From contig SDNW01000002.1 in NCBI GenBank assembly GCA_004524725.1, positions 4,792 through 68,791 on the forward strand: a stretch of DNA of 64,000 bases, given 5' to 3'. The notes under the pieces were generated by a model. That model was not told the DNA's origin, made no database searches, and saw only the letters and a program-made list of their open reading frames with translations. The DNA comes from Promethearchaeota archaeon (GTDB taxonomy: Archaea > Asgardarchaeota > Lokiarchaeia > Sigyniarchaeales > SOKP01). Both the position numbers and the translations under genes were made by a program. Of the stretch, positions 1 to 64,000 are shown piece by piece (position 1 is the stretch's first letter; every line of letters begins with the position of its first letter).

Positions 1-160
1 AAATATTAGTTAATGCTAGTTTAAGTGGTATACATCTAAATAAATACTTCTAATTAAATCTATTGTTTCATTGTCATAAATGTATTAATAATAAACTATC
101 TATAGCTTTAGAACTACAATATTTGATGTTGATATTAGCCAAAAAATTGATATTTATTAA

Positions 161-3283
<3,123 letters not shown>

Positions 3284-3294
3284 CGAGTATAATT

Positions 3295-4248
3295 CTATTT
3301 ATCTATATTTTGTATTGAAGCTTCATATTTACTAAGGATTATCGTAGATATCAGTACTATAACAATCGTAATAATGAAGAAAATATTATTTTTAAAATTT
3401 TGATTGAATACAAACAATCCAGCAATTATTGGTATAACAAACGTTATGGAATTTTGTATTGGAATAATGAAAACTGCTTTACTCCTCTGAAGTGAACTTT
3501 GGATAAAAATAACACTGGCAATATTAAAAACTGCTAAACCCCAGAAACCAATAAAAGCCCAAAAATGCATATATTCAAACCAAAAGATCCCAAAAAGTAT
3601 TTCCCAAAAGAATGGAATAAAAATATTCGAATCGACTAAAGCTTGAGCTAAAATATTGGTAAAAACTGCTCCTAGAGAGTAGAAAATCGCTCCAATAAAC
3701 ATGATAAAAATTCCTTCCAATCTAGTTCCTCTTTTCTTTTTTGAAAAGAAAAAACTTACCAGACTTAAACATAACATTATAACAAAGAATATTAAAAAAG
3801 GAACAACAAACCCATATAGATCGATAAAAGGGTCTGAAATCTGAGCTAAACCTATAAAAATGGGGACAGAAATCAAGAGAATAATGGGAATTACTTCAAA
3901 ATAAGTCACTTTTTCATTTAATATTTTTATTGCTGAAATAAAGAAAATTATCAGGCCTACGCTCATAATTGGTTGAACAACTACAATACCAACCATACCC
4001 ATTGCTATAGCATAAGGGATCATGCCAATAATTCCAAGAGCGGTTCCAATAAACCATGGTTTGTTTTTGCAGAGCTCTTTAAAGACTGTGATGAGACTCC
4101 TTACGCCTTCTTCTATTTTTATCTCCCTAGATTCCCTTAATCCTCTTTTTTGTAAAATAATGCCAAGATTAAAGCAAGCGGTAGCGACCAATGCGATAGT
4201 TATTCCAAAAATCGTGGTCACGATATCTACCATAATATTTTTACTCAA
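3295..4248 (-). CDS. Multi-pass membrane transporter, NIPA/DUF803-like (DMT superfamily, putative Mg2+ transporter)
   Basis: 317 aa with about 9 hydrophobic helices. The N-terminal pattern GITIALVATACFNLGIILQKRGL, followed by W..G...G...A and SAIKILNEK, resembles NIPA-family proteins from memory. Confidence 0.5.
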   Translation of the reverse strand: MSKNIMVDIVTTIFGITIALVATACFNLGIILQKRGLRESREIKIEEGVRSLITVFKELCKNKPWFIGTALGIIGMIPYAIAMGMVGIVVVQPIMSVGLIIFFISAIKILNEKVTYFEVIPIILLISVPIFIGLAQISDPFIDLYGFVVPFLIFFVIMLCLSLVSFFFSKKKRGTRLEGIFIMFIGAIFYSLGAVFTNILAQALVDSNIFIPFFWEILFGIFWFEYMHFWAFIGFWGLAVFNIASVIFIQSSLQRSKAVFIIPIQNSITFVIPIIAGLFVFNQNFKNNIFFIITIVIVLISTIILSKYEASIQNIDK

Positions 4249-4283
4249 AAATTTTTATATAATCGGCGAAGAATACTAATAAT

Positions 4284-5072
4284 ATGAAGAATAATAAGAT
4301 AAGGAATAATAGCAATATAAATAAAATGGAAGAAAAAAAAACCGTCGAGCTTCCGATATTTGATTTCTTTAAGATTAATATATTGAGCTTTATTATACCT
4401 CTATATCCATGCCTTGGAATATTTCTATTGTATCTTTTTCTTTTTGCTATCATTTTTCCTCTTGAACTTATCTTTCATTTATTCATCATTCCAAGTTTAA
4501 TTATTCTGCTATATTATATTTATCTCATTCTTCTCATAGAATTTACTGCTTTATGGGCGTCTCGATGGCATAAGCAATCACCTCCTAAACAAGGAGTTTT
4601 TCAAAGAGTAATAGATGACTTAAATAATGAAGAGGGAAAAATGATGAAGTATTACCATAAACGAGGTTTTATCATCAAATATCCAATGTGGCTAACTTCA
4701 AAATCTATGTTTCCTTGGCTTGTGAATCGAACTCTTCGAAGAATAGGCCGTAATAAGATTGCTTTTAATGTGATTTATTGTGATGCCTATGTCGGTTTAG
4801 AATTTACCGATTTGGGGGAAAACACTTTTGTTTATCCGACTTCAGCTCTGTCTAGTCATGCCGTTAATACTATTTTCGGTAAAATTACGATGCTTGAGAT
4901 TAAATTGGGTAAAAATACCACCCTATATCCTGGAGTTATCGCAGGACCCAATGCTGTGACCAAAGAAAACTATGTAATTTTCCCAAACACGGTTCTTCAT
5001 AAAAATTGGAGAGGAAAACCAGAAAAATTCTATTATCAAGGTAGCCCTGGGAGACCTATTGAGAGAAGATAA
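4284..5072 (+). CDS. Membrane protein with C-terminal hexapeptide-repeat (left-handed beta-helix)-like region
   Basis: 262 aa. Two or three N-terminal TM helices. The C-terminal region (VGLEFTDLGENTFVYPTSALSSHAV...ITMLEIKLGKNTTLYPGVIAGPNAV...VIFPNTVL) looks like imperfect hexapeptide repeats. Function unknown. Confidence 0.35.
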   Translation: MKNNKIRNNSNINKMEEKKTVELPIFDFFKINILSFIIPLYPCLGIFLLYLFLFAIIFPLELIFHLFIIPSLIILLYYIYLILLIEFTALWASRWHKQSPPKQGVFQRVIDDLNNEEGKMMKYYHKRGFIIKYPMWLTSKSMFPWLVNRTLRRIGRNKIAFNVIYCDAYVGLEFTDLGENTFVYPTSALSSHAVNTIFGKITMLEIKLGKNTTLYPGVIAGPNAVTKENYVIFPNTVLHKNWRGKPEKFYYQGSPGRPIERR

Positions 5073-5081
5073 TATTTATCT

Positions 5082-6596
5082 TTAATCTTTTGAACTTTTA
5101 GGATACTTGCCGTGCGTCTGCAAGAATTCTCGATAAGTATTCATTCTATCAATCACCATCCCCACAATATCAAAAGTTTCAAAAACCGGAACGTTACGAT
5201 TTAATAATCTTAACTTGAACTTGTATCGACTTTTATATTCTTCAAAACCTTCAGAAATTTTTAACATTACACAGTACATCGGTTTTTTGCAAATTCTTTT
5301 TGCTTTCCCTATATACTTAATAAAAGTTTTATTTAGATCGCTCCCCTCATCGAAACCAATCTGATTAATTATAGAACTCTGGAGATTGCCAAATCTTTCT
5401 GGATCCTTTACAAATACTATCGCAGAAATGTTAGGGTCCTTATCTAAGGTTAATATTGTACGATAATAGATATTAGGCAGTGCTCCTTGGGCACCAAGAT
5501 CTATTGGATTGTTGAAATTTGTATTTACATCATTGAGAAACCGTCCCATTTTTTGAATCGTTTTTTCTGATAATTGGGGGATCTTGATATTATAGTTTTC
5601 TAAAATATCTCCCGCCTCAATGGTGGAACCCCCTCCTATGCCAATAAGCCCTATATTCCGAGAAGTCGGAAGATTTGTTAGCTTAAACGCACTTCCTAAA
5701 GCAGCTAATTCTGTAGAATTTCTTACAAGCAAACACCCTGTTTGTTTCGCAACGGCTTCCCAAATTTTATTATTCCCTGCAAGACCCCCTGTATGCGACA
5801 TTATAGCTTTTTTTGTTGTTTCCCCATATCCTGCACGCCACAATATAATGGGTTTGCGATTTAGACTACAAGCCTTGGCGGCTTCCATGAATCTTTTTCC
5901 ATTTTCTCTAGTTTTTAAGTTTTCAAGATACAGTCCGATGATTGCTGTTTTATTATCATGCAAAAAATACTCCAAAAAATCGGGATGGGAAAGATCTATG
6001 GCATTTCCGATAGAGACCATTTTTGACACTTCAATTCCATAAGCTACTGCCAATTGTGCCACATTAACTGCTAATCCTCCTGATTGAAGGACTGCTCCGA
6101 AATTTCCTGCTTTTCTAGACTGTCCTCTTCCAATGTAAAGACCAACTTCAGGATTATAGACGCCAAGGCAATTTGGGCCGATAATGCGAATATTATACTT
6201 CTTTGCAATAGCAAGCACTTCATTTTCTAAATCAACATTACCCACTTCACTAAATCCTGACGCGAAGATGGTTACAAACGGCACTTTTTTTTGCCCAATT
6301 TCTCTTAAAACTCCAGGAACAACCTTAGCTGGAACGCCTATAATTGCATAATCGATGGGTTTTTCATCTGGGATCTCTAAAACCGAGTTATAAACCTTAT
6401 ACCCATATAAATCCTCGCCCGCTAATCGAGGATTAAAAAGATACATCGGATTACGAAATCTTCCGCGCATAATATCTACAAAATAACCCCCTCCCGCAGG
6501 ATTATAGGAGGCTCCAATAATGCCTATTGCTCTTGGATAAAATAATTTTTCGAATTTTTGGACAATAGAATTAGTTCCAGTTGTCATTAGTCTCAA
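5082..6596 (-). CDS. ADP-forming acyl-CoA synthetase, alpha-type subunit (CoA-binding + CoA-ligase domains)
   Basis: 504 aa. CoA-binding N-terminus (PRAIGIIGASYNP), GPNCLGVYNP, and the catalytic His loop MSHTGGLAG typical of the NDP-forming acetyl-CoA synthetase / succinyl-CoA synthetase alpha fold. No ATP-grasp beta subunit is adjacent. Confidence 0.75.
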   Translation of the reverse strand: MRLMTTGTNSIVQKFEKLFYPRAIGIIGASYNPAGGGYFVDIMRGRFRNPMYLFNPRLAGEDLYGYKVYNSVLEIPDEKPIDYAIIGVPAKVVPGVLREIGQKKVPFVTIFASGFSEVGNVDLENEVLAIAKKYNIRIIGPNCLGVYNPEVGLYIGRGQSRKAGNFGAVLQSGGLAVNVAQLAVAYGIEVSKMVSIGNAIDLSHPDFLEYFLHDNKTAIIGLYLENLKTRENGKRFMEAAKACSLNRKPIILWRAGYGETTKKAIMSHTGGLAGNNKIWEAVAKQTGCLLVRNSTELAALGSAFKLTNLPTSRNIGLIGIGGGSTIEAGDILENYNIKIPQLSEKTIQKMGRFLNDVNTNFNNPIDLGAQGALPNIYYRTILTLDKDPNISAIVFVKDPERFGNLQSSIINQIGFDEGSDLNKTFIKYIGKAKRICKKPMYCVMLKISEGFEEYKSRYKFKLRLLNRNVPVFETFDIVGMVIDRMNTYREFLQTHGKYPKSSKD

Positions 6597-6677
6597 TAGA
6601 TCATCTATATATGATTAAAAGGATTAAATGAAATAGTGTTCTTTGCCTAAAATATTTTGTTAAATATTGAATTTCAA

Positions 6678-7409
6678 TTAACGAGCTAATAAGCTTTTAA
6701 GTAAAGGAATATCATCAGTAATTATTCCATCCACACCAATATCAATCATGGACTGAATATCCTCTTTCTCATTTACTGTCCAAGGGAAGACTTTCAAATC
6801 CTTTTGATGGGCATAAGTAACAAATTCATTATCAACTAAATGATATTCTGGATTAATCGCATAAAATTTATTTGCTAAAACATCATCGATTAGTTTTTTA
6901 CGAATTTTCCAACTAGGAAAATTGTTCTCCTCAAAATGTAGGTTTACAAGAGCAGCTAATTTTAAATGAGGTTCTAGTAGTCGATATTTAAAAAGAAATT
7001 TATGGATCATACATGAGACAATGGTTTTTTCGACATATTGATATTCGCGAAGAAGATTAACAATTTGTTTCTCTATATTTGATGCATTAATATGAAGCAA
7101 TAAGTTAATTCTATTATCTGTGAGTTCGAGAACCTCGCGAAATGTAGGAATTTTCTCTCCACCTCCAATATCTAAATTTTTAAGCTCTTGCAGAGTCTTA
7201 TTTTTAACTAATCCAGGCGTTCCTGTGGAGCTTAATGTATCTGGATCATGGATAATTACTATCTGATTGTCTTTAGAAATTCGAACATCAAACTCGATGA
7301 ATTCAGCTTTAAGGTCTATGGCTTTCTTGAAAGCTTTTAAAGAATTTTCTGGACCTGTTTTCTTTCCACCCGCATGTCCAACAATTAAAATTTTATTTTT
7401 ATAATTCAT
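6678..7409 (-). CDS. Glycerophosphodiester phosphodiesterase (GDPD family), paralog 1
   Basis: 243 aa. GHAGG..GPENSLKAFKKA...AEFIEFDVRISKDNQIVIIHD matches the GDPD HR(G)..ENT..AF / E.D / HD pattern. C-terminal GVDGIITD. Confidence 0.85.
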   Translation of the reverse strand: MNYKNKILIVGHAGGKKTGPENSLKAFKKAIDLKAEFIEFDVRISKDNQIVIIHDPDTLSSTGTPGLVKNKTLQELKNLDIGGGEKIPTFREVLELTDNRINLLLHINASNIEKQIVNLLREYQYVEKTIVSCMIHKFLFKYRLLEPHLKLAALVNLHFEENNFPSWKIRKKLIDDVLANKFYAINPEYHLVDNEFVTYAHQKDLKVFPWTVNEKEDIQSMIDIGVDGIITDDIPLLKSLLAR

Positions 7410-7485
7410 TATAATAATTCATTGTATTTTCTTTACAATCAGGGAAGATATTCTAAACTATTTATTTCAATTACCATTTCAAATA

Positions 7486-8214
7486 TTAAATTAGATTTAA
7501 AACTTCTTTAAGCCGAGAAATATCATTAGTTATAATACCATCAACACCTTTAGCTATTAATTTCTTCATTGCTATACCAGAATCCACTGTCCAAGGAAAT
7601 ACTTTAATTTTTTTTTTATGCGCATATTCAATGAATTTTTTATCAGCTAATTTAAACAATGGATTTATTGCATAAAATCTGTTTTGATAAGTATAATCTA
7701 TTAAACTTTTTTTGAACTCCCATTCGGAAAATAGCCCAGGTCCTACGGGTACCAATGTTGCTAATCTTATTGTAGAATTTATTTTCTGTATTTTAATTAA
7801 TTCGTCATGTAAAAATGAACTTATTAATACGGATTCTAAAATATCATAATCTTGAAAAAGCTCGACCACCTTCTTCGTAATTCCTTCTACTTTAATTTCA
7901 CAGTTAAGAGCGATTTTTTCTTTCGCTAACTCAATCAATTCAGAGAGAGTTGGAATAGTTTCACCATTGCCAAAATCTAGTTTTTTTAACTCATCAAGGG
8001 TCATCTCTTCTACATAGCCCTCCATTCCAGTAATTCTTTGTATGTTGGAGTCATGGATAATTACCAGTTCGCCATCTACAGTCTGTTGAACATCAAATTC
8101 TATAGAATCCGCTCCTAACCGAATTGCTTCTCTAAATGCCTTCAATGTGTTTTCAGGGGCAATTTTACTCGCACCTCGGTGACCTATTATAATAACTTTA
8201 TTTTCCGAGTCCAT
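7486..8214 (-). CDS. Glycerophosphodiester phosphodiesterase (GDPD family), paralog 2
   Basis: 242 aa. IIGHRGASKIAPENTLKAFREAIRLGADSIEFDVQQTVDGELVIIHD and GVDGIITND. Clearly paralogous and collinear with 6678..7409. Confidence 0.85.
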   Translation of the reverse strand: MDSENKVIIIGHRGASKIAPENTLKAFREAIRLGADSIEFDVQQTVDGELVIIHDSNIQRITGMEGYVEEMTLDELKKLDFGNGETIPTLSELIELAKEKIALNCEIKVEGITKKVVELFQDYDILESVLISSFLHDELIKIQKINSTIRLATLVPVGPGLFSEWEFKKSLIDYTYQNRFYAINPLFKLADKKFIEYAHKKKIKVFPWTVDSGIAMKKLIAKGVDGIITNDISRLKEVLNLI

Positions 8215-8352
8215 AATGATATTATCTTGTAAAGAAATTAATTATCATATTAATAGATAACACTTAAAAATCATTTTAAGTGTTAGAAGCTAATTGATAC
8301 GAAAAAATGCGATAAATTTAAATATAAAATAAGTTGAAAGAAATATGAATCC

Positions 8353-9096
8353 ATGTCTTTACAAAAAAGTGAAAATTTTGTCATTTTCAATCAGGAAGAA
8401 TATACTATCCGAAATGGAGCTTTGTACTTAAATAATAAAAACGTTAAAGATATAACCGAAATCCAAGGCTTAGAAAGCGCATCAAACTTACGTGTTTTAG
8501 AGTTATCTTATAACAAAATTGACGAGATTAAAGGATTGGAGAACCTTCCAAACTTAGAAATCCTTTGTCTAAATAATAATCAGATTTCTACAATGAAAGG
8601 ACTTGAGTCTTTAATAAATTTGAGAGTTTTATGGTTAAAAGAAAATAATATTTCAAAAATTGATTGTTTAGAGAATCTTCAAAATTTAGAAGAACTTTGG
8701 CTTAAAAAGAATAATATTAGTGAAATATCTAACTTAAATAACCAGATAAGACTAAAGTTTCTCTGTTTATGCCAAAATTCTATTTCCGAAATTAAAGGTT
8801 TAGATTCATTATATCATCTTAAGAGTTTAGATCTTACTAACAATAAAATAAAAAACTTACAAAATCTTAACCATCTTAGTGATTTAGAATATTTAGATTT
8901 AAGCTATAATCAAATAAATGATCTTCGACAATTAAAAAACCTTTCAAACTTAACTTATTTTGGATGCGAACATAATAAAATTTCTAAAATTGAGGATTTG
9001 AGTTGTTTAGAGAATATCAATATCATATGTTTAGAAGGAAACCCGATAAAATTAACGAAATTAAGGGAGCGGTATACTGAATTATCTCAATCATAA
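8353..9096 (+). CDS. Leucine-rich repeat protein (nine 22-residue SDS22-like LRRs)
   Basis: 247 aa. Nine consecutive 22-aa units of the form I.eI.gLe.l.nLe.L.L..N. Confidence 0.85.
   Translation: MSLQKSENFVIFNQEEYTIRNGALYLNNKNVKDITEIQGLESASNLRVLELSYNKIDEIKGLENLPNLEILCLNNNQISTMKGLESLINLRVLWLKENNISKIDCLENLQNLEELWLKKNNISEISNLNNQIRLKFLCLCQNSISEIKGLDSLYHLKSLDLTNNKIKNLQNLNHLSDLEYLDLSYNQINDLRQLKNLSNLTYFGCEHNKISKIEDLSCLENINIICLEGNPIKLTKLRERYTELSQS
8452..9048 (+). repeat. Coding tandem repeat: 9 x 66-nt LRR units
   Basis: Repeat units were read directly from the translation (ITEIQGLESASNLRVLELSYNK / IDEIKGLENLPNLEILCLNNNQ / ... / ISKIEDLSCLENINIICLEGNP). Confidence 0.8.
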
Positions 9097-9516
9097 AAGA
9101 AACGGCTGATTATAAAGATTTATTCGATTTTTTTTGATAATTCTTTTGGAGAATACCACGATTGAACTCAAAACTTCTAGAGTCAATTCTTCTTATATAT
9201 CATTATAACTCTTATTCTATATATTTGAATTATGAGTGATGACAAGTTCACGATCCTTAGATTGAAATAAATCAAATTCAATATAAGAAAGTAGAGGGGC
9301 TGCTGCGTAAAAGGTAATAGGTTATATTAAATAAGCAGAACTTTATCAACACATAAATAAAGAATTCGAAAAATTTAAATATGTAAATGATGACCAATCT
9401 TATGGTTTAAGGTATTTTTTGAGTAAATTTATAAGTGTTTAATATTTTTTATATATTCTAATACAAATAATTGAACAAAATAGTACACACTCACAAACAT
9501 TAGGTGATATTAACGG

Positions 9517-9765
9517 ATGCGTTTCTGTCCGAATTGTGATAACATATTGATCCCTAAGAATAAAAAGCTTTACTGTAAAGCTTGTGATATAGAATTTGAG
9601 TTAGATAAAGGAGAGAATTACAAACTAGTAAAAACCATAAAACATGATGAAAAAGAAACCGCTCCTATCGTGGTAAAAGAAGGATTACGAGGAGAGAGAA
9701 TTTCTGATCAGGATCGAAAAGCATACGAAGAATTCTTTGATTTATCTGAAGCAGATGGCTATTGA
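9517..9765 (+). CDS. Small zinc-ribbon protein resembling the N-terminal Zn-ribbon of RpoM/TFS/Rpb9
   Basis: 82 aa. MRFCPNCDNILIPKNKKLYCKACD is the classic N-terminal ribbon of the TFS/RpoM family. There is no second C-terminal ribbon; the tail is acidic. Confidence 0.5.
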   Translation: MRFCPNCDNILIPKNKKLYCKACDIEFELDKGENYKLVKTIKHDEKETAPIVVKEGLRGERISDQDRKAYEEFFDLSEADGY

Positions 9766-9914
9766 AATTAGAAATGGATATCATATACTTACGTATTAGA
9801 CAACTATTTCTTCCCAAGTATTTTAATTATCGCAATTTCGAAAAATTAAAACTTTAAATCATATAATAATTAATTAAATTTCATATATAGTAAAATAGTT
9901 AAAAGAGGATTTAT

Positions 9915-10313
9915 ATGACTGAGGAAAATAAGAAAAAACTAAGAGGTTTTGCTGGGATTGTCGCAAAACAAGTTGAACCGCTCAATGATATTGAGAAGTT
10001 TAAAGAGGATTTTAAGGATAGAGAATTAAAGATTCTATTGAACGCAAAAGATGGAAAATGGGCTGCTTTATTGATTATAGACCACGGAAAAGTTTACGTT
10101 GAGGGTTTAAAAAATAAGCCAAAGGAGAATATCAAGAAGAAAAATGCGGGGTGGGATGGACTCCTTGAAACAAAAACAGAAACGTTTGTAGAGCTTCTTA
10201 CGGGAGATTCAGTTTCAATGGGAAGCATTATCGCTAAAATTTTGACTTTCCGTCTTAAAATTAGGGGAATCAAAAACGTACTCGTGCTTTTGGACTTATT
10301 TAAGTATGACTAG
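9915..10313 (+). CDS. SCP2 (sterol carrier protein 2)-like lipid-binding domain protein
   Basis: 132 aa. The pattern ...KILLNAKDGKWAALLIIDHGKVYVEG...ETFVELLTGDSVSMGSIIAKILTFRLKIRGIKNVLVLLDLFK resembles the SCP2 fold consensus (G.l.p..a...gklki.Gd....l..lf). Confidence 0.5.
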   Translation: MTEENKKKLRGFAGIVAKQVEPLNDIEKFKEDFKDRELKILLNAKDGKWAALLIIDHGKVYVEGLKNKPKENIKKKNAGWDGLLETKTETFVELLTGDSVSMGSIIAKILTFRLKIRGIKNVLVLLDLFKYD

Positions 10314-10352
10314 TTCAATCACGCAGTCTATTTATACGTTCTTTTAAAATTT

Positions 10353-10781
10353 TTATTTATCTAATTCAAAGACAGAGACTAAAGGGAGGAGTTTATCTTT
10401 TAATTTATCAGGATCTACATCTTTAACATCCTGAAGGATCGCTGCTTTGTCTTGATCAGAGATTTCATGGAACCTATCAAGAAACAACTTAATATAGATT
10501 ATCTTTATTGAGGGATTTGTTTTAATATTTGATATAAGGTTATTAATGATATTCATAATTGTTTGTGGTTCACTTTCTTTTTCAGTTGTTTTTATTTTTT
10601 CTTCTGTATAGCCCATTTTTTGAAGGGGAACATTATTATCAAGAACGTCCTTTACAATCTCTTCTAGGAGATCTAATCTTGGTGAGACTGCCATTTCTGC
10701 AAGTAGATTATGGATTTCTTTTCTTTTTTCTTCCAGATCGCTTAGTAATGAAAGAGTTTTATTGATTTCTTCTGGTTTCAT
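10353..10781 (-). CDS. Hypothetical acidic helical protein
   Basis: 142-aa ORF in an otherwise uncovered interval, with coding-like composition. No recognisable motif. Confidence 0.4.
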   Translation of the reverse strand: MKPEEINKTLSLLSDLEEKRKEIHNLLAEMAVSPRLDLLEEIVKDVLDNNVPLQKMGYTEEKIKTTEKESEPQTIMNIINNLISNIKTNPSIKIIYIKLFLDRFHEISDQDKAAILQDVKDVDPDKLKDKLLPLVSVFELDK

Positions 10782-10841
10782 ATACTAGATATGGCTAGTA
10801 TAAATTTTTAAATTTTTCCAAAAATAATATATTGCGTAGAT

Positions 10842-11573
10842 ATGAAGTTAAGAGAAGAAATTAAATTAAATACTTTTCAAAAGTATATCGGTTACAACTT
10901 TAAAAATCTCTCGTTGTTACAACAAGCTTTAACTACTCCACAACTAGGAAATGAGATTAATGTGCCTCATTATGAAATTTTAGAGACGTTGGGAGATGCT
11001 GTTATTAAACTAATATTTAGCTTTAAACTCTATAAAGAATTAGGAATAAACTCTCCTGGGAAACTAACGAAAATTAAACAGTGTTTAGAAAATAATCAGA
11101 CTTTCATTAAAATTGCTACAGAAATGGAACTTTGGAAGTATATTTATGCTTCAAAAAATCAAAATGTAAAAAAGTCATCGATTCTTTCTGATGTATTCGA
11201 AGCTGTATGTGGTGCGCTCTATATTGATGCGAATGAAGATATAATGGTTGTAAAAACAAAAATCATCGAAAAATTTTTTAAAGATTGGGATAAAATCATT
11301 GCAGATTGTTCAAATTTTTCTAAAAACGAGTTATTGGAGTTTTTGCAAAAGAAGTATAAAATTACTCCCATAATTGAATATCAGTACTTCGCAAAAGGAG
11401 CTCAGCATGAAATCCATTGGATTGCAAAAAAGCCCCGAATTCTCGATCAGAATGGAAAAATTCTTCTAAAGTTGCCTAAAAACCTTAAATCGAATCCACG
11501 TAAAACAAAGAAAGAAGCAGAAAAAGAATTAAGCGAAATTATTATTAATTTTCTTATTAGAAAGGGGAAATAA
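10842..11573 (+). CDS. rnc: Ribonuclease III (class 1, catalytic domain + C-terminal dsRBD-like region)
   Basis: 243 aa. RNase III signature ETLGDAVIKL (consensus E.LGD..L) and a second acidic motif SDVFEAVCGALYID. Confidence 0.8.
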   Translation: MKLREEIKLNTFQKYIGYNFKNLSLLQQALTTPQLGNEINVPHYEILETLGDAVIKLIFSFKLYKELGINSPGKLTKIKQCLENNQTFIKIATEMELWKYIYASKNQNVKKSSILSDVFEAVCGALYIDANEDIMVVKTKIIEKFFKDWDKIIADCSNFSKNELLEFLQKKYKITPIIEYQYFAKGAQHEIHWIAKKPRILDQNGKILLKLPKNLKSNPRKTKKEAEKELSEIIINFLIRKGK

Positions 11574-11818
11574 CTAGCGAAATTTTGTTATTCGATGCTT
11601 TTAGGTTTTTATTGGTATATAAATGGAAGTTTATTAAATATATGCGGAATAGAAAGATATTCTAGTAAATTAGAACCTTAATATTTATTAAATTATACAA
11701 ATTTTGTTTATCCTAAGAATATACATAAAACATTATAGCAATATTTGCTTAATTTTTAATAATTATTTGATGTAAGTAAAAATTTTATCACCATATTTCA
11801 ATTTACTGTGAATAGATT

Positions 11819-12997
11819 ATGGCAAATGATACTAAAATAAGAAAAACTCCAGAAATGGAGGAGTATGAACAAGAAACAGGGAAACTCGCAATTTGGAAAG
11901 GTAAAGTAAGTAAAAATTTTAAAAAGTGGCAGCAAAAAAAACAAAAAGAAGAACTCAAAAAACAAAAAATTGAATTGCTTACTGCTTCACGTGAAGAAAA
12001 GAGACAGATTAAAAAGGATCTCAGAGAGGGTAAAGAAGTTGGGAAAGATTACGAACATTTAATCGTTGTGGAGAACCTTCACAAAACATACCTCTTAGGC
12101 ACAACAGCTGTGGCTGCACTCCGAGGAGTTGACTTGAAAATTGACAAGGGGGACTTTATTGATATTATGGGTCCATCAGGATCGGGGAAGACAACATTAC
12201 TAAATTTAATTGGAGGGTTAGATACACCAACTAGAGGCAAAATTTTTCTGGAAGGTAGGAACATTTCGATGTTAAATGATAATGATCTTGCAGAAATTAG
12301 AAAAGAACGTATCGGGTTTGTATTTCAATTTTATAACCTTCTACCTCAGATGACCGCATTGGAGAATGTTATGGTTCCATTACATTTCTCAGGGAAGTTA
12401 AGTAAACGTGGAAAGAGAAAGAAAGCTTTAGATTTATTGCGACTAGTTGGTTTAGAAGAAAGAGGTCATCATACTCCTTCTGAATTGTCGGGTGGGGAAC
12501 AACAAAGAGTTGCCATCGCAAGAGCATTTTCTAATGACCCAGCGCTTATCATACTTGACGAACCAACCGGTGACCTTGACAGTAAGACGGGAGTCATGAT
12601 TCTGAACCTTCTTAGGGATCTAAATCGAAGAGGCGCAACTTTTGTGGCCGTAAGTCATGATGCTGCAGTCTCTGAGTTTGCTACCCGTGTATTTCATATG
12701 AGAGATGGAAAATTAACTCATGAAGGAAAGATAGACGGATTAAAAGAAACCGAGTCAATGGAATTAAGCCGTAAACAGGAAGCTGAAATTAATAAAGAAA
12801 AAGCGAAAAACATGATTTTCAAATATCTTTTCATGAATCAAGGAAAAGTTGAATTCAAGATTGATGAGATAAAAAGTAGTATCCCCAATTCGATCCTTTT
12901 AAATTTACCAGAACATTTTGATGATGTTTTAAGAGAATTAATCAATGACAACAATCTTAATGCTCATATTGAAGGGAATTTATTACTCTTCTTTTAA
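11819..12997 (+). CDS. ABC transporter ATP-binding protein, MacB/LolD/FtsE-type, with Lys-rich N-terminal and roughly 90-aa C-terminal extensions
   Basis: 392 aa. Walker [11 protein letters not shown]-loop [10 protein letters not shown], signature [14 protein letters not shown], Walker [13 protein letters not shown]-loop VSHD. Confidence 0.9.
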
Positions 12998-13048
12998 ATC
13001 AAAAGTTATGTTATGAAATTATGACCAGAATATAGAATTTAATCACAA

Positions 13049-16042
13049 ATGTCTAATATAAAACTAATATTTAAATATGCCTTCAAGGACCTCTTACGAC
13101 AAAAGGTAAGAACGACAATTGCAATAATTGGGGTTATGATCTCGATTGCTCTATTAGCGTTAGTCCTCTTTCTTTCAGATTCGATTTCAGTCACCTTTAT
13201 CGATTACCTCAGTATTGATGCGGGAGGGCAGGATATGATCATAAATGTAAGGCACTATAATAATGAACCCGAGAATCGTTCAGATTATTTTGAGTTTACT
13301 CCCTTGATAGGAGCCATTAGAGAGAATGTAAATTATATTGAAGACTTTGTTCCTCGCATGGAATTATGGGGCAATGTAAACGTATCTCTAAGTAAAAGTA
13401 CTCCTGAACTGACTAATAGTCGTGAGTCAGTGCTTTTATCTGGAATTAATTTTACATTAGAAAATAGTATCGGTTTTGGCAGTTTTGTTAAACCAAATTC
13501 GAATCAATTATTAGATCTGAACGAATTACCATTAAATCATTGCGCAATCTACCATGAATTCAATGACATTATTAATTATGCGGTTAATGATACCATTGAG
13601 ATAAGAATGGGGTTATGGCATGGAGATCAATATCTATCGCGAATACAAAATTTTACTGTAGATGAGATTTTTGATTTTCAATTAAAATGGCCCATTAGAT
13701 ATGAAAATCGCCCACTAATCGTCGTGGATATCCAAACATTGTATAATGTTTTCGGAAATAGCACGTTCAATGGATTGTGCAATGATTTAATTGTAACTTT
13801 AAACTCAGCGGGCAACTTTTATGATGCTCGAGACCTAGATGGTTCTGAAAATCGGGTAAAAGATGTTGCCGGTGAAGTACAAATTTTAATTGGGATAAAC
13901 CAATACTTCATCGATCTTCCCAAACTGGACGTATTAGCATTTGCTGAGTTTTTAAGTGTGGGTATCACCATTATTTTTGTATTTGTATCTATGATTGCAA
14001 TGTTAATTTCAGGGGTTTTGATAAATGGGATTTTAAAGACTTCTGTTGAGGAGAGAATTCGAGAGTTTGGTATTTTTCGAACCCTCGGCTCAACAAAAAA
14101 ATACAATCTTGCAATTGTCTTAGTGCAAGGATTCCTATTAGTGAATTTTGGTACAATCTTTGGAATAATAATTGCGTTTTTAGCCACTCAAAATATTATT
14201 ATCCCGATTGCGGAAATTGTAATATCTGATTCTATTCCAGGATTAGTTGGGAACGTTACATTTTCGTTTACAATATTTTCAATTATTATTTCTTATTTAA
14301 TTGGGATCTGTGTTGGTTTAATTGTCAGTATCTCTCCTGCAGTAAAAGTGATGAAACTACAGTTAATCGAATCCATTCATCCATACCGACATGAGGATAC
14401 TTTGTACCATCTTCAGAAACGGGCTTCAGTAAATTATAAATTGATTATTATCGGAGTTATTTTAACCGTAAATGCTGCTTTTGTTCTATTTATTATCCCC
14501 CGTATAATTATAGCAATGGATCTTGCTTTAATATCTGGAACATTAATCTCCCTTTTAATTATCTTTTTAATAGGAACAACATTAGCCGGATTAGGGTTGA
14601 TGCCATTAATTTTACGGATTTTTATTCAAATTTTTAAATTCTTTTCGAGAAAGTTAGCACCCGTATATAAAATCTTTATCTTTAGATATGCAAGACGAAA
14701 TCAAAGCACAATTTTAATTTTCGCTTTCACCTTTTCATTTGTAATTTTTACATCTGGTGCATTCAAATTTCTTTCTGATCAAGTAGTTATAGGTTCAAAT
14801 TTAAATTACGGTGCCGATCTTGTTATTGAAACGGAAGGTTGGCAAGATTCTGAAGAAATTGATGAATTTGGTTTTGGAGGAGGTTTTGGAGGAGGTTTTG
14901 GAGGAGGAGGGGGCATAGAAGTAACGGTTGATTCTGAATATTCGGTTGATCCAAGCAGAATTTTAACAATAGATTTTGAAAAAGAATTATTAAAAGTAGA
15001 TGGAATTGAGCGAGTGTCCTCTGTTATTGCCAGTCCATACCATTTAACACAAATCTACGCAGACGAAGAACAAGAATTTTCAGCGGAGATTGGTGACTAT
15101 GCAGGTTTAACCACACAAGAAATTAGTTTAATAGGAATTGATGAGGAATTCCCCTCAACCATTAAAACTGAATTTATAGAGTTCACACAAGGAAATTTAG
15201 AAACAAGTTTTGACAACTTATTCAAATCTCAAGAGATCTATACTTGCATAATTTCTGAAGGGCTTTCTGTGAGTTTGGATTTGCAGTTCAATGATTTAGT
15301 TAGTATTACAATTTTTAGAGGGGATGAGTTACAAATTTATGATTTCATAATTGTTGGAATCGTAGCAACAATGCCAGGGTTTTCAAGTGAATTTGGAAGA
15401 TCAAGTGCTTCAGCGATAATGGGAGGAGTAATGATTTCAAAAGATATTTATATGGAGATACTAGATATACCCCCAATTCCATATCTCGATAAAATCTTTA
15501 TAAAATTAAGATCAACCAGTTTATCTTCCTCACAAGCAATAGCAGTTCAAATTGAAGATGCTAATAGGCGATTGTATGATTTTAATATTATTAACTTACA
15601 ACAGAGTGTATCGGGGGGCCTTTCAATGTTTTCGATTTTAGATACTTTTTTTGGTATGACTTTAGATGCAACCATCGTTATATGCTTATTTGGTCTACTA
15701 TCCTCTTCATATTCTACAATTATTGAAAGGAAAAAGGAAATTGGAATTATTAGAACCTTAGGATTAAAAGGAAAGGAGATTAATCACTTGTTTACCATTG
15801 AATCATTAATTATAATGCTTAGTAGCGGAACTGTAGGCGTTATTGTCGGATGGACCACAGGATTACTACTAGCAAGCTCCATTAATGTATTAAGTGATTT
15901 ACCTAATCTGCCCACTTTTCCACTCGCTAATATGATTATTATTTTTACTATTTCAATTATATTTGTTCTAATAGGAATGAGGGTTTTATTAAGGAAGATT
16001 AGAAAGAAAAAGATTGTTCAAATATATCGAGAAACAATGTGA
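13049..16042 (+). CDS. ABC transporter permease with two FtsX domains and large extracytoplasmic domains (MacB-like)
   Basis: 997 aa. N-terminal TM, then an extracytoplasmic domain, then an FtsX 3-TM block (EERIREFGIFRTLGSTKK). The architecture then repeats (ERKKEIGIIRTLGLKGKE). Confidence 0.85.
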   Translation: MSNIKLIFKYAFKDLLRQKVRTTIAIIGVMISIALLALVLFLSDSISVTFIDYLSIDAGGQDMIINVRHYNNEPENRSDYFEFTPLIGAIRENVNYIEDFVPRMELWGNVNVSLSKSTPELTNSRESVLLSGINFTLENSIGFGSFVKPNSNQLLDLNELPLNHCAIYHEFNDIINYAVNDTIEIRMGLWHGDQYLSRIQNFTVDEIFDFQLKWPIRYENRPLIVVDIQTLYNVFGNSTFNGLCNDLIVTLNSAGNFYDARDLDGSENRVKDVAGEVQILIGINQYFIDLPKLDVLAFAEFLSVGITIIFVFVSMIAMLISGVLINGILKTSVEERIREFGIFRTLGSTKKYNLAIVLVQGFLLVNFGTIFGIIIAFLATQNIIIPIAEIVISDSIPGLVGNVTFSFTIFSIIISYLIGICVGLIVSISPAVKVMKLQLIESIHPYRHEDTLYHLQKRASVNYKLIIIGVILTVNAAFVLFIIPRIIIAMDLALISGTLISLLIIFLIGTTLAGLGLMPLILRIFIQIFKFFSRKLAPVYKIFIFRYARRNQSTILIFAFTFSFVIFTSGAFKFLSDQVVIGSNLNYGADLVIETEGWQDSEEIDEFGFGGGFGGGFGGGGGIEVTVDSEYSVDPSRILTIDFEKELLKVDGIERVSSVIASPYHLTQIYADEEQEFSAEIGDYAGLTTQEISLIGIDEEFPSTIKTEFIEFTQGNLETSFDNLFKSQEIYTCIISEGLSVSLDLQFNDLVSITIFRGDELQIYDFIIVGIVATMPGFSSEFGRSSASAIMGGVMISKDIYMEILDIPPIPYLDKIFIKLRSTSLSSSQAIAVQIEDANRRLYDFNIINLQQSVSGGLSMFSILDTFFGMTLDATIVICLFGLLSSSYSTIIERKKEIGIIRTLGLKGKEINHLFTIESLIIMLSSGTVGVIVGWTTGLLLASSINVLSDLPNLPTFPLANMIIIFTISIIFVLIGMRVLLRKIRKKKIVQIYRETM
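14870..14914 (+). repeat. Coding microsatellite-like repeat (GGTTTTGGAGGA)x3 + GGAGGGGGC encoding GFGGGFGGGFGGGGG
   Basis: Read directly from the sequence. Lies in the second extracytoplasmic domain of the permease. Confidence 0.9.
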
Positions 16043-16059
16043 AAGGAGAATTTGTAAAT

Positions 16060-19000
16060 ATGACAAGTAAAAAGAATATATTTATTGGTTTTGTAATAAT
16101 TGTCAGTCTTTTCTCAATTAGTATTCCTCCCCATGCTTCTCTCAATCAAAAAGATGAAGATCAGTCCGGTACAGAATTCTTAGCCACTAGCGATGTTGCT
16201 GGAACCGATTTATATGCTGAGAATATTGATGTGTATGTTGCCGGAAATAAGTCTATCATAAAGCAATCCCTTTTCTCAAATGATACAACTATCATACCAG
16301 AATTTGATACTAGAGACCCGGCTTTTTATAAATGCAATGTCCACTTTTCCGTTTCCAATGGAATCGTTCCTGAGATATTTCCCAAGGTAATTACTGAAAA
16401 TGACATTCCAATTCAGTTTGGTATGACATTTAACAGTTTCTCGGGTTTTCTATATTATGAAGAATCACTTTTAGAATCTGACGTAAAGATAAGAGCAACC
16501 CGAGCACTTGAAATTATAAAGAGAAAATTTGAAATCGACTTAATTCAAGTTTCATCAAATAATCCCTATTTCTTTCCATTCATAGGCTATTTTCCTGATT
16601 GGAATATATATTTGAGAGAAATTACGGGAAACTTGCCTATGGATGGCTATTGGAAAGCATTGGATAAAGACAGACTTACATCTAGTGAATATATAACCTC
16701 AAAACATTTATCTTCAACCTTTCTACTTATAAATTCCTTAGAATTATTAGAAAAAGATTTTCTTAATACAATTGATCAAATCGATTTTAATTTAGAATCC
16801 TTGGATTTATCCTATTTAGAATCATTTGATGCAGAAATGGTATTTGAACAATTTTCTAATGTATTATTTGACTATCCCGCAATTTTTGGTAATTTTACAG
16901 ATTTAATAGGAGCAAACGAAACCGATAGTTTAGGAGATATGGATGCCCTAATCGAAGTTTTAGAAGGATTATCCCTTAGCAACCGGTCGTATTATACTAA
17001 CCTAATGATTCAATATGAAGGTGCTGAAGATGGGATTACTGAAGTTAGTCCAAATAAATATCAATTTAGCTTATGGAAAGCTTTAAACTATAATGGAGCT
17101 GCTTTGCGACCAAGTGAGAAAATTTTTATTGCATTATTAGGAGCTTTCATGAGTAATATTGATATTAATATAATGTGCACTGAAATTACAAACTTCAGTC
17201 CGAAATATTATGATTTCTATAGTTTTTTGCTAGAACAGATCGAAACCATATTGTTTTACGCTGAAATTGACTTTGATGCCGAATCCTTAGAAGATTATTC
17301 GCTTGAGCTCTTTTGGACGGATTTTGAGGGAATAAAGCGGAGTTATGTAAAACCTGTAAATCTAAACGACCCAGAGGATTATATCAACTTTTTATCTGTT
17401 ATTGGATTCCAAGGATTTGAAGGATTACCGGCGGGTATTTTGAATCCCCTCAATAATTTTGTAGTTTCCTATATAACTAATTATTCTGAACCATCCATAT
17501 TGATACAAAAGGATTTAATTGGAAATAATGCTTCATACGGCGTATATAACACTTTCTCTTTTAATATCACTGCAAAGAATGTGGGAAATTCTACGGTATG
17601 GGGGAATCCAACAAATATTCCATTAGATTTAGAAGACGCGTTAGCACTTATTGTCGGGCCAGTAGGAGTTTTTTTAGGTCTTGATCAGGATTTAGAAGAT
17701 GCTATTTGGGAAATTGTGAGGGTAATTTATTCAGGACAATATAGTTCCTTAGAGGATTTCTTTAACTTCAATGAAAAACCCCGTATCTTCTATTTTGACA
17801 CTACAGGTGCGGGATTTATTGATTATTATTATCCAAATTTGTTAAATATCTCAAACCTTTTGCCTTACAACGAAAATATGGATGAAATTATCACTATAAT
17901 GGCCTCTTCCTATCAACAATTATTAGATTCTTTAGATGCTGTTGGTGTTTCTACAAACGATCTACGCACTATATTTACCAATAAAGAAAGTATTTGGAAT
18001 GAAGAAAATTGGAAGTTAGAACCAGGAGAAAAACTATCGTATGAATTCACTAACTTTTCAATAGAGGCATATGATTCTTTCACTCCCTTTTACAACTACT
18101 CCTTTCTTGTAAGAGAGGAATATCCCAACTTACCTTATATCATCTCTGGAAGTACTATTGCCGGGACCATTCCTCAGATGGCTTTAGAAAATGATAATCA
18201 AAGTTGGATTATCGAATCAGAGGAAAAATATGTAGGATACCATGAAATCGATATCCAATTCCTTTTTAAAAATCAAACAGCTATAGATTTCGAGAATAAC
18301 TCATTAGAACGTGTATCAATTCTTATAAATATGACCGAGATTTCAAATAATCTCCTTTTTGAAGTTTTTAATTTTACTTCAGAAACTTTTGACGATATGA
18401 GTAATTTTTCAAGCTCAGATACAAATAGTTCTTTAGAATTTTCCTTTGAAAGAGATAATGGCTCATTAGAATGGATATTCGATCCTAATACAAGAATGAA
18501 TCATAGCATCTTAATTCGAATAATGGGATCTGATTCTAATAGCTTTAATATTTCTCTTGATAATTTTGATGTTCAATTTTCTTACCGAGATATTAATGCA
18601 TTTCAAGTATTAGGATCAAGATTTATTTATAGCTCCTTCAGTGGAAATATTGAATATATTAGCAGATCAAATTCAATAACATTAAGTACCTATAATATGG
18701 CTTCCATTGTCGCATATGGCTATTTAAATGAATATAGTTGTATTCAAGGAGACCTACTTAATTATAATTTAATTTTGCAAAATATTGGTTCTGAAACGGC
18801 TTATAACGTAAATATTTCTATGTTAATTCCAGGAATTCCTTACCAAGTGAATGAATTCATACTAGAAAATAGTACACTAACCAAAATAATCCCTGAAATA
18901 ATGCCAAATGTAAAAAGACAGCTTAATTTTTCTTTTTTCAGTCCAAATACGGCAAAATTGAGCGCAGTTTCTATTAAATATGAAAGTAATGAAACGATTG

Positions 19001-20031
19001 CCAACCTTAATTCCACTCATTTAACAGCTAGACCGAATGAGGTTTTCTTTTCATCTCCCATTGATTATAAGGATCGATTTCCTTTCATAAAAACAGTTGA
19101 GATTAACATAAATTCATCCACTAATAGTCCTCAGATTTATGAATATTTTGATATGACTTTTAGAATTAAAAATTCAGGATTAGAGGGATTCAATATTTCT
19201 TCAATGACTTTCTTTACAAGAGATCAATTTGGAGATTTAATTCCTTGGAATGATTCCTTTACTCTTACTAATATTGAATATAATCAAATCAAAACCTTTT
19301 CTTTAACGCTCTATAAAAAAGATTGGAAAGCCTATTTCTATCCTTCAATTAATCATTTTAAGGGTTCAGAAAGTAGAATAATTCAAATTAGACAATCCGA
19401 ATCGATCGTACTGGGAACCATTAACCTTACAATTTTAAAAACAGTGGAAAAAAATCAAATTGAAATTGGAGATATTATATCTGTTAATATTACCGTCATT
19501 AATAGTGGTTCAATTTGTATTAAAAATGTTAGCTTACAAGATACAATCAGTTTTTCGGGGATAAATTTTGATTTAATAACGGGCAAGTTAGTAAATGATA
19601 TTCCATGTTTAAGCTCGGGGGAAGCATTCAGTTTTCTGTATACAATAAGAGCTAAAACTCAAGCGCTGGTATCCTTAAAACCTGCGTTTGTTGAACAATA
19701 TTATCTTAACAAGGTTAGATATCAATCTAATGAGATTCAAATAAAGATATTGATTCCAAAGACCACCCAATTTCTGTTTATTATTGGCCCTTCATTGGGA
19801 GTGGTTGTGGTTTTATCAATCTTCTTATGGCAGAGACATAAATATAATTCGAAAAAATATGAACGATCACGCTATGAATTGACTCTTTTTCAAGATTCTT
19901 CTTTAACTTCCGTCCTCACTATTGAACGCACTTTACGAGATTATTTTAACTCAACCTCAAGCAATAAATCAAGAGCGCCTACTGACTTGCGCGAAATTCC
20001 GAAAGAAAATACAGGTGATTCTAATGAATAA
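16060..20031 (+). CDS. Large membrane-anchored surface protein with CARDB/DUF11-like beta-sandwich repeats
   Basis: N-terminal signal/anchor (KKNIFIGFVIIVSLFSISIPPHA). C-terminal TM (FLFIIGPSLGVVVVLSIFLW) plus a cytoplasmic tail. Recurring motif ITAKNVGNSTVWG / LILQNIGSETAYNVNISM / RIKNSGLEGFNISS / ITVINSGSICIKNVSL. Very many N-x-S/T sequons. The track start is GTG 16039; ATG 16060, preceded by AAAGGAG, is preferred. Confidence 0.7.
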   Translation: MTSKKNIFIGFVIIVSLFSISIPPHASLNQKDEDQSGTEFLATSDVAGTDLYAENIDVYVAGNKSIIKQSLFSNDTTIIPEFDTRDPAFYKCNVHFSVSNGIVPEIFPKVITENDIPIQFGMTFNSFSGFLYYEESLLESDVKIRATRALEIIKRKFEIDLIQVSSNNPYFFPFIGYFPDWNIYLREITGNLPMDGYWKALDKDRLTSSEYITSKHLSSTFLLINSLELLEKDFLNTIDQIDFNLESLDLSYLESFDAEMVFEQFSNVLFDYPAIFGNFTDLIGANETDSLGDMDALIEVLEGLSLSNRSYYTNLMIQYEGAEDGITEVSPNKYQFSLWKALNYNGAALRPSEKIFIALLGAFMSNIDINIMCTEITNFSPKYYDFYSFLLEQIETILFYAEIDFDAESLEDYSLELFWTDFEGIKRSYVKPVNLNDPEDYINFLSVIGFQGFEGLPAGILNPLNNFVVSYITNYSEPSILIQKDLIGNNASYGVYNTFSFNITAKNVGNSTVWGNPTNIPLDLEDALALIVGPVGVFLGLDQDLEDAIWEIVRVIYSGQYSSLEDFFNFNEKPRIFYFDTTGAGFIDYYYPNLLNISNLLPYNENMDEIITIMASSYQQLLDSLDAVGVSTNDLRTIFTNKESIWNEENWKLEPGEKLSYEFTNFSIEAYDSFTPFYNYSFLVREEYPNLPYIISGSTIAGTIPQMALENDNQSWIIESEEKYVGYHEIDIQFLFKNQTAIDFENNSLERVSILINMTEISNNLLFEVFNFTSETFDDMSNFSSSDTNSSLEFSFERDNGSLEWIFDPNTRMNHSILIRIMGSDSNSFNISLDNFDVQFSYRDINAFQVLGSRFIYSSFSGNIEYISRSNSITLSTYNMASIVAYGYLNEYSCIQGDLLNYNLILQNIGSETAYNVNISMLIPGIPYQVNEFILENSTLTKIIPEIMPNVKRQLNFSFFSPNTAKLSAVSIKYESNETIANLNSTHLTARPNEVFFSSPIDYKDRFPFIKTVEININSSTNSPQIYEYFDMTFRIKNSGLEGFNISSMTFFTRDQFGDLIPWNDSFTLTNIEYNQIKTFSLTLYKKDWKAYFYPSINHFKGSESRIIQIRQSESIVLGTINLTILKTVEKNQIEIGDIISVNITVINSGSICIKNVSLQDTISFSGINFDLITGKLVNDIPCLSSGEAFSFLYTIRAKTQALVSLKPAFVEQYYLNKVRYQSNEIQIKILIPKTTQFLFIIGPSLGVVVVLSIFLWQRHKYNSKKYERSRYELTLFQDSSLTSVLTIERTLRDYFNSTSSNKSRAPTDLREIPKENTGDSNE

Positions 20032-23000
20032 ACGGATAATTATAATTGGTCTTATTGTAATTGGTATCATTTCTACTGGGATTGGTTTAATTAATTTCAT
20101 TAACAATAACAATGTACTTGATTTTCATCAATTCTCAAGTGAAAAGAGTAATTTAAATAGTGCGGATGGCGAAATTGCTCCATTTATTGTTTACTTCAAT
20201 TCTTCATCGTATAATATATTTGCTGAAACTCGATTCATAGATTATGGAGGAATAATCAACAACCAAAGGAAATGGAATGGAATATTTAATGAGTTTTCAG
20301 GGTTTGCTGGGACATTTCCTCTTGAAAATATATCTTTCTATAAAGCTGAATTTCCTAATATCAACATTGAGAGAGATGAGATTTTGGAAGTACAAATGAA
20401 CTATGCTGCAATTCAAAGTCATGCTATTAATTCTACTTGGAGTTTAAACGGATATACTGGAGACATTAATTCTTCTATTGCTCTATTAGATAGTGGAGTA
20501 AATCCAGATCAGGACTTTCTCAACGGAAAAATTAGTGATTGGTATAATTTTATAAATAGCGATCCAATCTCTGATGATAATGGGCATGGCACCTTTTTAT
20601 CATCTGTTATTGCAGGAACAGGAACAAGATCCTATGATTCCATCGAACCATCAATTACAAATATATACGGTAATTATTCACATTTGGAGTTATTTAATGA
20701 ATTCATACCATCAAAAAATTATTCTTTGAAACTTATATCATTAAATCTTTCCAAAATTGATTCTTATTTTCAGTTATCTTCAATTTGTGACTTTAATATT
20801 GTTGAAATTGATAAAATGTGGTTTGAGCTCTACTTAAACTCCACATTACTTAATTCCACTTTACATCTTAATCCTTTTTTGAACCAAGAATTCCAATACA
20901 AAGTTTTAGACAAAGGAGTTTACGATCTCATTTTAAAATATCATAAAAAAAGCGAAGTAATTCCCAATTTTTCATTTAACGCAACCATATCATTTTTTCC
21001 GGAAACTTGTACTCCAAATTTTAATCATTTTACGGGGATTGCGAATGGATCCAAAATTGCTTCCTATAAAGTAGTGAATCAATCTGGTTTAGGCAATAGT
21101 TCAGATTTAATCAGTGCCTTGTCTAGAGTAATCCAAAATCGAGTATCAAAACATATTATGGCTGTTTGTTTAAGTATAGGAACATTAGGAGATGATTATA
21201 TCGCTTTAAATAAAGTAATTGATGAGGTAACAAACAATAATATATTAGTAGTTATTGCTGCTGGAAATTATGGAATTGAAGGTTCGGATCCTTTTAACAA
21301 GTTAGGTATAAATAAGAACGGAATAGTAGTCGGATCAACTAATGACATTGATCAAGTCAGTTCTTTTAGCAGTATGGGAAAAAATATCGGAGAGGGAATA
21401 ATTAAGCCAGATATTATGGCTCCAGGTGGCAGTTCTCTTTTAGGACACCGCTCTATAGTTAGTGCTGATCATTATTCTGATGAAACAACTTCACTTGAAG
21501 GAACCTCCATATCTGCAGCCATAGTCTCAGGGGCTATAAATATCTTGATTGAAGCGGGATGGGGTGACTGGGACACTTGGAATACCCAAGATCTTTCAAA
21601 ATGGTCAAAAATTATTAAAGCCATTCTATTGATGACTGCTTCTGAAACTAATCTTGATAGAGAAGACGATCCTAACACGATTATTGATGAAAGTGATTTT
21701 TCTCCCTCTTCCTTTAATGGTTTTACTGATTCATTGAAAGATAGTCATGAGGGATATGGGAGATTAAACATTCAAGCTGCTATTGATGCATTAACTAAAG
21801 AAATGGCGGTTTCTAATAGTGTTTCGGATCGCCTTATAAGTTCTTCACTGAATCCATTAGGAAATCATGTATTTGCCAGAAAGATTCAACTAGAAAGCAA
21901 CTCTCAATATCAATTTAATCTATCAAATGTAAATGAAGAAAGTGATTTTGATATGTTTCTTTTTTCGAACGAATCGGATCAATATGGTGAACCGATTTTA
22001 TTACAATCAACTCAAAAATGGTTTGGCAAATTCGATTCTTTTTATTTTACTCCAAAACAAAATGAAAGTGAATGCATATTAATTGTGAAAGCGAATGAAG
22101 GAGAAAGTGATTTTAGTGTAAATGTATCATTAGTAGAGAATCTTTATATTCCAGAATTAAAAATATCCGAGATTTCATATTTGGGAGGAGAAAAAAATGC
22201 AACTATTATCAGTCAGCAAGAATTTTTTGGCAATTCACCACTTAAGAACTATTCAATTGATAGATATTGGTTCTATATTGATTATTTTGATGCTGATATC
22301 ACCAATGTACCTCCTCAAGAAGTGGTAGTCCATATAATTGAAACTGCAAAGAATTATACGCTCTACCAACTAAATCAAGCCGATAATAATTATACAGATG
22401 GTGCTCAGTTTCGTGGCCAGCTCATAGAATTTCCTTCGCCAGGTGAATATCATTATTTCTTTAGTGCTAGTGATGGAACGAATAATGTACGATTTCCCGC
22501 TTCTAATAATTTCACAGTATCAATTGAATTTCCTACAGATAGTGAATCTTTCCCCTATACTCATAATTTCAGTGAGGGATTAGCTAATTGGTATTTCAAC
22601 GGAACAGGGTGGGACATCTTAACTCAGAGTAATTTAATCGATAACAGATCGCAAATCTATGACGATGACTGGTCTTCTGTTTATTTTGGACGAGATCATA
22701 TATTTCCTTCCAATTATACATATCAACCATATAATATAGAAGATTTCTATCCTAATGGAACTCTTTTTAGTCCATTGTTTAATTTGACAGGAATTATCAC
22801 TAACACAACTCATCCATTTGCTAAACTTGGTTTAAGAACAAGTATCAATATGGGAGACTCAATCTTACTGCAAATTAACCTCAATTGGACAGGATGGAGA
22901 ACGTTAAAGACTTATACTAATCAAGAAAGGGATTGGTTCATAGATATATTCAATTTAACGGAATATATTGGCAATTTTGTCCAGTTCAGATTTTTTACTA

Positions 23001-24805
23001 ACTTAGATGATAATTTTGATCCTATCTACTATAAAGGAGTAATGTTAGATCATTTTTCATTATATAACTATTCAAATCAGCACGTTCCTCAGTATTCTTT
23101 TGACATTAATCATGATGTCTATTCTGATGAAGAGTCGCGATTCTCAATGTATGAGTTCTCGTGCGATTATTATGATAAGGATGGAAACTATCCGGAATAC
23201 GTTTATCTTGAGATAAATAACAATAATTATACTATGATTAATGCCTATGGCGATTGGAATGTTAGTTCTGACAGTTCTAACAAGTGGGGAGTTTCTTTTA
23301 CTCGTTCTTTGCCTATTCATGATTTTTCAAATCAATCTTTTCGCTTCCATATTTATGATGGTAATTATCTGAATACCTCTGAATGGTTTAATTCGGATAA
23401 TAATTTATTTCCTCTCTCTGTTCCAACCATTCTTCAATTTAATACCTACATGAATTCAACATTGATTGGTTATCAATTTTCAAATCAACTTTACCCTGAT
23501 TTTTATGTTGCTGGTAAACCCATACCGAGCGAACAAACAGCTTGGTTAAGAGGTGAAAATACATGGCATACTGTTACGCGCTTCAATATATCATATCTCT
23601 ATGGGGGACTCGGACAAAGCTTTGGGAGCCTTTACACTGGTTATTATCAAGGATGGAATGCTAATTTAATTAGTCGACCATTACAATTAAGAGGCGACCA
23701 TAATATATATTTGCAATATTTTTATGATATTTCTCTTCAAAATGAGTTTGCTTTAGAAGAAAATGAACTTGATTATTGTAGTGTCTCTATTTCTCAAGAT
23801 TTTGGAGAAACATGGGAAGAACTAAAGAGTTATTATTATGACGATGAAACTTTATCCGGTAATGAAAGCATAGATTTATCTGCATACGAAAATGAAGTAG
23901 TTATGATAATGTTTACTCTTTACTCTAATAATTTAACGGTAGGATTAGGTTCGGGATGGTTATTATCTGATATATATATTGGTTTTGATAAAAATACAGA
24001 TTTCATAAATCCTGAAATTGTTTTTCTTAAACCAGATATTAATGAATTAGTAAATTCTGTAACTGAGATTGAAGCTTTAATTACAGATAATTATGGTATT
24101 GATCCTTCAAGAATTTATTTGTATTTGAACGATAAATTGGTAGGAAGCCAATATTATGATTATGATATTGAGACGGGTATTTTCAATTACAATTGGGATA
24201 CTACCTATTCTATTGATGGGTCTTATGAACTAAAAATAATTGCGTTTGATGAGGAAGGAAATAAAGCAGAAAAATCTGTGATGGTGATAGTTGAAAATGG
24301 TTTTATTAACTGGCACACATGGGGTCCTTGGATTATCATAATCATTGGAACTGTTATTTTAGGCATAGTTTTGTTTATTCTTGCAGAGAAAAAAGGTACT
24401 ATTTGGATTAAACGCATGAAAAATAATAATGCAGAAAATTTAAGATTAAAAGATATTGATAAGGATCAAGTAATCAAGCGTATTGAAATAATCGAATCGG
24501 AATACGCCCAAGATCGCCCTTTAACTTTACATTGTAAATATTGTGATTCATGGTTTGAATCGAAAAAATTTGATTATATATGTCCTGTATGTGAGCATGA
24601 TACACTTTACGTGGCTTATAATTGTTTAAATTGTAAAAAATGGTATTTTAAAGATGAACCTGGAGATAATTATTACTGCTCGAAATGTGAAGGAATTAAA
24701 TTAATCCCAAGAGAGAAAGAAGAAGTTAAAGGAATTTTAGCGAACCAAGGATATGTTTTAAGGAAATATGAGTATAAAGATAAAAAATTTAGTATTTTAG
24801 ACTAA
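20024..24805 (+). CDS. Membrane-anchored subtilisin-like serine protease (peptidase S8) with cytoplasmic zinc-ribbon tail
   Basis: S8 catalytic residues: Asp (IALLDSGV), His (DDNGHGTF), oxyanion Asn (IAAGNYG), Ser (LEGTSISAA). N-terminal anchor IIIIGLIVIGIISTGIGLI. I9-like propeptide. PPC-like domain (FDMFLFS...ILIVKANEGESDFSVNV). Ig-like domain. C-terminal TM (WIIIIIGTVILGIVLFILA). Four CxxC pairs. Start moved to ATG 20024 (ATGAATAA overlaps the upstream stop). The first 34 codons of the track ORF lie inside the previous gene. Confidence 0.85.
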   Translation: MNKRIIIIGLIVIGIISTGIGLINFINNNNVLDFHQFSSEKSNLNSADGEIAPFIVYFNSSSYNIFAETRFIDYGGIINNQRKWNGIFNEFSGFAGTFPLENISFYKAEFPNINIERDEILEVQMNYAAIQSHAINSTWSLNGYTGDINSSIALLDSGVNPDQDFLNGKISDWYNFINSDPISDDNGHGTFLSSVIAGTGTRSYDSIEPSITNIYGNYSHLELFNEFIPSKNYSLKLISLNLSKIDSYFQLSSICDFNIVEIDKMWFELYLNSTLLNSTLHLNPFLNQEFQYKVLDKGVYDLILKYHKKSEVIPNFSFNATISFFPETCTPNFNHFTGIANGSKIASYKVVNQSGLGNSSDLISALSRVIQNRVSKHIMAVCLSIGTLGDDYIALNKVIDEVTNNNILVVIAAGNYGIEGSDPFNKLGINKNGIVVGSTNDIDQVSSFSSMGKNIGEGIIKPDIMAPGGSSLLGHRSIVSADHYSDETTSLEGTSISAAIVSGAINILIEAGWGDWDTWNTQDLSKWSKIIKAILLMTASETNLDREDDPNTIIDESDFSPSSFNGFTDSLKDSHEGYGRLNIQAAIDALTKEMAVSNSVSDRLISSSLNPLGNHVFARKIQLESNSQYQFNLSNVNEESDFDMFLFSNESDQYGEPILLQSTQKWFGKFDSFYFTPKQNESECILIVKANEGESDFSVNVSLVENLYIPELKISEISYLGGEKNATIISQQEFFGNSPLKNYSIDRYWFYIDYFDADITNVPPQEVVVHIIETAKNYTLYQLNQADNNYTDGAQFRGQLIEFPSPGEYHYFFSASDGTNNVRFPASNNFTVSIEFPTDSESFPYTHNFSEGLANWYFNGTGWDILTQSNLIDNRSQIYDDDWSSVYFGRDHIFPSNYTYQPYNIEDFYPNGTLFSPLFNLTGIITNTTHPFAKLGLRTSINMGDSILLQINLNWTGWRTLKTYTNQERDWFIDIFNLTEYIGNFVQFRFFTNLDDNFDPIYYKGVMLDHFSLYNYSNQHVPQYSFDINHDVYSDEESRFSMYEFSCDYYDKDGNYPEYVYLEINNNNYTMINAYGDWNVSSDSSNKWGVSFTRSLPIHDFSNQSFRFHIYDGNYLNTSEWFNSDNNLFPLSVPTILQFNTYMNSTLIGYQFSNQLYPDFYVAGKPIPSEQTAWLRGENTWHTVTRFNISYLYGGLGQSFGSLYTGYYQGWNANLISRPLQLRGDHNIYLQYFYDISLQNEFALEENELDYCSVSISQDFGETWEELKSYYYDDETLSGNESIDLSAYENEVVMIMFTLYSNNLTVGLGSGWLLSDIYIGFDKNTDFINPEIVFLKPDINELVNSVTEIEALITDNYGIDPSRIYLYLNDKLVGSQYYDYDIETGIFNYNWDTTYSIDGSYELKIIAFDEEGNKAEKSVMVIVENGFINWHTWGPWIIIIIGTVILGIVLFILAEKKGTIWIKRMKNNNAENLRLKDIDKDQVIKRIEIIESEYAQDRPLTLHCKYCDSWFESKKFDYICPVCEHDTLYVAYNCLNCKKWYFKDEPGDNYYCSKCEGIKLIPREKEEVKGILANQGYVLRKYEYKDKKFSILD

Positions 24806-24830
24806 AATAAGAAAATATACAATTAAAACG

Positions 24831-27797
24831 ATGCGATTAGAAAATCTATTATATAGAATGCGGAGTAAAATTAGATTACGTTATATTAAGCATGCATGGC
24901 TGAATATTAAGAAAGATAAAGCTAAAACAATTTTTGGTATTGCGGGCATCATGACCTCTATCATATTATTAACTGCAATTGGAATGGTAAATGATACTTT
25001 ATCTTACAATTATATGGAGATTGTAACAAGCACCACGGGTAATTCCGATATATTGATATCAAAACGAATTCAAACTGATTTAAATTACAATCCGTTTTTT
25101 AATGAAAGCATTATCGAAACTAAACTCAGTAATATTGAAGGTGTTGAGGAATTATTTCCGCGAATGATGATGTTAGTAAGATCAGATTCAGAAAATATCG
25201 CATCCAATTACACGCTCCAGTTATATGGAATAGATTTTATTAAGGAGTCATCAAATGGTCATATAGGAAATTTAAATGTAGTTGATTCAGAAGGGAAAGA
25301 AACGGGAGAAGTATATTCTGACGAACCTAATATGGGAGAGTGTGTATTATTATGGAATAGTGCCCAATTATTAAATGTGACTCTTGGTGATTTTATACAA
25401 GTTGATTATCTAGGAGACTCTGTAGAGTTGGAAATTGTTGAAGTTTGTAGACAGGAGCTAAAATTTACGGAGCTTGAAAATACTTTAATTCTTGTGAATA
25501 TTGAACAAGCTCAGTCTATTTTGACTCGAGGAAGGAAAGAAATAAACTTTATTGCAGGTACCGTTGAAAATCCCGAATCTATTTATGATGTAAGGGATGT
25601 AGATCTCACATTGAGAAAACTAAGGACTATTGGAACGAGAATTCAAACCAAATTAGATCCTAATGAATTTACCGTATCAATGCCTAAATTAGAGGAGTTA
25701 AGTGCTCAGCAATTTTTATTAATCGCTATGACTATTATCTTTTGGTTTATTACTATTATCTCAATTTTAATTACGGGTATTTTAATAAATTCAATCCTAT
25801 CTACTTCTAGCGAAGAACGAATTAGAGAATATGGTGTTCTTCGGGTATTAGGAGGGAGGAAAACCTTTCCAGTAAAAATTGTAATTTTTGAAGGCTTTTT
25901 TATGGGATTAACAGGTTCAATATTGGGTATTATCATTGGATTAATTTTTACCCCTCCGATTGTGAATGCGTTATACATAATAACTGGTTCACCCTTTCAA
26001 AATTTTGATTATGTTATCCAACCTCAAACAATTATTCTTGCTTTTTCAATTGGATCAGCGACTTCATTGGTGATTTCGCTACTCCCTGCATTAAAAACTA
26101 GCAAGTTGAACATTATTAAATCCATTACTCCATTCCATTCAAAAGAAGAAGGTTGGGAAGTAAAGAAAGAAGGAAGTGTAAATGTGAGAAATTTTTTAAT
26201 CGGTTTGTCCATTGCTACCATCGGAATGGTAGTTTTTATATTATTACCCAATATTATAGTGACAGGAAATTTCATGAGCATTGCAGGTTTGTTCATTGGA
26301 TTATTGGGTGCTATTTTAATCGGACTTGTCTTTAGTTCAGTAGGAATTGTTCCGATAATTCAAAATGGGATACTTTATATTATCTCCCCTTTTATACGCA
26401 AATACTACAATATTATTAAAATCTCCCTTAAACGCAATCGTAGAAGGAATACCAGTACAATAGTGATGTTTGCTTTGAGTTTCTCATTCATTTTCTTTAT
26501 CACGAGCGTAACTGAAATGGAAACCCAGAATACGGCCTTGAATTTAAGATTTCAGTATGGTTCCGATTTAGTAATTATAAATCAAGGGCTTGATGCTAGT
26601 GTTGATGCCGTAACTTTAGAGATGGTAAATGATTTGACATCGTTAGTGGGGATTGATGATTTGGCAATGACGCTTTATAATATGTTCGACATCACCTCAA
26701 TATTATCAATCGCATATAGTTTCGGAGCAGAAGGCTCATTTGATGAAGAATCGATTAATGAAGCTTTCCTAGACATTTTTGAATTTTATTCGCAACAGAG
26801 ACAATCAAAATATCAAGTTATTGCTTCAGATATTGCTCGACATGATGAGTTGGAAATTGGGTTTGTAGGAATCGAAGATAACTATTATAATGTCATGGAC
26901 AGAGAGCTCTTTATATGGAGCAGCCCTTCTAGTGGATTCAATTATTCATTTAGTGAATTATTTAATCACAACGATACTTGCATAATTGCTACTTCTTTAG
27001 CAACAAGATTAGGAATACAGGATATTGGAGAACAAATTCTTCTTACCTTCTATGATCCAGAAAAAGAAGTAGATTTAGGAACTCCTATACTCCTTGAAGT
27101 GGTAGGAATATCTGGTGGCATGCCCGGATTCTTTAATTTCCGTAGTTCTGAGATGACTGCAGAAGGAGGAGGTATCATGGTTTCTTTGGATAATTATATG
27201 AATTTGATGAATGTAACAAATGCGGGAGAGGACAATATGATTATTGACAAAATTTATGTTAATCTTCTTGATGCTTCAGATGAAAATATTCAGGAAGTGA
27301 AGGAAGAAATCAGAACTCTATACTCAGATAAAGATTATTTTCTAGATGATGCTATTTCAAAAATAAATTTCATGAACGATATGTTTCAGAGACAAAGCAC
27401 AATGCTTGAAATTATTACTTGGTTTGCCATTGCCATTGCGATCTTTGGCTTAGTAAGTACGATGTATGCGATAATGCTTGAGCGAAAATTTGAGATCGGT
27501 ATTTTAAGATCCCTTGGAATGAAAACAAGAAATGTAAGAAATCTATTTTTAATCGAAAGTTTATTAATATTAATATCCTCAGGAACCATGGGGACCATTA
27601 TTGGCACTTATAGTGCTTATCTTATGGAAACAAATATAGGACTTTTTAACGAATTACCGATAGTATTTTCAATTCCAGTTGATGCGTTACTCCGAGTTTT
27701 TATTATATCTATAGTAATAGGATTTGTTGGAATGTATTTAATATTAATAAGATTAAGTAAACAAACCATTATGGATATTTTTAGACAGACTTTTTAA
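24831..27797 (+). CDS. Second ABC transporter permease with two FtsX domains (paralog of 13049..16042)
   Basis: 988 aa with the same architecture. FtsX blocks contain EERIREYGVLRVLGGRK and ERKFEIGILRSLGMKTRN. Confidence 0.85.
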   Translation: MRLENLLYRMRSKIRLRYIKHAWLNIKKDKAKTIFGIAGIMTSIILLTAIGMVNDTLSYNYMEIVTSTTGNSDILISKRIQTDLNYNPFFNESIIETKLSNIEGVEELFPRMMMLVRSDSENIASNYTLQLYGIDFIKESSNGHIGNLNVVDSEGKETGEVYSDEPNMGECVLLWNSAQLLNVTLGDFIQVDYLGDSVELEIVEVCRQELKFTELENTLILVNIEQAQSILTRGRKEINFIAGTVENPESIYDVRDVDLTLRKLRTIGTRIQTKLDPNEFTVSMPKLEELSAQQFLLIAMTIIFWFITIISILITGILINSILSTSSEERIREYGVLRVLGGRKTFPVKIVIFEGFFMGLTGSILGIIIGLIFTPPIVNALYIITGSPFQNFDYVIQPQTIILAFSIGSATSLVISLLPALKTSKLNIIKSITPFHSKEEGWEVKKEGSVNVRNFLIGLSIATIGMVVFILLPNIIVTGNFMSIAGLFIGLLGAILIGLVFSSVGIVPIIQNGILYIISPFIRKYYNIIKISLKRNRRRNTSTIVMFALSFSFIFFITSVTEMETQNTALNLRFQYGSDLVIINQGLDASVDAVTLEMVNDLTSLVGIDDLAMTLYNMFDITSILSIAYSFGAEGSFDEESINEAFLDIFEFYSQQRQSKYQVIASDIARHDELEIGFVGIEDNYYNVMDRELFIWSSPSSGFNYSFSELFNHNDTCIIATSLATRLGIQDIGEQILLTFYDPEKEVDLGTPILLEVVGISGGMPGFFNFRSSEMTAEGGGIMVSLDNYMNLMNVTNAGEDNMIIDKIYVNLLDASDENIQEVKEEIRTLYSDKDYFLDDAISKINFMNDMFQRQSTMLEIITWFAIAIAIFGLVSTMYAIMLERKFEIGILRSLGMKTRNVRNLFLIESLLILISSGTMGTIIGTYSAYLMETNIGLFNELPIVFSIPVDALLRVFIISIVIGFVGMYLILIRLSKQTIMDIFRQTF

Positions 27798-28423
27798 TTC
27801 TCTTCTAGAAATTTCAACATTTGATTCCACGCTTTCGCTCGATGCGAGATTTGATTTTTCTCAAATGTTGCTAGCTCAGCAAATGTTTTATAAGGAAGTT
27901 CATTTGGGATAAAAATCGGGTCAAAACCAAATCCATAATCTCCCTTTTTTGTAGGTGATATAACCCCCTCAACCCTTCCTTCAAAAACAAGGATTTTGTC
28001 TAGTGATTTATGATATAGTGCGATAACAGTTTCAAAATGGGCTTTTGTTGAATCATAATCATTTATAAGGCGGAGAATTCCTTCATTTCCAATAGTATGG
28101 AGCACATACTTCGAATAAACTCCTGGAAATCCATTGAGAGGTACATCTATGAAGAAGCCAGCATCTTCGATAAAATATGAACTCCTAATATTTTTTTGTA
28201 TACTTTGGAGTTTATAAATTGCTACTTCTTTCAGCGTATCGGCTTGGATTTCGACCGTCGGGAGATCTTTTTGCTTTAAGTGATAGCTAACTTTTGCAGT
28301 TTCAAATAAGTTAGCAATTTCTAAATATTTATGCTTATTCCCTGTAATAAAATAAATTATATCTCTATCATTACTCATAATTGTAATAGTATCGGAATCA
28401 TTATTTAAATTTCGAACAGTCAA
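27794..28423 (-). CDS. Non-canonical purine NTP pyrophosphatase (Ham1/RdgB/ITPase family)
   Basis: 209 aa. FITGNKHKYLE, FIEDAGFFI, GFGFDPIF and SHRAKA motifs typical of ITPases. Confidence 0.85.
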   Translation of the reverse strand: MTVRNLNNDSDTITIMSNDRDIIYFITGNKHKYLEIANLFETAKVSYHLKQKDLPTVEIQADTLKEVAIYKLQSIQKNIRSSYFIEDAGFFIDVPLNGFPGVYSKYVLHTIGNEGILRLINDYDSTKAHFETVIALYHKSLDKILVFEGRVEGVISPTKKGDYGFGFDPIFIPNELPYKTFAELATFEKNQISHRAKAWNQMLKFLEEN

Positions 28424-28557
28424 TTTTTAGATTTAGTGAATGGAGCAATCGTAGAATAGTAGAAATTAAATTCCAAAATTTTATTTTAAATGGTTCTTTA
28501 CTAATTGTATTATTATTATTTACAAAGTGAAATTTTTAAGATAAAAGGAAGTTAACT

Positions 28558-29016
28558 ATGGCTCGAATGCATAGCAGAAAACGAGGGAAATCGGGTTCAA
28601 CAAGACCTGCCCGGTTAGAAAAACCAGTATGGGTTGAACTTTCTGCGGACGAAGTTGAGAACGAAGTGGTTAAATTAGCTAGAAAAGGTCATTCTAAGTC
28701 TAAAATTGGGATTATGCTACGTGATTCCTATGGAGTACCTTTAGTGAAAGTAGTAACGGGAAAGTCAATAAGCCAAATTCTAGAAGAAAACGAAATTGAA
28801 GCCCCCCTACCTGAGGATTTAACCAATTTAGTCAAAAAAGCATTAGCTTTAAGAGAACATTTAGAATCAAATCACAAAGACCTTGAATCGAAAAAAGGTT
28901 TAGGACGAACTGAATCAAAGATTTATCGTTTAATCAAATATTATAAAAAAAATAAAGTTCTTGCTCCTGATTTCAAATATGATCCAGAAAAAATTAGGAC
29001 CATTGTCGCGAGGTAA
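28558..29016 (+). CDS. rps15p: 30S ribosomal protein S15P/S13e
   Basis: 152 aa. The MARMHSRKRGKSGSTRP N-terminus and the LRDSYGVP...L..HL..N.KD pattern are typical of archaeal/eukaryotic uS15. Confidence 0.95.
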   Translation: MARMHSRKRGKSGSTRPARLEKPVWVELSADEVENEVVKLARKGHSKSKIGIMLRDSYGVPLVKVVTGKSISQILEENEIEAPLPEDLTNLVKKALALREHLESNHKDLESKKGLGRTESKIYRLIKYYKKNKVLAPDFKYDPEKIRTIVAR

Positions 29017-29022
29017 TTTTTT

Positions 29023-29823
29023 ATGAGTCAGAAAGCAAGAAAAAGAAAAGCGAAAATTAAGAGAGTTTCTTTTAAAGATAAAGATTGGTATACTATCATT
29101 GCGCCAAAGAGTTTTAATTTTAAGCCAATTGGAGAAATTTTAGGTGTAGAAGGTAATATAAAAGGAAGAACCATAGAAAATCTATTGTTTGATTTTACTG
29201 ATGATTATTCAGATATTAGCCTTAAATTAAAATTTAAAGTAATGGAAGTGAATCCAGAGACAAAAACCTGTAAAAGTATCTTTTTGGGACACCAATATAC
29301 TAATGATTACATTCGATCCTTAATCAGTAGAGGTAGTTCCAAAATCCAATCGATTATTAATCTTACCACTAAAGATGATTATACCTTTAGACTCACTGTG
29401 GTCTGTACTACAATTAGGAGAGCTCGAAGTTCACAGCAAATTTTAATCAGAAAAATTATGCGGGAAATCCTCAAAGAATTTGCGAGATCTCTCAATCATG
29501 AAAAATTCATCACAGGAATGATTTTTGCTGAATTTCAAAATCAAATTCTTCGGGTAGCAAAAACCATCTATCCACTCTCTAGTTCGACTATCATAAAAAG
29601 CAAATTAGTACAAATCCCTGAAGGTGGAGAGGACAAGGAATATGTCCCAAAGGATACTGATTTTGAGATAGTTGAAATTGATGTAGAGCGAAGTAGAAAA
29701 AGTGAAATTAAGAGAACCGAAAGAATTAATGTTAAGAAACTTGGGCGAACTCGATCCCCATCTAAGGAAGAAGAAAACGAAACTGATGACTCTGATGAAG
29801 AAGAATCAGATGTCGAGGAGTAA
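29023..29823 (+). CDS. rps3ae: 30S ribosomal protein S3Ae (eS1) with acidic C-terminal tail
   Basis: 266 aa. The KDKDWYTIIAPKSF start of the eS1 core. Sits 6 nt downstream of rps15p. C-terminal SPSKEEENETDDSDEEESDVEE. Confidence 0.9.
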   Translation: MSQKARKRKAKIKRVSFKDKDWYTIIAPKSFNFKPIGEILGVEGNIKGRTIENLLFDFTDDYSDISLKLKFKVMEVNPETKTCKSIFLGHQYTNDYIRSLISRGSSKIQSIINLTTKDDYTFRLTVVCTTIRRARSSQQILIRKIMREILKEFARSLNHEKFITGMIFAEFQNQILRVAKTIYPLSSSTIIKSKLVQIPEGGEDKEYVPKDTDFEIVEIDVERSRKSEIKRTERINVKKLGRTRSPSKEEENETDDSDEEESDVEE

Positions 29824-29950
29824 GGCCATTCTTTATTAAAACTTATTTTTTGAAAATTCCTATTTTTTTAGAGTATTTTAGAAATATGTATATAGATTTT
29901 TTATCCGACATTCATTCTCTATCTTAATCATTATTCTCATAGTGAATTGA

Positions 29951-31669
29951 ATGTCTAACCAAGAAGGAAATCGTGATAATCCTTACTCTTTTGATGATTA
30001 TCTCCTCGTTAGAGATAATTTTGATTATTATTCCGATGATAATTTTTTACAAGCTTTAGTAAAACATTATCTCCCAGAAGAAGAATACGAAAAGGCTGAT
30101 AGAGATCTACATGCACTTTCCAAATATGTATCTTTTAAATGGAGAGATCTCGCGAACCAGGCAAATGAACTTGATAACCGCATGAAAGTGACCAAATTAA
30201 AACACTATGATGCTTTTAATCACCGGATTGATAGGATTGAGCGATGTTTGGAAACGGAAACCTTGGAGCGGGAAATTTTTAGTTTAGGATTATTTGATCC
30301 CAGTAGGAATACTCCCTGGAGCAGATTTATAAAATTATTCTTATTATATGAAAATGGAGAAGCGGGATGTATGTGTCCTATGGCATGTACTCATGGTTTA
30401 ATTTGGTTACTACAAAAATATGAATCAGAACTATCTGATCCTGTGAAAAACATTCTAAAATACTTAAGAGAAGGCATAAAAGGAGATTATGCTAAAGGAG
30501 CTCAATATGTTAGTGAGATTCAAGGGGGTAGTGATGTTCCAGCTAACCTTGTTGAAGCTGTTTTTGAAGAATCGAAAGGAGATGATGGATATTCCCATTG
30601 CTGGCGTATTTATGGGAAAAAGTTTTTTTGTTCGGCAGTTCATACTGATTACGCTCTAGTAACTGCCAAACCTAAAAATGTTCCATCCTCTACTAAAATA
30701 GCAGCTTTTGTAATTCCATCTTGGCTCCCAGGAAATAAGATGAAAGAAATCCGCAATTCTTATACCATTGATAGGCTCAAACCCAAACTAGGGACTGCAG
30801 AATTGCCTACAGCAGAAGTAACCTATAATGGAGCAGTAGCTTTTCCTGTTGGCCCTTTAGAAAAAGGATTGGCAGATGTTGTAGGAATTGTCTTATCATT
30901 ATCTCGATTGCATGTTGCATTTGGTATGGCTGCTGGAGCGCTTAGAGTGGCTCGAGAAGCAATTTTATATGCCCAATTCCGAGAAGCTTTTGGAGTTCCC
31001 GTTTCACTCTTTCCTTTGATGATTAATCAAATCAATAAATTAAATCATTATGCGATGCGAACTGCAGCGGGATCGTTTAAAGTATATTCCGAATATATCC
31101 ATTTTGAAGAACAATTAATAAGCGGGATAAGGAATATGGAAAAAATTGATAATTTAGAAGAAAGGAAAAGGCGGTTTAGATTACGTGAATTAATCATGCT
31201 TCAAAAAATCGTGGTAGCCGACGAGGCTCCCAAAATGATCCGATTAGCCATTTCTTTTTTTGGAGGGCATGGGGTAATGGAAGATTTTTTATCGCTACCT
31301 CGTTTGCATCGAGATGCGATGATCATGGAACTCTGGGAGGGTCCTCGTAGTGTGTTACTTACTCAAATCCATAGAGACTTTCAGCGAGTTGCAGATTGGT
31401 ATTCCTCCGAAGAATTTATCCAAGATTTGCTTGAAAGAGCGAATAATGATAAAATAAAGGAGTATGCTCTTGAATTTAAAAGAATAATGGATACAGAGAG
31501 TCTGTTGAAAAATGATTCTGAAACATTGACTATTTGTAGAGAATGGGAAAGCTTCTCTAATAAATTATTTATAGCATATCAAGAACAGGCACTTGAAGAA
31601 TTAAATATCGATTTTAAACCACTGCAGTTTTCGAAATGTTTACGTCAATTTAAAAAAAGGGAAACTTAA
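29951..31669 (+). CDS. Acyl-CoA dehydrogenase family protein, AidB-like
   Basis: 572 aa. The EIQGGSDV motif is characteristic of AidB-type ACADs (..EKQGGSDV). The length and C-terminal helical domain are consistent. Confidence 0.7.
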   Translation: MSNQEGNRDNPYSFDDYLLVRDNFDYYSDDNFLQALVKHYLPEEEYEKADRDLHALSKYVSFKWRDLANQANELDNRMKVTKLKHYDAFNHRIDRIERCLETETLEREIFSLGLFDPSRNTPWSRFIKLFLLYENGEAGCMCPMACTHGLIWLLQKYESELSDPVKNILKYLREGIKGDYAKGAQYVSEIQGGSDVPANLVEAVFEESKGDDGYSHCWRIYGKKFFCSAVHTDYALVTAKPKNVPSSTKIAAFVIPSWLPGNKMKEIRNSYTIDRLKPKLGTAELPTAEVTYNGAVAFPVGPLEKGLADVVGIVLSLSRLHVAFGMAAGALRVAREAILYAQFREAFGVPVSLFPLMINQINKLNHYAMRTAAGSFKVYSEYIHFEEQLISGIRNMEKIDNLEERKRRFRLRELIMLQKIVVADEAPKMIRLAISFFGGHGVMEDFLSLPRLHRDAMIMELWEGPRSVLLTQIHRDFQRVADWYSSEEFIQDLLERANNDKIKEYALEFKRIMDTESLLKNDSETLTICREWESFSNKLFIAYQEQALEELNIDFKPLQFSKCLRQFKKRET

Positions 31670-32971
31670 TTATTCACGAAATGTGAACCTATTAGATTTA
31701 TAAACCACATTTCCCTCTTGATTCTGATATGCAAGAGTATTAGGAGGAATATCATTATTTATTAGTGTTTGTGCTCCTATAATCGAGTTCTCGTAAATAA
31801 TTTTACCACACATAATACTAGCATTAATCCCAGTTTGAGAATAAGGCCCAATAATGCAACCTAATTTTCTTCGTTTGGAATCGATACATTTTCCTTTTAT
31901 ATTCATTTTCACTGATTTATCATCAAATCTTAAATTCGAAGTTTTAGTACCAGCTCCTAAATTAACATGTTCACAAATGATAGAATCTCCTACATAATTA
32001 AAATGAGGAATAGCGGAATAAGAAAATATAATAGAATTTTTAATTTCGGACATACCTATATGACAAAAATTCCCAATTGAACAATAGGGTCGTATGTACG
32101 CATTAGGGCCGATCTTACAATTCTCTCCAATAGAAACGGGACCTTGAATATATGTACCCGATTTTACTACGGTATTTTTTCCTATGGATACTATTCCATT
32201 GATTTTAACGTTATCTTCTATTGTTCCATTAGTTTTAACCTGTAGCTTATCAAGCAAATGTTTATTTGCATCAAGGAGTTGCCATGGTAGTCCTATATCA
32301 CTCCAAAAAATTTTTTGTATATCGTAACCAAAGATTTTACCCTTGAGATCGGTAATTAAGATTTGCATAGAATCAGTAAATTCATATTCATTACGAACCG
32401 ATTTTTGAGTCTTGTCTATTGCTTGAAATATCTGTGACGTAAAAATATAAATTCCCGCATTTGCTAAGTTTCCTAAATCTTCTTCGGGAGACGGTTTTTC
32501 CGTAATTTTAAATACATGTTGGTTACTATCTAAAGAAATAATTCCATATTCATTTGGATTTTGTACTTGAATTAAAGAAATTAACCCTTCTACCTGTCGT
32601 TGTTTGAATGCCTTAATCATTTCAATAAAAAGCGAATCATCTACTAAAATATCTCCATAAAGGAGAAGAAAAGAATCTTGTTCAACAAAATCTTTAGCAA
32701 AACCAGTTGCATGGGCAGTGCCCAAAAATTGATCTTGAGTGATATAATCTATCATGAGATTATATCTACTACCGTTTCCAAAATAATTTCTAATATATTC
32801 TTCCTTATAACCCACAATGAGTAAAATTTTTTTTATTCCCGCTGACTTTAAACTCAAGATTGTATGTTCCAATAACGGTTTTCCCCCAACAGGAATCATC
32901 GGTTTGGGTCGAGTAGAAGTAATAGGTCTTAACCTTTTACCTTCTCCCGCTGCTAGGATTACAGCTTTCAT
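31670..32971 (-). CDS. Bifunctional sugar-1-phosphate nucleotidylyltransferase / hexapeptide acyltransferase (archaeal GlmU-like)
   Basis: 433 aa. N-terminal MKAVILAAGEGKRLRPITSTRPKPMIPVGGKPLLEH. The C-terminal half is made of hexapeptide repeats (left-handed beta-helix). Confidence 0.8.
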   Translation of the reverse strand: MKAVILAAGEGKRLRPITSTRPKPMIPVGGKPLLEHTILSLKSAGIKKILLIVGYKEEYIRNYFGNGSRYNLMIDYITQDQFLGTAHATGFAKDFVEQDSFLLLYGDILVDDSLFIEMIKAFKQRQVEGLISLIQVQNPNEYGIISLDSNQHVFKITEKPSPEEDLGNLANAGIYIFTSQIFQAIDKTQKSVRNEYEFTDSMQILITDLKGKIFGYDIQKIFWSDIGLPWQLLDANKHLLDKLQVKTNGTIEDNVKINGIVSIGKNTVVKSGTYIQGPVSIGENCKIGPNAYIRPYCSIGNFCHIGMSEIKNSIIFSYSAIPHFNYVGDSIICEHVNLGAGTKTSNLRFDDKSVKMNIKGKCIDSKRRKLGCIIGPYSQTGINASIMCGKIIYENSIIGAQTLINNDIPPNTLAYQNQEGNVVYKSNRFTFRE

Positions 32972-33002
32972 AATTAACTAATAAAAAGCATTCTATTAGA
33001 AA

Positions 33003-33890
33003 TTATTGATCAAATTGATTAATAATTTCATCCAAATAGGTCTTTAATGAGCGAAAAGGTTTTAAATCTCCCGAGAATTCATGATGGAGAATTTGATCTT
33101 GGGAGATTTTTTGCTCTAGTTCGATAAATATTTCCTTAATTTTGTTAAAATCTCCCGCCGCAAAAAAGTCCAAAGAATAACCATTTATATGCCCATAGAG
33201 AATGAGCTTTCTGCATCCATTATCATCTAAATCATTAAAATGGATTTCCTTAATATTAGTTTTAGCCCGAATTTGAGTATTCATCGCAATAGTTGCTAGT
33301 TTTGCTGAAAGATTAGAGCTAAATAATTCAATATTTTCATTATTAATAACGCGAGAAAGATTTTTTAAGAGACTCTTATCATAGAGTTGCGAAATAATTG
33401 GAAGCCCTTGGGAAGATATCCCACAATAAATAATTTTATTCTCAGTATCGTTGCATTTATAGGTTATGGCCTCATCTTCAATGGGATCCCGATATTTATC
33501 CCATAAATAACCGGTGATTAGCTTAATAATTACTTTAAATTCAGATTTTTTTGCTGCTTTCTGTATTTTTCCTCCCGATTCATAATTTGCCTTAACCTTC
33601 TCAACGTATTCAACCAACATTTTATTTGCCTCTTCAGAATCGGACAGAAAATCACCAGTAATGCAGAAAAATAGATGATTTCCTTCAGGAGTAAGATCAT
33701 GGTGAATAATCATGCGTTCCTTTCCAGAATCTCCTTCAAAATAGATATTAGATAAACGCCAAGTATTTTTTGGATTAATACTTGTTATTAATTTTTGGAC
33801 AAATAGGACTATCTCAAAAAAATTGTACTTCTTATTGTTTGAAACGTATATAATATCCTCATTTACGATGATCGCAAATCCAGTAATCAT
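33003..33890 (-). CDS. Two-domain longin/roadblock-like protein (hypothetical)
   Basis: 295 aa. The N-terminus (ITGFAIIVNEDIIYVSN...LFFCITGDF...ANKMLVEYVEKV) follows a beta-beta-alpha-beta-beta-alpha longin-like pattern. A second similar unit is in the C-terminal half. Confidence 0.45.
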   Translation of the reverse strand: MITGFAIIVNEDIIYVSNNKKYNFFEIVLFVQKLITSINPKNTWRLSNIYFEGDSGKERMIIHHDLTPEGNHLFFCITGDFLSDSEEANKMLVEYVEKVKANYESGGKIQKAAKKSEFKVIIKLITGYLWDKYRDPIEDEAITYKCNDTENKIIYCGISSQGLPIISQLYDKSLLKNLSRVINNENIELFSSNLSAKLATIAMNTQIRAKTNIKEIHFNDLDDNGCRKLILYGHINGYSLDFFAAGDFNKIKEIFIELEQKISQDQILHHEFSGDLKPFRSLKTYLDEIINQFDQ

Positions 33891-34222
33891 AAGAAACTTC
33901 GTTTTCGTTTTAACTAAACAAAGTAATGGTATTACTCTAAAAATTTAAAATTATGCAATTTTTAAAATTTTTATTATTATAATCACAAAATTAAATTTAA
34001 TTTCTGCTTTTATATAATAGTCGAAATAAGTTGGAGAAAAACGGTCTTTTTTAACAATCATGAATTTTTTTTTAGCTCGGAGGATAAGAAGTAAAGCCTT
34101 CACAAAAACCCGTAAAACTAAAGAGATTTTTAAAGAATAAAGACAAATATTTTATATAATGATTTTCACTTAATGCTAAATGGAGTTAATACCACAATAG
34201 AGTCACAACTGCTTGAGAATAT

Positions 34223-35023
34223 ATGAAAGTAATAAAGTTATTAGAAAAAAAAAAGATTTTCCGCGCAGCAGAAATGTTATTCAAAGCAAAGGATGCCATT
34301 GTATTAACTGGTGCGGGAGTATCAACCGAATCGGGAATACCCGATTTTAGAGGAGATGGAGGTATTTGGGAAAAGTATAAGCCTGAAATCTATGGAAATA
34401 TACAAGCCTTTATAAAAAACCCCGCAAAATTCTGGGAGTTAGCCGAAAAGGTGGCACCAACCTTATTTAAAGCTAAACCTAATGCAGGTCACATAGCACT
34501 AGCAGAATTAGAAAAAATGGATATAATTAAAGCGATTATCACCCAAAACATTGATGAATTGCATCAAAAAGCAGGTGCTGTTATTGTGTATGAGGTCCAC
34601 GGCAATATCAATCGTTTTACTTGTTTAGGATGCAAAGCCTCTTACACGAAGGAACAAGTGTTAAAAAAATTAAAAAAAGAAAAAAATTATCCTCCGCTGT
34701 GTGATGTGTGCACTGCCCCATTAAAACCTTCCGTAACCCTTTTTGGAGAAGCTCTCCCTACCTTCGAAATATATCAGTCTCAAGCGCTATCTCAAAAGGC
34801 AGATGTAATGTTAATAGCGGGATCTTCTTTAGAAGTTGCCCCTGTTTCGAACTTGCCGTTATATACCTTAAGAGAGGGAGGAAAGCTGATTATTGTTAAT
34901 GATCAGCCAACTTATTTAGATGAAAAAGCAGAAGTTGTTATTCATCATAAGACTGGAACTGTTCTACCATTGATAGTAGAAGAGGTTAAAAAACTTAAAG
35001 CAAGAAAAGATTCAAAGAATTAG
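34223..35023 (+). CDS. cobB: NAD-dependent protein deacylase, Sir2 family (sirtuin)
   Basis: 266 aa. GAGVSTESGIPDFRG, TQNIDELH, catalytic His (EVHGN), Zn module CLGC...CDVC, and GSSLEVAPV. Confidence 0.9.
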   Translation: MKVIKLLEKKKIFRAAEMLFKAKDAIVLTGAGVSTESGIPDFRGDGGIWEKYKPEIYGNIQAFIKNPAKFWELAEKVAPTLFKAKPNAGHIALAELEKMDIIKAIITQNIDELHQKAGAVIVYEVHGNINRFTCLGCKASYTKEQVLKKLKKEKNYPPLCDVCTAPLKPSVTLFGEALPTFEIYQSQALSQKADVMLIAGSSLEVAPVSNLPLYTLREGGKLIIVNDQPTYLDEKAEVVIHHKTGTVLPLIVEEVKKLKARKDSKN

Positions 35024-35042
35024 TATATAGCTTTTATAATAA

Positions 35043-36626
35043 ATGATAGATGAAGGTTTAATTGTTAAAGATTGGAGATATGTTGATCTAACGTTTGGTT
35101 TAATATACCCTAATTCCTATAAATTGGCGAATTCTTCTTACACCATACGCCTTCTTTATTACATGATAAACGCTTATGAGAGGTTTCTTTGTGAAAGAAT
35201 ATTTCTTCCTGAAAGAGTAAAATATCCGGCATCTAATGATCACTCCTCGATAAATCTCATCCGGAGTTTAGAAAATAAAATTTTACCTGCAGAATTTGAT
35301 ATTTTAGGGATTTCTGTGCATTATGAAAATGATTTAAAAAATATTCTTTGGATTTTGGATAAGGCCAAAATACCACTCTATCGAAAAGAGAGGAATAGAC
35401 TACGAGAAAAAGAGGATTTAATTTATCCTTTATTAATTGCTGGCGGTCCAGTCATTACTTCTAATCCATTACCATTAAGCAAAATTTTTGATGTGTTTTT
35501 CATAGGAGATTCAGAACAAACCCTAATACCCTTTTTAGATAAATTTTCTGACTTTAAATTAGGAGATTGTAATAGGGATAAGTTCTATACTAATTTAATA
35601 AACTTAGAAAATATCTATATTCCTGAACTAAATAATCATCCAAAGAGAGGAGTATTAAAAAATCTTGACGAGTCACCAAATCCAATATCTCAAACCATTT
35701 CTCAAAGTCAAAAGGAAGACACGATATTGGAAAGAAATTTTTTTGTCGAAGTAAATCGAGGGTGTCCCTACCAATGTAAATTTTGTATATCCTCTTTTCA
35801 TAATAGTCCTTTTAGGAATAAGAGTTATACTAATATTATCCATTTAATTGATGAAGGAATACGAAGAATCCATTTCGAGAAAATAAGTCTAATCGGCTCA
35901 TGCGTCTCATCCCATCCAAAGTTCAAAGATATTTGCGAATATGTTATTACGAAAGGAAAGAAATTAAGTATACCTTCAATAAGACTAGATCATATAACAG
36001 AGGATTTGATTTATCTCTTTGAAAGAGCCAATATGAATTCAATAACTATTGCTCCCGAAACCGGTTCAGAATCATTAAGGTTTAATCTGGGGAAAAAAGT
36101 TACAAATCAAAAAATTTTAGACGTAGCGACAAAGATCTTTAACTCATCTATCCGATACATTAAATTTTACTTCCTGTTAGGCTTACCTTCTGAATCAGAT
36201 GATGATATTGAAGCGATTATTAATTTATTGAAAGAATTAGACGAGATTGGATTTGAAAGGGGGGCATTAAAGGTAAACATTAACCCTTTTATTCCCAAAT
36301 TAAACACTCCTTATGGTAATTTTGTGAATAACTATTTAAATGATAGTTTTGAGCAACTAATTTCACGATTTCAAAGATTAACCAAGGAATTAAAAAAAAT
36401 AAGGGCAGTGAGGTTGAAATCTTCCCATCCTAAGGAAGTATTAAAAAGTGCGAAATTGCAAACTCTCTTTTCTTTAGGAGATACCACAATCTCAAAAATT
36501 ATTATTGAATATTATCAGAATGGAGCAAAATATAATGATTTTCAGATAGCGGAAAAGTCTCTGGAGTTTTCATCAGATAATTATTTAGGAAAAATTCAAG
36601 AAGGCTATATTCCATGGATGATTTAA
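35043..36626 (+). CDS. Radical SAM protein with N-terminal B12-binding-like domain
   Basis: 527 aa. CxxxCxxC cluster motif NRGCPYQCKFC. The N-terminal Rossmann-like region is typical of the COG1032 family. Confidence 0.8.
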   Translation: MIDEGLIVKDWRYVDLTFGLIYPNSYKLANSSYTIRLLYYMINAYERFLCERIFLPERVKYPASNDHSSINLIRSLENKILPAEFDILGISVHYENDLKNILWILDKAKIPLYRKERNRLREKEDLIYPLLIAGGPVITSNPLPLSKIFDVFFIGDSEQTLIPFLDKFSDFKLGDCNRDKFYTNLINLENIYIPELNNHPKRGVLKNLDESPNPISQTISQSQKEDTILERNFFVEVNRGCPYQCKFCISSFHNSPFRNKSYTNIIHLIDEGIRRIHFEKISLIGSCVSSHPKFKDICEYVITKGKKLSIPSIRLDHITEDLIYLFERANMNSITIAPETGSESLRFNLGKKVTNQKILDVATKIFNSSIRYIKFYFLLGLPSESDDDIEAIINLLKELDEIGFERGALKVNINPFIPKLNTPYGNFVNNYLNDSFEQLISRFQRLTKELKKIRAVRLKSSHPKEVLKSAKLQTLFSLGDTTISKIIIEYYQNGAKYNDFQIAEKSLEFSSDNYLGKIQEGYIPWMI

Positions 36627-36636
36627 AAAAAAAAGA

Positions 36637-37140
36637 TTATTCTACTTTTTCAAATGCTTTTTGAGTAGCTCCGCATATCGGACATTTATCAGGGGCATCA
36701 CCTTCATGAGTATATCCGCACACAGAGCATACATAGATGTCGGTTTCCTCAAGATCCTCTCCCTTTTCTGCCGATTTCAATGCTTTTTCATAAAGTTTAT
36801 GGTGTATTTTTTCTACTTCATTGGCATATTTAAAAGATCTTTCAGCACGCGAATTTCCTTCTGTTTTAGCAATCTCAATAAATTCAGGATACATTTCCGT
36901 GAATTCGTGAAATTCTCCTCCAATAGCCTCCTTTAAATTTTCTTCAGTAGACATTATACCGTCTAAGGAACGAAGATGATTGTGAGCATGTACTGTTTCA
37001 GCAGCGGCAGCAGCTCGAAAAAGATGTGCTATCCCAGGAAATCCCTCATTTTCAGCTTTTTTAGCGAAGGCTAAATATTTTCTATTAGCTTGTGATTCGC
37101 CAGCAAAAGCCGTCATTAAATTTTCTTCAGTTTTGGTCAT
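36637..37140 (-). CDS. rbr: Rubrerythrin
   Basis: Ferritin-like diiron motifs (E..A..KYL.FA..AE.EG; ETVH; E..E; EKIH) plus a C-terminal rubredoxin CSVCG...CPICG. The track start is GTG 37149; ATG 37140, preceded by GAGGAG, is preferred. Confidence 0.9.
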   Translation of the reverse strand: MTKTEENLMTAFAGESQANRKYLAFAKKAENEGFPGIAHLFRAAAAAETVHAHNHLRSLDGIMSTEENLKEAIGGEFHEFTEMYPEFIEIAKTEGNSRAERSFKYANEVEKIHHKLYEKALKSAEKGEDLEETDIYVCSVCGYTHEGDAPDKCPICGATQKAFEKVE

Positions 37141-37284
37141 AATTAACACTCCTCAGTTATTGTTTATTTAGAGATTAGCACGAATCGCATATTAATATGG
37201 CTATTATATTTCATAAAAAACTCGCAGATGCGATTGTCCTTGAAAGATTACGATAATATGAAGTTAGGTGGGACCTAATAATTA

Positions 37285-38088
37285 TTAATTCAAAATTGTA
37301 CAGATCTTTGACACAATTTTTTGCAAGTAAAATTCTGCTACCCCAAATTTGGTCCGAGCATGAAAAATTAATATGATAAAGTATAAATCATTTATATACT
37401 CAGATAAAATCAATTCATTATCCCGAGAAGTATAAAAAAGTTTTAAAATTGAATTATTACAGATTTTAACGCGAAAGTCAACTTGCCTTAGGAATTTCTT
37501 TAGCTCTATATCTCTTAGTGAAGAATAAATTACATTACCTCTATCTGTTAAAAGAATACATCCATGAATTTCATCATTCTGTTGTATTTCTTCAAAGTAT
37601 TCAATTAGGGCCTCTTCTTTTTTTAGATCAAAATCTTTACTTAGAGTATCGCGTATTAGATCTTCCACCATGAAGTTCAGGTTCTCATCGTAAATATATT
37701 CAATATCTGTTTTAACATTATTTTTTTTAATATAGGTTAAAAAAATCGTATGAATTTGCGCAATAATTTCTTCTAATAAAGCAAGGTTTTCAAAAGTAGC
37801 GCATAATATGCAATAAAAAAGGTTACCCTTTTCAAAAACTACGAGTTTAATCCCACCCCCCATTTCGACCGTTTTAATTTTATCTCCAATCAATTCCTTA
37901 GTAAATGACATAAGTGCTGTAAAATAGGACGATATAAGCTGTTCTTGTTCAATTGTATAGATTTGAGAAAAATTAAGTCCATAAATACAAATCCCCGCTC
38001 GATTGAAAATAAATAGATTATGAATTTTCACTCCACTAAAACCACGTTTTATTTTGAGTAATTGTGAAGATTTTTCGGGAATACTCAT
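37285..38088 (-). CDS. Tandem longin-domain protein; N-terminal domain resembles clathrin-adaptor sigma / SNARE-like longin fold
   Basis: 267 aa. LFIFNRAGICIYGLNF...LISSYFTALMSFTKEL...IKLVVFEKGNLFYCILCATFENLALLEEIIAQIHTIFLTYI parallels the AP sigma pattern (ILI.NR.GK..L.K.Y...F..F...YR.YA.LYF...V....N.LA.LE.IH.FVE.L). A second unit begins around ILLTDRGNVIYSS. Confidence 0.55.
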   Translation of the reverse strand: MSIPEKSSQLLKIKRGFSGVKIHNLFIFNRAGICIYGLNFSQIYTIEQEQLISSYFTALMSFTKELIGDKIKTVEMGGGIKLVVFEKGNLFYCILCATFENLALLEEIIAQIHTIFLTYIKKNNVKTDIEYIYDENLNFMVEDLIRDTLSKDFDLKKEEALIEYFEEIQQNDEIHGCILLTDRGNVIYSSLRDIELKKFLRQVDFRVKICNNSILKLFYTSRDNELILSEYINDLYFIILIFHARTKFGVAEFYLQKIVSKICTILN

Positions 38089-38149
38089 ATTACCTTTTTA
38101 ATAGGGAACTATAAAAAGCACGTTCTTTTCAAATAAAAGTTTACAATTA

Positions 38150-39145
38150 TTAGAGTTCAACACTTTTTACTCCCTCAAAACATAATTTACATGGAAGTAT
38201 TGTAAAATTATTTTTAAGATATTTTTGCCGCAGCTCATATTCGTTTTCTATTGATGAAAGGATGGTTATTGATCCTCCTCCACCCGCACCATTACACTTA
38301 AATCCTAAAGCGTTACTTTCAGATGCGATTGCCTCTGCTTTTTCAATCAATTGGTTTGTCATGAGGGGATGAAGCCCTTTCTGGGCATTCCAATTTTCGT
38401 TCATAATTTTCCCTATCGCTTCAGTATTCGAATTTATAACAGTTCTCATTTTTTTAGCGCAATCTTTCATTATTTCAAGAGATTTGAGAGTTTTAGGATC
38501 ACCTTTCTTAAAATTTTTAATAACAGCTTTGTGCATCTCAGTTGAGCTTCTTGGACCAATGAAGAGTAAAATTATTTGCTTTTCTAATTCTAAAATCTTA
38601 CTTTCAGTGATTTGTATATGTTCGATATCAACTGAAGGATAATCTATATTCATAAAATTTACTCCTCCAAAAGCAGCAGCATATTGGTCTTGGACTCCAC
38701 TTTCCAATTTAAGCTCTTCAACTTCAAGAATATGGGCTAGTCTTGCTATTTCTCCAGAAGATAAGTTTACTTCTGCAATTTTAGCTAATGCTCCGAGTAA
38801 TGCTACCGCTAAACTCGCGCTGGTACCCATGCCACTTCCTGGAGGAGCCTCTGTTTTAATATGGATATCTAATCCTTTACTTATTTCTAAAATTTTTATT
38901 CCTGCTTTAATTAAATCCAAATTGCCATTATATTCGATGGAATTATAATCAGGTATGATGGTTTGAATTCCTAAATTATCAGAAATAATCCTTATTTCTT
39001 GAGATCTGTTTTCGATTAGGTAAATATAACTAAAAAGATCAACAGAAAAATTTAATACCGCACCTTTTTGATAGAACCACGTATCCGTCCATCCTCCAAT
39101 ATCGCATATTCTTACAGGGGCACGAGACAAAATTTTTTTTGGCAT
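38150..39145 (-). CDS. GHMP-family sugar kinase (HddA/fucokinase-like)
   Basis: 331 aa. The N-terminal SRAPVRICDIGGWTD and the GHMP motif PPGSGMGTSASLAVALLGAL. Confidence 0.8.
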   Translation of the reverse strand: MPKKILSRAPVRICDIGGWTDTWFYQKGAVLNFSVDLFSYIYLIENRSQEIRIISDNLGIQTIIPDYNSIEYNGNLDLIKAGIKILEISKGLDIHIKTEAPPGSGMGTSASLAVALLGALAKIAEVNLSSGEIARLAHILEVEELKLESGVQDQYAAAFGGVNFMNIDYPSVDIEHIQITESKILELEKQIILLFIGPRSSTEMHKAVIKNFKKGDPKTLKSLEIMKDCAKKMRTVINSNTEAIGKIMNENWNAQKGLHPLMTNQLIEKAEAIASESNALGFKCNGAGGGGSITILSSIENEYELRQKYLKNNFTILPCKLCFEGVKSVEL

Positions 39146-39481
39146 TAATTAAGCAAAAGATAAGGTATTTTAAAAAATTGATTTAATACCCTTCAAGTTC
39201 ATCAATTTCAAGAGGCAATCAAAAGCACCCTTAGCTGATTCTAATAAGCCAAATATACAAATGAGGTTCTATAAACGAGAAGTAGATTCAATATACTCTC
39301 AAATTTTCGAATATGCCTCGTATAAAGTGCAGAATTTTATTTTTTAATAGCTTTCATATATTGTGATTAGACCGACAATATTAACCTTCTATGATGATTT
39401 TTCAACTAACTTTAAATAGGAGCATGAAGAATTATATTTTAAATACAAATTTATTTTTAAACCATATTTAAAACAATTTTT

Positions 39482-39486
39482 GGAGG
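39482..39486 (+). promoter_or_regulatory. Shine-Dalgarno-like GGAGG 9 nt upstream of the ATG at 39496
   Basis: Read directly: tttttGGAGGaatataaaaATG. Similar purine-rich motifs precede 16060 (AAAGGAG) and 37140 (GAGGAG). Confidence 0.5.
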
Positions 39487-39495
39487 AATATAAAA

Positions 39496-39693
39496 ATGGC
39501 TAAAAAAGCAGCTGTGGACGCCCTTTTTGTAAAAAGTAAAGTACGAGAATATATCAAGTCGAAAGGATGTAATACAAGTGGCGATCTTATTGATGGAAAT
39601 GCATTAAATGATGCTATCGTCAAAGTACTTGATAATGCTATAGGAAGGGCTAAAGCAAATGGAAGAAAAACAGTCCAGGAAAAGGATCTTTAA
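39496..39693 (+). CDS. Small histone-fold-like protein (DUF1931-like)
   Basis: 65 aa. The C-terminal LNDAIVKVLDNAIGRAKANGRKTVQEKDL resembles the archaeal histone alpha2-L2-alpha3 region (...A...A.HAGRKTV...DI). Strong SD and an oligo-T terminator flank it. Confidence 0.5.
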   Translation: MAKKAAVDALFVKSKVREYIKSKGCNTSGDLIDGNALNDAIVKVLDNAIGRAKANGRKTVQEKDL

Positions 39694-39729
39694 AGCATCC
39701 TTTCCCATACCAACAAGATAATAAGTCGA

Positions 39730-39739
39730 TTTTTTTTTT
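39730..39739 (+). terminator. Oligo-T tract (T10), archaeal intrinsic terminator candidate
   Basis: A run of 10 T lies 37 nt downstream of the stop at 39693. Confidence 0.5.
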
Positions 39740-39960
39740 CTAAGTTATTTTCTTTTATTTTTTTCCAAAACTAAGTCATTAATAAATTAATAATTTCTTA
39801 CTGTTCTTATCCTTATATTATCAATTTAGTATTATTATCTTACACACACAACTTAGATATTTTAGAATAAAAAATTCGCCTAAATCGCCTTATCCTTTAA
39901 GCTAACCCTTATCTCTTGAATTTTTTATTCTGTCTTCTTCTTTTATCAATTTTAAAAGCA

Positions 39961-40485
39961 TTATTCCCTATCAATAATAAAGAATCCTGTTGATATTACG
40001 CTTTTTAATGCTTGGAGATCCTCCTTCAATCGTATTACTCGATCCTTTGGACCCGATACCGCTATAATTTCTAAACATTTTTCGAACTCCAGATGCACAT
40101 GCATTGTAGAGATAATTATGTCACCGAAATGATGTTGAATATCCATTTTTAAAAGTTCATCAGTTTGCTGCACATTTGCATATATTGGTCGAGAACTAAA
40201 GTCATGTTCATGATGATGATCGTTATCATGATTTACTTCATGTGAATGGATGTGTTCAGTCTGGTCCGTATCAGGTTTGACATGTTTATGAGCAATAATT
40301 AGAGATATACAACCTACAACTTTATCTGAACTCGCAGGGATAGTTTCTTCACTAACTAAAAATGAATAAATTGCTTTTCGAATAAAATCTGAACGTGAGA
40401 CTCCTAAGTTATTTCTAAACTTTTCAATTTGTTCATATAAGTCCGGAGGGAGCGAAACTGTAAAACGCTTATATTCTTCTTCCAT
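39961..40485 (-). CDS. nikR: Nickel-responsive regulator NikR (ribbon-helix-helix + metal-binding C-terminal domain) with His/Asp-rich insertion
   Basis: 174 aa. N-terminal CopG/RHH RFTVSLPPDLYEQIEKF...SRSDFIRKAI. C-terminal QHHFGDIIISTMHVHLEFEKCLEIIAV matches the NikR pattern QH....I.s..HvHLd...CLEv. A 30-aa His-rich insertion is present. Confidence 0.8.
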   Translation of the reverse strand: MEEEYKRFTVSLPPDLYEQIEKFRNNLGVSRSDFIRKAIYSFLVSEETIPASSDKVVGCISLIIAHKHVKPDTDQTEHIHSHEVNHDNDHHHEHDFSSRPIYANVQQTDELLKMDIQHHFGDIIISTMHVHLEFEKCLEIIAVSGPKDRVIRLKEDLQALKSVISTGFFIIDRE

Positions 40486-40505
40486 CTTAAAGGATATTTC
40501 GATTA

Positions 40506-41240
40506 TTATTTACGCATTAAAATTGCTATTGGAACACTAGCTTCTCGCCATTGAGCGATTTTCCCTGAATATTCTAAATCCAATTTGACTCTCCCATGAT
40601 CACCTAAAATAATCATTAAAGAATTATCGCGCAATTGTTTATAATTACTCAAGATCCATTTATCTGTACGTAGAATCAATTTTTCTATCAGATCTTCTGG
40701 CGTTCTCTGCTTTAATGCTTGTTGTTGTTTATGAAGATTTTCAAAATCTAAGTAATGCATCAGTGAAAGATCAAAGTTATTAATAGTTTTAGCAGATTCG
40801 ACCCAGGTACTCATATCGGTATCTTTAGGAACAGAATGCGTTCCCGCACTATATCGATCTAGGTCTTTTTTGCGAGCAACAAAACATGTTTTTTTACCAT
40901 GCTCATTTAAATATCGAAGCAAATGAAAGCCGTTTGGATTAGCTTCAAAGCCACCATACATAATTTGATGAAAAACGCCCAGAGTGTAAGGATTTCGCGT
41001 TGATAAAAGTAACATTGATTCAGAATTCGTAATCATGAACTGCGGTTTATGATATGTTATTTCAAATAATCCGAAATTGTCAATCATATTGATACTTATA
41101 CGTTCAATACCATTATATTGCTCCACAATTTCTTGTACGGAATCTGGAATATTATTTACTGGAGGGGGAATTCCAAGCAATTGCAGTATTGTTGCTGGCA
41201 GCTGATTCAAATAACATTTTAGAGTTTGAAGTTCACTCAT
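40506..41240 (-). CDS. Alkaline-phosphatase-superfamily-like protein (short; function unknown)
   Basis: 244 aa. INMIDNFG (metal-binding Asp-like) and IILGDHG near the C-terminus resemble nucleotide pyrophosphatase/phosphodiesterase-type metalloenzymes. A weak call. Confidence 0.35.
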   Translation of the reverse strand: MSELQTLKCYLNQLPATILQLLGIPPPVNNIPDSVQEIVEQYNGIERISINMIDNFGLFEITYHKPQFMITNSESMLLLSTRNPYTLGVFHQIMYGGFEANPNGFHLLRYLNEHGKKTCFVARKKDLDRYSAGTHSVPKDTDMSTWVESAKTINNFDLSLMHYLDFENLHKQQQALKQRTPEDLIEKLILRTDKWILSNYKQLRDNSLMIILGDHGRVKLDLEYSGKIAQWREASVPIAILMRK

Positions 41241-41493
41241 GATTTTAGCTGAAAAACTAGTTATTTTAAAGTATATTACAATATCTTAATACATATATTA
41301 TTATCATTAAATTATTAAAATTTAATATTATTTTTGATATTTGTATAATTAAGTCAATTAGAGTATGGCTGATGAAAATTTAGATGTTAGAATGCTATGA
41401 TGTTTCTTATATAATTATATTGGTATCAAAAAATTATTAAACTATAATATTATTGTTGATAATGTTAAAGTAAAGGCATTAAGGGTATATTTA

Positions 41494-42783
41494 ATGAAAA
41501 TTTTATTTCTTGATTGCATAAATTCCGGAATTTCGGGAGATATGCTTCTGGCTTCATTATTGGAATTGGTAAATGATCCCAATGAAATATTAGAGTTATT
41601 AATTAGCTTAAAAAAGCATTTGGATGGTATTTCAGAACTTGAAATCGAATTACTTAAGGTTAATAAAGCAGGAATTCAAGTAAATCAGTTAATGATAAAG
41701 ATTCAAGAAAATAAACATCATCGTACGCCAAAGGTGCTTCAATCAGCATTAGAGAATGCATTAGAAGAGGGAAATTATTCTTCACCAGCAAAAGTTTATG
41801 CGCATAAGGTTTTAAATTCTCTTTTTCAAGCTGAAGCTCATGTTCATGGAAAATTAATTGAAAAAATTCATTTGCATGAATTAAGTTCAGTTGATACATT
41901 AATTGATATCTTAGGGGTTACTAAAGCCCTAGAAATAATAGGATATTTCCACGATAATTTCCAAATATATTGCAGTCGATTGCCAGTAGGCGGAGGAACA
42001 GTGGAAACTGCCCATGGTACTCTCGCAGTCCCTGCACCTGCAACGGTAAAAATTTTGGAGAATTCTGAAATTATCATCCAAAGCGGTCCAGTTGAGGGAG
42101 AATTAGTAACTCCTACAGGAGCGGCTCTATTGGTTAATTTAAACCCAATATGTATAGATTTTTTTGAACGATTAAAACTTAAAAAGGTAGGATATGGAAC
42201 AGGGCAAAAAATATTTCAAAATTTTTCTAATATTCTACGGATTTTTTTTGGAGAACTCGAAAAGGAACCTTTCGTTACAGAAAGTGAATTTAAGAGTTAT
42301 ATGGAAGATGTTACTATTTTAGAAACTAATGTAGATGACGTTACAGGCGAGATTCTTGGGAATTTTATTCATAAAATGGAGAACTTCAATATCTTAGATA
42401 TTCAAATTATCCCTAGTATCACCAAAAAAAACCGCCCCAGTTATGTTATTAAAATACTTTGCCACCCCGTAATAAGCAATAAAGTATTAGAAACCATCTT
42501 TACCGAATTAGGAACTTTGGGAGTAAGAATTAGCAAGACAAAAAGAGCCTGTATCGATAGGGAGGTAGAAACGGTAAAAATTGTTATTAATCAAGAAACA
42601 TACGAAATTAATTATAAAATCTCATATTACTTCAAAAAGGATCGAAAGCAAATCGTTAATATAAAACCAGAATACGAGGATTTGAAAAAGATAAGTTCTA
42701 AAACAGGATTTTCAGTTAAAGATTTATTATTAATGAGTGCTTCTGAAGTAGAAAAGCTTTATCGGAAAAAAAATCTAAATTAA
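41494..42783 (+). CDS. larC: LarC (DUF111) nickel-insertion protein for the nickel-pincer nucleotide cofactor
   Basis: 429 aa. N-terminal MKILFLDCINSGISGDMLLASLLEL is the hallmark of the family. HELSSVDTLIDILG, and the length matches. Confidence 0.85.
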   Translation: MKILFLDCINSGISGDMLLASLLELVNDPNEILELLISLKKHLDGISELEIELLKVNKAGIQVNQLMIKIQENKHHRTPKVLQSALENALEEGNYSSPAKVYAHKVLNSLFQAEAHVHGKLIEKIHLHELSSVDTLIDILGVTKALEIIGYFHDNFQIYCSRLPVGGGTVETAHGTLAVPAPATVKILENSEIIIQSGPVEGELVTPTGAALLVNLNPICIDFFERLKLKKVGYGTGQKIFQNFSNILRIFFGELEKEPFVTESEFKSYMEDVTILETNVDDVTGEILGNFIHKMENFNILDIQIIPSITKKNRPSYVIKILCHPVISNKVLETIFTELGTLGVRISKTKRACIDREVETVKIVINQETYEINYKISYYFKKDRKQIVNIKPEYEDLKKISSKTGFSVKDLLLMSASEVEKLYRKKNLN

Positions 42784-42847
42784 AAACCAAGTGATAAAAG
42801 TTATAGAAAAAAAAAGAGATGAGAATTAATTAATTCCGTTATATTAG

Positions 42848-43390
42848 CTAAAATTTGTCAATATTAAATTTATGAAGAAAATACTCGTCTTCTACCATCT
42901 CTTTTGAAAATTTTTTAAGTTCAGAGATTTTCTTTTTAATATCTTTTTCTTTTCTTAATTTCCCTAATTCGTGATAAATTTCAGCAGCTTCATTAAAGGA
43001 TTCAATGCATTTATCATAATTCCCCGAGATTTGCAAATCTTCAGCAAGAAATTCAAGTCCTTCAGCCACATCTATTTTTTTACCTAATTTCTTCTGAATT
43101 TTCAAAGCTTGATAGGAATACTTTAATCCTTCGGCATGCTCTCTAAATTTAGCATGTGTCCTCCCAAGAGCTCGAAGAACCATTGCTTCTTCACTCTGGA
43201 GGTTGTTTTCTTGGCAATGTTTTAATAAATTCTGTAGGAATTGAATCAATTCTGTTTTTCGCTTGGTCTGTGAACGGTCGATATTCTCAATTACTTTATT
43301 AAAACTTTCTAAGGTATTAAGAACATCTCCACTATCAAAAAACTCTTTAGATCTTTCAAAATTATCTGCTGTTGCGACCATCGGTCTCAA
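42848..43390 (-). CDS. TPR-like helical repeat protein
   Basis: 180 aa. Repeated helical hairpins (ALGRTHAKFREHAEGLKYSYQALKI; LAEDLQISGNYDKCIESFNEAAEIY). Confidence 0.4.
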   Translation of the reverse strand: MRPMVATADNFERSKEFFDSGDVLNTLESFNKVIENIDRSQTKRKTELIQFLQNLLKHCQENNLQSEEAMVLRALGRTHAKFREHAEGLKYSYQALKIQKKLGKKIDVAEGLEFLAEDLQISGNYDKCIESFNEAAEIYHELGKLRKEKDIKKKISELKKFSKEMVEDEYFLHKFNIDKF

Positions 43391-43621
43391 CTACATTGTC
43401 CCAAATTTTTTTTTTTTTAATAGATTTTATAAAGAAATAGTATCAATATAAACTATATTAATCTACATATTTATAGTTTTTTGTAGGTTTTTTCTTAATA
43501 AAAAGGGGGGGACAACTTAATAATACTAACCTATGGCTTGATTGTAGAAATTACTAAAATAAGCGTTTGAACAAATAATTCTCTAAGTAAAATCAAAAAA
43601 AAATAAAAAAAAGGAGAAAAA

Positions 43622-44284
43622 TTAGAAAATACCTAATGGACCGAGTAATGGACCAAAAATACAGAGCAATATTACTGAAATCCCATAAATGATGGCAACA
43701 AATTTAATCTTATCTTTCCTTTCGGGGAGGTCGTACACATAAAACGCCCCAACAAAGAAATGAAAGTAACCTATTAAAAAAATTAATACTGGATTGTACC
43801 AATGCCACCATACATATTCCCAGATAAGATAATTGCCCCAATTTAGCAAGATTTCTACGATAACACAAAATATAGCAAATCCTGCTGCCATTGCCCATCG
43901 ATTTGATAAACCAAAGATTTTTTGTTCTTTATCTTCCGGTAGAAGCTTCGCGAAGACAATTCCCGCTATGGAGAACATAAAAGCAATCTCAATGTTCCAT
44001 CCAATTAATATAATATATGCACTGGCACCGGGAGTTGTCCAAAAGGCAGAATAGCCACTAAAAGCAAACACTAACGCATTCCATATTTCATTTATTAAAT
44101 CCAATCCTAGTACAGTCAACCCTGCAAAAATAGTGCTCCAGTTTCCCGACTCTCGTGCCTTTTTTATTTCTACAGCGTAAATATAGAGAACTATTGCTAA
44201 TATCGGAATAATATACCAGCCAAAATCTTCATTTAAAATCCGAAGTTTGGACAAGGCTTCCAAAGAAGGTGCTGTGGGTGTCAT
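43622..44284 (-). CDS. Integral membrane protein (about 6 TM), unknown function
   Basis: 220 aa, Trp/aromatic-rich hydrophobic helices. Lies between larC and larB. Confidence 0.4.
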   Translation of the reverse strand: MTPTAPSLEALSKLRILNEDFGWYIIPILAIVLYIYAVEIKKARESGNWSTIFAGLTVLGLDLINEIWNALVFAFSGYSAFWTTPGASAYIILIGWNIEIAFMFSIAGIVFAKLLPEDKEQKIFGLSNRWAMAAGFAIFCVIVEILLNWGNYLIWEYVWWHWYNPVLIFLIGYFHFFVGAFYVYDLPERKDKIKFVAIIYGISVILLCIFGPLLGPLGIF

Positions 44285-44419
44285 TTTAAAAAGGTGTAAT
44301 TTGTATTTGATTTTATTAATTAAATTTTAATGAGAAAAGATTCGATTTTAATTATATTTATATTTAATTACATTTGCATTTAACAAACTAAAATCTACAA
44401 AAAGTCAAAAAAAATCGTA

Positions 44420-45199
44420 TTATGGAGTAATTTTATTAGCTATTAATGCTGCTGAAGCACCTGCCCCAAATCCGTTATCAATATTTACTACTAGCAAACC
44501 TGGAGAACATGATTGAAGCATAGTAGTAAGAGCACCAACTCCCTTTTCTCCTAAACCATACCCACTTGAGACAGGTACTCCTATTACGGGAATATCAACT
44601 AAAGCTGCTACTAGACCAGGTAGTGTTCCTTCCATACCGGCACAAACAATAAACACGTGGACTCCTTTTTTAATCATATCGCTTAATGGTTGAAAAATCC
44701 GGTGAATACCTGCAATCCCTAAATCATAGCTGGTTAACACTTGACAGCCCATTGCTTGGGCAATTACTTTTGCTTCTTCCGCAACATGAATATCTGAACT
44801 TCCCGCAGTTATAATTCCTACAATTCCGCCCTTTTTTTCAAATTGGAACTCGATTTCTTTAATGATTATCGTTTTAGCTTGTGGATTAATTTCAATTTCA
44901 TATTTTTGATTGTTAAGATAAGTCTTTTCAATTAATTGTAGCTGATCCTCCTTATAGCGAGAAACTATCGCAAATTTATTTCTTTTTATAAATGATTTGA
45001 TAATTTCAAGCAAAATGTCAGCTGATTTATTTTCGGCATATATTACTTCGACAATCCCTGTTCTAAGATTTCGAAATACATCCAATTTAGCTAAATCTCC
45101 CACTTCTTCGATTAGATTGGCTTTTAACAATAGTTCTGCCTCTTCTAGAGAACATTTTTTTTCCATTAATTTATTCAATACGTCTCGTATATTCTCCAT
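44420..45199 (-). CDS. larB: LarB (PurE-like) pyridinium-3,5-biscarboxylic acid mononucleotide synthase
   Basis: 259 aa. The PurE-like core GIVGIITAGSSDIHVAEEAKV and CAGMEGTLPGLVAALV, preceded by the roughly 110-aa LarB-specific N-terminal domain. Confidence 0.85.
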   Translation of the reverse strand: MENIRDVLNKLMEKKCSLEEAELLLKANLIEEVGDLAKLDVFRNLRTGIVEVIYAENKSADILLEIIKSFIKRNKFAIVSRYKEDQLQLIEKTYLNNQKYEIEINPQAKTIIIKEIEFQFEKKGGIVGIITAGSSDIHVAEEAKVIAQAMGCQVLTSYDLGIAGIHRIFQPLSDMIKKGVHVFIVCAGMEGTLPGLVAALVDIPVIGVPVSSGYGLGEKGVGALTTMLQSCSPGLLVVNIDNGFGAGASAALIANKITP

Positions 45200-45354
45200 G
45201 GTTAGTTACCTTTTACAGTTGATAGTAATATTTGTTCACTATAATTTTTATGTACTTTATAAGAAAAAAATATTAACTAATCTTAAATTACATGATCTTA
45301 ATTCGATATCTAAAATAAATTAATTAAATACATAAAATGGAATAATTTTTCAAA

Positions 45355-46590
45355 GTGATCAAAGAAATGAAAATAGATTATACATCTTATAAGGATGTTA
45401 AATTGAAAGGAAAAAAAGTGTTAATCCGCGTAGATATTAATTCCAATATCGATACCGAAAAAATGGAAATTAGAGATTCCCCAAGAATTCGCGCATTAGC
45501 ACCGGCGCTTAATGAACATTTTAAAAAAAGTGCTGTTATTCTTCTAGCCCATCAATCAAGACCGGGAGATGATGATTTTACAGACTTAGATATACATGCA
45601 AAAGAACTTGAGAAATATCTTGACCGACCTGTGAAATTTGTCAAAGATATTTTTGGTGAATTAGCAGTTAAAGCAATTAAAGCATTAAAACCAGGAGAAG
45701 TGCTAATGCTTAATAACGTGCGAAAATTTGATGGGGAAATGAAAAATTATAAAGATTTCTCTGAAGCCGAAAAAACCGAATTGGTCCAAACTCTTTTTCC
45801 ACTAGTAGATTATGTTATCGTAGATGCTTTTGGAGCAGCTCATCGTGCTCACGCTTCCATTGTAGGATGGCCAAAAATGCTTGCGGGGCCTATAACAGAT
45901 GAAGAATTAGCGAATCTAAAGAAGGTATTGGAAGACCCAAAAAAACCCATGGCAATGCTCATAGGAGGAGCAAAAGCAATAGATAAATTTAAAGCAATGA
46001 AATACAATTTTGATGAGGATAAATTAGATTATGCTCTATGTTCGGGTTTGACTGCTATATTAATTTTTGAAGCCATAGGAAAAAATATGGGAGAACCAAA
46101 CCGTAAGATTATTTCAGATGACTTAGAACAAAATAAAGAGATGATATTAGATACTTATCAGAAGTATAAAGATAAGATAATATTACCAGACGATTTAATT
46201 ATAGATGATAACGGAAATAGAAAGGTTATAGATGTGGATGAAGCTGGAACATTTAATACCACCACAGGTGATATTGGTCCTAAAACCATAGACAATTTTA
46301 AAGATGTGTTATTAAAATGCAAAACTATCATTGCAAATGGACCTCCGGGTATTTTTGAGAAAGAAGTTTTTAGAAAAGCTACCTATGATATGGTTGAAAC
46401 AATGGTAAAAGCAACACACGAGAAGAATGCTCTTACTGTCATCGGTGGCGGTGAAATGGGAGCTGCGGCTTCAATGGCAGGATTAGCAGATCAAGTATCA
46501 TTTATATCTACTGCGGGTGGAGCTATGCTTGAAATTCTTTCTGGAAAAGATTTGCCTATGATTAAAGCTTTACGAGAGAAAAAACTCTAA
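45355..46590 (+). CDS. pgk: Phosphoglycerate kinase (archaeal type)
   Basis: 411 aa. KKVLIRVDINS, LLAHQSRPG, DAFGAAHRAHAS and VIGGGEM..A motifs. GTG 45355 or ATG 45367 as start. Confidence 0.9.
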   Translation: MIKEMKIDYTSYKDVKLKGKKVLIRVDINSNIDTEKMEIRDSPRIRALAPALNEHFKKSAVILLAHQSRPGDDDFTDLDIHAKELEKYLDRPVKFVKDIFGELAVKAIKALKPGEVLMLNNVRKFDGEMKNYKDFSEAEKTELVQTLFPLVDYVIVDAFGAAHRAHASIVGWPKMLAGPITDEELANLKKVLEDPKKPMAMLIGGAKAIDKFKAMKYNFDEDKLDYALCSGLTAILIFEAIGKNMGEPNRKIISDDLEQNKEMILDTYQKYKDKIILPDDLIIDDNGNRKVIDVDEAGTFNTTTGDIGPKTIDNFKDVLLKCKTIIANGPPGIFEKEVFRKATYDMVETMVKATHEKNALTVIGGGEMGAAASMAGLADQVSFISTAGGAMLEILSGKDLPMIKALREKKL

Positions 46591-46609
46591 TTTTTTTTCT
46601 ACTTTTTTT
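46591..46609 (+). terminator. Two oligo-T tracts (T8, T7) immediately after the pgk stop
   Basis: Read directly: taaTTTTTTTTctacTTTTTTTg. Confidence 0.5.
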
Positions 46610-46678
46610 GTATTAAATTATAATAATTGACTTTATCAGTATTATTAAGATTTTTAATTAATAAAGAAATCTAATATT

Positions 46679-47653
46679 TCATTTTAATAAATCAATATTG
46701 TATATATCAAGGCCCGCATTGGTACCAGTATCTTCTACGATGACTTTATGATTTCTTCTGTCATAAAGATGTACCTTAATTCTCGATTTTAACGTTTCAA
46801 TAATATCAAATGACATATCTCCTAATTTTGGTGCTCTAAGTTTAGTAAATTTTATGTTGGATTTATCAATCGTGATATCTACAAAATACCTTCGATCTTC
46901 AATTAATAATCTTATAATCCCTCCAGAAATTCTCAAAAACCGAACTCTCGCATTGGTATATGTGGTAAACTTGTAAAAAGTGCCTTTATGCCAAATCACG
47001 CAGAAAAAACCCTTAATTTTAACTCCAAAAAGGGGAACAAACGCTACAGATAATACTATTGAAAGTTCTGGTTCAGCAAAATGGTTAGTTTGAGCCCAAA
47101 TATACCCCTCTGGGAAAGAACTGCCCCAGTCCTTTTCTACGTAACCTTTCCCATTTGTAAAATCAATAATGGTATCATTAATATTTAAAGAACCAGTAAG
47201 GGTATGATTCATACTTACTATTCCATGATACGTTTCTAAAAAGGGTACATAATTGAGTATTCCCATAACATTTGGTTGCAGAAATGACCTTGGCCATAGA
47301 GTAGTGTTATTATATCGAATATTTCCCTTTATTTTCATATCATCTCGATCAATATCCAAGATGAATCCGTTAGTGGAAAAATAACATTTATCTATCCTTA
47401 TTGCAAACTCGTTGTTTGATAAATTTTCGAATTTTTTTAATTGGTGTCTAATATAATGCATTCTTCCTGTTTGACCATTTAAGATCTGGATAAATGCTTG
47501 CGAACTCTTGGATTTTCTATTTATAGCTATAGTTGGAATGAATGCGTAGCTGTATTTTGTGTTCTTATCGACTATTTTATTATACCAGCCTTCATAGTAA
47601 TTATTCTTTTTTAAATTTCCTTGAAATGCTTCTGGGTATCTGCGATTTCTCAT
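46679..47653 (-). CDS. Tocopherol cyclase-like family protein
   Basis: 324 aa. The N-terminal F.G.....YYEGWYNKI resembles the tocopherol cyclase (VTE1) hallmark FFEGWYF(R/K)V. VEKDWG and an all-beta-looking remainder. A moderate-confidence family call only. Confidence 0.45.
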   Translation of the reverse strand: MRNRRYPEAFQGNLKKNNYYEGWYNKIVDKNTKYSYAFIPTIAINRKSKSSQAFIQILNGQTGRMHYIRHQLKKFENLSNNEFAIRIDKCYFSTNGFILDIDRDDMKIKGNIRYNNTTLWPRSFLQPNVMGILNYVPFLETYHGIVSMNHTLTGSLNINDTIIDFTNGKGYVEKDWGSSFPEGYIWAQTNHFAEPELSIVLSVAFVPLFGVKIKGFFCVIWHKGTFYKFTTYTNARVRFLRISGGIIRLLIEDRRYFVDITIDKSNIKFTKLRAPKLGDMSFDIIETLKSRIKVHLYDRRNHKVIVEDTGTNAGLDIYNIDLLK

Positions 47654-47848
47654 TAAAACACAAAAAGATTTACAGTTATAATTTATTTTCCTTATTTTTC
47701 ATAAGTTTTCCTATCCTAAAGGAAAGAGTGACAAAGTAGCGAAATCGATCAAACGCATAAAAATACTCATAAAATATTTATTTCTTAGTAAAATAAATTA
47801 CTTATCATAAATTTGGATATTAATATTAGCAAATATTTTCAAAATTAT

Positions 47849-47944
47849 GGGCCCGTGGTCTAGCCCGGTATGACGTCCGCTTGACGTGCGGAAAATTTCG
47901 TAAAGAAACCCGTAAGGTCGCGTGTTCAATTCACGCCGGGCCCA
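47849..47944 (+). tRNA. tRNA-Val (anticodon GAC) with a roughly 22-nt insertion/intron between the anticodon stem and the T-arm
   Basis: Hand-folded. Acceptor GGGCCCG/CGGGCCC. Anticodon arm TCCGC-TTGACGT-GCGGA. T-arm GCGTG-TTCAATT-CACGC. Discriminator A. 96 nt in total against about 74 nt for the mature cloverleaf. No encoded CCA. Confidence 0.8.
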
Positions 47945-47987
47945 CTATTTGAAAATCGTTTCAATATAATCTAAGAGATATAATATT

Positions 47988-48467
47988 ATGCCAATTCGAG
48001 TTCGCTGGACAACAAAAGATTATTTTCCATTCGCTTTGATGCTTTTAGGAACATGTGGGATTTTCCAATTATTGTTCATTTTCATTGCTCAATATCTTCT
48101 AAACGTAGGGAATTTTTATGTGGTAATTTTAATACCTACGGGCGTCACAATTACATTATTCTTTGGCTCAATGATAATATTTGAATCCTATGCTCAGGTA
48201 GAAAGGAACCGAAAATTGAAATCTCGTTTTCAAAAGGCTCAAAGCTACAGCTCTACTCTTGAGCGTTTTTTATATTTTCCCGTCGTGAGACCATTACTTA
48301 TCATGTTTGCTGTTTTTGGTGGTTTATTTTTTGCTACATACTTCTTTTGTGCCACCTTCTTAGATAAAGTTATATCATTTTTGGTGTCAGAAACATTCGC
48401 CGCGGTAATTAGTTTGCTTATTGCAAATTTAATTGAAAAACGATATGGTAGAGTAAAAAGATATTAG
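47988..48467 (+). CDS. Small integral membrane protein (4 TM), unknown function
   Basis: 159 aa with four clear hydrophobic helices and basic loops. Confidence 0.4.
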   Translation: MPIRVRWTTKDYFPFALMLLGTCGIFQLLFIFIAQYLLNVGNFYVVILIPTGVTITLFFGSMIIFESYAQVERNRKLKSRFQKAQSYSSTLERFLYFPVVRPLLIMFAVFGGLFFATYFFCATFLDKVISFLVSETFAAVISLLIANLIEKRYGRVKRY

Positions 48468-48572
48468 GATGTCAATTAAAATTATATACTTGAATAGTTA
48501 TATCATAATCTAGATATTATAGTAATTTTAATATCTTAAGTGTGCATTAGCTGTTCATTAGTGGGAAAAATT

Positions 48573-49415
48573 ATGGTCAAACTTGAAGTTCGTTGCCCAA
48601 CTTGCTCAAAGAGAGGTAGTATTGAGGTTTCGGAAGAGGAAGTAAAAAGTAGCACCAGAGGGCTATTTGCTGTTAATATTCCAGTGGAAATAATTTGTTC
48701 CCATTCCTTTATTGCTTACGTAGATAAAAATTTGACTGTTCGAGACACATACACGGCTGATTTTCAAATTGAATTACCTACTTTTGAATCAAAAGAAGAG
48801 GAAGACGTAGATACTTCATTAAGAGACTTGATCGATGTTAGTTTAATCAAATTGAACCTAACAGGTTCCAATCTTGCTCATGTATTTCATGCGATGATAT
48901 ATCGGAATAAAATTTTAGTAATTTCAGACCAAGATTTCTTATTTGACAAAATGACTCAATTTTTCGATTATATCACTCAAGATTCTTATGAGCTCAATAT
49001 TCAATTTGTAAGCCAAAGCAACTTCAAAGCAGAGAACTTTAAAGATTTTGTGGTTTTAAAGGGAAGTGAGATATTAAAGGACCCATATGAGTTATTTAAT
49101 AAAAGGAAGTTGAATGTTGAAAAAACTATAGCTCAACACTTCATAATTGAATATGAGCCTACTAAAAGCTTAATTTTCTTAAAAAATGAGCTTAAAAAGA
49201 CCTATGAGTTGTCTAATTCCATCATAGAGATGATTCAAAAGCTTAAAAAAGGTAAAAAAGTATATTCTCGTCAGGTAATTGAAGATTTAGAGAAAATCCA
49301 TAATATAAAAATATCTATCCCTTATTTGGACTTTTTATATGAAATAGTAGAAAATTACTTTAATATAGAGGTCCCAAAAACATCCAATATTTCAAATTTT
49401 TTAGGTACACTATAA
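48573..49415 (+). CDS. Zinc-ribbon-containing hypothetical protein
   Basis: The N-terminal VRCPTCSKRG...ICSH suggests a Zn-binding knuckle. The rest is a mixed alpha/beta protein. Start set at ATG 48573 rather than GTG 48540. Confidence 0.45.
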   Translation: MVKLEVRCPTCSKRGSIEVSEEEVKSSTRGLFAVNIPVEIICSHSFIAYVDKNLTVRDTYTADFQIELPTFESKEEEDVDTSLRDLIDVSLIKLNLTGSNLAHVFHAMIYRNKILVISDQDFLFDKMTQFFDYITQDSYELNIQFVSQSNFKAENFKDFVVLKGSEILKDPYELFNKRKLNVEKTIAQHFIIEYEPTKSLIFLKNELKKTYELSNSIIEMIQKLKKGKKVYSRQVIEDLEKIHNIKISIPYLDFLYEIVENYFNIEVPKTSNISNFLGTL

Positions 49416-49781
49416 ATCATACGCACGAAATTGATAGGATTGAGTTTTAGGAACTTCGCTTGCTAACCTTCATTGAACAAAAATACAGTAGTAAGTTGTC
49501 CGTCTTGTTAGATTAATCTATCTATACCAAAAAAATTTAAATATCAACGCAACATAATAACAACCAAATTAGTTTATCATAATTAGAAGGCGAAATATAC
49601 GATACCTAAGCTTTTTAAAAATATAATTTATAGCATAGTCCTTCCTCTTATAATGCTAGTGGCGGGATTTATCGTAGTCTTCGTGATCATGCAATCTGGG
49701 AACTTTGACCCCATCATAGCTTATCTACCTAGACACTAAACGTTGGATTTAATTTTACTTTAGATAATTACTTTATTGTAA

Positions 49782-50615
49782 TTAATCAGACCAGAAATTT
49801 TTTGCGAATTTCCTTCTTTTATTCCATAATTCGTTTTTAGCAGAGAATCCTTGAATCCCATCGCCTTGATCGGCATCTTTAATTTTCCACATTCCATTAA
49901 CCGCTCCTATTAAGGAACCAGATAAAACTTCAAATCCTTGAGCAGTATAGAGATCTGCTTCTACGCCTCTATTAATTATAAATTTCAATTGGCGTAATCC
50001 CTGCTGATTTTTAGATTTCAGTACTTCTAAAAGCTTATTCACTTCAAATTCAAGCTTATCATTAGGAACTACTCGATTCCATAAATTCCACTGAACTGCT
50101 TTTCTAGCAGAATGCAAAGCTCCAATTAAATTTATCTCTTTAGTTCTTCTTCTTCCAATTAGACGAGCTAACCGTGTTGTTCCCCCCCATCCTGGGGTAA
50201 TTCCTACATCTACTTCAGGCATTCCCCATTTTGCTCGTTCTGTAGCAATTACAAAATCACAAGCCATTGTAATTTCGAGACCCCCTCCAACTGCGTTTCC
50301 ATCCACCGCAGCAATAGTGATTTTATCTAACTCTTCCAGCTGATTAGCCATATTTTGGTAATATCTTACTCTACGCATGATGTCATTTGCATCTCCCCAT
50401 TTCATCATCTCCTTAATATCATCACCAACACAAAAATGATCTCCAGCGCCTTTTATTACGAGAAATTTGATTTTTGTAGATTTTCTTATCTCCTCAATAG
50501 CAATAACTAATTCATCGGATAATCTCATACTTAAAGCATTCATTACTTCAGGCCTATTTAGAGTTATCCAAGCCACCTTTTCTTTTACTTCATAAATCAA
50601 TTGATTAAATTCCAT
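49782..50615 (-). CDS. Enoyl-CoA hydratase/isomerase (crotonase) family protein
   Basis: 277 aa. GAGDHFCVGDDI and AAVDGNAVGGGLEITMACDFVIA match the crotonase oxyanion-hole motifs. Confidence 0.85.
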   Translation of the reverse strand: MEFNQLIYEVKEKVAWITLNRPEVMNALSMRLSDELVIAIEEIRKSTKIKFLVIKGAGDHFCVGDDIKEMMKWGDANDIMRRVRYYQNMANQLEELDKITIAAVDGNAVGGGLEITMACDFVIATERAKWGMPEVDVGITPGWGGTTRLARLIGRRRTKEINLIGALHSARKAVQWNLWNRVVPNDKLEFEVNKLLEVLKSKNQQGLRQLKFIINRGVEADLYTAQGFEVLSGSLIGAVNGMWKIKDADQGDGIQGFSAKNELWNKRRKFAKNFWSD

Positions 50616-51156
50616 ACTAATAATTTCAAGCTATAACTATATAAGTACTATTTCAACATGCAAAATTTTGCATGAATAATGAGATAAATTTTCAAAATCG
50701 TGAAAGGTGGATTTCATGTATATTCATATATCTCTCAATGTTATTGTGATAATATCAGCGTATTATCTATCGTGATAATTTTATCATGCTAACCTTCTTT
50801 CTGTCGATGATGAACGATATGGTCGTGGTGAGGAAACAAAAGCAACTACGTTTACAGAAGAAATTGATGGAGAGAAGTATTCTCATACATTTTTCACGCA
50901 TGAAGAAGGAGATAACTATTTTAAAAATCATAGAATAATTTATAAACAAATTCGATTTGAAAACCTTGTAGGCTTTTATGAAAGTGGAGATAATTATCTC
51001 CGCGGGATGATTGATTATATCGTAAAGAAAGTGTAGTCAGAAGTTTAGTTTTTCGTATCATTATTTCAATATCGGTTAATATTGGAGCTACATTAATTAG
51101 CTGGTTCCTAATTTGAAATCATAGAAGCTCTAAAGCAAGGAATAATAAGTAATAAT

Positions 51157-51729
51157 CTAATCTTCATACTTTTTTCCAATACTCCAGGCACGTCCGATAT
51201 GTTCTCCTATTTTCCAGTAATTATTGTCATTCATGGAAAACAAAAAGGTATTCATTTTATTCAAGTCTGGGATTCCATTTGTTAAATATTTGTCTTCAGA
51301 ATAAGCGTTTATTATCTCTCCAATAAATATATCATGTCCTTGTTCAAGATCAATGGTTTTAAGTAGTTTACATTCCAAACAAAGGGGCGCATCAATTATC
51401 ATTGGAGCATTTTTTAAATCTCCATAAAAAACATTAAATATTTTAGATTTGTCTATATCTTTTCCTGATTTTAATCCACAATAATCTGTCGGTATTATCA
51501 TATCTTCTGAGGGTGTGTTCACACTAAAGCAATTATTTTCTTTAATACCAGCATTGGTGTAATGACTTTGAGATGACGAGATCAAGATAGTAGGTGGTTT
51601 ATGTTCAACTATGGATACCCAAGCAAGTGGCATAAAATTAGGTTTACTGTTAATATTAACCCCAATTAAAACTACAGGCATGGGATAAAGATAGGGCCCT
51701 AAACGAATCTTACTTTTTGGTATTGTCAT
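51157..51729 (-). CDS. Flavin reductase-like FMN-binding domain protein (flavoredoxin-like)
   Basis: 190 aa. The YPMPVVLIG...N.MP.AW pattern is typical of the flavin reductase-like domain. Confidence 0.7.
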   Translation of the reverse strand: MTIPKSKIRLGPYLYPMPVVLIGVNINSKPNFMPLAWVSIVEHKPPTILISSSQSHYTNAGIKENNCFSVNTPSEDMIIPTDYCGLKSGKDIDKSKIFNVFYGDLKNAPMIIDAPLCLECKLLKTIDLEQGHDIFIGEIINAYSEDKYLTNGIPDLNKMNTFLFSMNDNNYWKIGEHIGRAWSIGKKYED

Positions 51730-51873
51730 AATACACTTATGCTAGTTTCTTTTAGATTAAAATACTTCCTTTATAATTTAGAAATGCTTTCATACTTCAA
51801 AAAAACTTCAAAGAGTTTTCTATTAATATGATGAATAACAAATTAGATCATAATTCTTAAATACTAATGATAA

Positions 51874-53070
51874 TTGATGACTGAAAAGGAGAGATCACCG
51901 AGTTTCAAGTCCAACATTTATAAATATTATATCTACCAGTTCATTTTTGGAATTCATACAGTCAGAGGAGTTTATTATGCCTATATGACCGACTGGGGGG
52001 GTTTAAATATATTTCAAATATTGGCTTTACAAAGTTATTTTATGTTTGTTATTTTTATATTTGAAATTCCTTCTGGTGCATTAGCAGATTTAATTGGGAG
52101 GAAAATGGCGCTTATCCTCTCATCTTTATGCGTAATTGCAGCCGCGTTTGCCTATAGTATTTATCCTTATATTCTACTTTTCGTTTTTGCAGAAACTTTA
52201 TGGGCTCTAAGTATTGCTTTATCCTCTGGAACGGACGAGGCATTTTTATATAGTTCTCTAAAAAGTTATAATGCTGAAGACAAGATTTCTAAAGTATTGG
52301 GGAATAATCAAACGGTAAATTTGATTGCTTTAACTATTTCTGCTCCGCTAGGATCTATTATTGCGGACTTTATCTCACTTCAATTTACTATGACATGTTT
52401 GGCATTTATATTTATTGGGAGTTTGATAGTAGCCTTGACGTTTAAAGAACCTCCTTTTAGGGAAAAAGAAGACGAAAAGAAGAATTATTTAATAATTATT
52501 AAAAAAGGATTTATTGAATTAAAGCATAACAAGATATTGGCTATTTTATGCTTTGACCGATTATTTATTAATTCTTTAATTTTTCTACTGTTTTGGACTT
52601 ATCAGCCTTACCTTGAAGCTCTTGGAATTCCCTTAGTATTGTGGGGATTTATTTCTGCTAGTATGAACATCACAAATGCTGCTTTTAGTTTTATCATCCC
52701 TAGAATATTCAAAAAAGTCAAAAATAGGTTAATATTTTTGATATCTATTGATTTAATAAATGGGATCACTTTTGTTTTAATGGGTCTCAATGCTAATCCA
52801 TATCTTGGAATATTTCTCATATTGATCATTGTAGCATTTGGTTATCCACGATATCTGATCTATGTCAATGGTATCAATAAACAAATTGAAGCAGAGGAAC
52901 GAGCAACAGTTTTGAGCACAATAAATATGTTTCGAAGCTTTTTTATGGCAATAATGTTTCTTATAATAGGGATAATAGGAACAATAAATATAATATACAT
53001 GTTTCTCTTTGTTGGAGTTGCTATTATAGTATTTACCATTTTCACACGAGTAAAAAAGGATTATCTATGA
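51874..53070 (+). CDS. Major facilitator superfamily transporter
   Basis: 398 aa with about 12 TM helices. GALADLIGRK in loop 2-3 resembles the MFS signature. Confidence 0.75.
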   Translation: MMTEKERSPSFKSNIYKYYIYQFIFGIHTVRGVYYAYMTDWGGLNIFQILALQSYFMFVIFIFEIPSGALADLIGRKMALILSSLCVIAAAFAYSIYPYILLFVFAETLWALSIALSSGTDEAFLYSSLKSYNAEDKISKVLGNNQTVNLIALTISAPLGSIIADFISLQFTMTCLAFIFIGSLIVALTFKEPPFREKEDEKKNYLIIIKKGFIELKHNKILAILCFDRLFINSLIFLLFWTYQPYLEALGIPLVLWGFISASMNITNAAFSFIIPRIFKKVKNRLIFLISIDLINGITFVLMGLNANPYLGIFLILIIVAFGYPRYLIYVNGINKQIEAEERATVLSTINMFRSFFMAIMFLIIGIIGTINIIYMFLFVGVAIIVFTIFTRVKKDYL

Positions 53071-53221
53071 AATAATCATTCCTTAATATTATATTTATTA
53101 TAAAAAGAGGGTATCTTGAGCTTCTTGCCTATAAAAGTCAAAAATCATTAAGTTTTAATTTTTTATTTGATATAATGATACATAGAAAAATTATACATTG
53201 AACATAATTTCTCTATTGAAA

Positions 53222-53293
53222 GCGCTGCTAGTATAGTGGTCAGTATGCCAGGTTGCCAACTTGGCGACCCGGGTTCAATTCCCGGGCGGCGCA
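53222..53293 (+). tRNA. tRNA-Gly (anticodon GCC)
   Basis: Hand-folded. Acceptor GCGCTGC/GCGGCGC (one G-U). Anticodon arm CCAGG-TTGCCAA-CTTGG. T-arm CCGGG-TTCAATT-CCCGG. Discriminator A. 72 nt, no intron, no encoded CCA. Confidence 0.9.
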
Positions 53294-53312
53294 TTTTATC
53301 ATTTCTTTATTA

Positions 53313-54335
53313 TTAATAATCTGCTAATGATGATATGTCTTGCTGAAGATTGCTTTTTGATATGAATTTTTCTATGTCAGAAAGATTATTTGGTAACCCT
53401 TCTCTTACTCCGATCCCCATAGATTCTAATGAAGACATCGCAGTTGAAATTTGCGTCATTTTCTTTAATGAATAACCATTTAACTTAGATAATAGAATCC
53501 CACTTAGGAATGCATCCCCTGCACCCGTCGTGTCTTTTACATCAACTTTATATATTCCACTTTTAATTACTTCTTCTCCATCAGATACTAGTGAACCTTG
53601 TGCTCCATCTGTGATAGACACTAACTTAGGGCCTAGATCGAGCATCTTTTTTAGAGCATAGTATCGTTCGGACTCTTGAGTTAGTTCTTCTGCCTCTTCT
53701 CTATTCATAGATACTACATCAGAATCAGCAATTAAAATTTTTGCCCATTTCGGGTTGTTCTTAAGTATTGACATGCTAGGAGCTGCGAATACTAAACCAC
53801 CATTATTCTTAGTGAGTGTTATTGCTTTTTCAATAGCTTTGCAACCATTTTCAGTAGTAAGCGAGCTCCATGCAAAAGCTTTAATATCACTAAAAAGTTC
53901 TTCTTTGATATGATCAGGAGTGAGTAAATTATTGGCACCTTTATAAGCTAAAATACTTCTATCCTTACCCCATTCGGTCTTAAGAATGGCAGAAAACGCC
54001 GTATTATCCTCTTCAGTTTGATATATATGCGATATATCTACATTTCTTTTTTTTAGGTCTTCTAAACATATTTGAGCAGAAAAGTCCTTTCCGATAACCC
54101 CAATATACGTTGATTTAATCCCTAACATCGCACAATCTGCTGCAATATTGGCACCGGATCCCCCTGGAAAGAATCGAATATCATTCACATTCAATTTTCG
54201 GCTGTATTCGATCGCAGTGTATTTCTTAACTACATCTTTATCAAATAGTTCAAATCGAAGAATATCTTGCACTTCAATTATGCAATCAAGAGTACAGCTT
54301 CCAATAGTAATTAATTCTGGTTTCAATCTTATCAC
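53313..54335 (-). CDS. PfkB-family carbohydrate/nucleoside kinase
   Basis: 340 aa. N-terminal GGSGANIA and C-terminal DTTGAGDAF motifs of the ribokinase/PfkB family. Confidence 0.85.
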   Translation of the reverse strand: MIRLKPELITIGSCTLDCIIEVQDILRFELFDKDVVKKYTAIEYSRKLNVNDIRFFPGGSGANIAADCAMLGIKSTYIGVIGKDFSAQICLEDLKKRNVDISHIYQTEEDNTAFSAILKTEWGKDRSILAYKGANNLLTPDHIKEELFSDIKAFAWSSLTTENGCKAIEKAITLTKNNGGLVFAAPSMSILKNNPKWAKILIADSDVVSMNREEAEELTQESERYYALKKMLDLGPKLVSITDGAQGSLVSDGEEVIKSGIYKVDVKDTTGAGDAFLSGILLSKLNGYSLKKMTQISTAMSSLESMGIGVREGLPNNLSDIEKFISKSNLQQDISSLADY

Positions 54336-54505
54336 GATTATTTAATATTAAGATTTATCAAATATGATAAAAATGGCAGAAATTCTTATATAATTTTGCT
54401 ATCTAAGGTATTAGGAAAAAGTGAAAGTATGAATTTTAGATCATAAACATCATTTATTTAAATTTAAACAACATAATTTATTCTAACCAAAAACATAGCG
54501 TGATA

Positions 54506-54994
54506 ATGATTAAAGATAAGTTTGAGCTGGTGGGTACGATGATCCCCGAGTTCGAATTACCAAATTCAAGGGGAGATAAAATCAATATCAAAGAATTCAA
54601 AAATAATAAAAATGTCATCATAGTGCTATTTAGAGATATACATTGACCATATTGTCGATGGCATGCGGCAGAATTGCGTAGGAATCTGGAAATGTTTGAA
54701 GAGTTGGATGGATATCTCTATCCAATATTAGCAGATAGCGAAGAAAATGCACAAAAAATGGAAAAAAAATATGCGCGAAATTATGCGATATTTTACGACC
54801 CTTCAAAAGAAGTACAAAAACTCTTAAATCAACAAGTAAAAATTTGGAAAGGCGGAAGAATGCCCGGATTATTGATTATTGATAAACAAGGAATAATACA
54901 GTACGCTTATTACAGTGATAGTATGAAAGATTTACCGAAAACTGAGGAGATATTGGAAGTATTAAAGAGAATAAATAGACAACCAAATGATTAA
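54506..54994 (+). CDS. Thioredoxin-fold redoxin (AhpC/TSA / Prx-like) with in-frame TGA at the first redox Cys position; candidate selenoprotein (U-P-Y-C)
   Basis: ATG 54506 opens a frame reading MIKDKFELVGTMIPEFELPNSRGDKINIKEFKNNKNVIIVLFRDIH-TGA(54644..54646)-PYCRWHAAELRRNLEMFEE... It runs in the same frame into track ORF 54674..54994. The TGA aligns with the first Cys of the family motif (F.G.WCPYCR..L..L). A pseudogene remains the alternative. Confidence 0.55.
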
Positions 54995-55075
54995 AAAGCG
55001 ATTTGGAATGGATAAAATGGAAAAAAAGAGGATATTTTATTCATAAAAGGTAGCCACACTTAACCAAATCAACCC

Positions 55076-55082
55076 TTTTTTT
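55076..55082 (+). terminator. Oligo-T tract (T7) downstream of the redoxin gene
   Basis: Read directly (aacccTTTTTTTaac), in the convergent intergenic region. Confidence 0.4.
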
Positions 55083-55154
55083 AACTTAAAAATAGATCTA
55101 TAATGAACTAATAAACTTTAATGAAATTCTATTAAAAAGAGATTTCTAAAAAAA

Positions 55155-55781
55155 TTAGTCGCGTGATTTTAACTTATTTAATTCTTCTTCGAGTTCTTTG
55201 ACCTTTCCATCGGGATCTACAGTAGGAAGAGCGCCTCCGATTTCAGCACCTATTTCAGCGTCAATTTCTCCTAATACTTCTTGAACTTGAGAGTCAGTTA
55301 CAGCAGAGTCCATTTGTATATCACTTATACCATCCGAAGTTATTTCTTGGGTGAGATCGAAGTCTTCCATATCAATTCCGATGTTATCCATGAGATCTGT
55401 AAGTTGTGGAATAGAAAGTTGACTCTTAAGAGCGCCTAAACTCGCCGCAATTCCATGCATAACATCCGCAACGTCTTTTACTGCAGTAGCTTGCTCCAGT
55501 TTAAAGACCATTCCTTCTAAATTCGTTCTAAAATGGTCTATCGCTCGTGCTTGCTTCTTTACTTGAAGATAATTGCGAGCGTGAAACGCAGAACCATCCA
55601 TATCACCGTTTTTTCGTAAATTTACTGCTTTATCACGAGCCAATTTTGCGGTCATTTCCATTTTCTTTGTTTGTCGCATCAATCGTTTGTTAAATACTTT
55701 TAATTTTACAGTAGCTGAACGAACAGTATCTTTCTTTTTACCCCCCGAAAGCCATTTACTCATATCCTTAAGAAAACCCAT
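55155..55781 (-). CDS. ESCRT-III subunit (Snf7 family; Vps2/24/46-CHMP1-3-like)
   Basis: 208 aa. Basic N-terminal half (helical hairpin). Acidic C-terminal half. Terminal amphipathic helix KELEEELNKLK resembles a MIM1 (L..(R)L..LK). N-terminal MGFLKDMSKWL amphipathic segment. Confidence 0.85.
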   Translation of the reverse strand: MGFLKDMSKWLSGGKKKDTVRSATVKLKVFNKRLMRQTKKMEMTAKLARDKAVNLRKNGDMDGSAFHARNYLQVKKQARAIDHFRTNLEGMVFKLEQATAVKDVADVMHGIAASLGALKSQLSIPQLTDLMDNIGIDMEDFDLTQEITSDGISDIQMDSAVTDSQVQEVLGEIDAEIGAEIGGALPTVDPDGKVKELEEELNKLKSRD

Positions 55782-55989
55782 ATTAAACCATCAAATTTAG
55801 TTGTTTTTATATATTATATAAAAGTTCGCAATTATATAATTTTTTGTAGACCAATTATTACCACGCTTTTGATAAAAGAAAATTTGATATAAGAAAATAT
55901 ATTAAATATTTAAACAAATACCGAACTAGATTACCTATAAATAGTAAGATTTGTATAAAATTAATAACTAGTTTTAAAGGTTATTTAGG
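55782..55989. promoter_or_regulatory. Divergent promoter region between ESCRT-III and vps4
   Basis: 208-nt AT-rich spacer with TATA-like elements (tttttatatattatataaaa near 55805-55825; tgtataaaatta at 55952-55963, about 30 nt upstream of the vps4 ATG). Not discriminating in such an AT-rich genome. Confidence 0.3.
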
Positions 55990-57207
55990 ATGTCAAGTGT
56001 CGATAGTAAACTTTATCAATATGCAGTCGAAGAAGCTCAAGCTGCCGTAAAGCTAGATGAGAGTGGGAGATACAGACAAGCAATTAACAAATATCAGCGA
56101 GCTGCTGAGATTTTGATACAATTTGTAAAATATAACAAAAATCCTATTATGATTAAACGTTGCCAAGATCAGATTGAGCAATATGTAAATCGAGCACAAA
56201 CTCTTAAGGCTCACTTGAGTGGTCCTCGGAGAAGGGGTTCCCCAGCTTCAATTAGTCCACACGAATCGAAAGGAGAGGCGTCCTCAGATACAGAGAGCAT
56301 CTATTCCAAAGAAGAACAAGAGTTAATAGACTCCATTTCTGGCACCATTTTGACTGAATCTCCAAACATAAAATGGATAGATATTGCGGGATTAGAGGAT
56401 TGCAAACAATCCTTACGAGAAGCGATAGTGTTACCTATAATGAAGCCAGAGCTCTTTACGGGAGCAAGAAAACCTTGGTCAGGAATCCTTTTGTTTGGCC
56501 CCCCAGGATGTGGTAAAACATTACTAGCAAAAGCAGCCGCTACTGAATGCAAAGCTACATTTTTTAGCGTTTCCTCTGCTGATATGTTAAGTAAATGGTT
56601 AGGCGAAAGTGAAAAGCTAATAAGCTCATTGTTTAAAGTAGCGCGTATAAAAGCTCCGAGTTTAATTTTTATGGATGAGATTGACTCAGTTGCTACAAGG
56701 AGGGGTGAGGGTCACGAAGGAGGTGGTGAGAGAAGAGTGAAAACCCAACTACTCAGTGAAATCCAAGGAATGAAATCAACATATGAAAAACCGTTATTAG
56801 TGCTTGGAGCTACTAATCGACCGTGGGATATTGACACAGCGATGCTCAGTCGTTTTGAGAAAAAAGTGTATGTTCCGCTTCCGGATATGCCCGCAAGGGC
56901 AGGTATCTTTAAAATCCATACTGCGGGGATTAATTCCGATTTAAATGAAGAAGATTATATTGAATTAGCTGTCCGATCAGAAGGCTATTCTGGGAGAGAT
57001 ATCTCGAATGTGTGTCGAGAAGTAATCATGATTCCTATTCGAGAATTAGATATGGGAGGCTTACTTGAAGATTCAGATAAGGAAGTTGTAGTAAGGGATA
57101 TTACAATAAAGGATTTTATTAAAACTCTTAAAAAGGTTAAACCGATGACAACCGGTTCTGAATTGAATAAATATGAAGATTGGGCAGAAGAATATGGAGA
57201 GTATTAA
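55990..57207 (+). CDS. vps4: Vps4-like AAA+ ATPase (MIT domain + AAA + Vps4 C-terminal helix)
   Basis: 405 aa. N-terminal MIT-like three-helix region (AVEEAQAAVKLDESGRYRQAINKYQRAAEILIQFVKY). Walker A GPPGCGKT. Walker B LIFMDEIDS. SRFEKKVYVPLPD. C-terminal YEDWAEEYG. Confidence 0.9.
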   Translation: MSSVDSKLYQYAVEEAQAAVKLDESGRYRQAINKYQRAAEILIQFVKYNKNPIMIKRCQDQIEQYVNRAQTLKAHLSGPRRRGSPASISPHESKGEASSDTESIYSKEEQELIDSISGTILTESPNIKWIDIAGLEDCKQSLREAIVLPIMKPELFTGARKPWSGILLFGPPGCGKTLLAKAAATECKATFFSVSSADMLSKWLGESEKLISSLFKVARIKAPSLIFMDEIDSVATRRGEGHEGGGERRVKTQLLSEIQGMKSTYEKPLLVLGATNRPWDIDTAMLSRFEKKVYVPLPDMPARAGIFKIHTAGINSDLNEEDYIELAVRSEGYSGRDISNVCREVIMIPIRELDMGGLLEDSDKEVVVRDITIKDFIKTLKKVKPMTTGSELNKYEDWAEEYGEY

Positions 57208-57229
57208 TATCATTTATTGATGAAAAATT

Positions 57230-58132
57230 ATGGAACGTCAGCGAGAAAAACCTAAAGAAGTTACTAAAGAAAAAAAAGAGCAACCTGAGAAAGAATTAGA
57301 GGATTTAAGGAAAGAATTAGCGCGATTAAAGGAGCTAAAAAAGCAAAAAGAGCTAGAACGAAAAAAAGAGGCAGAATCGCGGGTTGAGGGGGAAGAAGAG
57401 ATAGAAAAGGGCTATTCAAACTCTAAAAGTCAAGAAATTGAAGCAAGATTAGATAAAATCGAGGATTTTCTAACTTCAAAATTGGGTGAAGTAGATTTAA
57501 AAGCATACGAACAAAATGCCGAAGAAGTAGAACAGGAACTTATATTAATTGAACGAGAGATTGTCGGGGAGAAAGGTGTTATATCCAAAGAAGTTTCTAC
57601 TTATGAACTTTTAGTAAATGATTACCCGTGGTTAGAAGAAAAACGATATATTTTTATGTATACCTTACCGAATAAAAAAACGGATTTAAAAGATTTTGAA
57701 TCGTGGAAAAATGAATGGTCCAAAATTCTATTTGATTATGCCCGCTATGCAATTTTGCATATTTTATATTTAAGACAATTAGAATCTGAAAAACCATTTT
57801 CTAAATTTGAAGATCGAACCGAAGCATTGAAAGAAATTGCAGAAGAATTGGTTGAGAGAGAGCAAGCAGAATGGTTATCAAAAAGTAAAGAGAAATTACG
57901 GGTATATTGGAAATCACTTGACAATTGGGCTCAAGAAATATATGAATGGGTAATAGAAATCTCTCCATTGGAGCCTATTTTAATCTTTGAAATAAGAGAA
58001 TCAAATAAAGAATTTAGTAATTTGCCTAAAGATGATATTATAAAGATATTCAAATTGCTAGAAAAGGATAAGAAAGGGGAGATTATTAAAGCCGATAATG
58101 GGCAAATCTCATTTAAAATAAGAGTAGAATAA
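57230..58132 (+). CDS. vps25: ESCRT-II Vps25-like protein (two winged helices) with a roughly 125-aa charged coiled-coil N-terminal extension
   Basis: Residues about 130-300 align by eye to human VPS25 as I recall it. YPWLEEKRYIFMYTLPNKKTDLKDFESWKNEWSKILFDYARY matches FEWPWQYRFPPFFTLQPNVDTRQKQLAAWCSLVLSFCRLH. AEWLSKSKEKLRVYWKSLDNWAQEIYEWV matches LEWLDKSKSSFLIMWRRPEEWGKLIYQWV. The C-terminal KGEIIKADNGQISFKI matches KAEIITVSDGRGVKFF. Sits 22 nt downstream of vps4. Confidence 0.75.
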   Translation: MERQREKPKEVTKEKKEQPEKELEDLRKELARLKELKKQKELERKKEAESRVEGEEEIEKGYSNSKSQEIEARLDKIEDFLTSKLGEVDLKAYEQNAEEVEQELILIEREIVGEKGVISKEVSTYELLVNDYPWLEEKRYIFMYTLPNKKTDLKDFESWKNEWSKILFDYARYAILHILYLRQLESEKPFSKFEDRTEALKEIAEELVEREQAEWLSKSKEKLRVYWKSLDNWAQEIYEWVIEISPLEPILIFEIRESNKEFSNLPKDDIIKIFKLLEKDKKGEIIKADNGQISFKIRVE

Positions 58133-58134
58133 TT

Positions 58135-58851
58135 CTAAATAGAAGGAAAAAACCATTGTTTTCCTTTTAGCAATGAATCGCGAAATTTCGCGACCCCTGT
58201 TTCCTCTAGGGACTTTAGGGTTTCCAAGGCACGATCTTGAGACCAATTCAACCCGACACATATATCCTCAAGAGATATAAAACCTTTATCTTGAGCTAAA
58301 CCTATCACCTTTACTTGATCACTGGTATATTCCACTGGAAAAAACCGTACCATGATAATACCTGAACCTAATTCTTTAAGATCATCAATTACGTGTGATT
58401 TTTTTAATTTTTTTAGAGCTTTATATAAATCTTTCATATCTACAATGCCCTTTAAAATCCCAGTATTCACCAGATCAAACACTTCTGTTAAAGGAAGTAA
58501 ACCGACGCCTATCTCTTCTTTTTGCATTAAAACTCGTTGATAAGCCAACATTCCGAGTTTTTCATGATCGATTTTAGAAAATTTGATGAGGACATCATTT
58601 TCAGTAATTTGTTCCGTTACAATTTTAGAGGAAGGTATATTATATATTTTCTGTAATTCTTTCACATCTTCTTTTAATTCAGGAGTTAGAGCTAATATAA
58701 CTCCATGTCTTTTTGCCAATTCCCTCAGTCTCTCTTTTGTGAAATTTTCAGTCGCAGCTTTAGCTTGAATATCCTTAATCTTTAACTCTGCTGCTTTCTT
58801 TTTCATTGCTTCTCTTAGATCAATCTCATCTTCTATTTTACGAATTCCCAT
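58135..58851 (-). CDS. vps22: ESCRT-II Vps22/Vps36-like EAP30-domain protein
   Basis: 238 aa. The C-terminal two-thirds align by eye to human SNF8. DMKDLYKALKKLKK...LGSGIIMVRFFPVEYTSDQVKVIGLAQDKGFISLEDICVGLNWSQDRALETLKSLEETGVAKF...KQWFFPSI matches ...DDLIRAIKKLKALGTGFGIIPV...VPAELNMDHTVVLQLAEKNGYVTVSEIKASLKWETERARQVLEHLLKEGLAWLD...YWLPAL. Basic N-terminal helix. Confidence 0.8.
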   Translation of the reverse strand: MGIRKIEDEIDLREAMKKKAAELKIKDIQAKAATENFTKERLRELAKRHGVILALTPELKEDVKELQKIYNIPSSKIVTEQITENDVLIKFSKIDHEKLGMLAYQRVLMQKEEIGVGLLPLTEVFDLVNTGILKGIVDMKDLYKALKKLKKSHVIDDLKELGSGIIMVRFFPVEYTSDQVKVIGLAQDKGFISLEDICVGLNWSQDRALETLKSLEETGVAKFRDSLLKGKQWFFPSI

Positions 58852-58930
58852 ATTTACTTAGCACTATTTTTTAATACCTTTAGTGATTAATAATAATAAG
58901 ACTTCTTATTTCTTTTTATTTTAATCGAAA

Positions 58931-59512
58931 ATGAATACCTTAAAAAACTTTAGACCAGTTAATGATTACGAAAAAGAACTAATTATAGATTCTATTGGAA
59001 AAATATCCCCCAATTCAAAAGCTATCTTTGAAGATGGTCTATACGACTACTACTTAATTTTTAAACATAATAAACAGCTAAAGAATAGATTACAGATTTA
59101 TTTAGTAACCCACGATAAAGCAAAAATCGAGAGTTTAAATAACTTACATGCTAAAATTCACTCCATAGGATTATATTTTGGTTTTATAAATAAAGGAATT
59201 TTTTATTTAAGCTTGGAAGGGGCGGAATTCTTCTACAAAAAGGGATTTCTTTCTGAAATAAAATATGTTTACTTAAATAAAACAGGAGAAAAGTCAGTTC
59301 TTTATGGAAATAATATATTGAAAAGTATGATAACCAAAACCTCAACTAAGTTACTAAAGGATGATTTTTTATTGATATTTAATGAGTATAATGAAATCTT
59401 AGCTATAGGATTGTCTAAAACGGAAAGAAATATAATAGATAAACTTAAACCTAAAGATATTGTCGCTATCAATTTAAGGGATAAGGGATATTATTTGAGA
59501 ACTCCACAATAG
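58931..59512 (+). CDS. NIP7-like pre-PUA + PUA domain protein (ribosome biogenesis factor homolog, UPF0113)
   Basis: 193 aa. IGLYFGFINKGIFYLSLEGAEFF...KYVYLNKTGEKSVLYGNNILKSMI...DFLLIFNEYNEILAIGLSK...DIVAINLRDKGYYLR parallels eukaryotic Nip7 (LGTCFGKFTK...F.L.V.AL..LA....KVW.K...E..FLYGN.VLK..L......). Confidence 0.7.
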   Translation: MNTLKNFRPVNDYEKELIIDSIGKISPNSKAIFEDGLYDYYLIFKHNKQLKNRLQIYLVTHDKAKIESLNNLHAKIHSIGLYFGFINKGIFYLSLEGAEFFYKKGFLSEIKYVYLNKTGEKSVLYGNNILKSMITKTSTKLLKDDFLLIFNEYNEILAIGLSKTERNIIDKLKPKDIVAINLRDKGYYLRTPQ

Positions 59513-59666
59513 AGAAATCGATAAATTTTATAAAGGGAGGATTTCACCCCCAACTTCTCCCTTAAAATTAATTATAAATATCCATTTAATTTTCTAATAT
59601 AAAAATCAACTAGGACCAAATTTTTACAAGAAATTAATGATGTTTTTAATTTAAAAAAATCCTTTT

Positions 59667-60968
59667 CTAATCTTCATCTAGCAACTTAAGATCTTCATTT
59701 GAAATCTGTTTCATCTCATCCTTAAGTTCATCATGGAGTCTAATAAACTCAGAAGTAAATGATAGAGGAGATTTGATTAATTCTGCTTTTATGGACTCAT
59801 AATCTTCCTCATCAGTAAAAATTTTTCGAAGTTTATTCTCTAATTCCAATGGGATCCTTAAATATCTTCCAGTTAAGAGAAGAGGTTGTTTTTTGCTCTC
59901 AATAATTTTGTAAGGAAAATTTGAAAAATATTTTTCAATCAATTCAAAAGCATTCTCATATTGAGAAGGATCAGTAATAGATTTTTTTAATTCACGCTCG
60001 AATTTTTTCTCAAAATCAGCAGTAAACTTAATTACAGAATCTCTTAACAATTTTGATGATTTTGATGACACCAATCCCACAGTAATACTTTTAGATTCTT
60101 TTAAAATTAATATACCCTCTTTTAAATTGATATCTAACAAACCTCCGATATTCATCACCTCTTCACTCATAAGTTGGACCGCATTTAGAAATCCTGTAAA
60201 TATTGTTTCATTCAATACAGATTCTGACCAATCGTGATAATACAGTGGCACGCCGTCCTTGTTTTTGACAACTATTCGGTATATAGTATAAGGTAAAATA
60301 TATAATAATTTAGGTTCTCGAATAACCACTAATGAAATTATCAAGGTACCTATTGCTATAGAAATATCACAAATAAGAATAAAAATTGGTTCAAATATGT
60401 ATAGAAGATAAAATAAAAAACCAAAAGGAAAAATTGTTAAAATACCAAGAAAGAAGATTAAAGCTTCCTTTTTAATTAAAAAGGGAGCATTTATCCAAGT
60501 TCGAACACCCCAATAAAATAAGTATAACATCGCAATACCCGTCAATACCATACCAAGTATGCCAAATAACCCTCCCCAAGCCACTCTTAAGTAACCTGAT
60601 TGAAATTCTATATAAACCGCACCAGGCAGGAATCCAGAATAAATTAATAAAGAGGATAAACCAGCTACTATAATAAGACCGTAAGAATATATATTTTCTT
60701 TCATTGTATAATTTAATCCAATTATTATGAACAATGTGGCAGGAATAATTAGAAGTCCACTAAGCAAACCTAAAATTTTATTTAAAAACAGAAAAGAAAG
60801 TCCATCAGTAAGAATAAAAACCCAAAAAAGAATAAATCCCAGCCGGATGAAAAACAATGATTTAATTTTCTTGGCTTTTGGACTATAATAAGTTATGATG
60901 GTAAGAATAATTCCAAAAATAGCTGTGATAAAATCTATAATTACTTCAATATTCCAATTTAATGCCAT
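59667..60968 (-). CDS. Polytopic membrane protein (about 8 TM) with cytoplasmic C-terminal longin/roadblock-like domain
   Basis: 433 aa. The N-terminal roughly 220 aa are hydrophobic helices. They are followed by YRIVVKNKDGVPLYYHDW...IFTGFLNAVQLMSEEVM...INLKEGILILKESKSITVGLVSSKSSKLLRDSVIKFTADFEKKF, which has the same beta-beta-alpha-beta-beta-alpha pattern as 37285..38088. Confidence 0.5.
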   Translation of the reverse strand: MALNWNIEVIIDFITAIFGIILTIITYYSPKAKKIKSLFFIRLGFILFWVFILTDGLSFLFLNKILGLLSGLLIIPATLFIIIGLNYTMKENIYSYGLIIVAGLSSLLIYSGFLPGAVYIEFQSGYLRVAWGGLFGILGMVLTGIAMLYLFYWGVRTWINAPFLIKKEALIFFLGILTIFPFGFLFYLLYIFEPIFILICDISIAIGTLIISLVVIREPKLLYILPYTIYRIVVKNKDGVPLYYHDWSESVLNETIFTGFLNAVQLMSEEVMNIGGLLDINLKEGILILKESKSITVGLVSSKSSKLLRDSVIKFTADFEKKFERELKKSITDPSQYENAFELIEKYFSNFPYKIIESKKQPLLLTGRYLRIPLELENKLRKIFTDEEDYESIKAELIKSPLSFTSEFIRLHDELKDEMKQISNEDLKLLDED

Positions 60969-60990
60969 GTTATCTTTACCTTTTAATTTA

Positions 60991-61719
60991 TTACTCTTTT
61001 TTTAATTTTGATGATTTTAAGATTTTGGACAAGAATTTCTTAACATTAGGATTAATAATTAATTGTTTCTCAGATTCTGGATTTGCTATAAGGATTTCAT
61101 AATCCATCAAATTATTAATCCGATAATAGACAATTTCCCGCTTTTCATTTACTTCTTTGTAAATTTCAGATTTGATTAGCAATTTTTTTTTAATCATTAG
61201 TTTTAAAATTTGAAAAATAATTGGATCTCTCATTAGAAAATAAAGTTTACCTAAATTCTCTTCCATTTTAAAAGGGAGAAATATTGAGTAATTGCCCACT
61301 TTCACTTTTTTAACGTAGTTAAACTTGATTAGCATTCCTAAATGCCATATAAGCTTTCCGGAACTAATACTTTTCCCTGAAATACTCTTTTTCCTAAGAT
61401 AAGAGAAATGAACTCCTGGGTTCGACAATATAAACTTATAAATTTTTTTTCGGAACCGATTTAAAAGGACGGTATCCTTTGAAAATTTAGAACCTTCAAT
61501 TAAGACTTTTTTATCTATTAAATAATGGATTATAAATAGGAGCCCTTTCCTTGGGATTTTTAATTCTTTCTTAGCAACATTATAGAGAGTTTCTATATTT
61601 AATACAATATTTTTCTCCATTAGGTTTTCTGCTATTTCTATAACCTTCCTTACAGTGGGGTGATCTAGTCCAATTGTTTTTCTTATTATCTCAGTCTTCA
61701 TCTTAGAATTTAAAACCAC
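60991..61719 (-). CDS. Multi-winged-helix protein (predicted wHTH transcriptional regulator, COG3398-like)
   Basis: 242 aa. The central unit KIYKFILSNPGVHFSYLRKK...SSGKLIWHLGMLIKFNYVKKVKVGNYSIFLP has a typical wHTH pattern. Further WH-like units lie N- and C-terminal to it. Confidence 0.5.
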   Translation of the reverse strand: MVLNSKMKTEIIRKTIGLDHPTVRKVIEIAENLMEKNIVLNIETLYNVAKKELKIPRKGLLFIIHYLIDKKVLIEGSKFSKDTVLLNRFRKKIYKFILSNPGVHFSYLRKKSISGKSISSGKLIWHLGMLIKFNYVKKVKVGNYSIFLPFKMEENLGKLYFLMRDPIIFQILKLMIKKKLLIKSEIYKEVNEKREIVYYRINNLMDYEILIANPESEKQLIINPNVKKFLSKILKSSKLKKE

Positions 61720-61958
61720 TATTAAATGTATTAATTAAATCAGCAGATTTATTGTTTTGAATCTCATTTTTAATGTTTGTAAAGTAAAAGAGAAAGTAAT
61801 ATATAATCACCTATTTGAATAAATCAACTTTTATAATATCCTATAATCTATTTCAGAAACTAAACTGCTTGAAAAAATAAAAAACTTTTTTCTTATACAA
61901 AATTTTACTTATCAATTATATATAGCTTTCTCTTATGACTCGAGTTTTTGTCATGATA

Positions 61959-62864
61959 CTAATCCAACTTTTGAATGACACATAAATAAAATCCTATTGT
62001 ATCTTGTAGATGGGGATAAAAACGTTGGGAAAATCTTAGATCATCCCTTAATTTTAATCCGAAAACTTTATTTAATCCATTAGCTCCGTAACCTTTAGAA
62101 ATTTTTGCTATCGAAAAATCTTTTAATTCATTTAAGACTTCATTAACAACTAATTCATTTTCTTCGGGAGCAATCGAACAAGTACTATATAAGAGCTGTC
62201 CCGAGGGTTTTAAGGAAAGCAAACCAGATTTTAATAATTGCTTTTGAATTATACTCAATTTTTTTAGATCATTTATACTTCTACTCTTTCTTCTAGTAGG
62301 ATCTTCGCGAATCAGTCCTTCCCCTGTACATGGAGCATCTAATAATATTTTATCAGCTTTGATGTTGTATTGATTCAATTTTATTGCGTCGAAATTTAAA
62401 ACTATTGAATTTGTTATGCCCAATCTACGAATATTCATTATTAGAGCAGGAATCCTTTTAGGATTCTTTTCAATTAAGATTAAGTTTCCTTGATCTTCCA
62501 TAATTTGTGCTAATTGAGTTGCTTTACTTCCTGGAGCAGCACACATGTCGATAACAAGGTCTCCCTTTTGAGGGTTTAAAATGGATACTGGCAACATTGA
62601 GGCAAGATTTTGCACATAGTAATATCCCAAAAGAAACTCATGAGTTGCACCAAGACTATAGGGTGATTTTAATATCTCAAATGCGTAAGATAACCATTTA
62701 TTAGCCTTTAATTTAAAACCCTTATTCTCAAGTCTGCTTTTCAAAATATTTGGTTCTATTTTTAAAGTATTTACACGAATATATGGTTTCAAAGGTTTTT
62801 CATTTGCTATTAAAAGTTGCTTAGTTTGCTCCAAACCTAAGAATTGAAAATATCTTTGTACCAT
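61959..62864 (-). CDS. NOL1/NOP2/Sun-family RNA (cytosine-C5)-methyltransferase
   Basis: 301 aa. SAM motif DMCAAPGSKAT. Catalytic Cys motifs LLDAPCTGEG and LLYSTCS. The upstream in-frame stretch (..DDIQKLAEKYGYLPY) looks like conserved N-terminal sequence but lacks a canonical start. Confidence 0.85.
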   Translation of the reverse strand: MVQRYFQFLGLEQTKQLLIANEKPLKPYIRVNTLKIEPNILKSRLENKGFKLKANKWLSYAFEILKSPYSLGATHEFLLGYYYVQNLASMLPVSILNPQKGDLVIDMCAAPGSKATQLAQIMEDQGNLILIEKNPKRIPALIMNIRRLGITNSIVLNFDAIKLNQYNIKADKILLDAPCTGEGLIREDPTRRKSRSINDLKKLSIIQKQLLKSGLLSLKPSGQLLYSTCSIAPEENELVVNEVLNELKDFSIAKISKGYGANGLNKVFGLKLRDDLRFSQRFYPHLQDTIGFYLCVIQKLD

Positions 62865-63007
62865 GTAAGGTAAATAACCATACTTCTCAGCTAATTTCTG
62901 TATATCATCTGAAAAATTAGAAATTTGTAATCAACCTAAATTATTTCTATAAATAGTTATTATAAGATACTAAATTATAATCATTACCATCAAAAAAGAA
63001 TATTATC

Positions 63008-63604
63008 TTGATAGAAGTAGAAGTTAAAATTCAGATTTCTGATCCCTTTTTTTTACGTAATAAATTTAAACAACTAGGGGGAATCTATAAATTATCACTA
63101 ATCCATGAAGATATATATTACAATATGCCTACAGGACTAAGAGATTTCGCTAAAACAGATGAGGCTTTGAGAATTCGAAGTTCCACGGAATATAAAAATG
63201 GAGAAAAAAACAAAACTGAAAAAAAAGTCTTTTACCTCACCTATAAAGGAAAAAAACTTGATCAAATTTCTAAGTCACGCCATGAAATTGAATTAAAACT
63301 TGAGAATGCTAATAGTATGAAAGAAATCCTTGCTAATTTAGGATTTCGAGAGATATTAACCGTGAAAAAAGAACGAGAATTGTATGAGTTCGAATATAAG
63401 GATAATAAAATTGAAGCTCTGCTTGATTATTTACCAGCTCTCAATAGTTACTTTTTGGAGGTAGAGTTAATTGCTCAATCTAGTGAAGAACTTTCTGAGA
63501 AACGGGACCAATTATTCCGATTTCTTTTGGAATTTGGATATACTCAAAAAGATTCAATTACAGAATCATATTTAGAATTAATTATTAAAAAATCTAAAAA
63601 ATAA
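63008..63604 (+). CDS. CYTH-domain triphosphate tunnel metalloenzyme (class IV adenylyl cyclase / thiamine triphosphatase-like)
   Basis: 198 aa. N-terminal ExExK motif (IEVEVKIQ). Later HEIELKL and EVELIA beta-strand acidic pattern. TTG start. Confidence 0.8.
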   Translation: MIEVEVKIQISDPFFLRNKFKQLGGIYKLSLIHEDIYYNMPTGLRDFAKTDEALRIRSSTEYKNGEKNKTEKKVFYLTYKGKKLDQISKSRHEIELKLENANSMKEILANLGFREILTVKKERELYEFEYKDNKIEALLDYLPALNSYFLEVELIAQSSEELSEKRDQLFRFLLEFGYTQKDSITESYLELIIKKSKK

Positions 63605-64000
63605 ATCAAGTATTTAAATTTTTATTTATCTTTTCTATTTGCTTATCCAGATTAAGTTTTACACGCTTAATGTCATAATTTTGGATAGTTAGGCTCATAT
63701 TTTGTTTTTGAATTGATTTATTATTAATCCCGACAACATTAATTAATTTAAGGAATTCATAATAACTCAAATCACATTCCATTTTTACATCCATCTTAAT
63801 TTCACAACTTAATATGACATTTTCAATTATTTTCTACAGATCATATCGATTTTCGTAATTATAAATAATTTGGAGTCCATTTTTTAAATAATACTATTCT
63901 TAATCTAAATCATTCACAATCAAGTTTAAAATCCCAAATCATAGCCAAATTATAAAATAAAGGATAAAAACTTAAGTCAGATTTTAATTTAAATACGATT

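Follow-up and report, generated by a model that had tools for sequence, protein, structure and literature searches.

A peroxiredoxin-like gene with an in-frame UGA and a conserved three-helix 3' RNA in an Asgard archaeon: a probable selenoprotein and its candidate Sec signal

An open reading frame that ends in TGA exactly at the redox box of a peroxiredoxin-like protein, followed in the same frame by the remainder of the domain, raises the question whether this TGA stops translation or is decoded, which residue would then be inserted and which signal would direct its insertion. We addressed this question for one locus in an Asgard archaeon, using a stretch of 64 kb of DNA (the whole analysed stretch is called the window below) together with orthologous loci from related genomes. 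Judged from sequence comparison, the locus is highly probably an intact Prx-like (PrxL) selenoprotein gene encoding a Sec-Pro-Tyr-Cys redox box and carrying a Sec signal in its 3' UTR. The original prediction of a selenoprotein is thereby borne out by a conserved UGA, purifying selection on both sides of it, a Cys-containing homologue and an RNA element that occurs exclusively behind such genes.

The reading frame and the protein family

In the list of open reading frames of the window the gene is split into 54500..54646 (48 aa) and 54674..54994 (106 aa). If the TGA is decoded, one uninterrupted frame leads from GTG 54500 or ATG 54506 through the TGA to the TAA at 54992-54994 (Table 1); the upstream 46 and the downstream 115 codons, which had been predicted to share a frame, were found at the same coordinates. 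The product would comprise 162 aa when translation starts at the ATG (162–164 aa across both starts). The originally proposed start ATG 54506 is in frame, but it is the alternative, as the start conserved in the clade of the window is GTG 54500: the relatives L001–L005 possess a GTG at the start position and a third codon that is not ATG. Translation thus presumably starts at one of these two codons.

Table 1. Features of the PrxL locus (positions refer to the window)
Feature	Position	Strand	Description
PrxL N-terminal coding part	54500..54643	+	46–48 codons before the predicted Sec codon
In-frame TGA, predicted Sec codon	54644..54646	+	U47 when counted from the ATG; opens the U-P-Y-C redox box
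PrxL C-terminal coding part	54647..54994	+	115 codons and TAA stop 54992-54994
SECIS-like three-helix RNA	55000..55070	+	covariance model 84.7 bits, E about 4e-20
P1	55000-55006 with 55064-55070	+	GATTTGG (GAUUUGG) / CCAAATC (CCAAAUC), 7 bp
P2	55008-55018 with 55034-55044	+	9-bp core and 2–3 extra pairs
P2 core	55010-55018 with 55034-55042	+	GGATAAAAT / ATTTTATTC
A-rich apical loop	55019-55033	+	GGAAAAAAAGAGGAU, 15 nt, holds A7
P3 hairpin	55047-55061	+	4 bp; loop UAGCCAC 55051-55057
Run of 7 T	55076-55082	+	immediately 3' of the element; read from sequence

Public records show the gene in different disguises. Gene calls have kept its C-terminal part alone, labelled 'redoxin domain-containing protein' with 100 aa (P0032), and in an independently assembled contig the identical gene has been annotated as a pair of genes (46 aa and 100 aa). 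All 'full-length' homologues in the protein databases show a W at the Sec position because code 4 was applied to short A-T-rich contigs, and some of these code-4 gene calls even read through the terminal TGA and continue into the 3' UTR. The neighbouring genes encode Snf7 (55155-55781, minus strand), Vps4 (55990-57207), an ESCRT-II subunit and an EAP30-family protein, which is an ESCRT cluster typical of Asgard archaea, and the nearest database copies of the gene originate from Promethearchaeota/Lokiarchaeota MAGs.

The joined 162-aa protein is spanned by the Pfam family AhpC-TSA (PF00578, profile positions 1-123/124, E = 4.5e-22) with Redoxin as a second match (E = 2.3e-14), and this nearly full-length match agrees with the complete AhpC/TSA-redoxin-like domain claimed beforehand. 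Its redox box reads U47-P-Y-C50 with C50 being the sole Cys in the translation. The protein therefore shows the feature that sets PrxL apart, namely C/U-x-x-C instead of T/S-x-x-C with no further Cys, and the sequence R43-D-I-H-U47-P-Y-C50 departs from the canonical peroxiredoxin motif P-x-x-x-T/S-x-x-C. When aligned with solved BCP-type peroxiredoxins, U47 takes the place of the Thr of T-x-x-C, C50 that of the peroxidatic Cys and R43 that of the Pro. When aligned with a distant haloarchaeal Cys homologue from the data set of Huang et al., U47 falls onto the first Cys of its C-x-x-C. The view that Sec replaces the nucleophilic Cys is thus correct for the CxxC branch of Prx-like and thioredoxin-like proteins but not for canonical peroxiredoxins, in which the corresponding residue is Thr.

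For a view of the fold, we used the AlphaFold model of the homologue P0003 (pLDDT 93.8), in which W stands in place of Sec and the equivalent residue 49 caps the N-terminus of the active-site helix 50-61. The best fold matches of this model in the PDB are BCP-type peroxiredoxins (TM 0.81–0.85); its top structural matches are Bcp1, Bcp4 and AhpE (TM 0.81–0.86), with ResA lower in the list. Sulfolobus Bcp1 (PDB 3drn) is also the best PDB match by sequence (E = 1.7e-10), and the conserved Arg of BCP/PrxQ-type peroxiredoxins is present in the window protein (R118), whereas their P-x-x-x-T-x-x-C is replaced by R-x-x-x-U-x-x-C. As Sec occupies the site of the catalytic Thr and C50 that of the peroxidatic Cys, a peroxidase activity of PrxL is not assured, and the protein presumably acts on its substrate as a thiol-dependent oxidoreductase.

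PrxL is one of five selenoprotein families described for Lokiarchaeota (Mariotti et al. 2016, PMC4989117) and is defined by the AhpC/TSA fold in combination with a redox box of the thioredoxin type, in which Sec can take the place of the first Cys (PMC4989117). It was found in 43% of the Sec-using Asgard genomes by Huang, Xiao & Zhang (2024, PMC11227280), and their supplementary FASTA file holds the same subfamily with the signature MKDKF...IN-X-P[YF]CRWH (PMC11227280). Its entry Lokiarchaeia_GCA_013375485_U_3 shows 67% identity to the window protein over 157 aa with Sec aligned to Sec (X). Three PrxL types can be distinguished in these data: type A with U-P-Y/F-C, to which the window gene belongs and of which a side branch with U-P-Y-A/S has lost the second Cys, type B with W-U-S-H-C-K and type C with W-U-x-x-U-K. 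Types A and B share 22% identity with their Sec positions aligned. With the known UxxC/UxxU PrxL of Asgard archaea the window gene shares the AhpC/TSA domain, a U-x-x-C replacing the T-x-x-C of peroxiredoxins, the lack of Cys outside the box, the Asgard host and a 3' UTR Sec signal past the stop. At the protein level there is no difference; the window gene is one more member of the MKDKF...U-P-[YF]-C-R-W-H subfamily. The window gene is therefore a further, publicly mis-annotated member of an already published Asgard selenoprotein family.

A three-helix RNA behind the stop codon

Scanning for orthologues with one genome per species gave 76 Asgard loci (genomes) with 79 gene copies. Two of these genomes are from cultured strains, namely Lokiarchaeum ossiferum (CP104013.1) and Promethearchaeum syntrophicum MK-D1 (NZ_CP042905.2, about 2,203,578-2,204,055), and both possess the orthologue along with the 3' element described below. 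All type-A genes possess a conserved stretch directly 3' of the stop codon, and the structured element, which in the window begins 5 nt past the TAA and about 354 nt past the UGA, is the only conserved part of the intergenic space of 160 nt. A three-helix structure for this stretch (P1–P3, Table 1) was drawn by hand and tested by pair counting on 71 copies aligned with MAFFT. In this alignment 90.6% of the cells are paired, compared with 37–58% when the partners are slid, and both sides have changed in 18 of the 22 pairs; none of 500 shuffles reached any of the five measures. In a model-based alignment of all 79 copies the paired cells amount to 94.2% (slid controls 36–55%) and 21 of the 22 pairs are compensated, which again was reached in 0/500 shuffles. 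The latter alignment leans towards its own model, and the independent MAFFT result agrees with it.

A hairpin had been predicted for this very region, and its stems could be located at the predicted positions with compensatory changes across the orthologues. It had been taken for a single hairpin of uncertain SECIS nature: the suspicion of a SECIS has gained support, but the hairpin turned out to be one arm of a three-helix element. The 5' internal loop containing GAA that was part of the prediction does not exist, since G55006 closes P1 and A55008 pairs with U55044. RNAfold recovers the stems from 55000-55070, the stability of the window copy being unremarkable (z = -1.55), and RNAalifold found no structure in the MAFFT alignment of the A-U-rich element. 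Across the copies the P3 loop UAGCCA(C/A/U) is kept in 73/79, the apical loops vary from 11 to 19 nt with a run of at least four A in 67/79, and the 5' junction is a single nucleotide, which is A in 39/79 and U in 37/79.

In a search of about 510 kb of loci with the covariance model R1 we obtained 79 matches. All are located 3' of PrxL genes, with a match for each copy of the tandem paralogues and one for a decayed paralogue, so that the same RNA was found nowhere else in these loci. In the window the model, which was built here from the MAFFT alignment, finds the element strongly only once. A second match at 8711-8781 on the minus strand (22.7 bits) lies antisense inside the ORF of an LRR protein and is due to chance. 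The Rfam SECIS families gave no match, neither in the window at the gathering threshold nor in 54400-55300 at E <= 10, and Rfam matches to drum, snoZ30 and SOX2OT are chance hits as well. Standard SECIS models have also been described to fail on Loki genes by Mariotti et al. (PMC4989117).

Two further locations or partners of a signal were considered. A bacterial-type SECIS inside the coding region can be ruled out, as the synonymous sites beside the UGA vary freely, and the comparison of orthologues revealed no conserved structure next to the UGA. We also rejected base pairing between the P3 loop and the W-H codons close to the UGA, because it would involve only 4 nt and, judged by eye, is not accompanied by covariation in the U-P-Y-A branch.

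Comparison with known SECIS elements

The published lokiSECIS consists of AUGA, a 9-bp stem, an 11-nt loop with an A-start (AAAAA) and a G at its end, and a following GA (PMC4989117, PMC11227280). For comparison we collected type-B/C PrxL genes from 76 metagenomic loci, and their 3' UTRs indeed show AUGA in 60/63, the 11-nt loop in 56/63 and the GA in 58/63 cases along with the 9-bp stem. In addition, these elements possess a lower stem (CCC... / ...GGG) and a small hairpin immediately past "GA-C"; the hairpin is present in 57/58 and the combination of hairpin and lower stem in 46/58, compared with 6% in shuffles. The type-A element resembles the lokiSECIS in its location near the stop, the 9-bp core stem, the A-rich apical loop, the lower stem and the small 3'-side hairpin between the upper and lower stems, which the canonical PrxL elements thus have as well. 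It differs in that the AUGA..GA quartet is found at the equivalent position in 0/79 copies, the positions flanking the 9-bp stem forming covarying Watson-Crick or wobble pairs instead, and also in its longer loops (15 nt in the window) and its nearly invariant P3 loop.

In the window an alternative register of the junction can be drawn, in which the last P1 base and the one-base 5' junction face the two-base junction before P3. It would sacrifice the top P1 pair for G55006·A55046 and A55007·A55045, and it fits the loose type I pattern of Huang et al. as "GA_AA" (PMC11227280). Such a GA_AA or GA_GA register is possible in 25 of the 79 copies, window included, and the close relatives L002 and L003 carry AU instead of AA at the junction. 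A GA quartet is not a conserved feature of the type-A element. The strict canonical lokiSECIS pattern gave only weak matches in the window and 76 loci. The window contains two of them, of which the one at 49087 falls within an ORF. Conversely, the type-A model found no match in the type-B/C loci. As it is blind to type-B elements, the relatedness of the two has to be read from their layout, and this architecture suggests a common ancestry of type-A and type-B elements.

With eukaryotic SECIS elements, which contain a kink-turn quartet and are bound by SBP2, the type-A element shares the location in the 3' UTR, a lower and an upper helix and unpaired apical adenines; it differs in lacking a conserved GA/AG quartet, in its shorter stem and in an extra hairpin at the position of the 3' internal loop. 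Asgard archaea are not known to possess SBP2 (PMC11227280). The euryarchaeal SECIS of the Methanococcus type likewise resides in the 3' UTR of an archaeal host, but it is characterised by a GAA_A bulge and a G-C-rich upper stem, whereas the type-A element has no conserved GAA_A bulge and a long, A-U-rich upper stem. The comparison supports a layout of the Lokiarchaeota, i.e. eukaryote-like, kind and not of the euryarchaeal GAA-bulge kind.

Very likely, the conserved 3' element is the Sec insertion signal of type-A PrxL. One may object that the selenoprotein gene is real and that this RNA acts as a terminator, a stability element or another regulatory element, the Sec signal being located elsewhere. 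We consider this improbable. The missing conserved GA quartet, the lack of a match to any Rfam SECIS family and the failure of the type-A model to find canonical elements would fit such a role, as would the T-run immediately past the RNA. Most relatives likewise have T-rich runs downstream of the element, and the one in the window is probably an archaeal transcription stop, in which case the 3' UTR would essentially consist of the SECIS-like element alone. Against a merely regulatory RNA stands its strict association with UGA-containing PrxL genes, behind which all 79 matches are located and of which each tandem paralogue has its own copy. The stem length, the A-rich loop and the P1/P3 layout are moreover common to the canonical lokiSECIS of the sister types, and neither the surroundings of the UGA nor the remaining intergenic space offers another conserved structure.

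That the type-A element works as a Sec insertion signal without a conserved GA/AG quartet and relies instead on the three-helix junction, made up of the lower stem, the 9-bp stem with the A-rich loop and the UAGCCA(C/A/U) hairpin, is a tentative proposal to which we would give slightly less than an even chance. The third hairpin may then be an unrecognised determinant of Sec insertion. In the texts of the articles consulted, supplementary tables aside, we came across neither a third hairpin nor a PrxL element without the quartet.

Decoding of the UGA and its meaning

At protein identities of 46–80%, the homologous codon is TGA in 79/79 orthologous copies and TGC, TGT or TGG in 0/79. Selection was analysed on a codon alignment of 78 genes, and among 181 less diverged pairs the median dN/dS was similar before (0.11) and after (0.09) the TGA. 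Between the window gene and its relatives the synonymous sites are saturated (pS 0.69–0.90), with pN being 0.07–0.15 upstream and 0.10–0.21 downstream. It had been argued that a stop codon would hardly fall by chance on the catalytic residue, and the TGA in every copy together with the absence of a second lesion confirms this argument. TGA also serves as a true stop in 3 of the 49 long ORFs of the window, once in a GTGA overlap onto the next gene, and several of the orthologous PrxL genes themselves end in TGA at conserved length; the standard code is therefore used. Thus, the invariant TGA, the selection on both of its sides and the TGA stops make a pseudogene, an assembly error, a split gene or a reassigned code very unlikely.

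The residue inserted at the UGA would be Sec rather than another amino acid. For a decoding as something else, either by near-cognate read-through with Cys or Trp or by a reassigned code, one could refer to the gene callers, by which many orthologues were translated with TGA as W, and to the base after the UGA, which is C in 77/79 copies. UGA-C is a leaky context. This C is however forced by the Pro codon, and TGA is a true stop both in the window and in orthologous PrxL genes. The UGA is located exactly at the redox-active Cys/Sec site, and TGC, TGT or TGG codons, which would be expected among the orthologues if Cys or Trp were acceptable, do not occur. We therefore regard a non-Sec decoding as very improbable, the more so since the lineage is documented to use Sec in PrxL (PMC4989117, PMC11227280).

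The Sec machinery is another point that could be raised in favour of a non-Sec decoding, as neither tRNA-Sec nor SelD, EFSec, PSTK or SepSecS was recognised in the 64-kb window, an absence that carries no weight in either direction given a host genome of several Mb. The Pfam scan covered 40 of the about 50 long ORFs; the last 10 comprise those of 59–64 kb and the large surface proteins. Similarly, no further genes with an in-frame TGA were found in the window outside regions covered by another ORF. As only 64 kb are covered, the presence of the machinery in the source organism is taken from the published distribution in the lineage, and the Asgard lineage has been reported to possess it (PMC4989117, PMC11227280).

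That the UGA simply terminates translation, yielding a peptide of 46–48 aa with or without a product of 100–106 aa from an internal start, or that the locus is a pseudogene or an assembly error, is hardly credible, since in spite of two annotated genes in public records (46 aa and 100 aa) and a possible internal start at TTG 54674, each fragment represents an incomplete fold with the break inside the active site, the same 'lesion' occurs in 79/79 copies across deep divergence without a second one, both parts are under strong purifying selection in one frame and the identical sequence was assembled independently.

For the selenoprotein, the following biosynthesis can be proposed. Translation would start at the GTG or the ATG, and the structured element at 55000-55070 would recruit a Sec elongation factor of the archaeal/eukaryal type, which would deliver Sec-tRNA(Sec) at the UGA. 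Translation would end at the TAA and transcription probably at the T-run. The product of 162–164 aa is predicted to adopt a peroxiredoxin/thioredoxin fold in which Sec begins the active-site helix and is followed by Cys at the third residue after it, and PrxL presumably cycles via a selenenyl-sulfide in the way CxxC oxidoreductases cycle via a disulfide.

For the gene itself the value of this analysis is mainly corrective, as public records show a 100-aa fragment or, due to the wrong code, a Trp protein. In about 75 genomes type-A PrxL keeps the Sec codon and a 3' element without a conserved GA quartet, and the sister PrxL genes carry AUGA..GA in the same three-helix frame, which provides a natural comparison for the parts required in an Asgard SECIS. 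If the signal without the quartet indeed works, the quartet would not be a general requirement of Sec insertion in Asgard archaea, and the quartet-less element with its third hairpin would bear on the proposed transition from Loki to eukaryotic SECIS.

Start and surroundings of the PrxL gene

In the clade of the window the conserved start of PrxL, a peroxiredoxin-like AhpC/TSA-fold thiol oxidoreductase, is a GTG (coordinates of all features are listed in the table), and in relatives there is no ATG corresponding to 54506, where the original prediction had placed the start. About 32–45 nt 5' of this GTG lies the A/T-rich box TATTTAAATTTAAA, which is found again in relatives and may represent a TATA box. 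The selenoprotein gene is adjoined by an ESCRT gene cluster, and the order PfkB-PrxL-Snf7-Vps4 is conserved in three Asgard loci (L001–L003), with Snf7 of the window being 97.6% identical to that of L001 but PrxL only 78%.

A further match to the covariance model of the type-A element, the SECIS-like RNA of the 3' UTR, was weak (22.7 bits, E ~0.005) and was judged to be due to chance; it lies antisense within an ORF for an LRR protein and no TGA-containing gene is located upstream. Elsewhere in the window, the length of a tRNA-Val(GAC) call (97 nt) suggests an archaeal tRNA gene with an intron, and an ABC-transporter ATPase gene precedes a block of very large genes, namely those for two predicted membrane proteins of ~990 aa with similar N-termini and two still longer ORFs (1330 aa and 1627 aa).

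Coordinates of features in the window and in orthologous Asgard loci
Locus	Positions	Strand	Feature
Window	8353-9096		LRR-protein ORF
Window	8711-8781	-	Rejected element-model match
Window	11819-12997		ABC-transporter ATPase
Window	13049-27797		Block of very large genes
Window	47849-47945		tRNA-Val(GAC)
Window	54455-54468		Box TATTTAAATTTAAA
Window	54500-54508		Start region, conserved GTG 54500
Window	55155-58851	-, +, +, -	Snf7, Vps4, ESCRT-II subunit, EAP30/Vps22-36 family
L023	1795-2345; 2995-3550		Tandem PrxL paralogues
L038	3690-3862		Stretch before the second element, with the final ~45 codons of a PrxL gene
L038	3866-3942		Second element
L059, L061	2320-2886; 3001-3552		Tandem PrxL paralogues

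Public annotation and the lokiSECIS of type-B/C genes

In the public gene calls of the homologues P0001, P0002, P0004, P0013 and P0015 the Sec TGA is rendered as W (code 4), and the same calls continue beyond the gene's own TGA stop, so that part of the SECIS-like element is translated as well and spurious C-terminal tails (...WFGMDK...) result. Although its record is titled 'Candidatus Nanopelagicaceae bacterium', L060 (DATKTW010000112.1) contains a PrxL gene of Asgard type, complete with TGA and element, and this contig is probably mis-binned.

Behind the type-B/C genes of metagenomic loci (L077–L151) the 3' UTR carries the canonical lokiSECIS (AUGA, 9 bp, 11 nt, GA), bordered by a lower stem pairing CCC with GGG and followed directly after 'GA-C' by a small covarying hairpin. 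Together, lower stem and hairpin give this element a three-way-junction layout, of which the available portions of the published papers' text make no mention.

Tandem copies and a branch with Sec alone

L023 as well as L059 and L061 carry tandem PrxL paralogues with one element per copy, a U-P-Y-A copy adjoining a U-P-F-C copy in L023; in L059 and L061, the two Borrarchaeum genomes, a U-G-H-U copy with two Sec adjoins a U-P-Y-C copy. L038 has two type-A elements, the second (70.7 bits) ~320 nt beyond the first and preceded by just the end of a PrxL gene; apparently a tandem paralogue has decayed here while its RNA element survived.

Within the type-A subfamily, U-P-Y-[A/S]-K-A-[HY] defines a side branch (L023 first copy, L058, L060, L062, L064–L067, L069, L070, L073 and L076), in which the Cys aligned to the peroxidatic Cys of peroxiredoxins is gone. 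As Sec alone is left, these proteins are expected to follow another catalytic cycle.

Follow-up and report, generated by a model that had tools for sequence, protein, structure and literature searches.

Introduction

The ESCRT system encoded by the locus described here is genuine and already known, having been described since 2015, and the Lokiarchaeial references (Spang 2015; Hatano 2022; Makarova 2024) contain the same protein families. Promethearchaeum syntrophicum MK-D1 and Lokiarchaeum ossiferum carry a similar module, in which vps4 is followed by vps25 with a convergent vps22, and in cultured and reference Lokiarchaeia the ESCRT-IIIB and ubiquitin/ESCRT-I genes are unlinked, as for the module studied here. 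On the other hand, MK-D1, L. ossiferum and their relatives have no Snf7 gene within 10 kb, whereas in the clade of our module ESCRT-IIIA lies divergently beside vps4. The complete ubiquitin-ESCRT clusters of Helarchaeia, Heimdallarchaeia and Odinarchaeia have ESCRT-IIIA, Vps4, Vps25 and Vps22 in the same order and orientation as our module (PMC9192718). The Hel_GB_B cluster adds ESCRT-IIIB, Vps28, UEV-Vps23 and ubiquitin, all of which are absent from the module and from the 64-kb window, that is, the whole stretch of DNA analyzed.

The eukaryotic ESCRT-II, ESCRT-III and VPS4 proteins of human and yeast have their Pfam families in common with the module. Eukaryotes use a Vps22 and Vps36 pair while the module has a single Vps22/36-type protein, with no paralog in the window, and Asgard archaea have two ESCRT-III types as compared to eight or more in eukaryotes (PMC11804906). 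In the CdvABC system of TACK archaea, a Snf7-family protein likewise adjoins an MIT-containing Vps4/CdvC ATPase; our module differs in having bona fide Vps25 and EAP30 proteins and no CdvA-family match. The preliminary description of this DNA took ESCRT-II to be confined, among prokaryotes, to Asgard archaea, which stands only for sequence-recognizable EAP30 and Vps25, since structurally ESCRT-I/II-like proteins have been reported in other archaea (Makarova et al. 2024, PMC10936438).

Results

We consider it very probable that this locus represents the core ESCRT module of an Asgard archaeon of the Lokiarchaeial lineage, with the ESCRT-II/III/Vps4 mechanism proposed below. The four genes (GenBank locus tags EU531_00680-00695) were deposited as 'ATP-binding protein' for vps4 and as 'hypothetical protein' for ESCRT-III, vps25 and vps22. 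The features are as follows.

55155..55781, minus strand: ESCRT-IIIA (Snf7 family, Vps2/24/46 = CHMP1/2/3-like), 208 aa
55167..55205, minus strand: aa 193-205 of ESCRT-IIIA (K-V-K-E-L-E-E-E-L-N-K-L-K), its MIM1-like helix at the C-terminus
55832..55855, minus strand: putative ESCRT-IIIA promoter; ATTGGTCT box followed in turn by the A-rich, BRE-like ACAAAA and TATA box AATTATATAA
55922..55943, plus strand: putative vps4-vps25 promoter; CGAACTAGATTAC box and TATA box TATAAATA
55976-55981: AAAGGT ribosome-binding-like motif
55990..57207, plus strand: Vps4 AAA+ ATPase, 405 aa
56017-56208, 56485-56880 and 57079-57198, plus strand: MIT, AAA and Vps4_C domains of Vps4 (Pfam)
57230-58132, plus strand: Vps25, 300 aa
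57230..57592, plus strand: aa 1-121 of Vps25, the N-terminal extension that eukaryotic VPS25 lacks
57593..58132, plus strand: Vps25 tandem winged-helix core (aa 122-300), ESCRT-II subunit
58135..58851, minus strand: Vps22/SNF8-like EAP30 protein, ESCRT-II subunit, 238 aa

The preliminary description had placed all four ORFs and both spacers exactly: the divergent spacer between ESCRT-III and vps4 is 208 nt and the gap between vps4 and vps25 is 22 nt, making the latter two genes a predicted operon. Only 2 nt separate the stop codons of the convergent vps25 and vps22. Its call of an Asgard lineage was also right, the exact proteins being in GenBank from a Lokiarchaeota/Promethearchaeota MAG. The synteny comparison that it had proposed was made with 80 Asgard genome loci, including two cultured strains, and found the same arrangement to be widespread: vps4 preceded vps25 in 76 of them, vps22 was convergent with and adjacent to vps25 in 63, and a divergent ESCRT-IIIA lay next to vps4 in 52. 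Since each ORF is kept with the same neighbors across dozens of independent Asgard genomes, we regard the ORFs as real genes.

Profile searches, named earlier as the check on the two ESCRT-II assignments, put both families above their curated Pfam cut-offs. Vps25 matched ESCRT-II/Vps25 (PF05871) with 43.3 bits against a cut-off of 27 (5e-11), and Vps22 matched EAP30 (PF04157) with 43.1 bits against 26.8 (5e-11) over aa 38-221. Among PDB structures, Vps25 matched 9uyv (2.6e-46), the Asgard Vps25 7pb9 (3.6e-25) and human VPS25 (4e-9). The winged-helix core was predicted by AF2 with pLDDT >90, and a Foldseek search with the predicted Vps25 returned 7pb9, the Odinarchaeota Vps25 crystal structure, with E=7e-12 and a TM of 0.85; the tandem winged-helix fold is shared with yeast and human VPS25 at TM 0.58-0.65. 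Vps22 matched human SNF8 (9e-8) and yeast Vps22 (5e-4) better than VPS36 (0.055). Both proteins had been said to align to their human counterparts over most of their length, which was partly the case: the VPS25 alignment takes in nearly the whole human protein but spans only residues 132-292 (the C-terminal ~170 aa), or 54%, of the archaeal one, and while the EAP30 profile covers 38-221 of Vps22, phmmer directly aligned only its residues 97-222 with human SNF8.

The remainder of Vps25 is an extra N-terminal region relative to eukaryotic VPS25, with predicted helices at 17-53, 64-85 and 90-117 and variable hinges between them. Identity was 0.80-0.93 at aa 1-10, 21-40 and 71-90 as compared to 0.31-0.32 at aa 41-70, a pattern that holds at 30-45% identity, and aa 21-40 had an AF2 pLDDT of 82-90. 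Most Lokiarchaeia have this long form, with its ~120-aa helical extension, while the MK-D1 protein (194 aa), whose winged-helix core is ~40% identical to that of the module, does not.

ESCRT-IIIA matched Snf7 (aa 24-188) with 67.1 bits against a curated cut-off of 27.3 (E=2e-18; Pfam), and its top PDB matches were CHMP2A (2.4e-9) and CHMP1B (2e-8). With A/B typing controlled by both Helarchaeote paralogs, the protein classifies by sequence as an A-type (CHMP1/2-like) ESCRT-III, in agreement with the Vps2/24/46-like type implied earlier. The basic N-half and acidic C-half noted previously were borne out by net charges of +15 (pI 10.5) and -18 (pI 4.05), respectively; the same autoinhibitory asymmetry of charge is seen in eukaryotic ESCRT-III proteins, as is an MIT-interacting helix at the C-terminus. 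The claim of a MIM1-like helix held in part. The helix is there and fits the consensus at 4 of 6 positions (three Leu and the terminal Lys), L197, L201, L204 and K205 being conserved at 92-100% in 60 orthologs, but it departs at the other two, with E200, a conserved Glu, for the eukaryotic consensus Arg and I/V194 for the consensus Asp/Glu. We predict that this helix is the dock for the Vps4 MIT domain.

The MIT-bearing Vps4 was assigned correctly, as MIT (46.4 bits against a cut-off of 30, 4e-12), AAA (137.9 bits, 3.5e-40) and Vps4_C (31.5 bits against 21.3, 1.7e-7) all scored above the Pfam curated cut-offs; AAA_lid_3 was also matched. The MIT-AAA-Vps4_C architecture is that of eukaryotic VPS4, and yeast Vps4 (5uie) was matched full-length in a single stretch (326 bits, aa 12-361). 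Walker A, Walker B and the pore loop KWLGESEK were invariant in 77 Asgard orthologs. Beside the invariant Arg288, the clade of the module has Ser while 27 of the 77 orthologs have Arg, and the hexamer interface may therefore differ.

Alignment of 57 non-identical ESCRT-IIIA/vps4 spacers yielded the two promoter blocks. The ESCRT-IIIA block was conserved in at least 80% of the sequences at most positions, and it persists in loci whose Vps25 is only ~52-53% identical. We presume promoter function for both blocks from the archaeal TATA/BRE consensus. Since their sequences differ, the common divergent spacer described earlier stands but probably holds two distinct promoter blocks rather than a single common element, ESCRT-IIIA and vps4 each having its own conserved TATA-type promoter, back to back.

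Discussion

Past gene identity, we infer every step of the proposed mechanism from homology and published Asgard biochemistry. A Vps22 homodimer and Vps25 would form an ESCRT-II-like complex, and Vps25 would recruit an ESCRT-IIIB encoded elsewhere in the genome. The ESCRT-IIIB polymer on a flat membrane would then recruit the module's ESCRT-IIIA, which may bend or tubulate the membrane. Finally, the Vps4 MIT domain would dock on the MIM1-like helix, and ESCRT-IIIA would be threaded through the Vps4 pore loops so that the polymer is remodeled and recycled. Candidate cellular roles in Asgard archaea are vesicle budding, protrusion dynamics, division and repair. Homodimers of Loki Vps22 have been reported, as have yeast two-hybrid interactions of Vps25 with ESCRT-IIIB, of IIIA with IIIB and of Vps4 with ESCRT-III (PMC9192718); IIIB recruits IIIA, and IIIA tubulates membranes (PMC11804906). 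For the contact between Vps25 and ESCRT-III suggested earlier, the published two-hybrid partner is ESCRT-IIIB and not the module's paralog (PMC9192718).

As listed in the preliminary description, a second Snf7, Vps28, UEV, E1/E2 and ubiquitin were all absent from the ORFs of the 64-kb window, so the locus alone is an incomplete pathway. Nor were ESCRT-IIIB and ESCRT-I/ubiquitin genes found within ±10 kb in any Lokiarchaeial locus examined (~55 for ESCRT-I/ubiquitin), whereas in Hel-, Borr- and Sifarchaeia the ESCRT-I/ubiquitin genes directly adjoin vps22. The class has 345 ESCRT-IIIB homologs, and on a related complete chromosome (CP070805.1) ESCRT-IIIB lies ~1.47 Mb from the equivalent module; the B-type partner is unlinked to it. 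One reading of these absences is a self-contained system independent of ubiquitin and ESCRT-I, with ESCRT-II recruited otherwise, e.g. by the Vps25 extension, which is predicted to be helical and has segments conserved like the winged-helix core. We think this unlikely, since Hatano et al. report that in Lokiarchaeota the genes for ubiquitin and those for ESCRT occupy two different parts of the genome, and that Loki Vps28 and the steadiness box interact with Vps22 (PMC9192718); missing linkage therefore does not imply absence.

FtsZ-independent division is the established role of ESCRT-III and Vps4 in Sulfolobales (PMC10936438), and archaeal transcription factors often have winged-helix domains. 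The locus might accordingly hold only a TACK-like Cdv division pair next to DNA-binding regulators resembling ESCRT-II, and NCBIfam indeed scored a CdvC match at 271 bits, with CdvB matched weakly as well. These fall far short of the equivalog cut-offs, however (271 vs 650 for CdvC, 24 vs 370 for CdvB), and no Pfam match to CdvA or another Cdv-specific family was found among the ORFs of the window. The ESCRT-II and EAP30 profile scores of the two winged-helix proteins rule this reading out at the level of family membership, and the Vps25 matches to Asgard structures (1e-25 to 1e-46) and to the human protein, together with the predicted tandem fold, also speak against it; overall we hold it to be highly improbable. 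Although the closest relatives of the proteins outside Asgard are eukaryotic ESCRT subunits, contamination or recent transfer from a eukaryote is ruled out by synteny in the 80 Asgard genomes and by composition (G+C of ~0.29-0.37, inside the window-wide 0.27-0.37), and has next to no probability given intron-free, tightly packed genes with archaeal TATA-type promoters and archaeal housekeeping neighbors.

The core ESCRT module is thus genuine but well described; it marks the Lokiarchaeial lineage clearly and adds little new biology. Both neighbors named earlier were recovered. The NIP7-like PUA protein matched UPF0113 (E=3e-13; Pfam), and the membrane-anchored, 7TM-longin protein is part of a variably present cassette outside the ESCRT module.

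The ESCRT module and its source

ORF calling found all four genes of the module exactly at the positions that the preliminary description had assigned to them:

55155-55781, minus strand, ESCRT-III
55990-57207, plus strand, Vps4
57230-58132, plus strand, Vps25
58135-58851, minus strand, Vps22/EAP30

The 208-nt spacer between the ESCRT-III gene and vps4 and the 22-nt gap between vps4 and vps25 were likewise measured as claimed, while vps25 and vps22 were found to be convergent, with their stop codons 2 nt apart. We then have the following family assignments.

Pfam matches of the module proteins
ESCRT-III: Snf7 (PF03357), aa 24-188 of 208; 67.1 bits, curated cut-off 27.3
Vps4: MIT; 46.4 bits, curated cut-off 30; 4e-12
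Vps4: AAA; 137.9 bits, curated cut-off 21.2; 3.5e-40
Vps4: Vps4_C; 31.5 bits, curated cut-off 21.3; 1.7e-7
300-aa protein: ESCRT-II/Vps25 (PF05871); 43.3 bits, curated cut-off 27
238-aa protein: EAP30 (PF04157), aa 38-221; 43.1 bits, curated cut-off 26.8

Both winged-helix proteins, which had been read as Vps25 and EAP30, scored above the curated cut-offs, and that reading stands. An exact-sequence look-up identified the module proteins as GenBank TFG18316-TFG18319 (EU531_00680-00695), which lie on a 70-kb contig of a MAG deposited as 'Candidatus Lokiarchaeota / Promethearchaeota archaeon'. The Asgard lineage that had been deduced from the module was therefore correct, and the module marks the window as Asgard (Lokiarchaeial). 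In GenBank three of the proteins are annotated as 'hypothetical protein' and Vps4 as 'ATP-binding protein'; correct names can now be given to all four entries.

Conservation of the gene order

One genome per GTDB species was scanned with a Vps25 alignment, and 80 loci were recovered; except for a few contigs labelled Bathyarchaeota, they come from Asgard MAGs or isolates. Genes in these loci were counted by local profile searches on ORFs.

Gene linkage in the 80 loci
vps4 followed directly by vps25: 76/80 loci; median gap or spacer 20 nt
vps22 convergent with and adjoining vps25: 63/80 loci; median gap or spacer 5 nt
ESCRT-IIIA divergent, upstream of vps4: 52/80 loci; median gap or spacer 209 nt

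The comparison with other Asgard genomes that had been proposed thus found the vps4/vps25/vps22 linkage to be conserved, and we regard the identities of the genes, their architecture and its conservation as established. The cultured strains MK-D1 (Promethearchaeum syntrophicum) and Lokiarchaeum ossiferum have vps4-vps25-vps22 in common with the window; a sensitive HMM search and Pfam detected no Snf7 gene within 10 kb of the module in MK-D1-type loci or in L. ossiferum. The window clade keeps the order PfkB / ESCRT-IIIA / Vps4 / Vps25 / Vps22 / Nip7-like PUA / RsmB-F methyltransferase / CYTH. The contigs of two related loci (L067 and L086) carry a Lokiarchaeial-type vps4-vps25-vps22 and were deposited as Bathyarchaeota or 'miscellaneous Crenarchaeota group', and a protein deposited under such a name (P0054) is 72% identical to the window Vps25. 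These three are probably binning or labelling errors rather than ESCRT-II outside Asgard.

The spacer between ESCRT-IIIA and vps4 was analyzed in an alignment of 57 distinct sequences. A block ATTGGTCT-ACAAAA-AATTATATAA lies on the ESCRT-IIIA side (55832-55855, minus strand) and a block CGAACTAGATTAC-N-TATAAATA on the vps4 side (55922-55943), and between the latter and the ATG there is an AAAGGT motif, 9-14 nt ahead of the start codon. The two blocks are conserved but different from each other. Archaeal promoters contain BRE/TATA elements, and the likeness of the blocks to such promoters suggests that the spacer holds two independent back-to-back promoters. From their short or overlapping junction, vps4 and vps25 would form an operon.

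The ESCRT-III protein is of the A-type

When the ESCRT-III protein was searched against all PDB sequences, the top matches were CHMP2A (2.4e-9) and CHMP1B (2e-8); the search gave weaker matches to Asgard ESCRT-IIIB entries (7e-5 and 4e-3) and none to Snf7/CHMP4. As a control, we ran both Snf7 paralogs of the Helarchaeote cluster Hel_GB_B against the PDB. The paralog distant from vps4 matched Asgard ESCRT-IIIB (4e-17 to 9fn1, and 5e-12) and yeast Snf7 (1e-7), while the paralog adjoining vps4, which is the ortholog of the window protein (249 bits), matched CHMP1B (1.4e-12), CHMP1A and CHMP2A. The PDB ranking and this control together assign the window gene, by sequence comparison, to ESCRT-IIIA, the Vps2/24/46 (CHMP1/2/3) type. 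The charge distribution was also as described, with a basic N-half (net +15, pI 10.5) and an acidic C-half (net -18, pI 4.05).

The MIM1 consensus is (D/E)xxLxxRLxxL(K/R). The C-terminal helix of ESCRT-IIIA, K193-V-K-E-L-E-E-E-L-N-K-L-K205, is almost invariant in 60 orthologs and keeps 4 of the 6 consensus positions nearly invariantly (L197, L201, L204 and K205). Glu replaces the consensus Arg in 57/60 orthologs, and Ile/Val stands in place of the first acidic residue. With three Leu and the terminal Lys of the consensus kept, the wording 'MIM1-like' was accurate; 'canonical MIM1', judged from these residues, would not be.

Vps4 and the comparison with Cdv

Vps4, a meiotic-clade AAA+ ATPase, carries MIT at its N-terminus, then one AAA cassette, then Vps4_C, all above the Pfam cut-offs. 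A single alignment with yeast Vps4 spans aa 12-361 (326 bits); Cdc48/VAT entries of the PDB outrank it only because the scores of their two AAA domains are summed. The Walker A (GPPGCGKT), Walker B (DEID) and pore loop 1 (SKWLGESEK; expected pattern KW[LM]GESEK) vary little or not at all across 77 Asgard orthologs. At aa 286-289 (56845-56856), in the second region of homology, the window protein reads L-S-R-F; Arg288 is invariant, and the residue before it is Ser in 50/77 Asgard orthologs, the window included, and Arg in 27/77. In yeast Vps4 the paired arginine fingers of this region are R288/R289; on that numbering, the Ser would mean that Vps4 of the window clade has a single arginine finger and not a pair.

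Membership in the TACK Cdv system was rejected, since ESCRT-III scored 23.8 bits against the CdvB equivalog (cut-off 370) and Vps4 scored 270.7 bits against the CdvC equivalog (cut-off 650), and no CdvA-family match was seen among the window ORFs.

Vps25 has an ESCRT-II core and a conserved N-terminal extension

Residues 105-298 of Vps25 matched a 194-aa 'ESCRT-II complex subunit' (PDB 9uyv) at 2.6e-46, aa 132-293 the crystal structure of Odinarchaeota Vps25 (7pb9) at 3.6e-25 and aa 132-292 human VPS25 at 4e-9. In an AlphaFold2 model built from 83 homologs, aa 122-300 form a tandem winged-helix fold with pLDDT >90. For this model, the first Foldseek match was Odin Vps25 (E=7e-12, TM 0.85, rmsd 2.4 A), with human and yeast VPS25 next (TM 0.58-0.65). 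The counterpart of eukaryotic VPS25 is only the last ~170 residues of the window protein. The EAP30 protein was nearer to SNF8 (9e-8) and yeast Vps22 (5e-4) than to VPS36 (0.055).

Hundreds of Lokiarchaeial homologs keep the first ~120 residues of Vps25 in full; this extension is present in the window clade and most Lokiarchaeia and absent from eukaryotes and MK-D1. Its conservation is segmental, with 0.80-0.93 identity to the window protein at aa 1-10, 21-40 and 71-90 and 0.31-0.32 in an indel-prone linker (aa 41-70), and the pattern is still seen at 30-45% identity. AlphaFold2 predicts three helices (17-53, 64-85 and 90-117), with pLDDT 82-90 for aa 21-40. No Pfam domain was found in the extension at E<=1. 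According to Makarova et al., Asgard Vps25 proteins carry additional subdomains at the N-terminus, of which some resemble the steadiness box (PMC10936438); for the window extension, hhalign against Vps23-core and Vps28 alignments gave a probability of <=1%, and we rejected this likeness. The MK-D1 preprint describes the Vps25 extension as 'unstructured'. MK-D1 Vps25 has only 194 aa and is without most of the region, so the label is not transferable, and it does not fit the predicted helices and segmental conservation of the window protein.

Helix 1 of the extension contains D25-L-R-K-E-L-A-R-L-K34 (aa 25-34, 57302-57331), which shares the pattern [DE]L..EL.[KR]LK with the ESCRT-IIIA tail (aa 196-205, 55167-55196). 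Among 19,451 ORF residues of the window only these two proteins carry it where shuffles expect 0.01, a figure that applies to a motif picked post hoc and to heptad-periodic K/E/L helices, which match more readily than shuffles imply. The pattern is kept in 96/119 close homologs and in 0/44 diverged cluster representatives. Any functional meaning of this shared pattern is hypothetical. It seems quite improbable to us that the extension is a functional module whose helix 1 binds the MIT domain of Vps4, the product of the gene likely co-transcribed with vps25, such that ESCRT-II would recruit or regulate Vps4 directly; such a shortcut is not known from eukaryotes. Another reading of helix 1 is a leucine zipper that would pair two Vps25 arms. 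The conserved helical extension offers a concrete target for interaction tests.

Components encoded elsewhere and the likely order of action

The preliminary description had named a second ESCRT-III, Vps28/ESCRT-I and ubiquitin/E1/E2 as missing, and both Pfam and sequence queries bore this out. Searching the window by phmmer with each of the four proteins detected no second ESCRT-III, AAA-Vps4, Vps25 or EAP30; Pfam on essentially every window ORF detected no ubiquitin, E1/E2, UEV, Vps23, Vps28 or second Snf7 domain; and Helarchaeote ESCRT-IIIB, Vps28, UEV-Vps23 and ubiquitin found no match in the window. Whereas Hel-, Borr- and Sifarchaeial loci have Vps28, UEV-Vps23 and ubiquitin directly beside vps22, 0 of ~55 Lokiarchaeial loci had any of these or ESCRT-IIIB within 10 kb. 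Hatano et al. likewise reported that Lokiarchaeota keep the ubiquitin and ESCRT regions apart (PMC9192718). The window does not hold the full pathway at one locus, and according to that study this is normal for Lokiarchaeia. Lokiarchaeial ESCRT-IIIB itself, searched with a query reconstructed from PDB 9fn1, gave 345 homologs of ~216 aa. One of them (UCD00761.1) lies alone among housekeeping genes at ~1.52 Mb of chromosome CP070805.1, which carries the equivalent ESCRT module at ~0.05 Mb.

In other Asgard lineages, yeast two-hybrid data support binding of Vps25 to Vps22/36 and to B-type ESCRT-III (Vps20) (PMC9192718). What the window links to ESCRT-II is the late-acting A-type paralog and not the reported B-type partner. 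By homology and from that work, Vps22 would homodimerise and bind Vps25 into an ESCRT-II-like complex, and Vps25 would engage ESCRT-IIIB. ESCRT-IIIB may then coat flat membrane and recruit ESCRT-IIIA, which would tubulate it, as homology and PMC11804906 suggest; in that study, membrane-dependent polymerisation and recruitment by ESCRT-IIIB were shown for Heimdallarchaeote proteins only. Finally, the Vps4 MIT domain would, by homology, bind the MIM1-like tail of ESCRT-IIIA and Vps4 would disassemble the polymer.

Asgard ESCRT modules are central to ideas on the origin of eukaryotic membrane trafficking, and the system has been surveyed in detail (PMC9192718, PMC10936438). The module is a genuine and correctly read instance of a system described since 2015. 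Over the years since, its architecture has been catalogued and, in part, studied biochemically and structurally, so another instance leaves the picture unchanged. Our modest additions are the linkage of A-type ESCRT-III to ESCRT-II in the window clade, with the B-type Vps25 partner unlinked, and the conservation of what appear to be two back-to-back promoters for ESCRT-IIIA and vps4.

Neighbouring genes

The following genes lie beyond vps22:

58931-59512, plus strand, Nip7-like PUA protein
59667-60968, minus strand, 433-aa membrane protein
60991-61719, minus strand, 242-aa winged-HTH protein
61959-62864, minus strand, RsmB/F (NOL1/NOP2/Sun-type) RNA methyltransferase
63008-63604, plus strand, CYTH protein

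The Nip7-like PUA protein had been named as a flank of the module, and Pfam identified it as a UPF0113 PUA protein (3e-13). The Nip7-like, RsmB/F and CYTH genes are syntenic with the module throughout the window clade. MK-D1-type genomes do not show this linkage, which therefore probably reflects inherited gene order rather than a functional connection.

The 433-aa and 242-aa genes form a two-gene cassette. The family of the 433-aa protein is restricted to Lokiarchaeia (416 homologs, no Pfam domain). In its AlphaFold2 model (pLDDT 75), seven helices form a membrane bundle, after which comes a predicted cytoplasmic domain with the order beta-beta-alpha-beta-beta-beta-alpha-alpha. Foldseek likened this domain to the longin folds of AP-1 sigma (TM 0.67), Sec22b (0.61) and AP-2 sigma (0.59), with no such pairing at E<=0.001. 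From three relatives the cassette had looked like a lineage-unique insertion, a reading that the larger sample overturned: it recurs in 16/80 loci, in most cases flanked by nip7 and rsmB; two loci (L008 and L027) have it in duplicate, and in another (L034) it is displaced. Because it is variably present and sometimes duplicated or displaced, it is not a component of the ESCRT module.

A peroxiredoxin/redoxin-like gene (AhpC-TSA, Redoxin; 54500-54994, plus strand) has an in-frame TGA (54644-54646) at its redox motif DIH-U-PYC, and GenBank-style gene callers render it as two ORFs. Every orthologous locus with the gene keeps the TGA and the sequence on both sides of it. Directly 3' of the stop codon, a nested-stem element of ~70 nt (~55000-55070) is conserved, unlike the remaining UTR. 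An Rfam scan of 54300-59000 gave no match at E<=1, and single-sequence folding of the putative SECIS region was weak (z = -1.55). The gene is a candidate selenoprotein with a SECIS-like element.

Over its first ~70 residues, a 267-aa ORF (37285-38088, minus strand) weakly resembles Sybindin (TRAPP-type longin), with E = 1.2e-3 and a score under the Pfam cut-off, and it may encode a further eukaryotic-signature trafficking-like protein. Four very large genes of 997, 1330, 1627 and 988 aa occupy 13049-27797 (plus strand), two with FtsX-type permease domains, one with a TRAP-beta/DUF11-like domain and one with subtilase S8. An ABC ATPase gene (11819-12997) comes before them, and the group looks like a large envelope or export-associated set.
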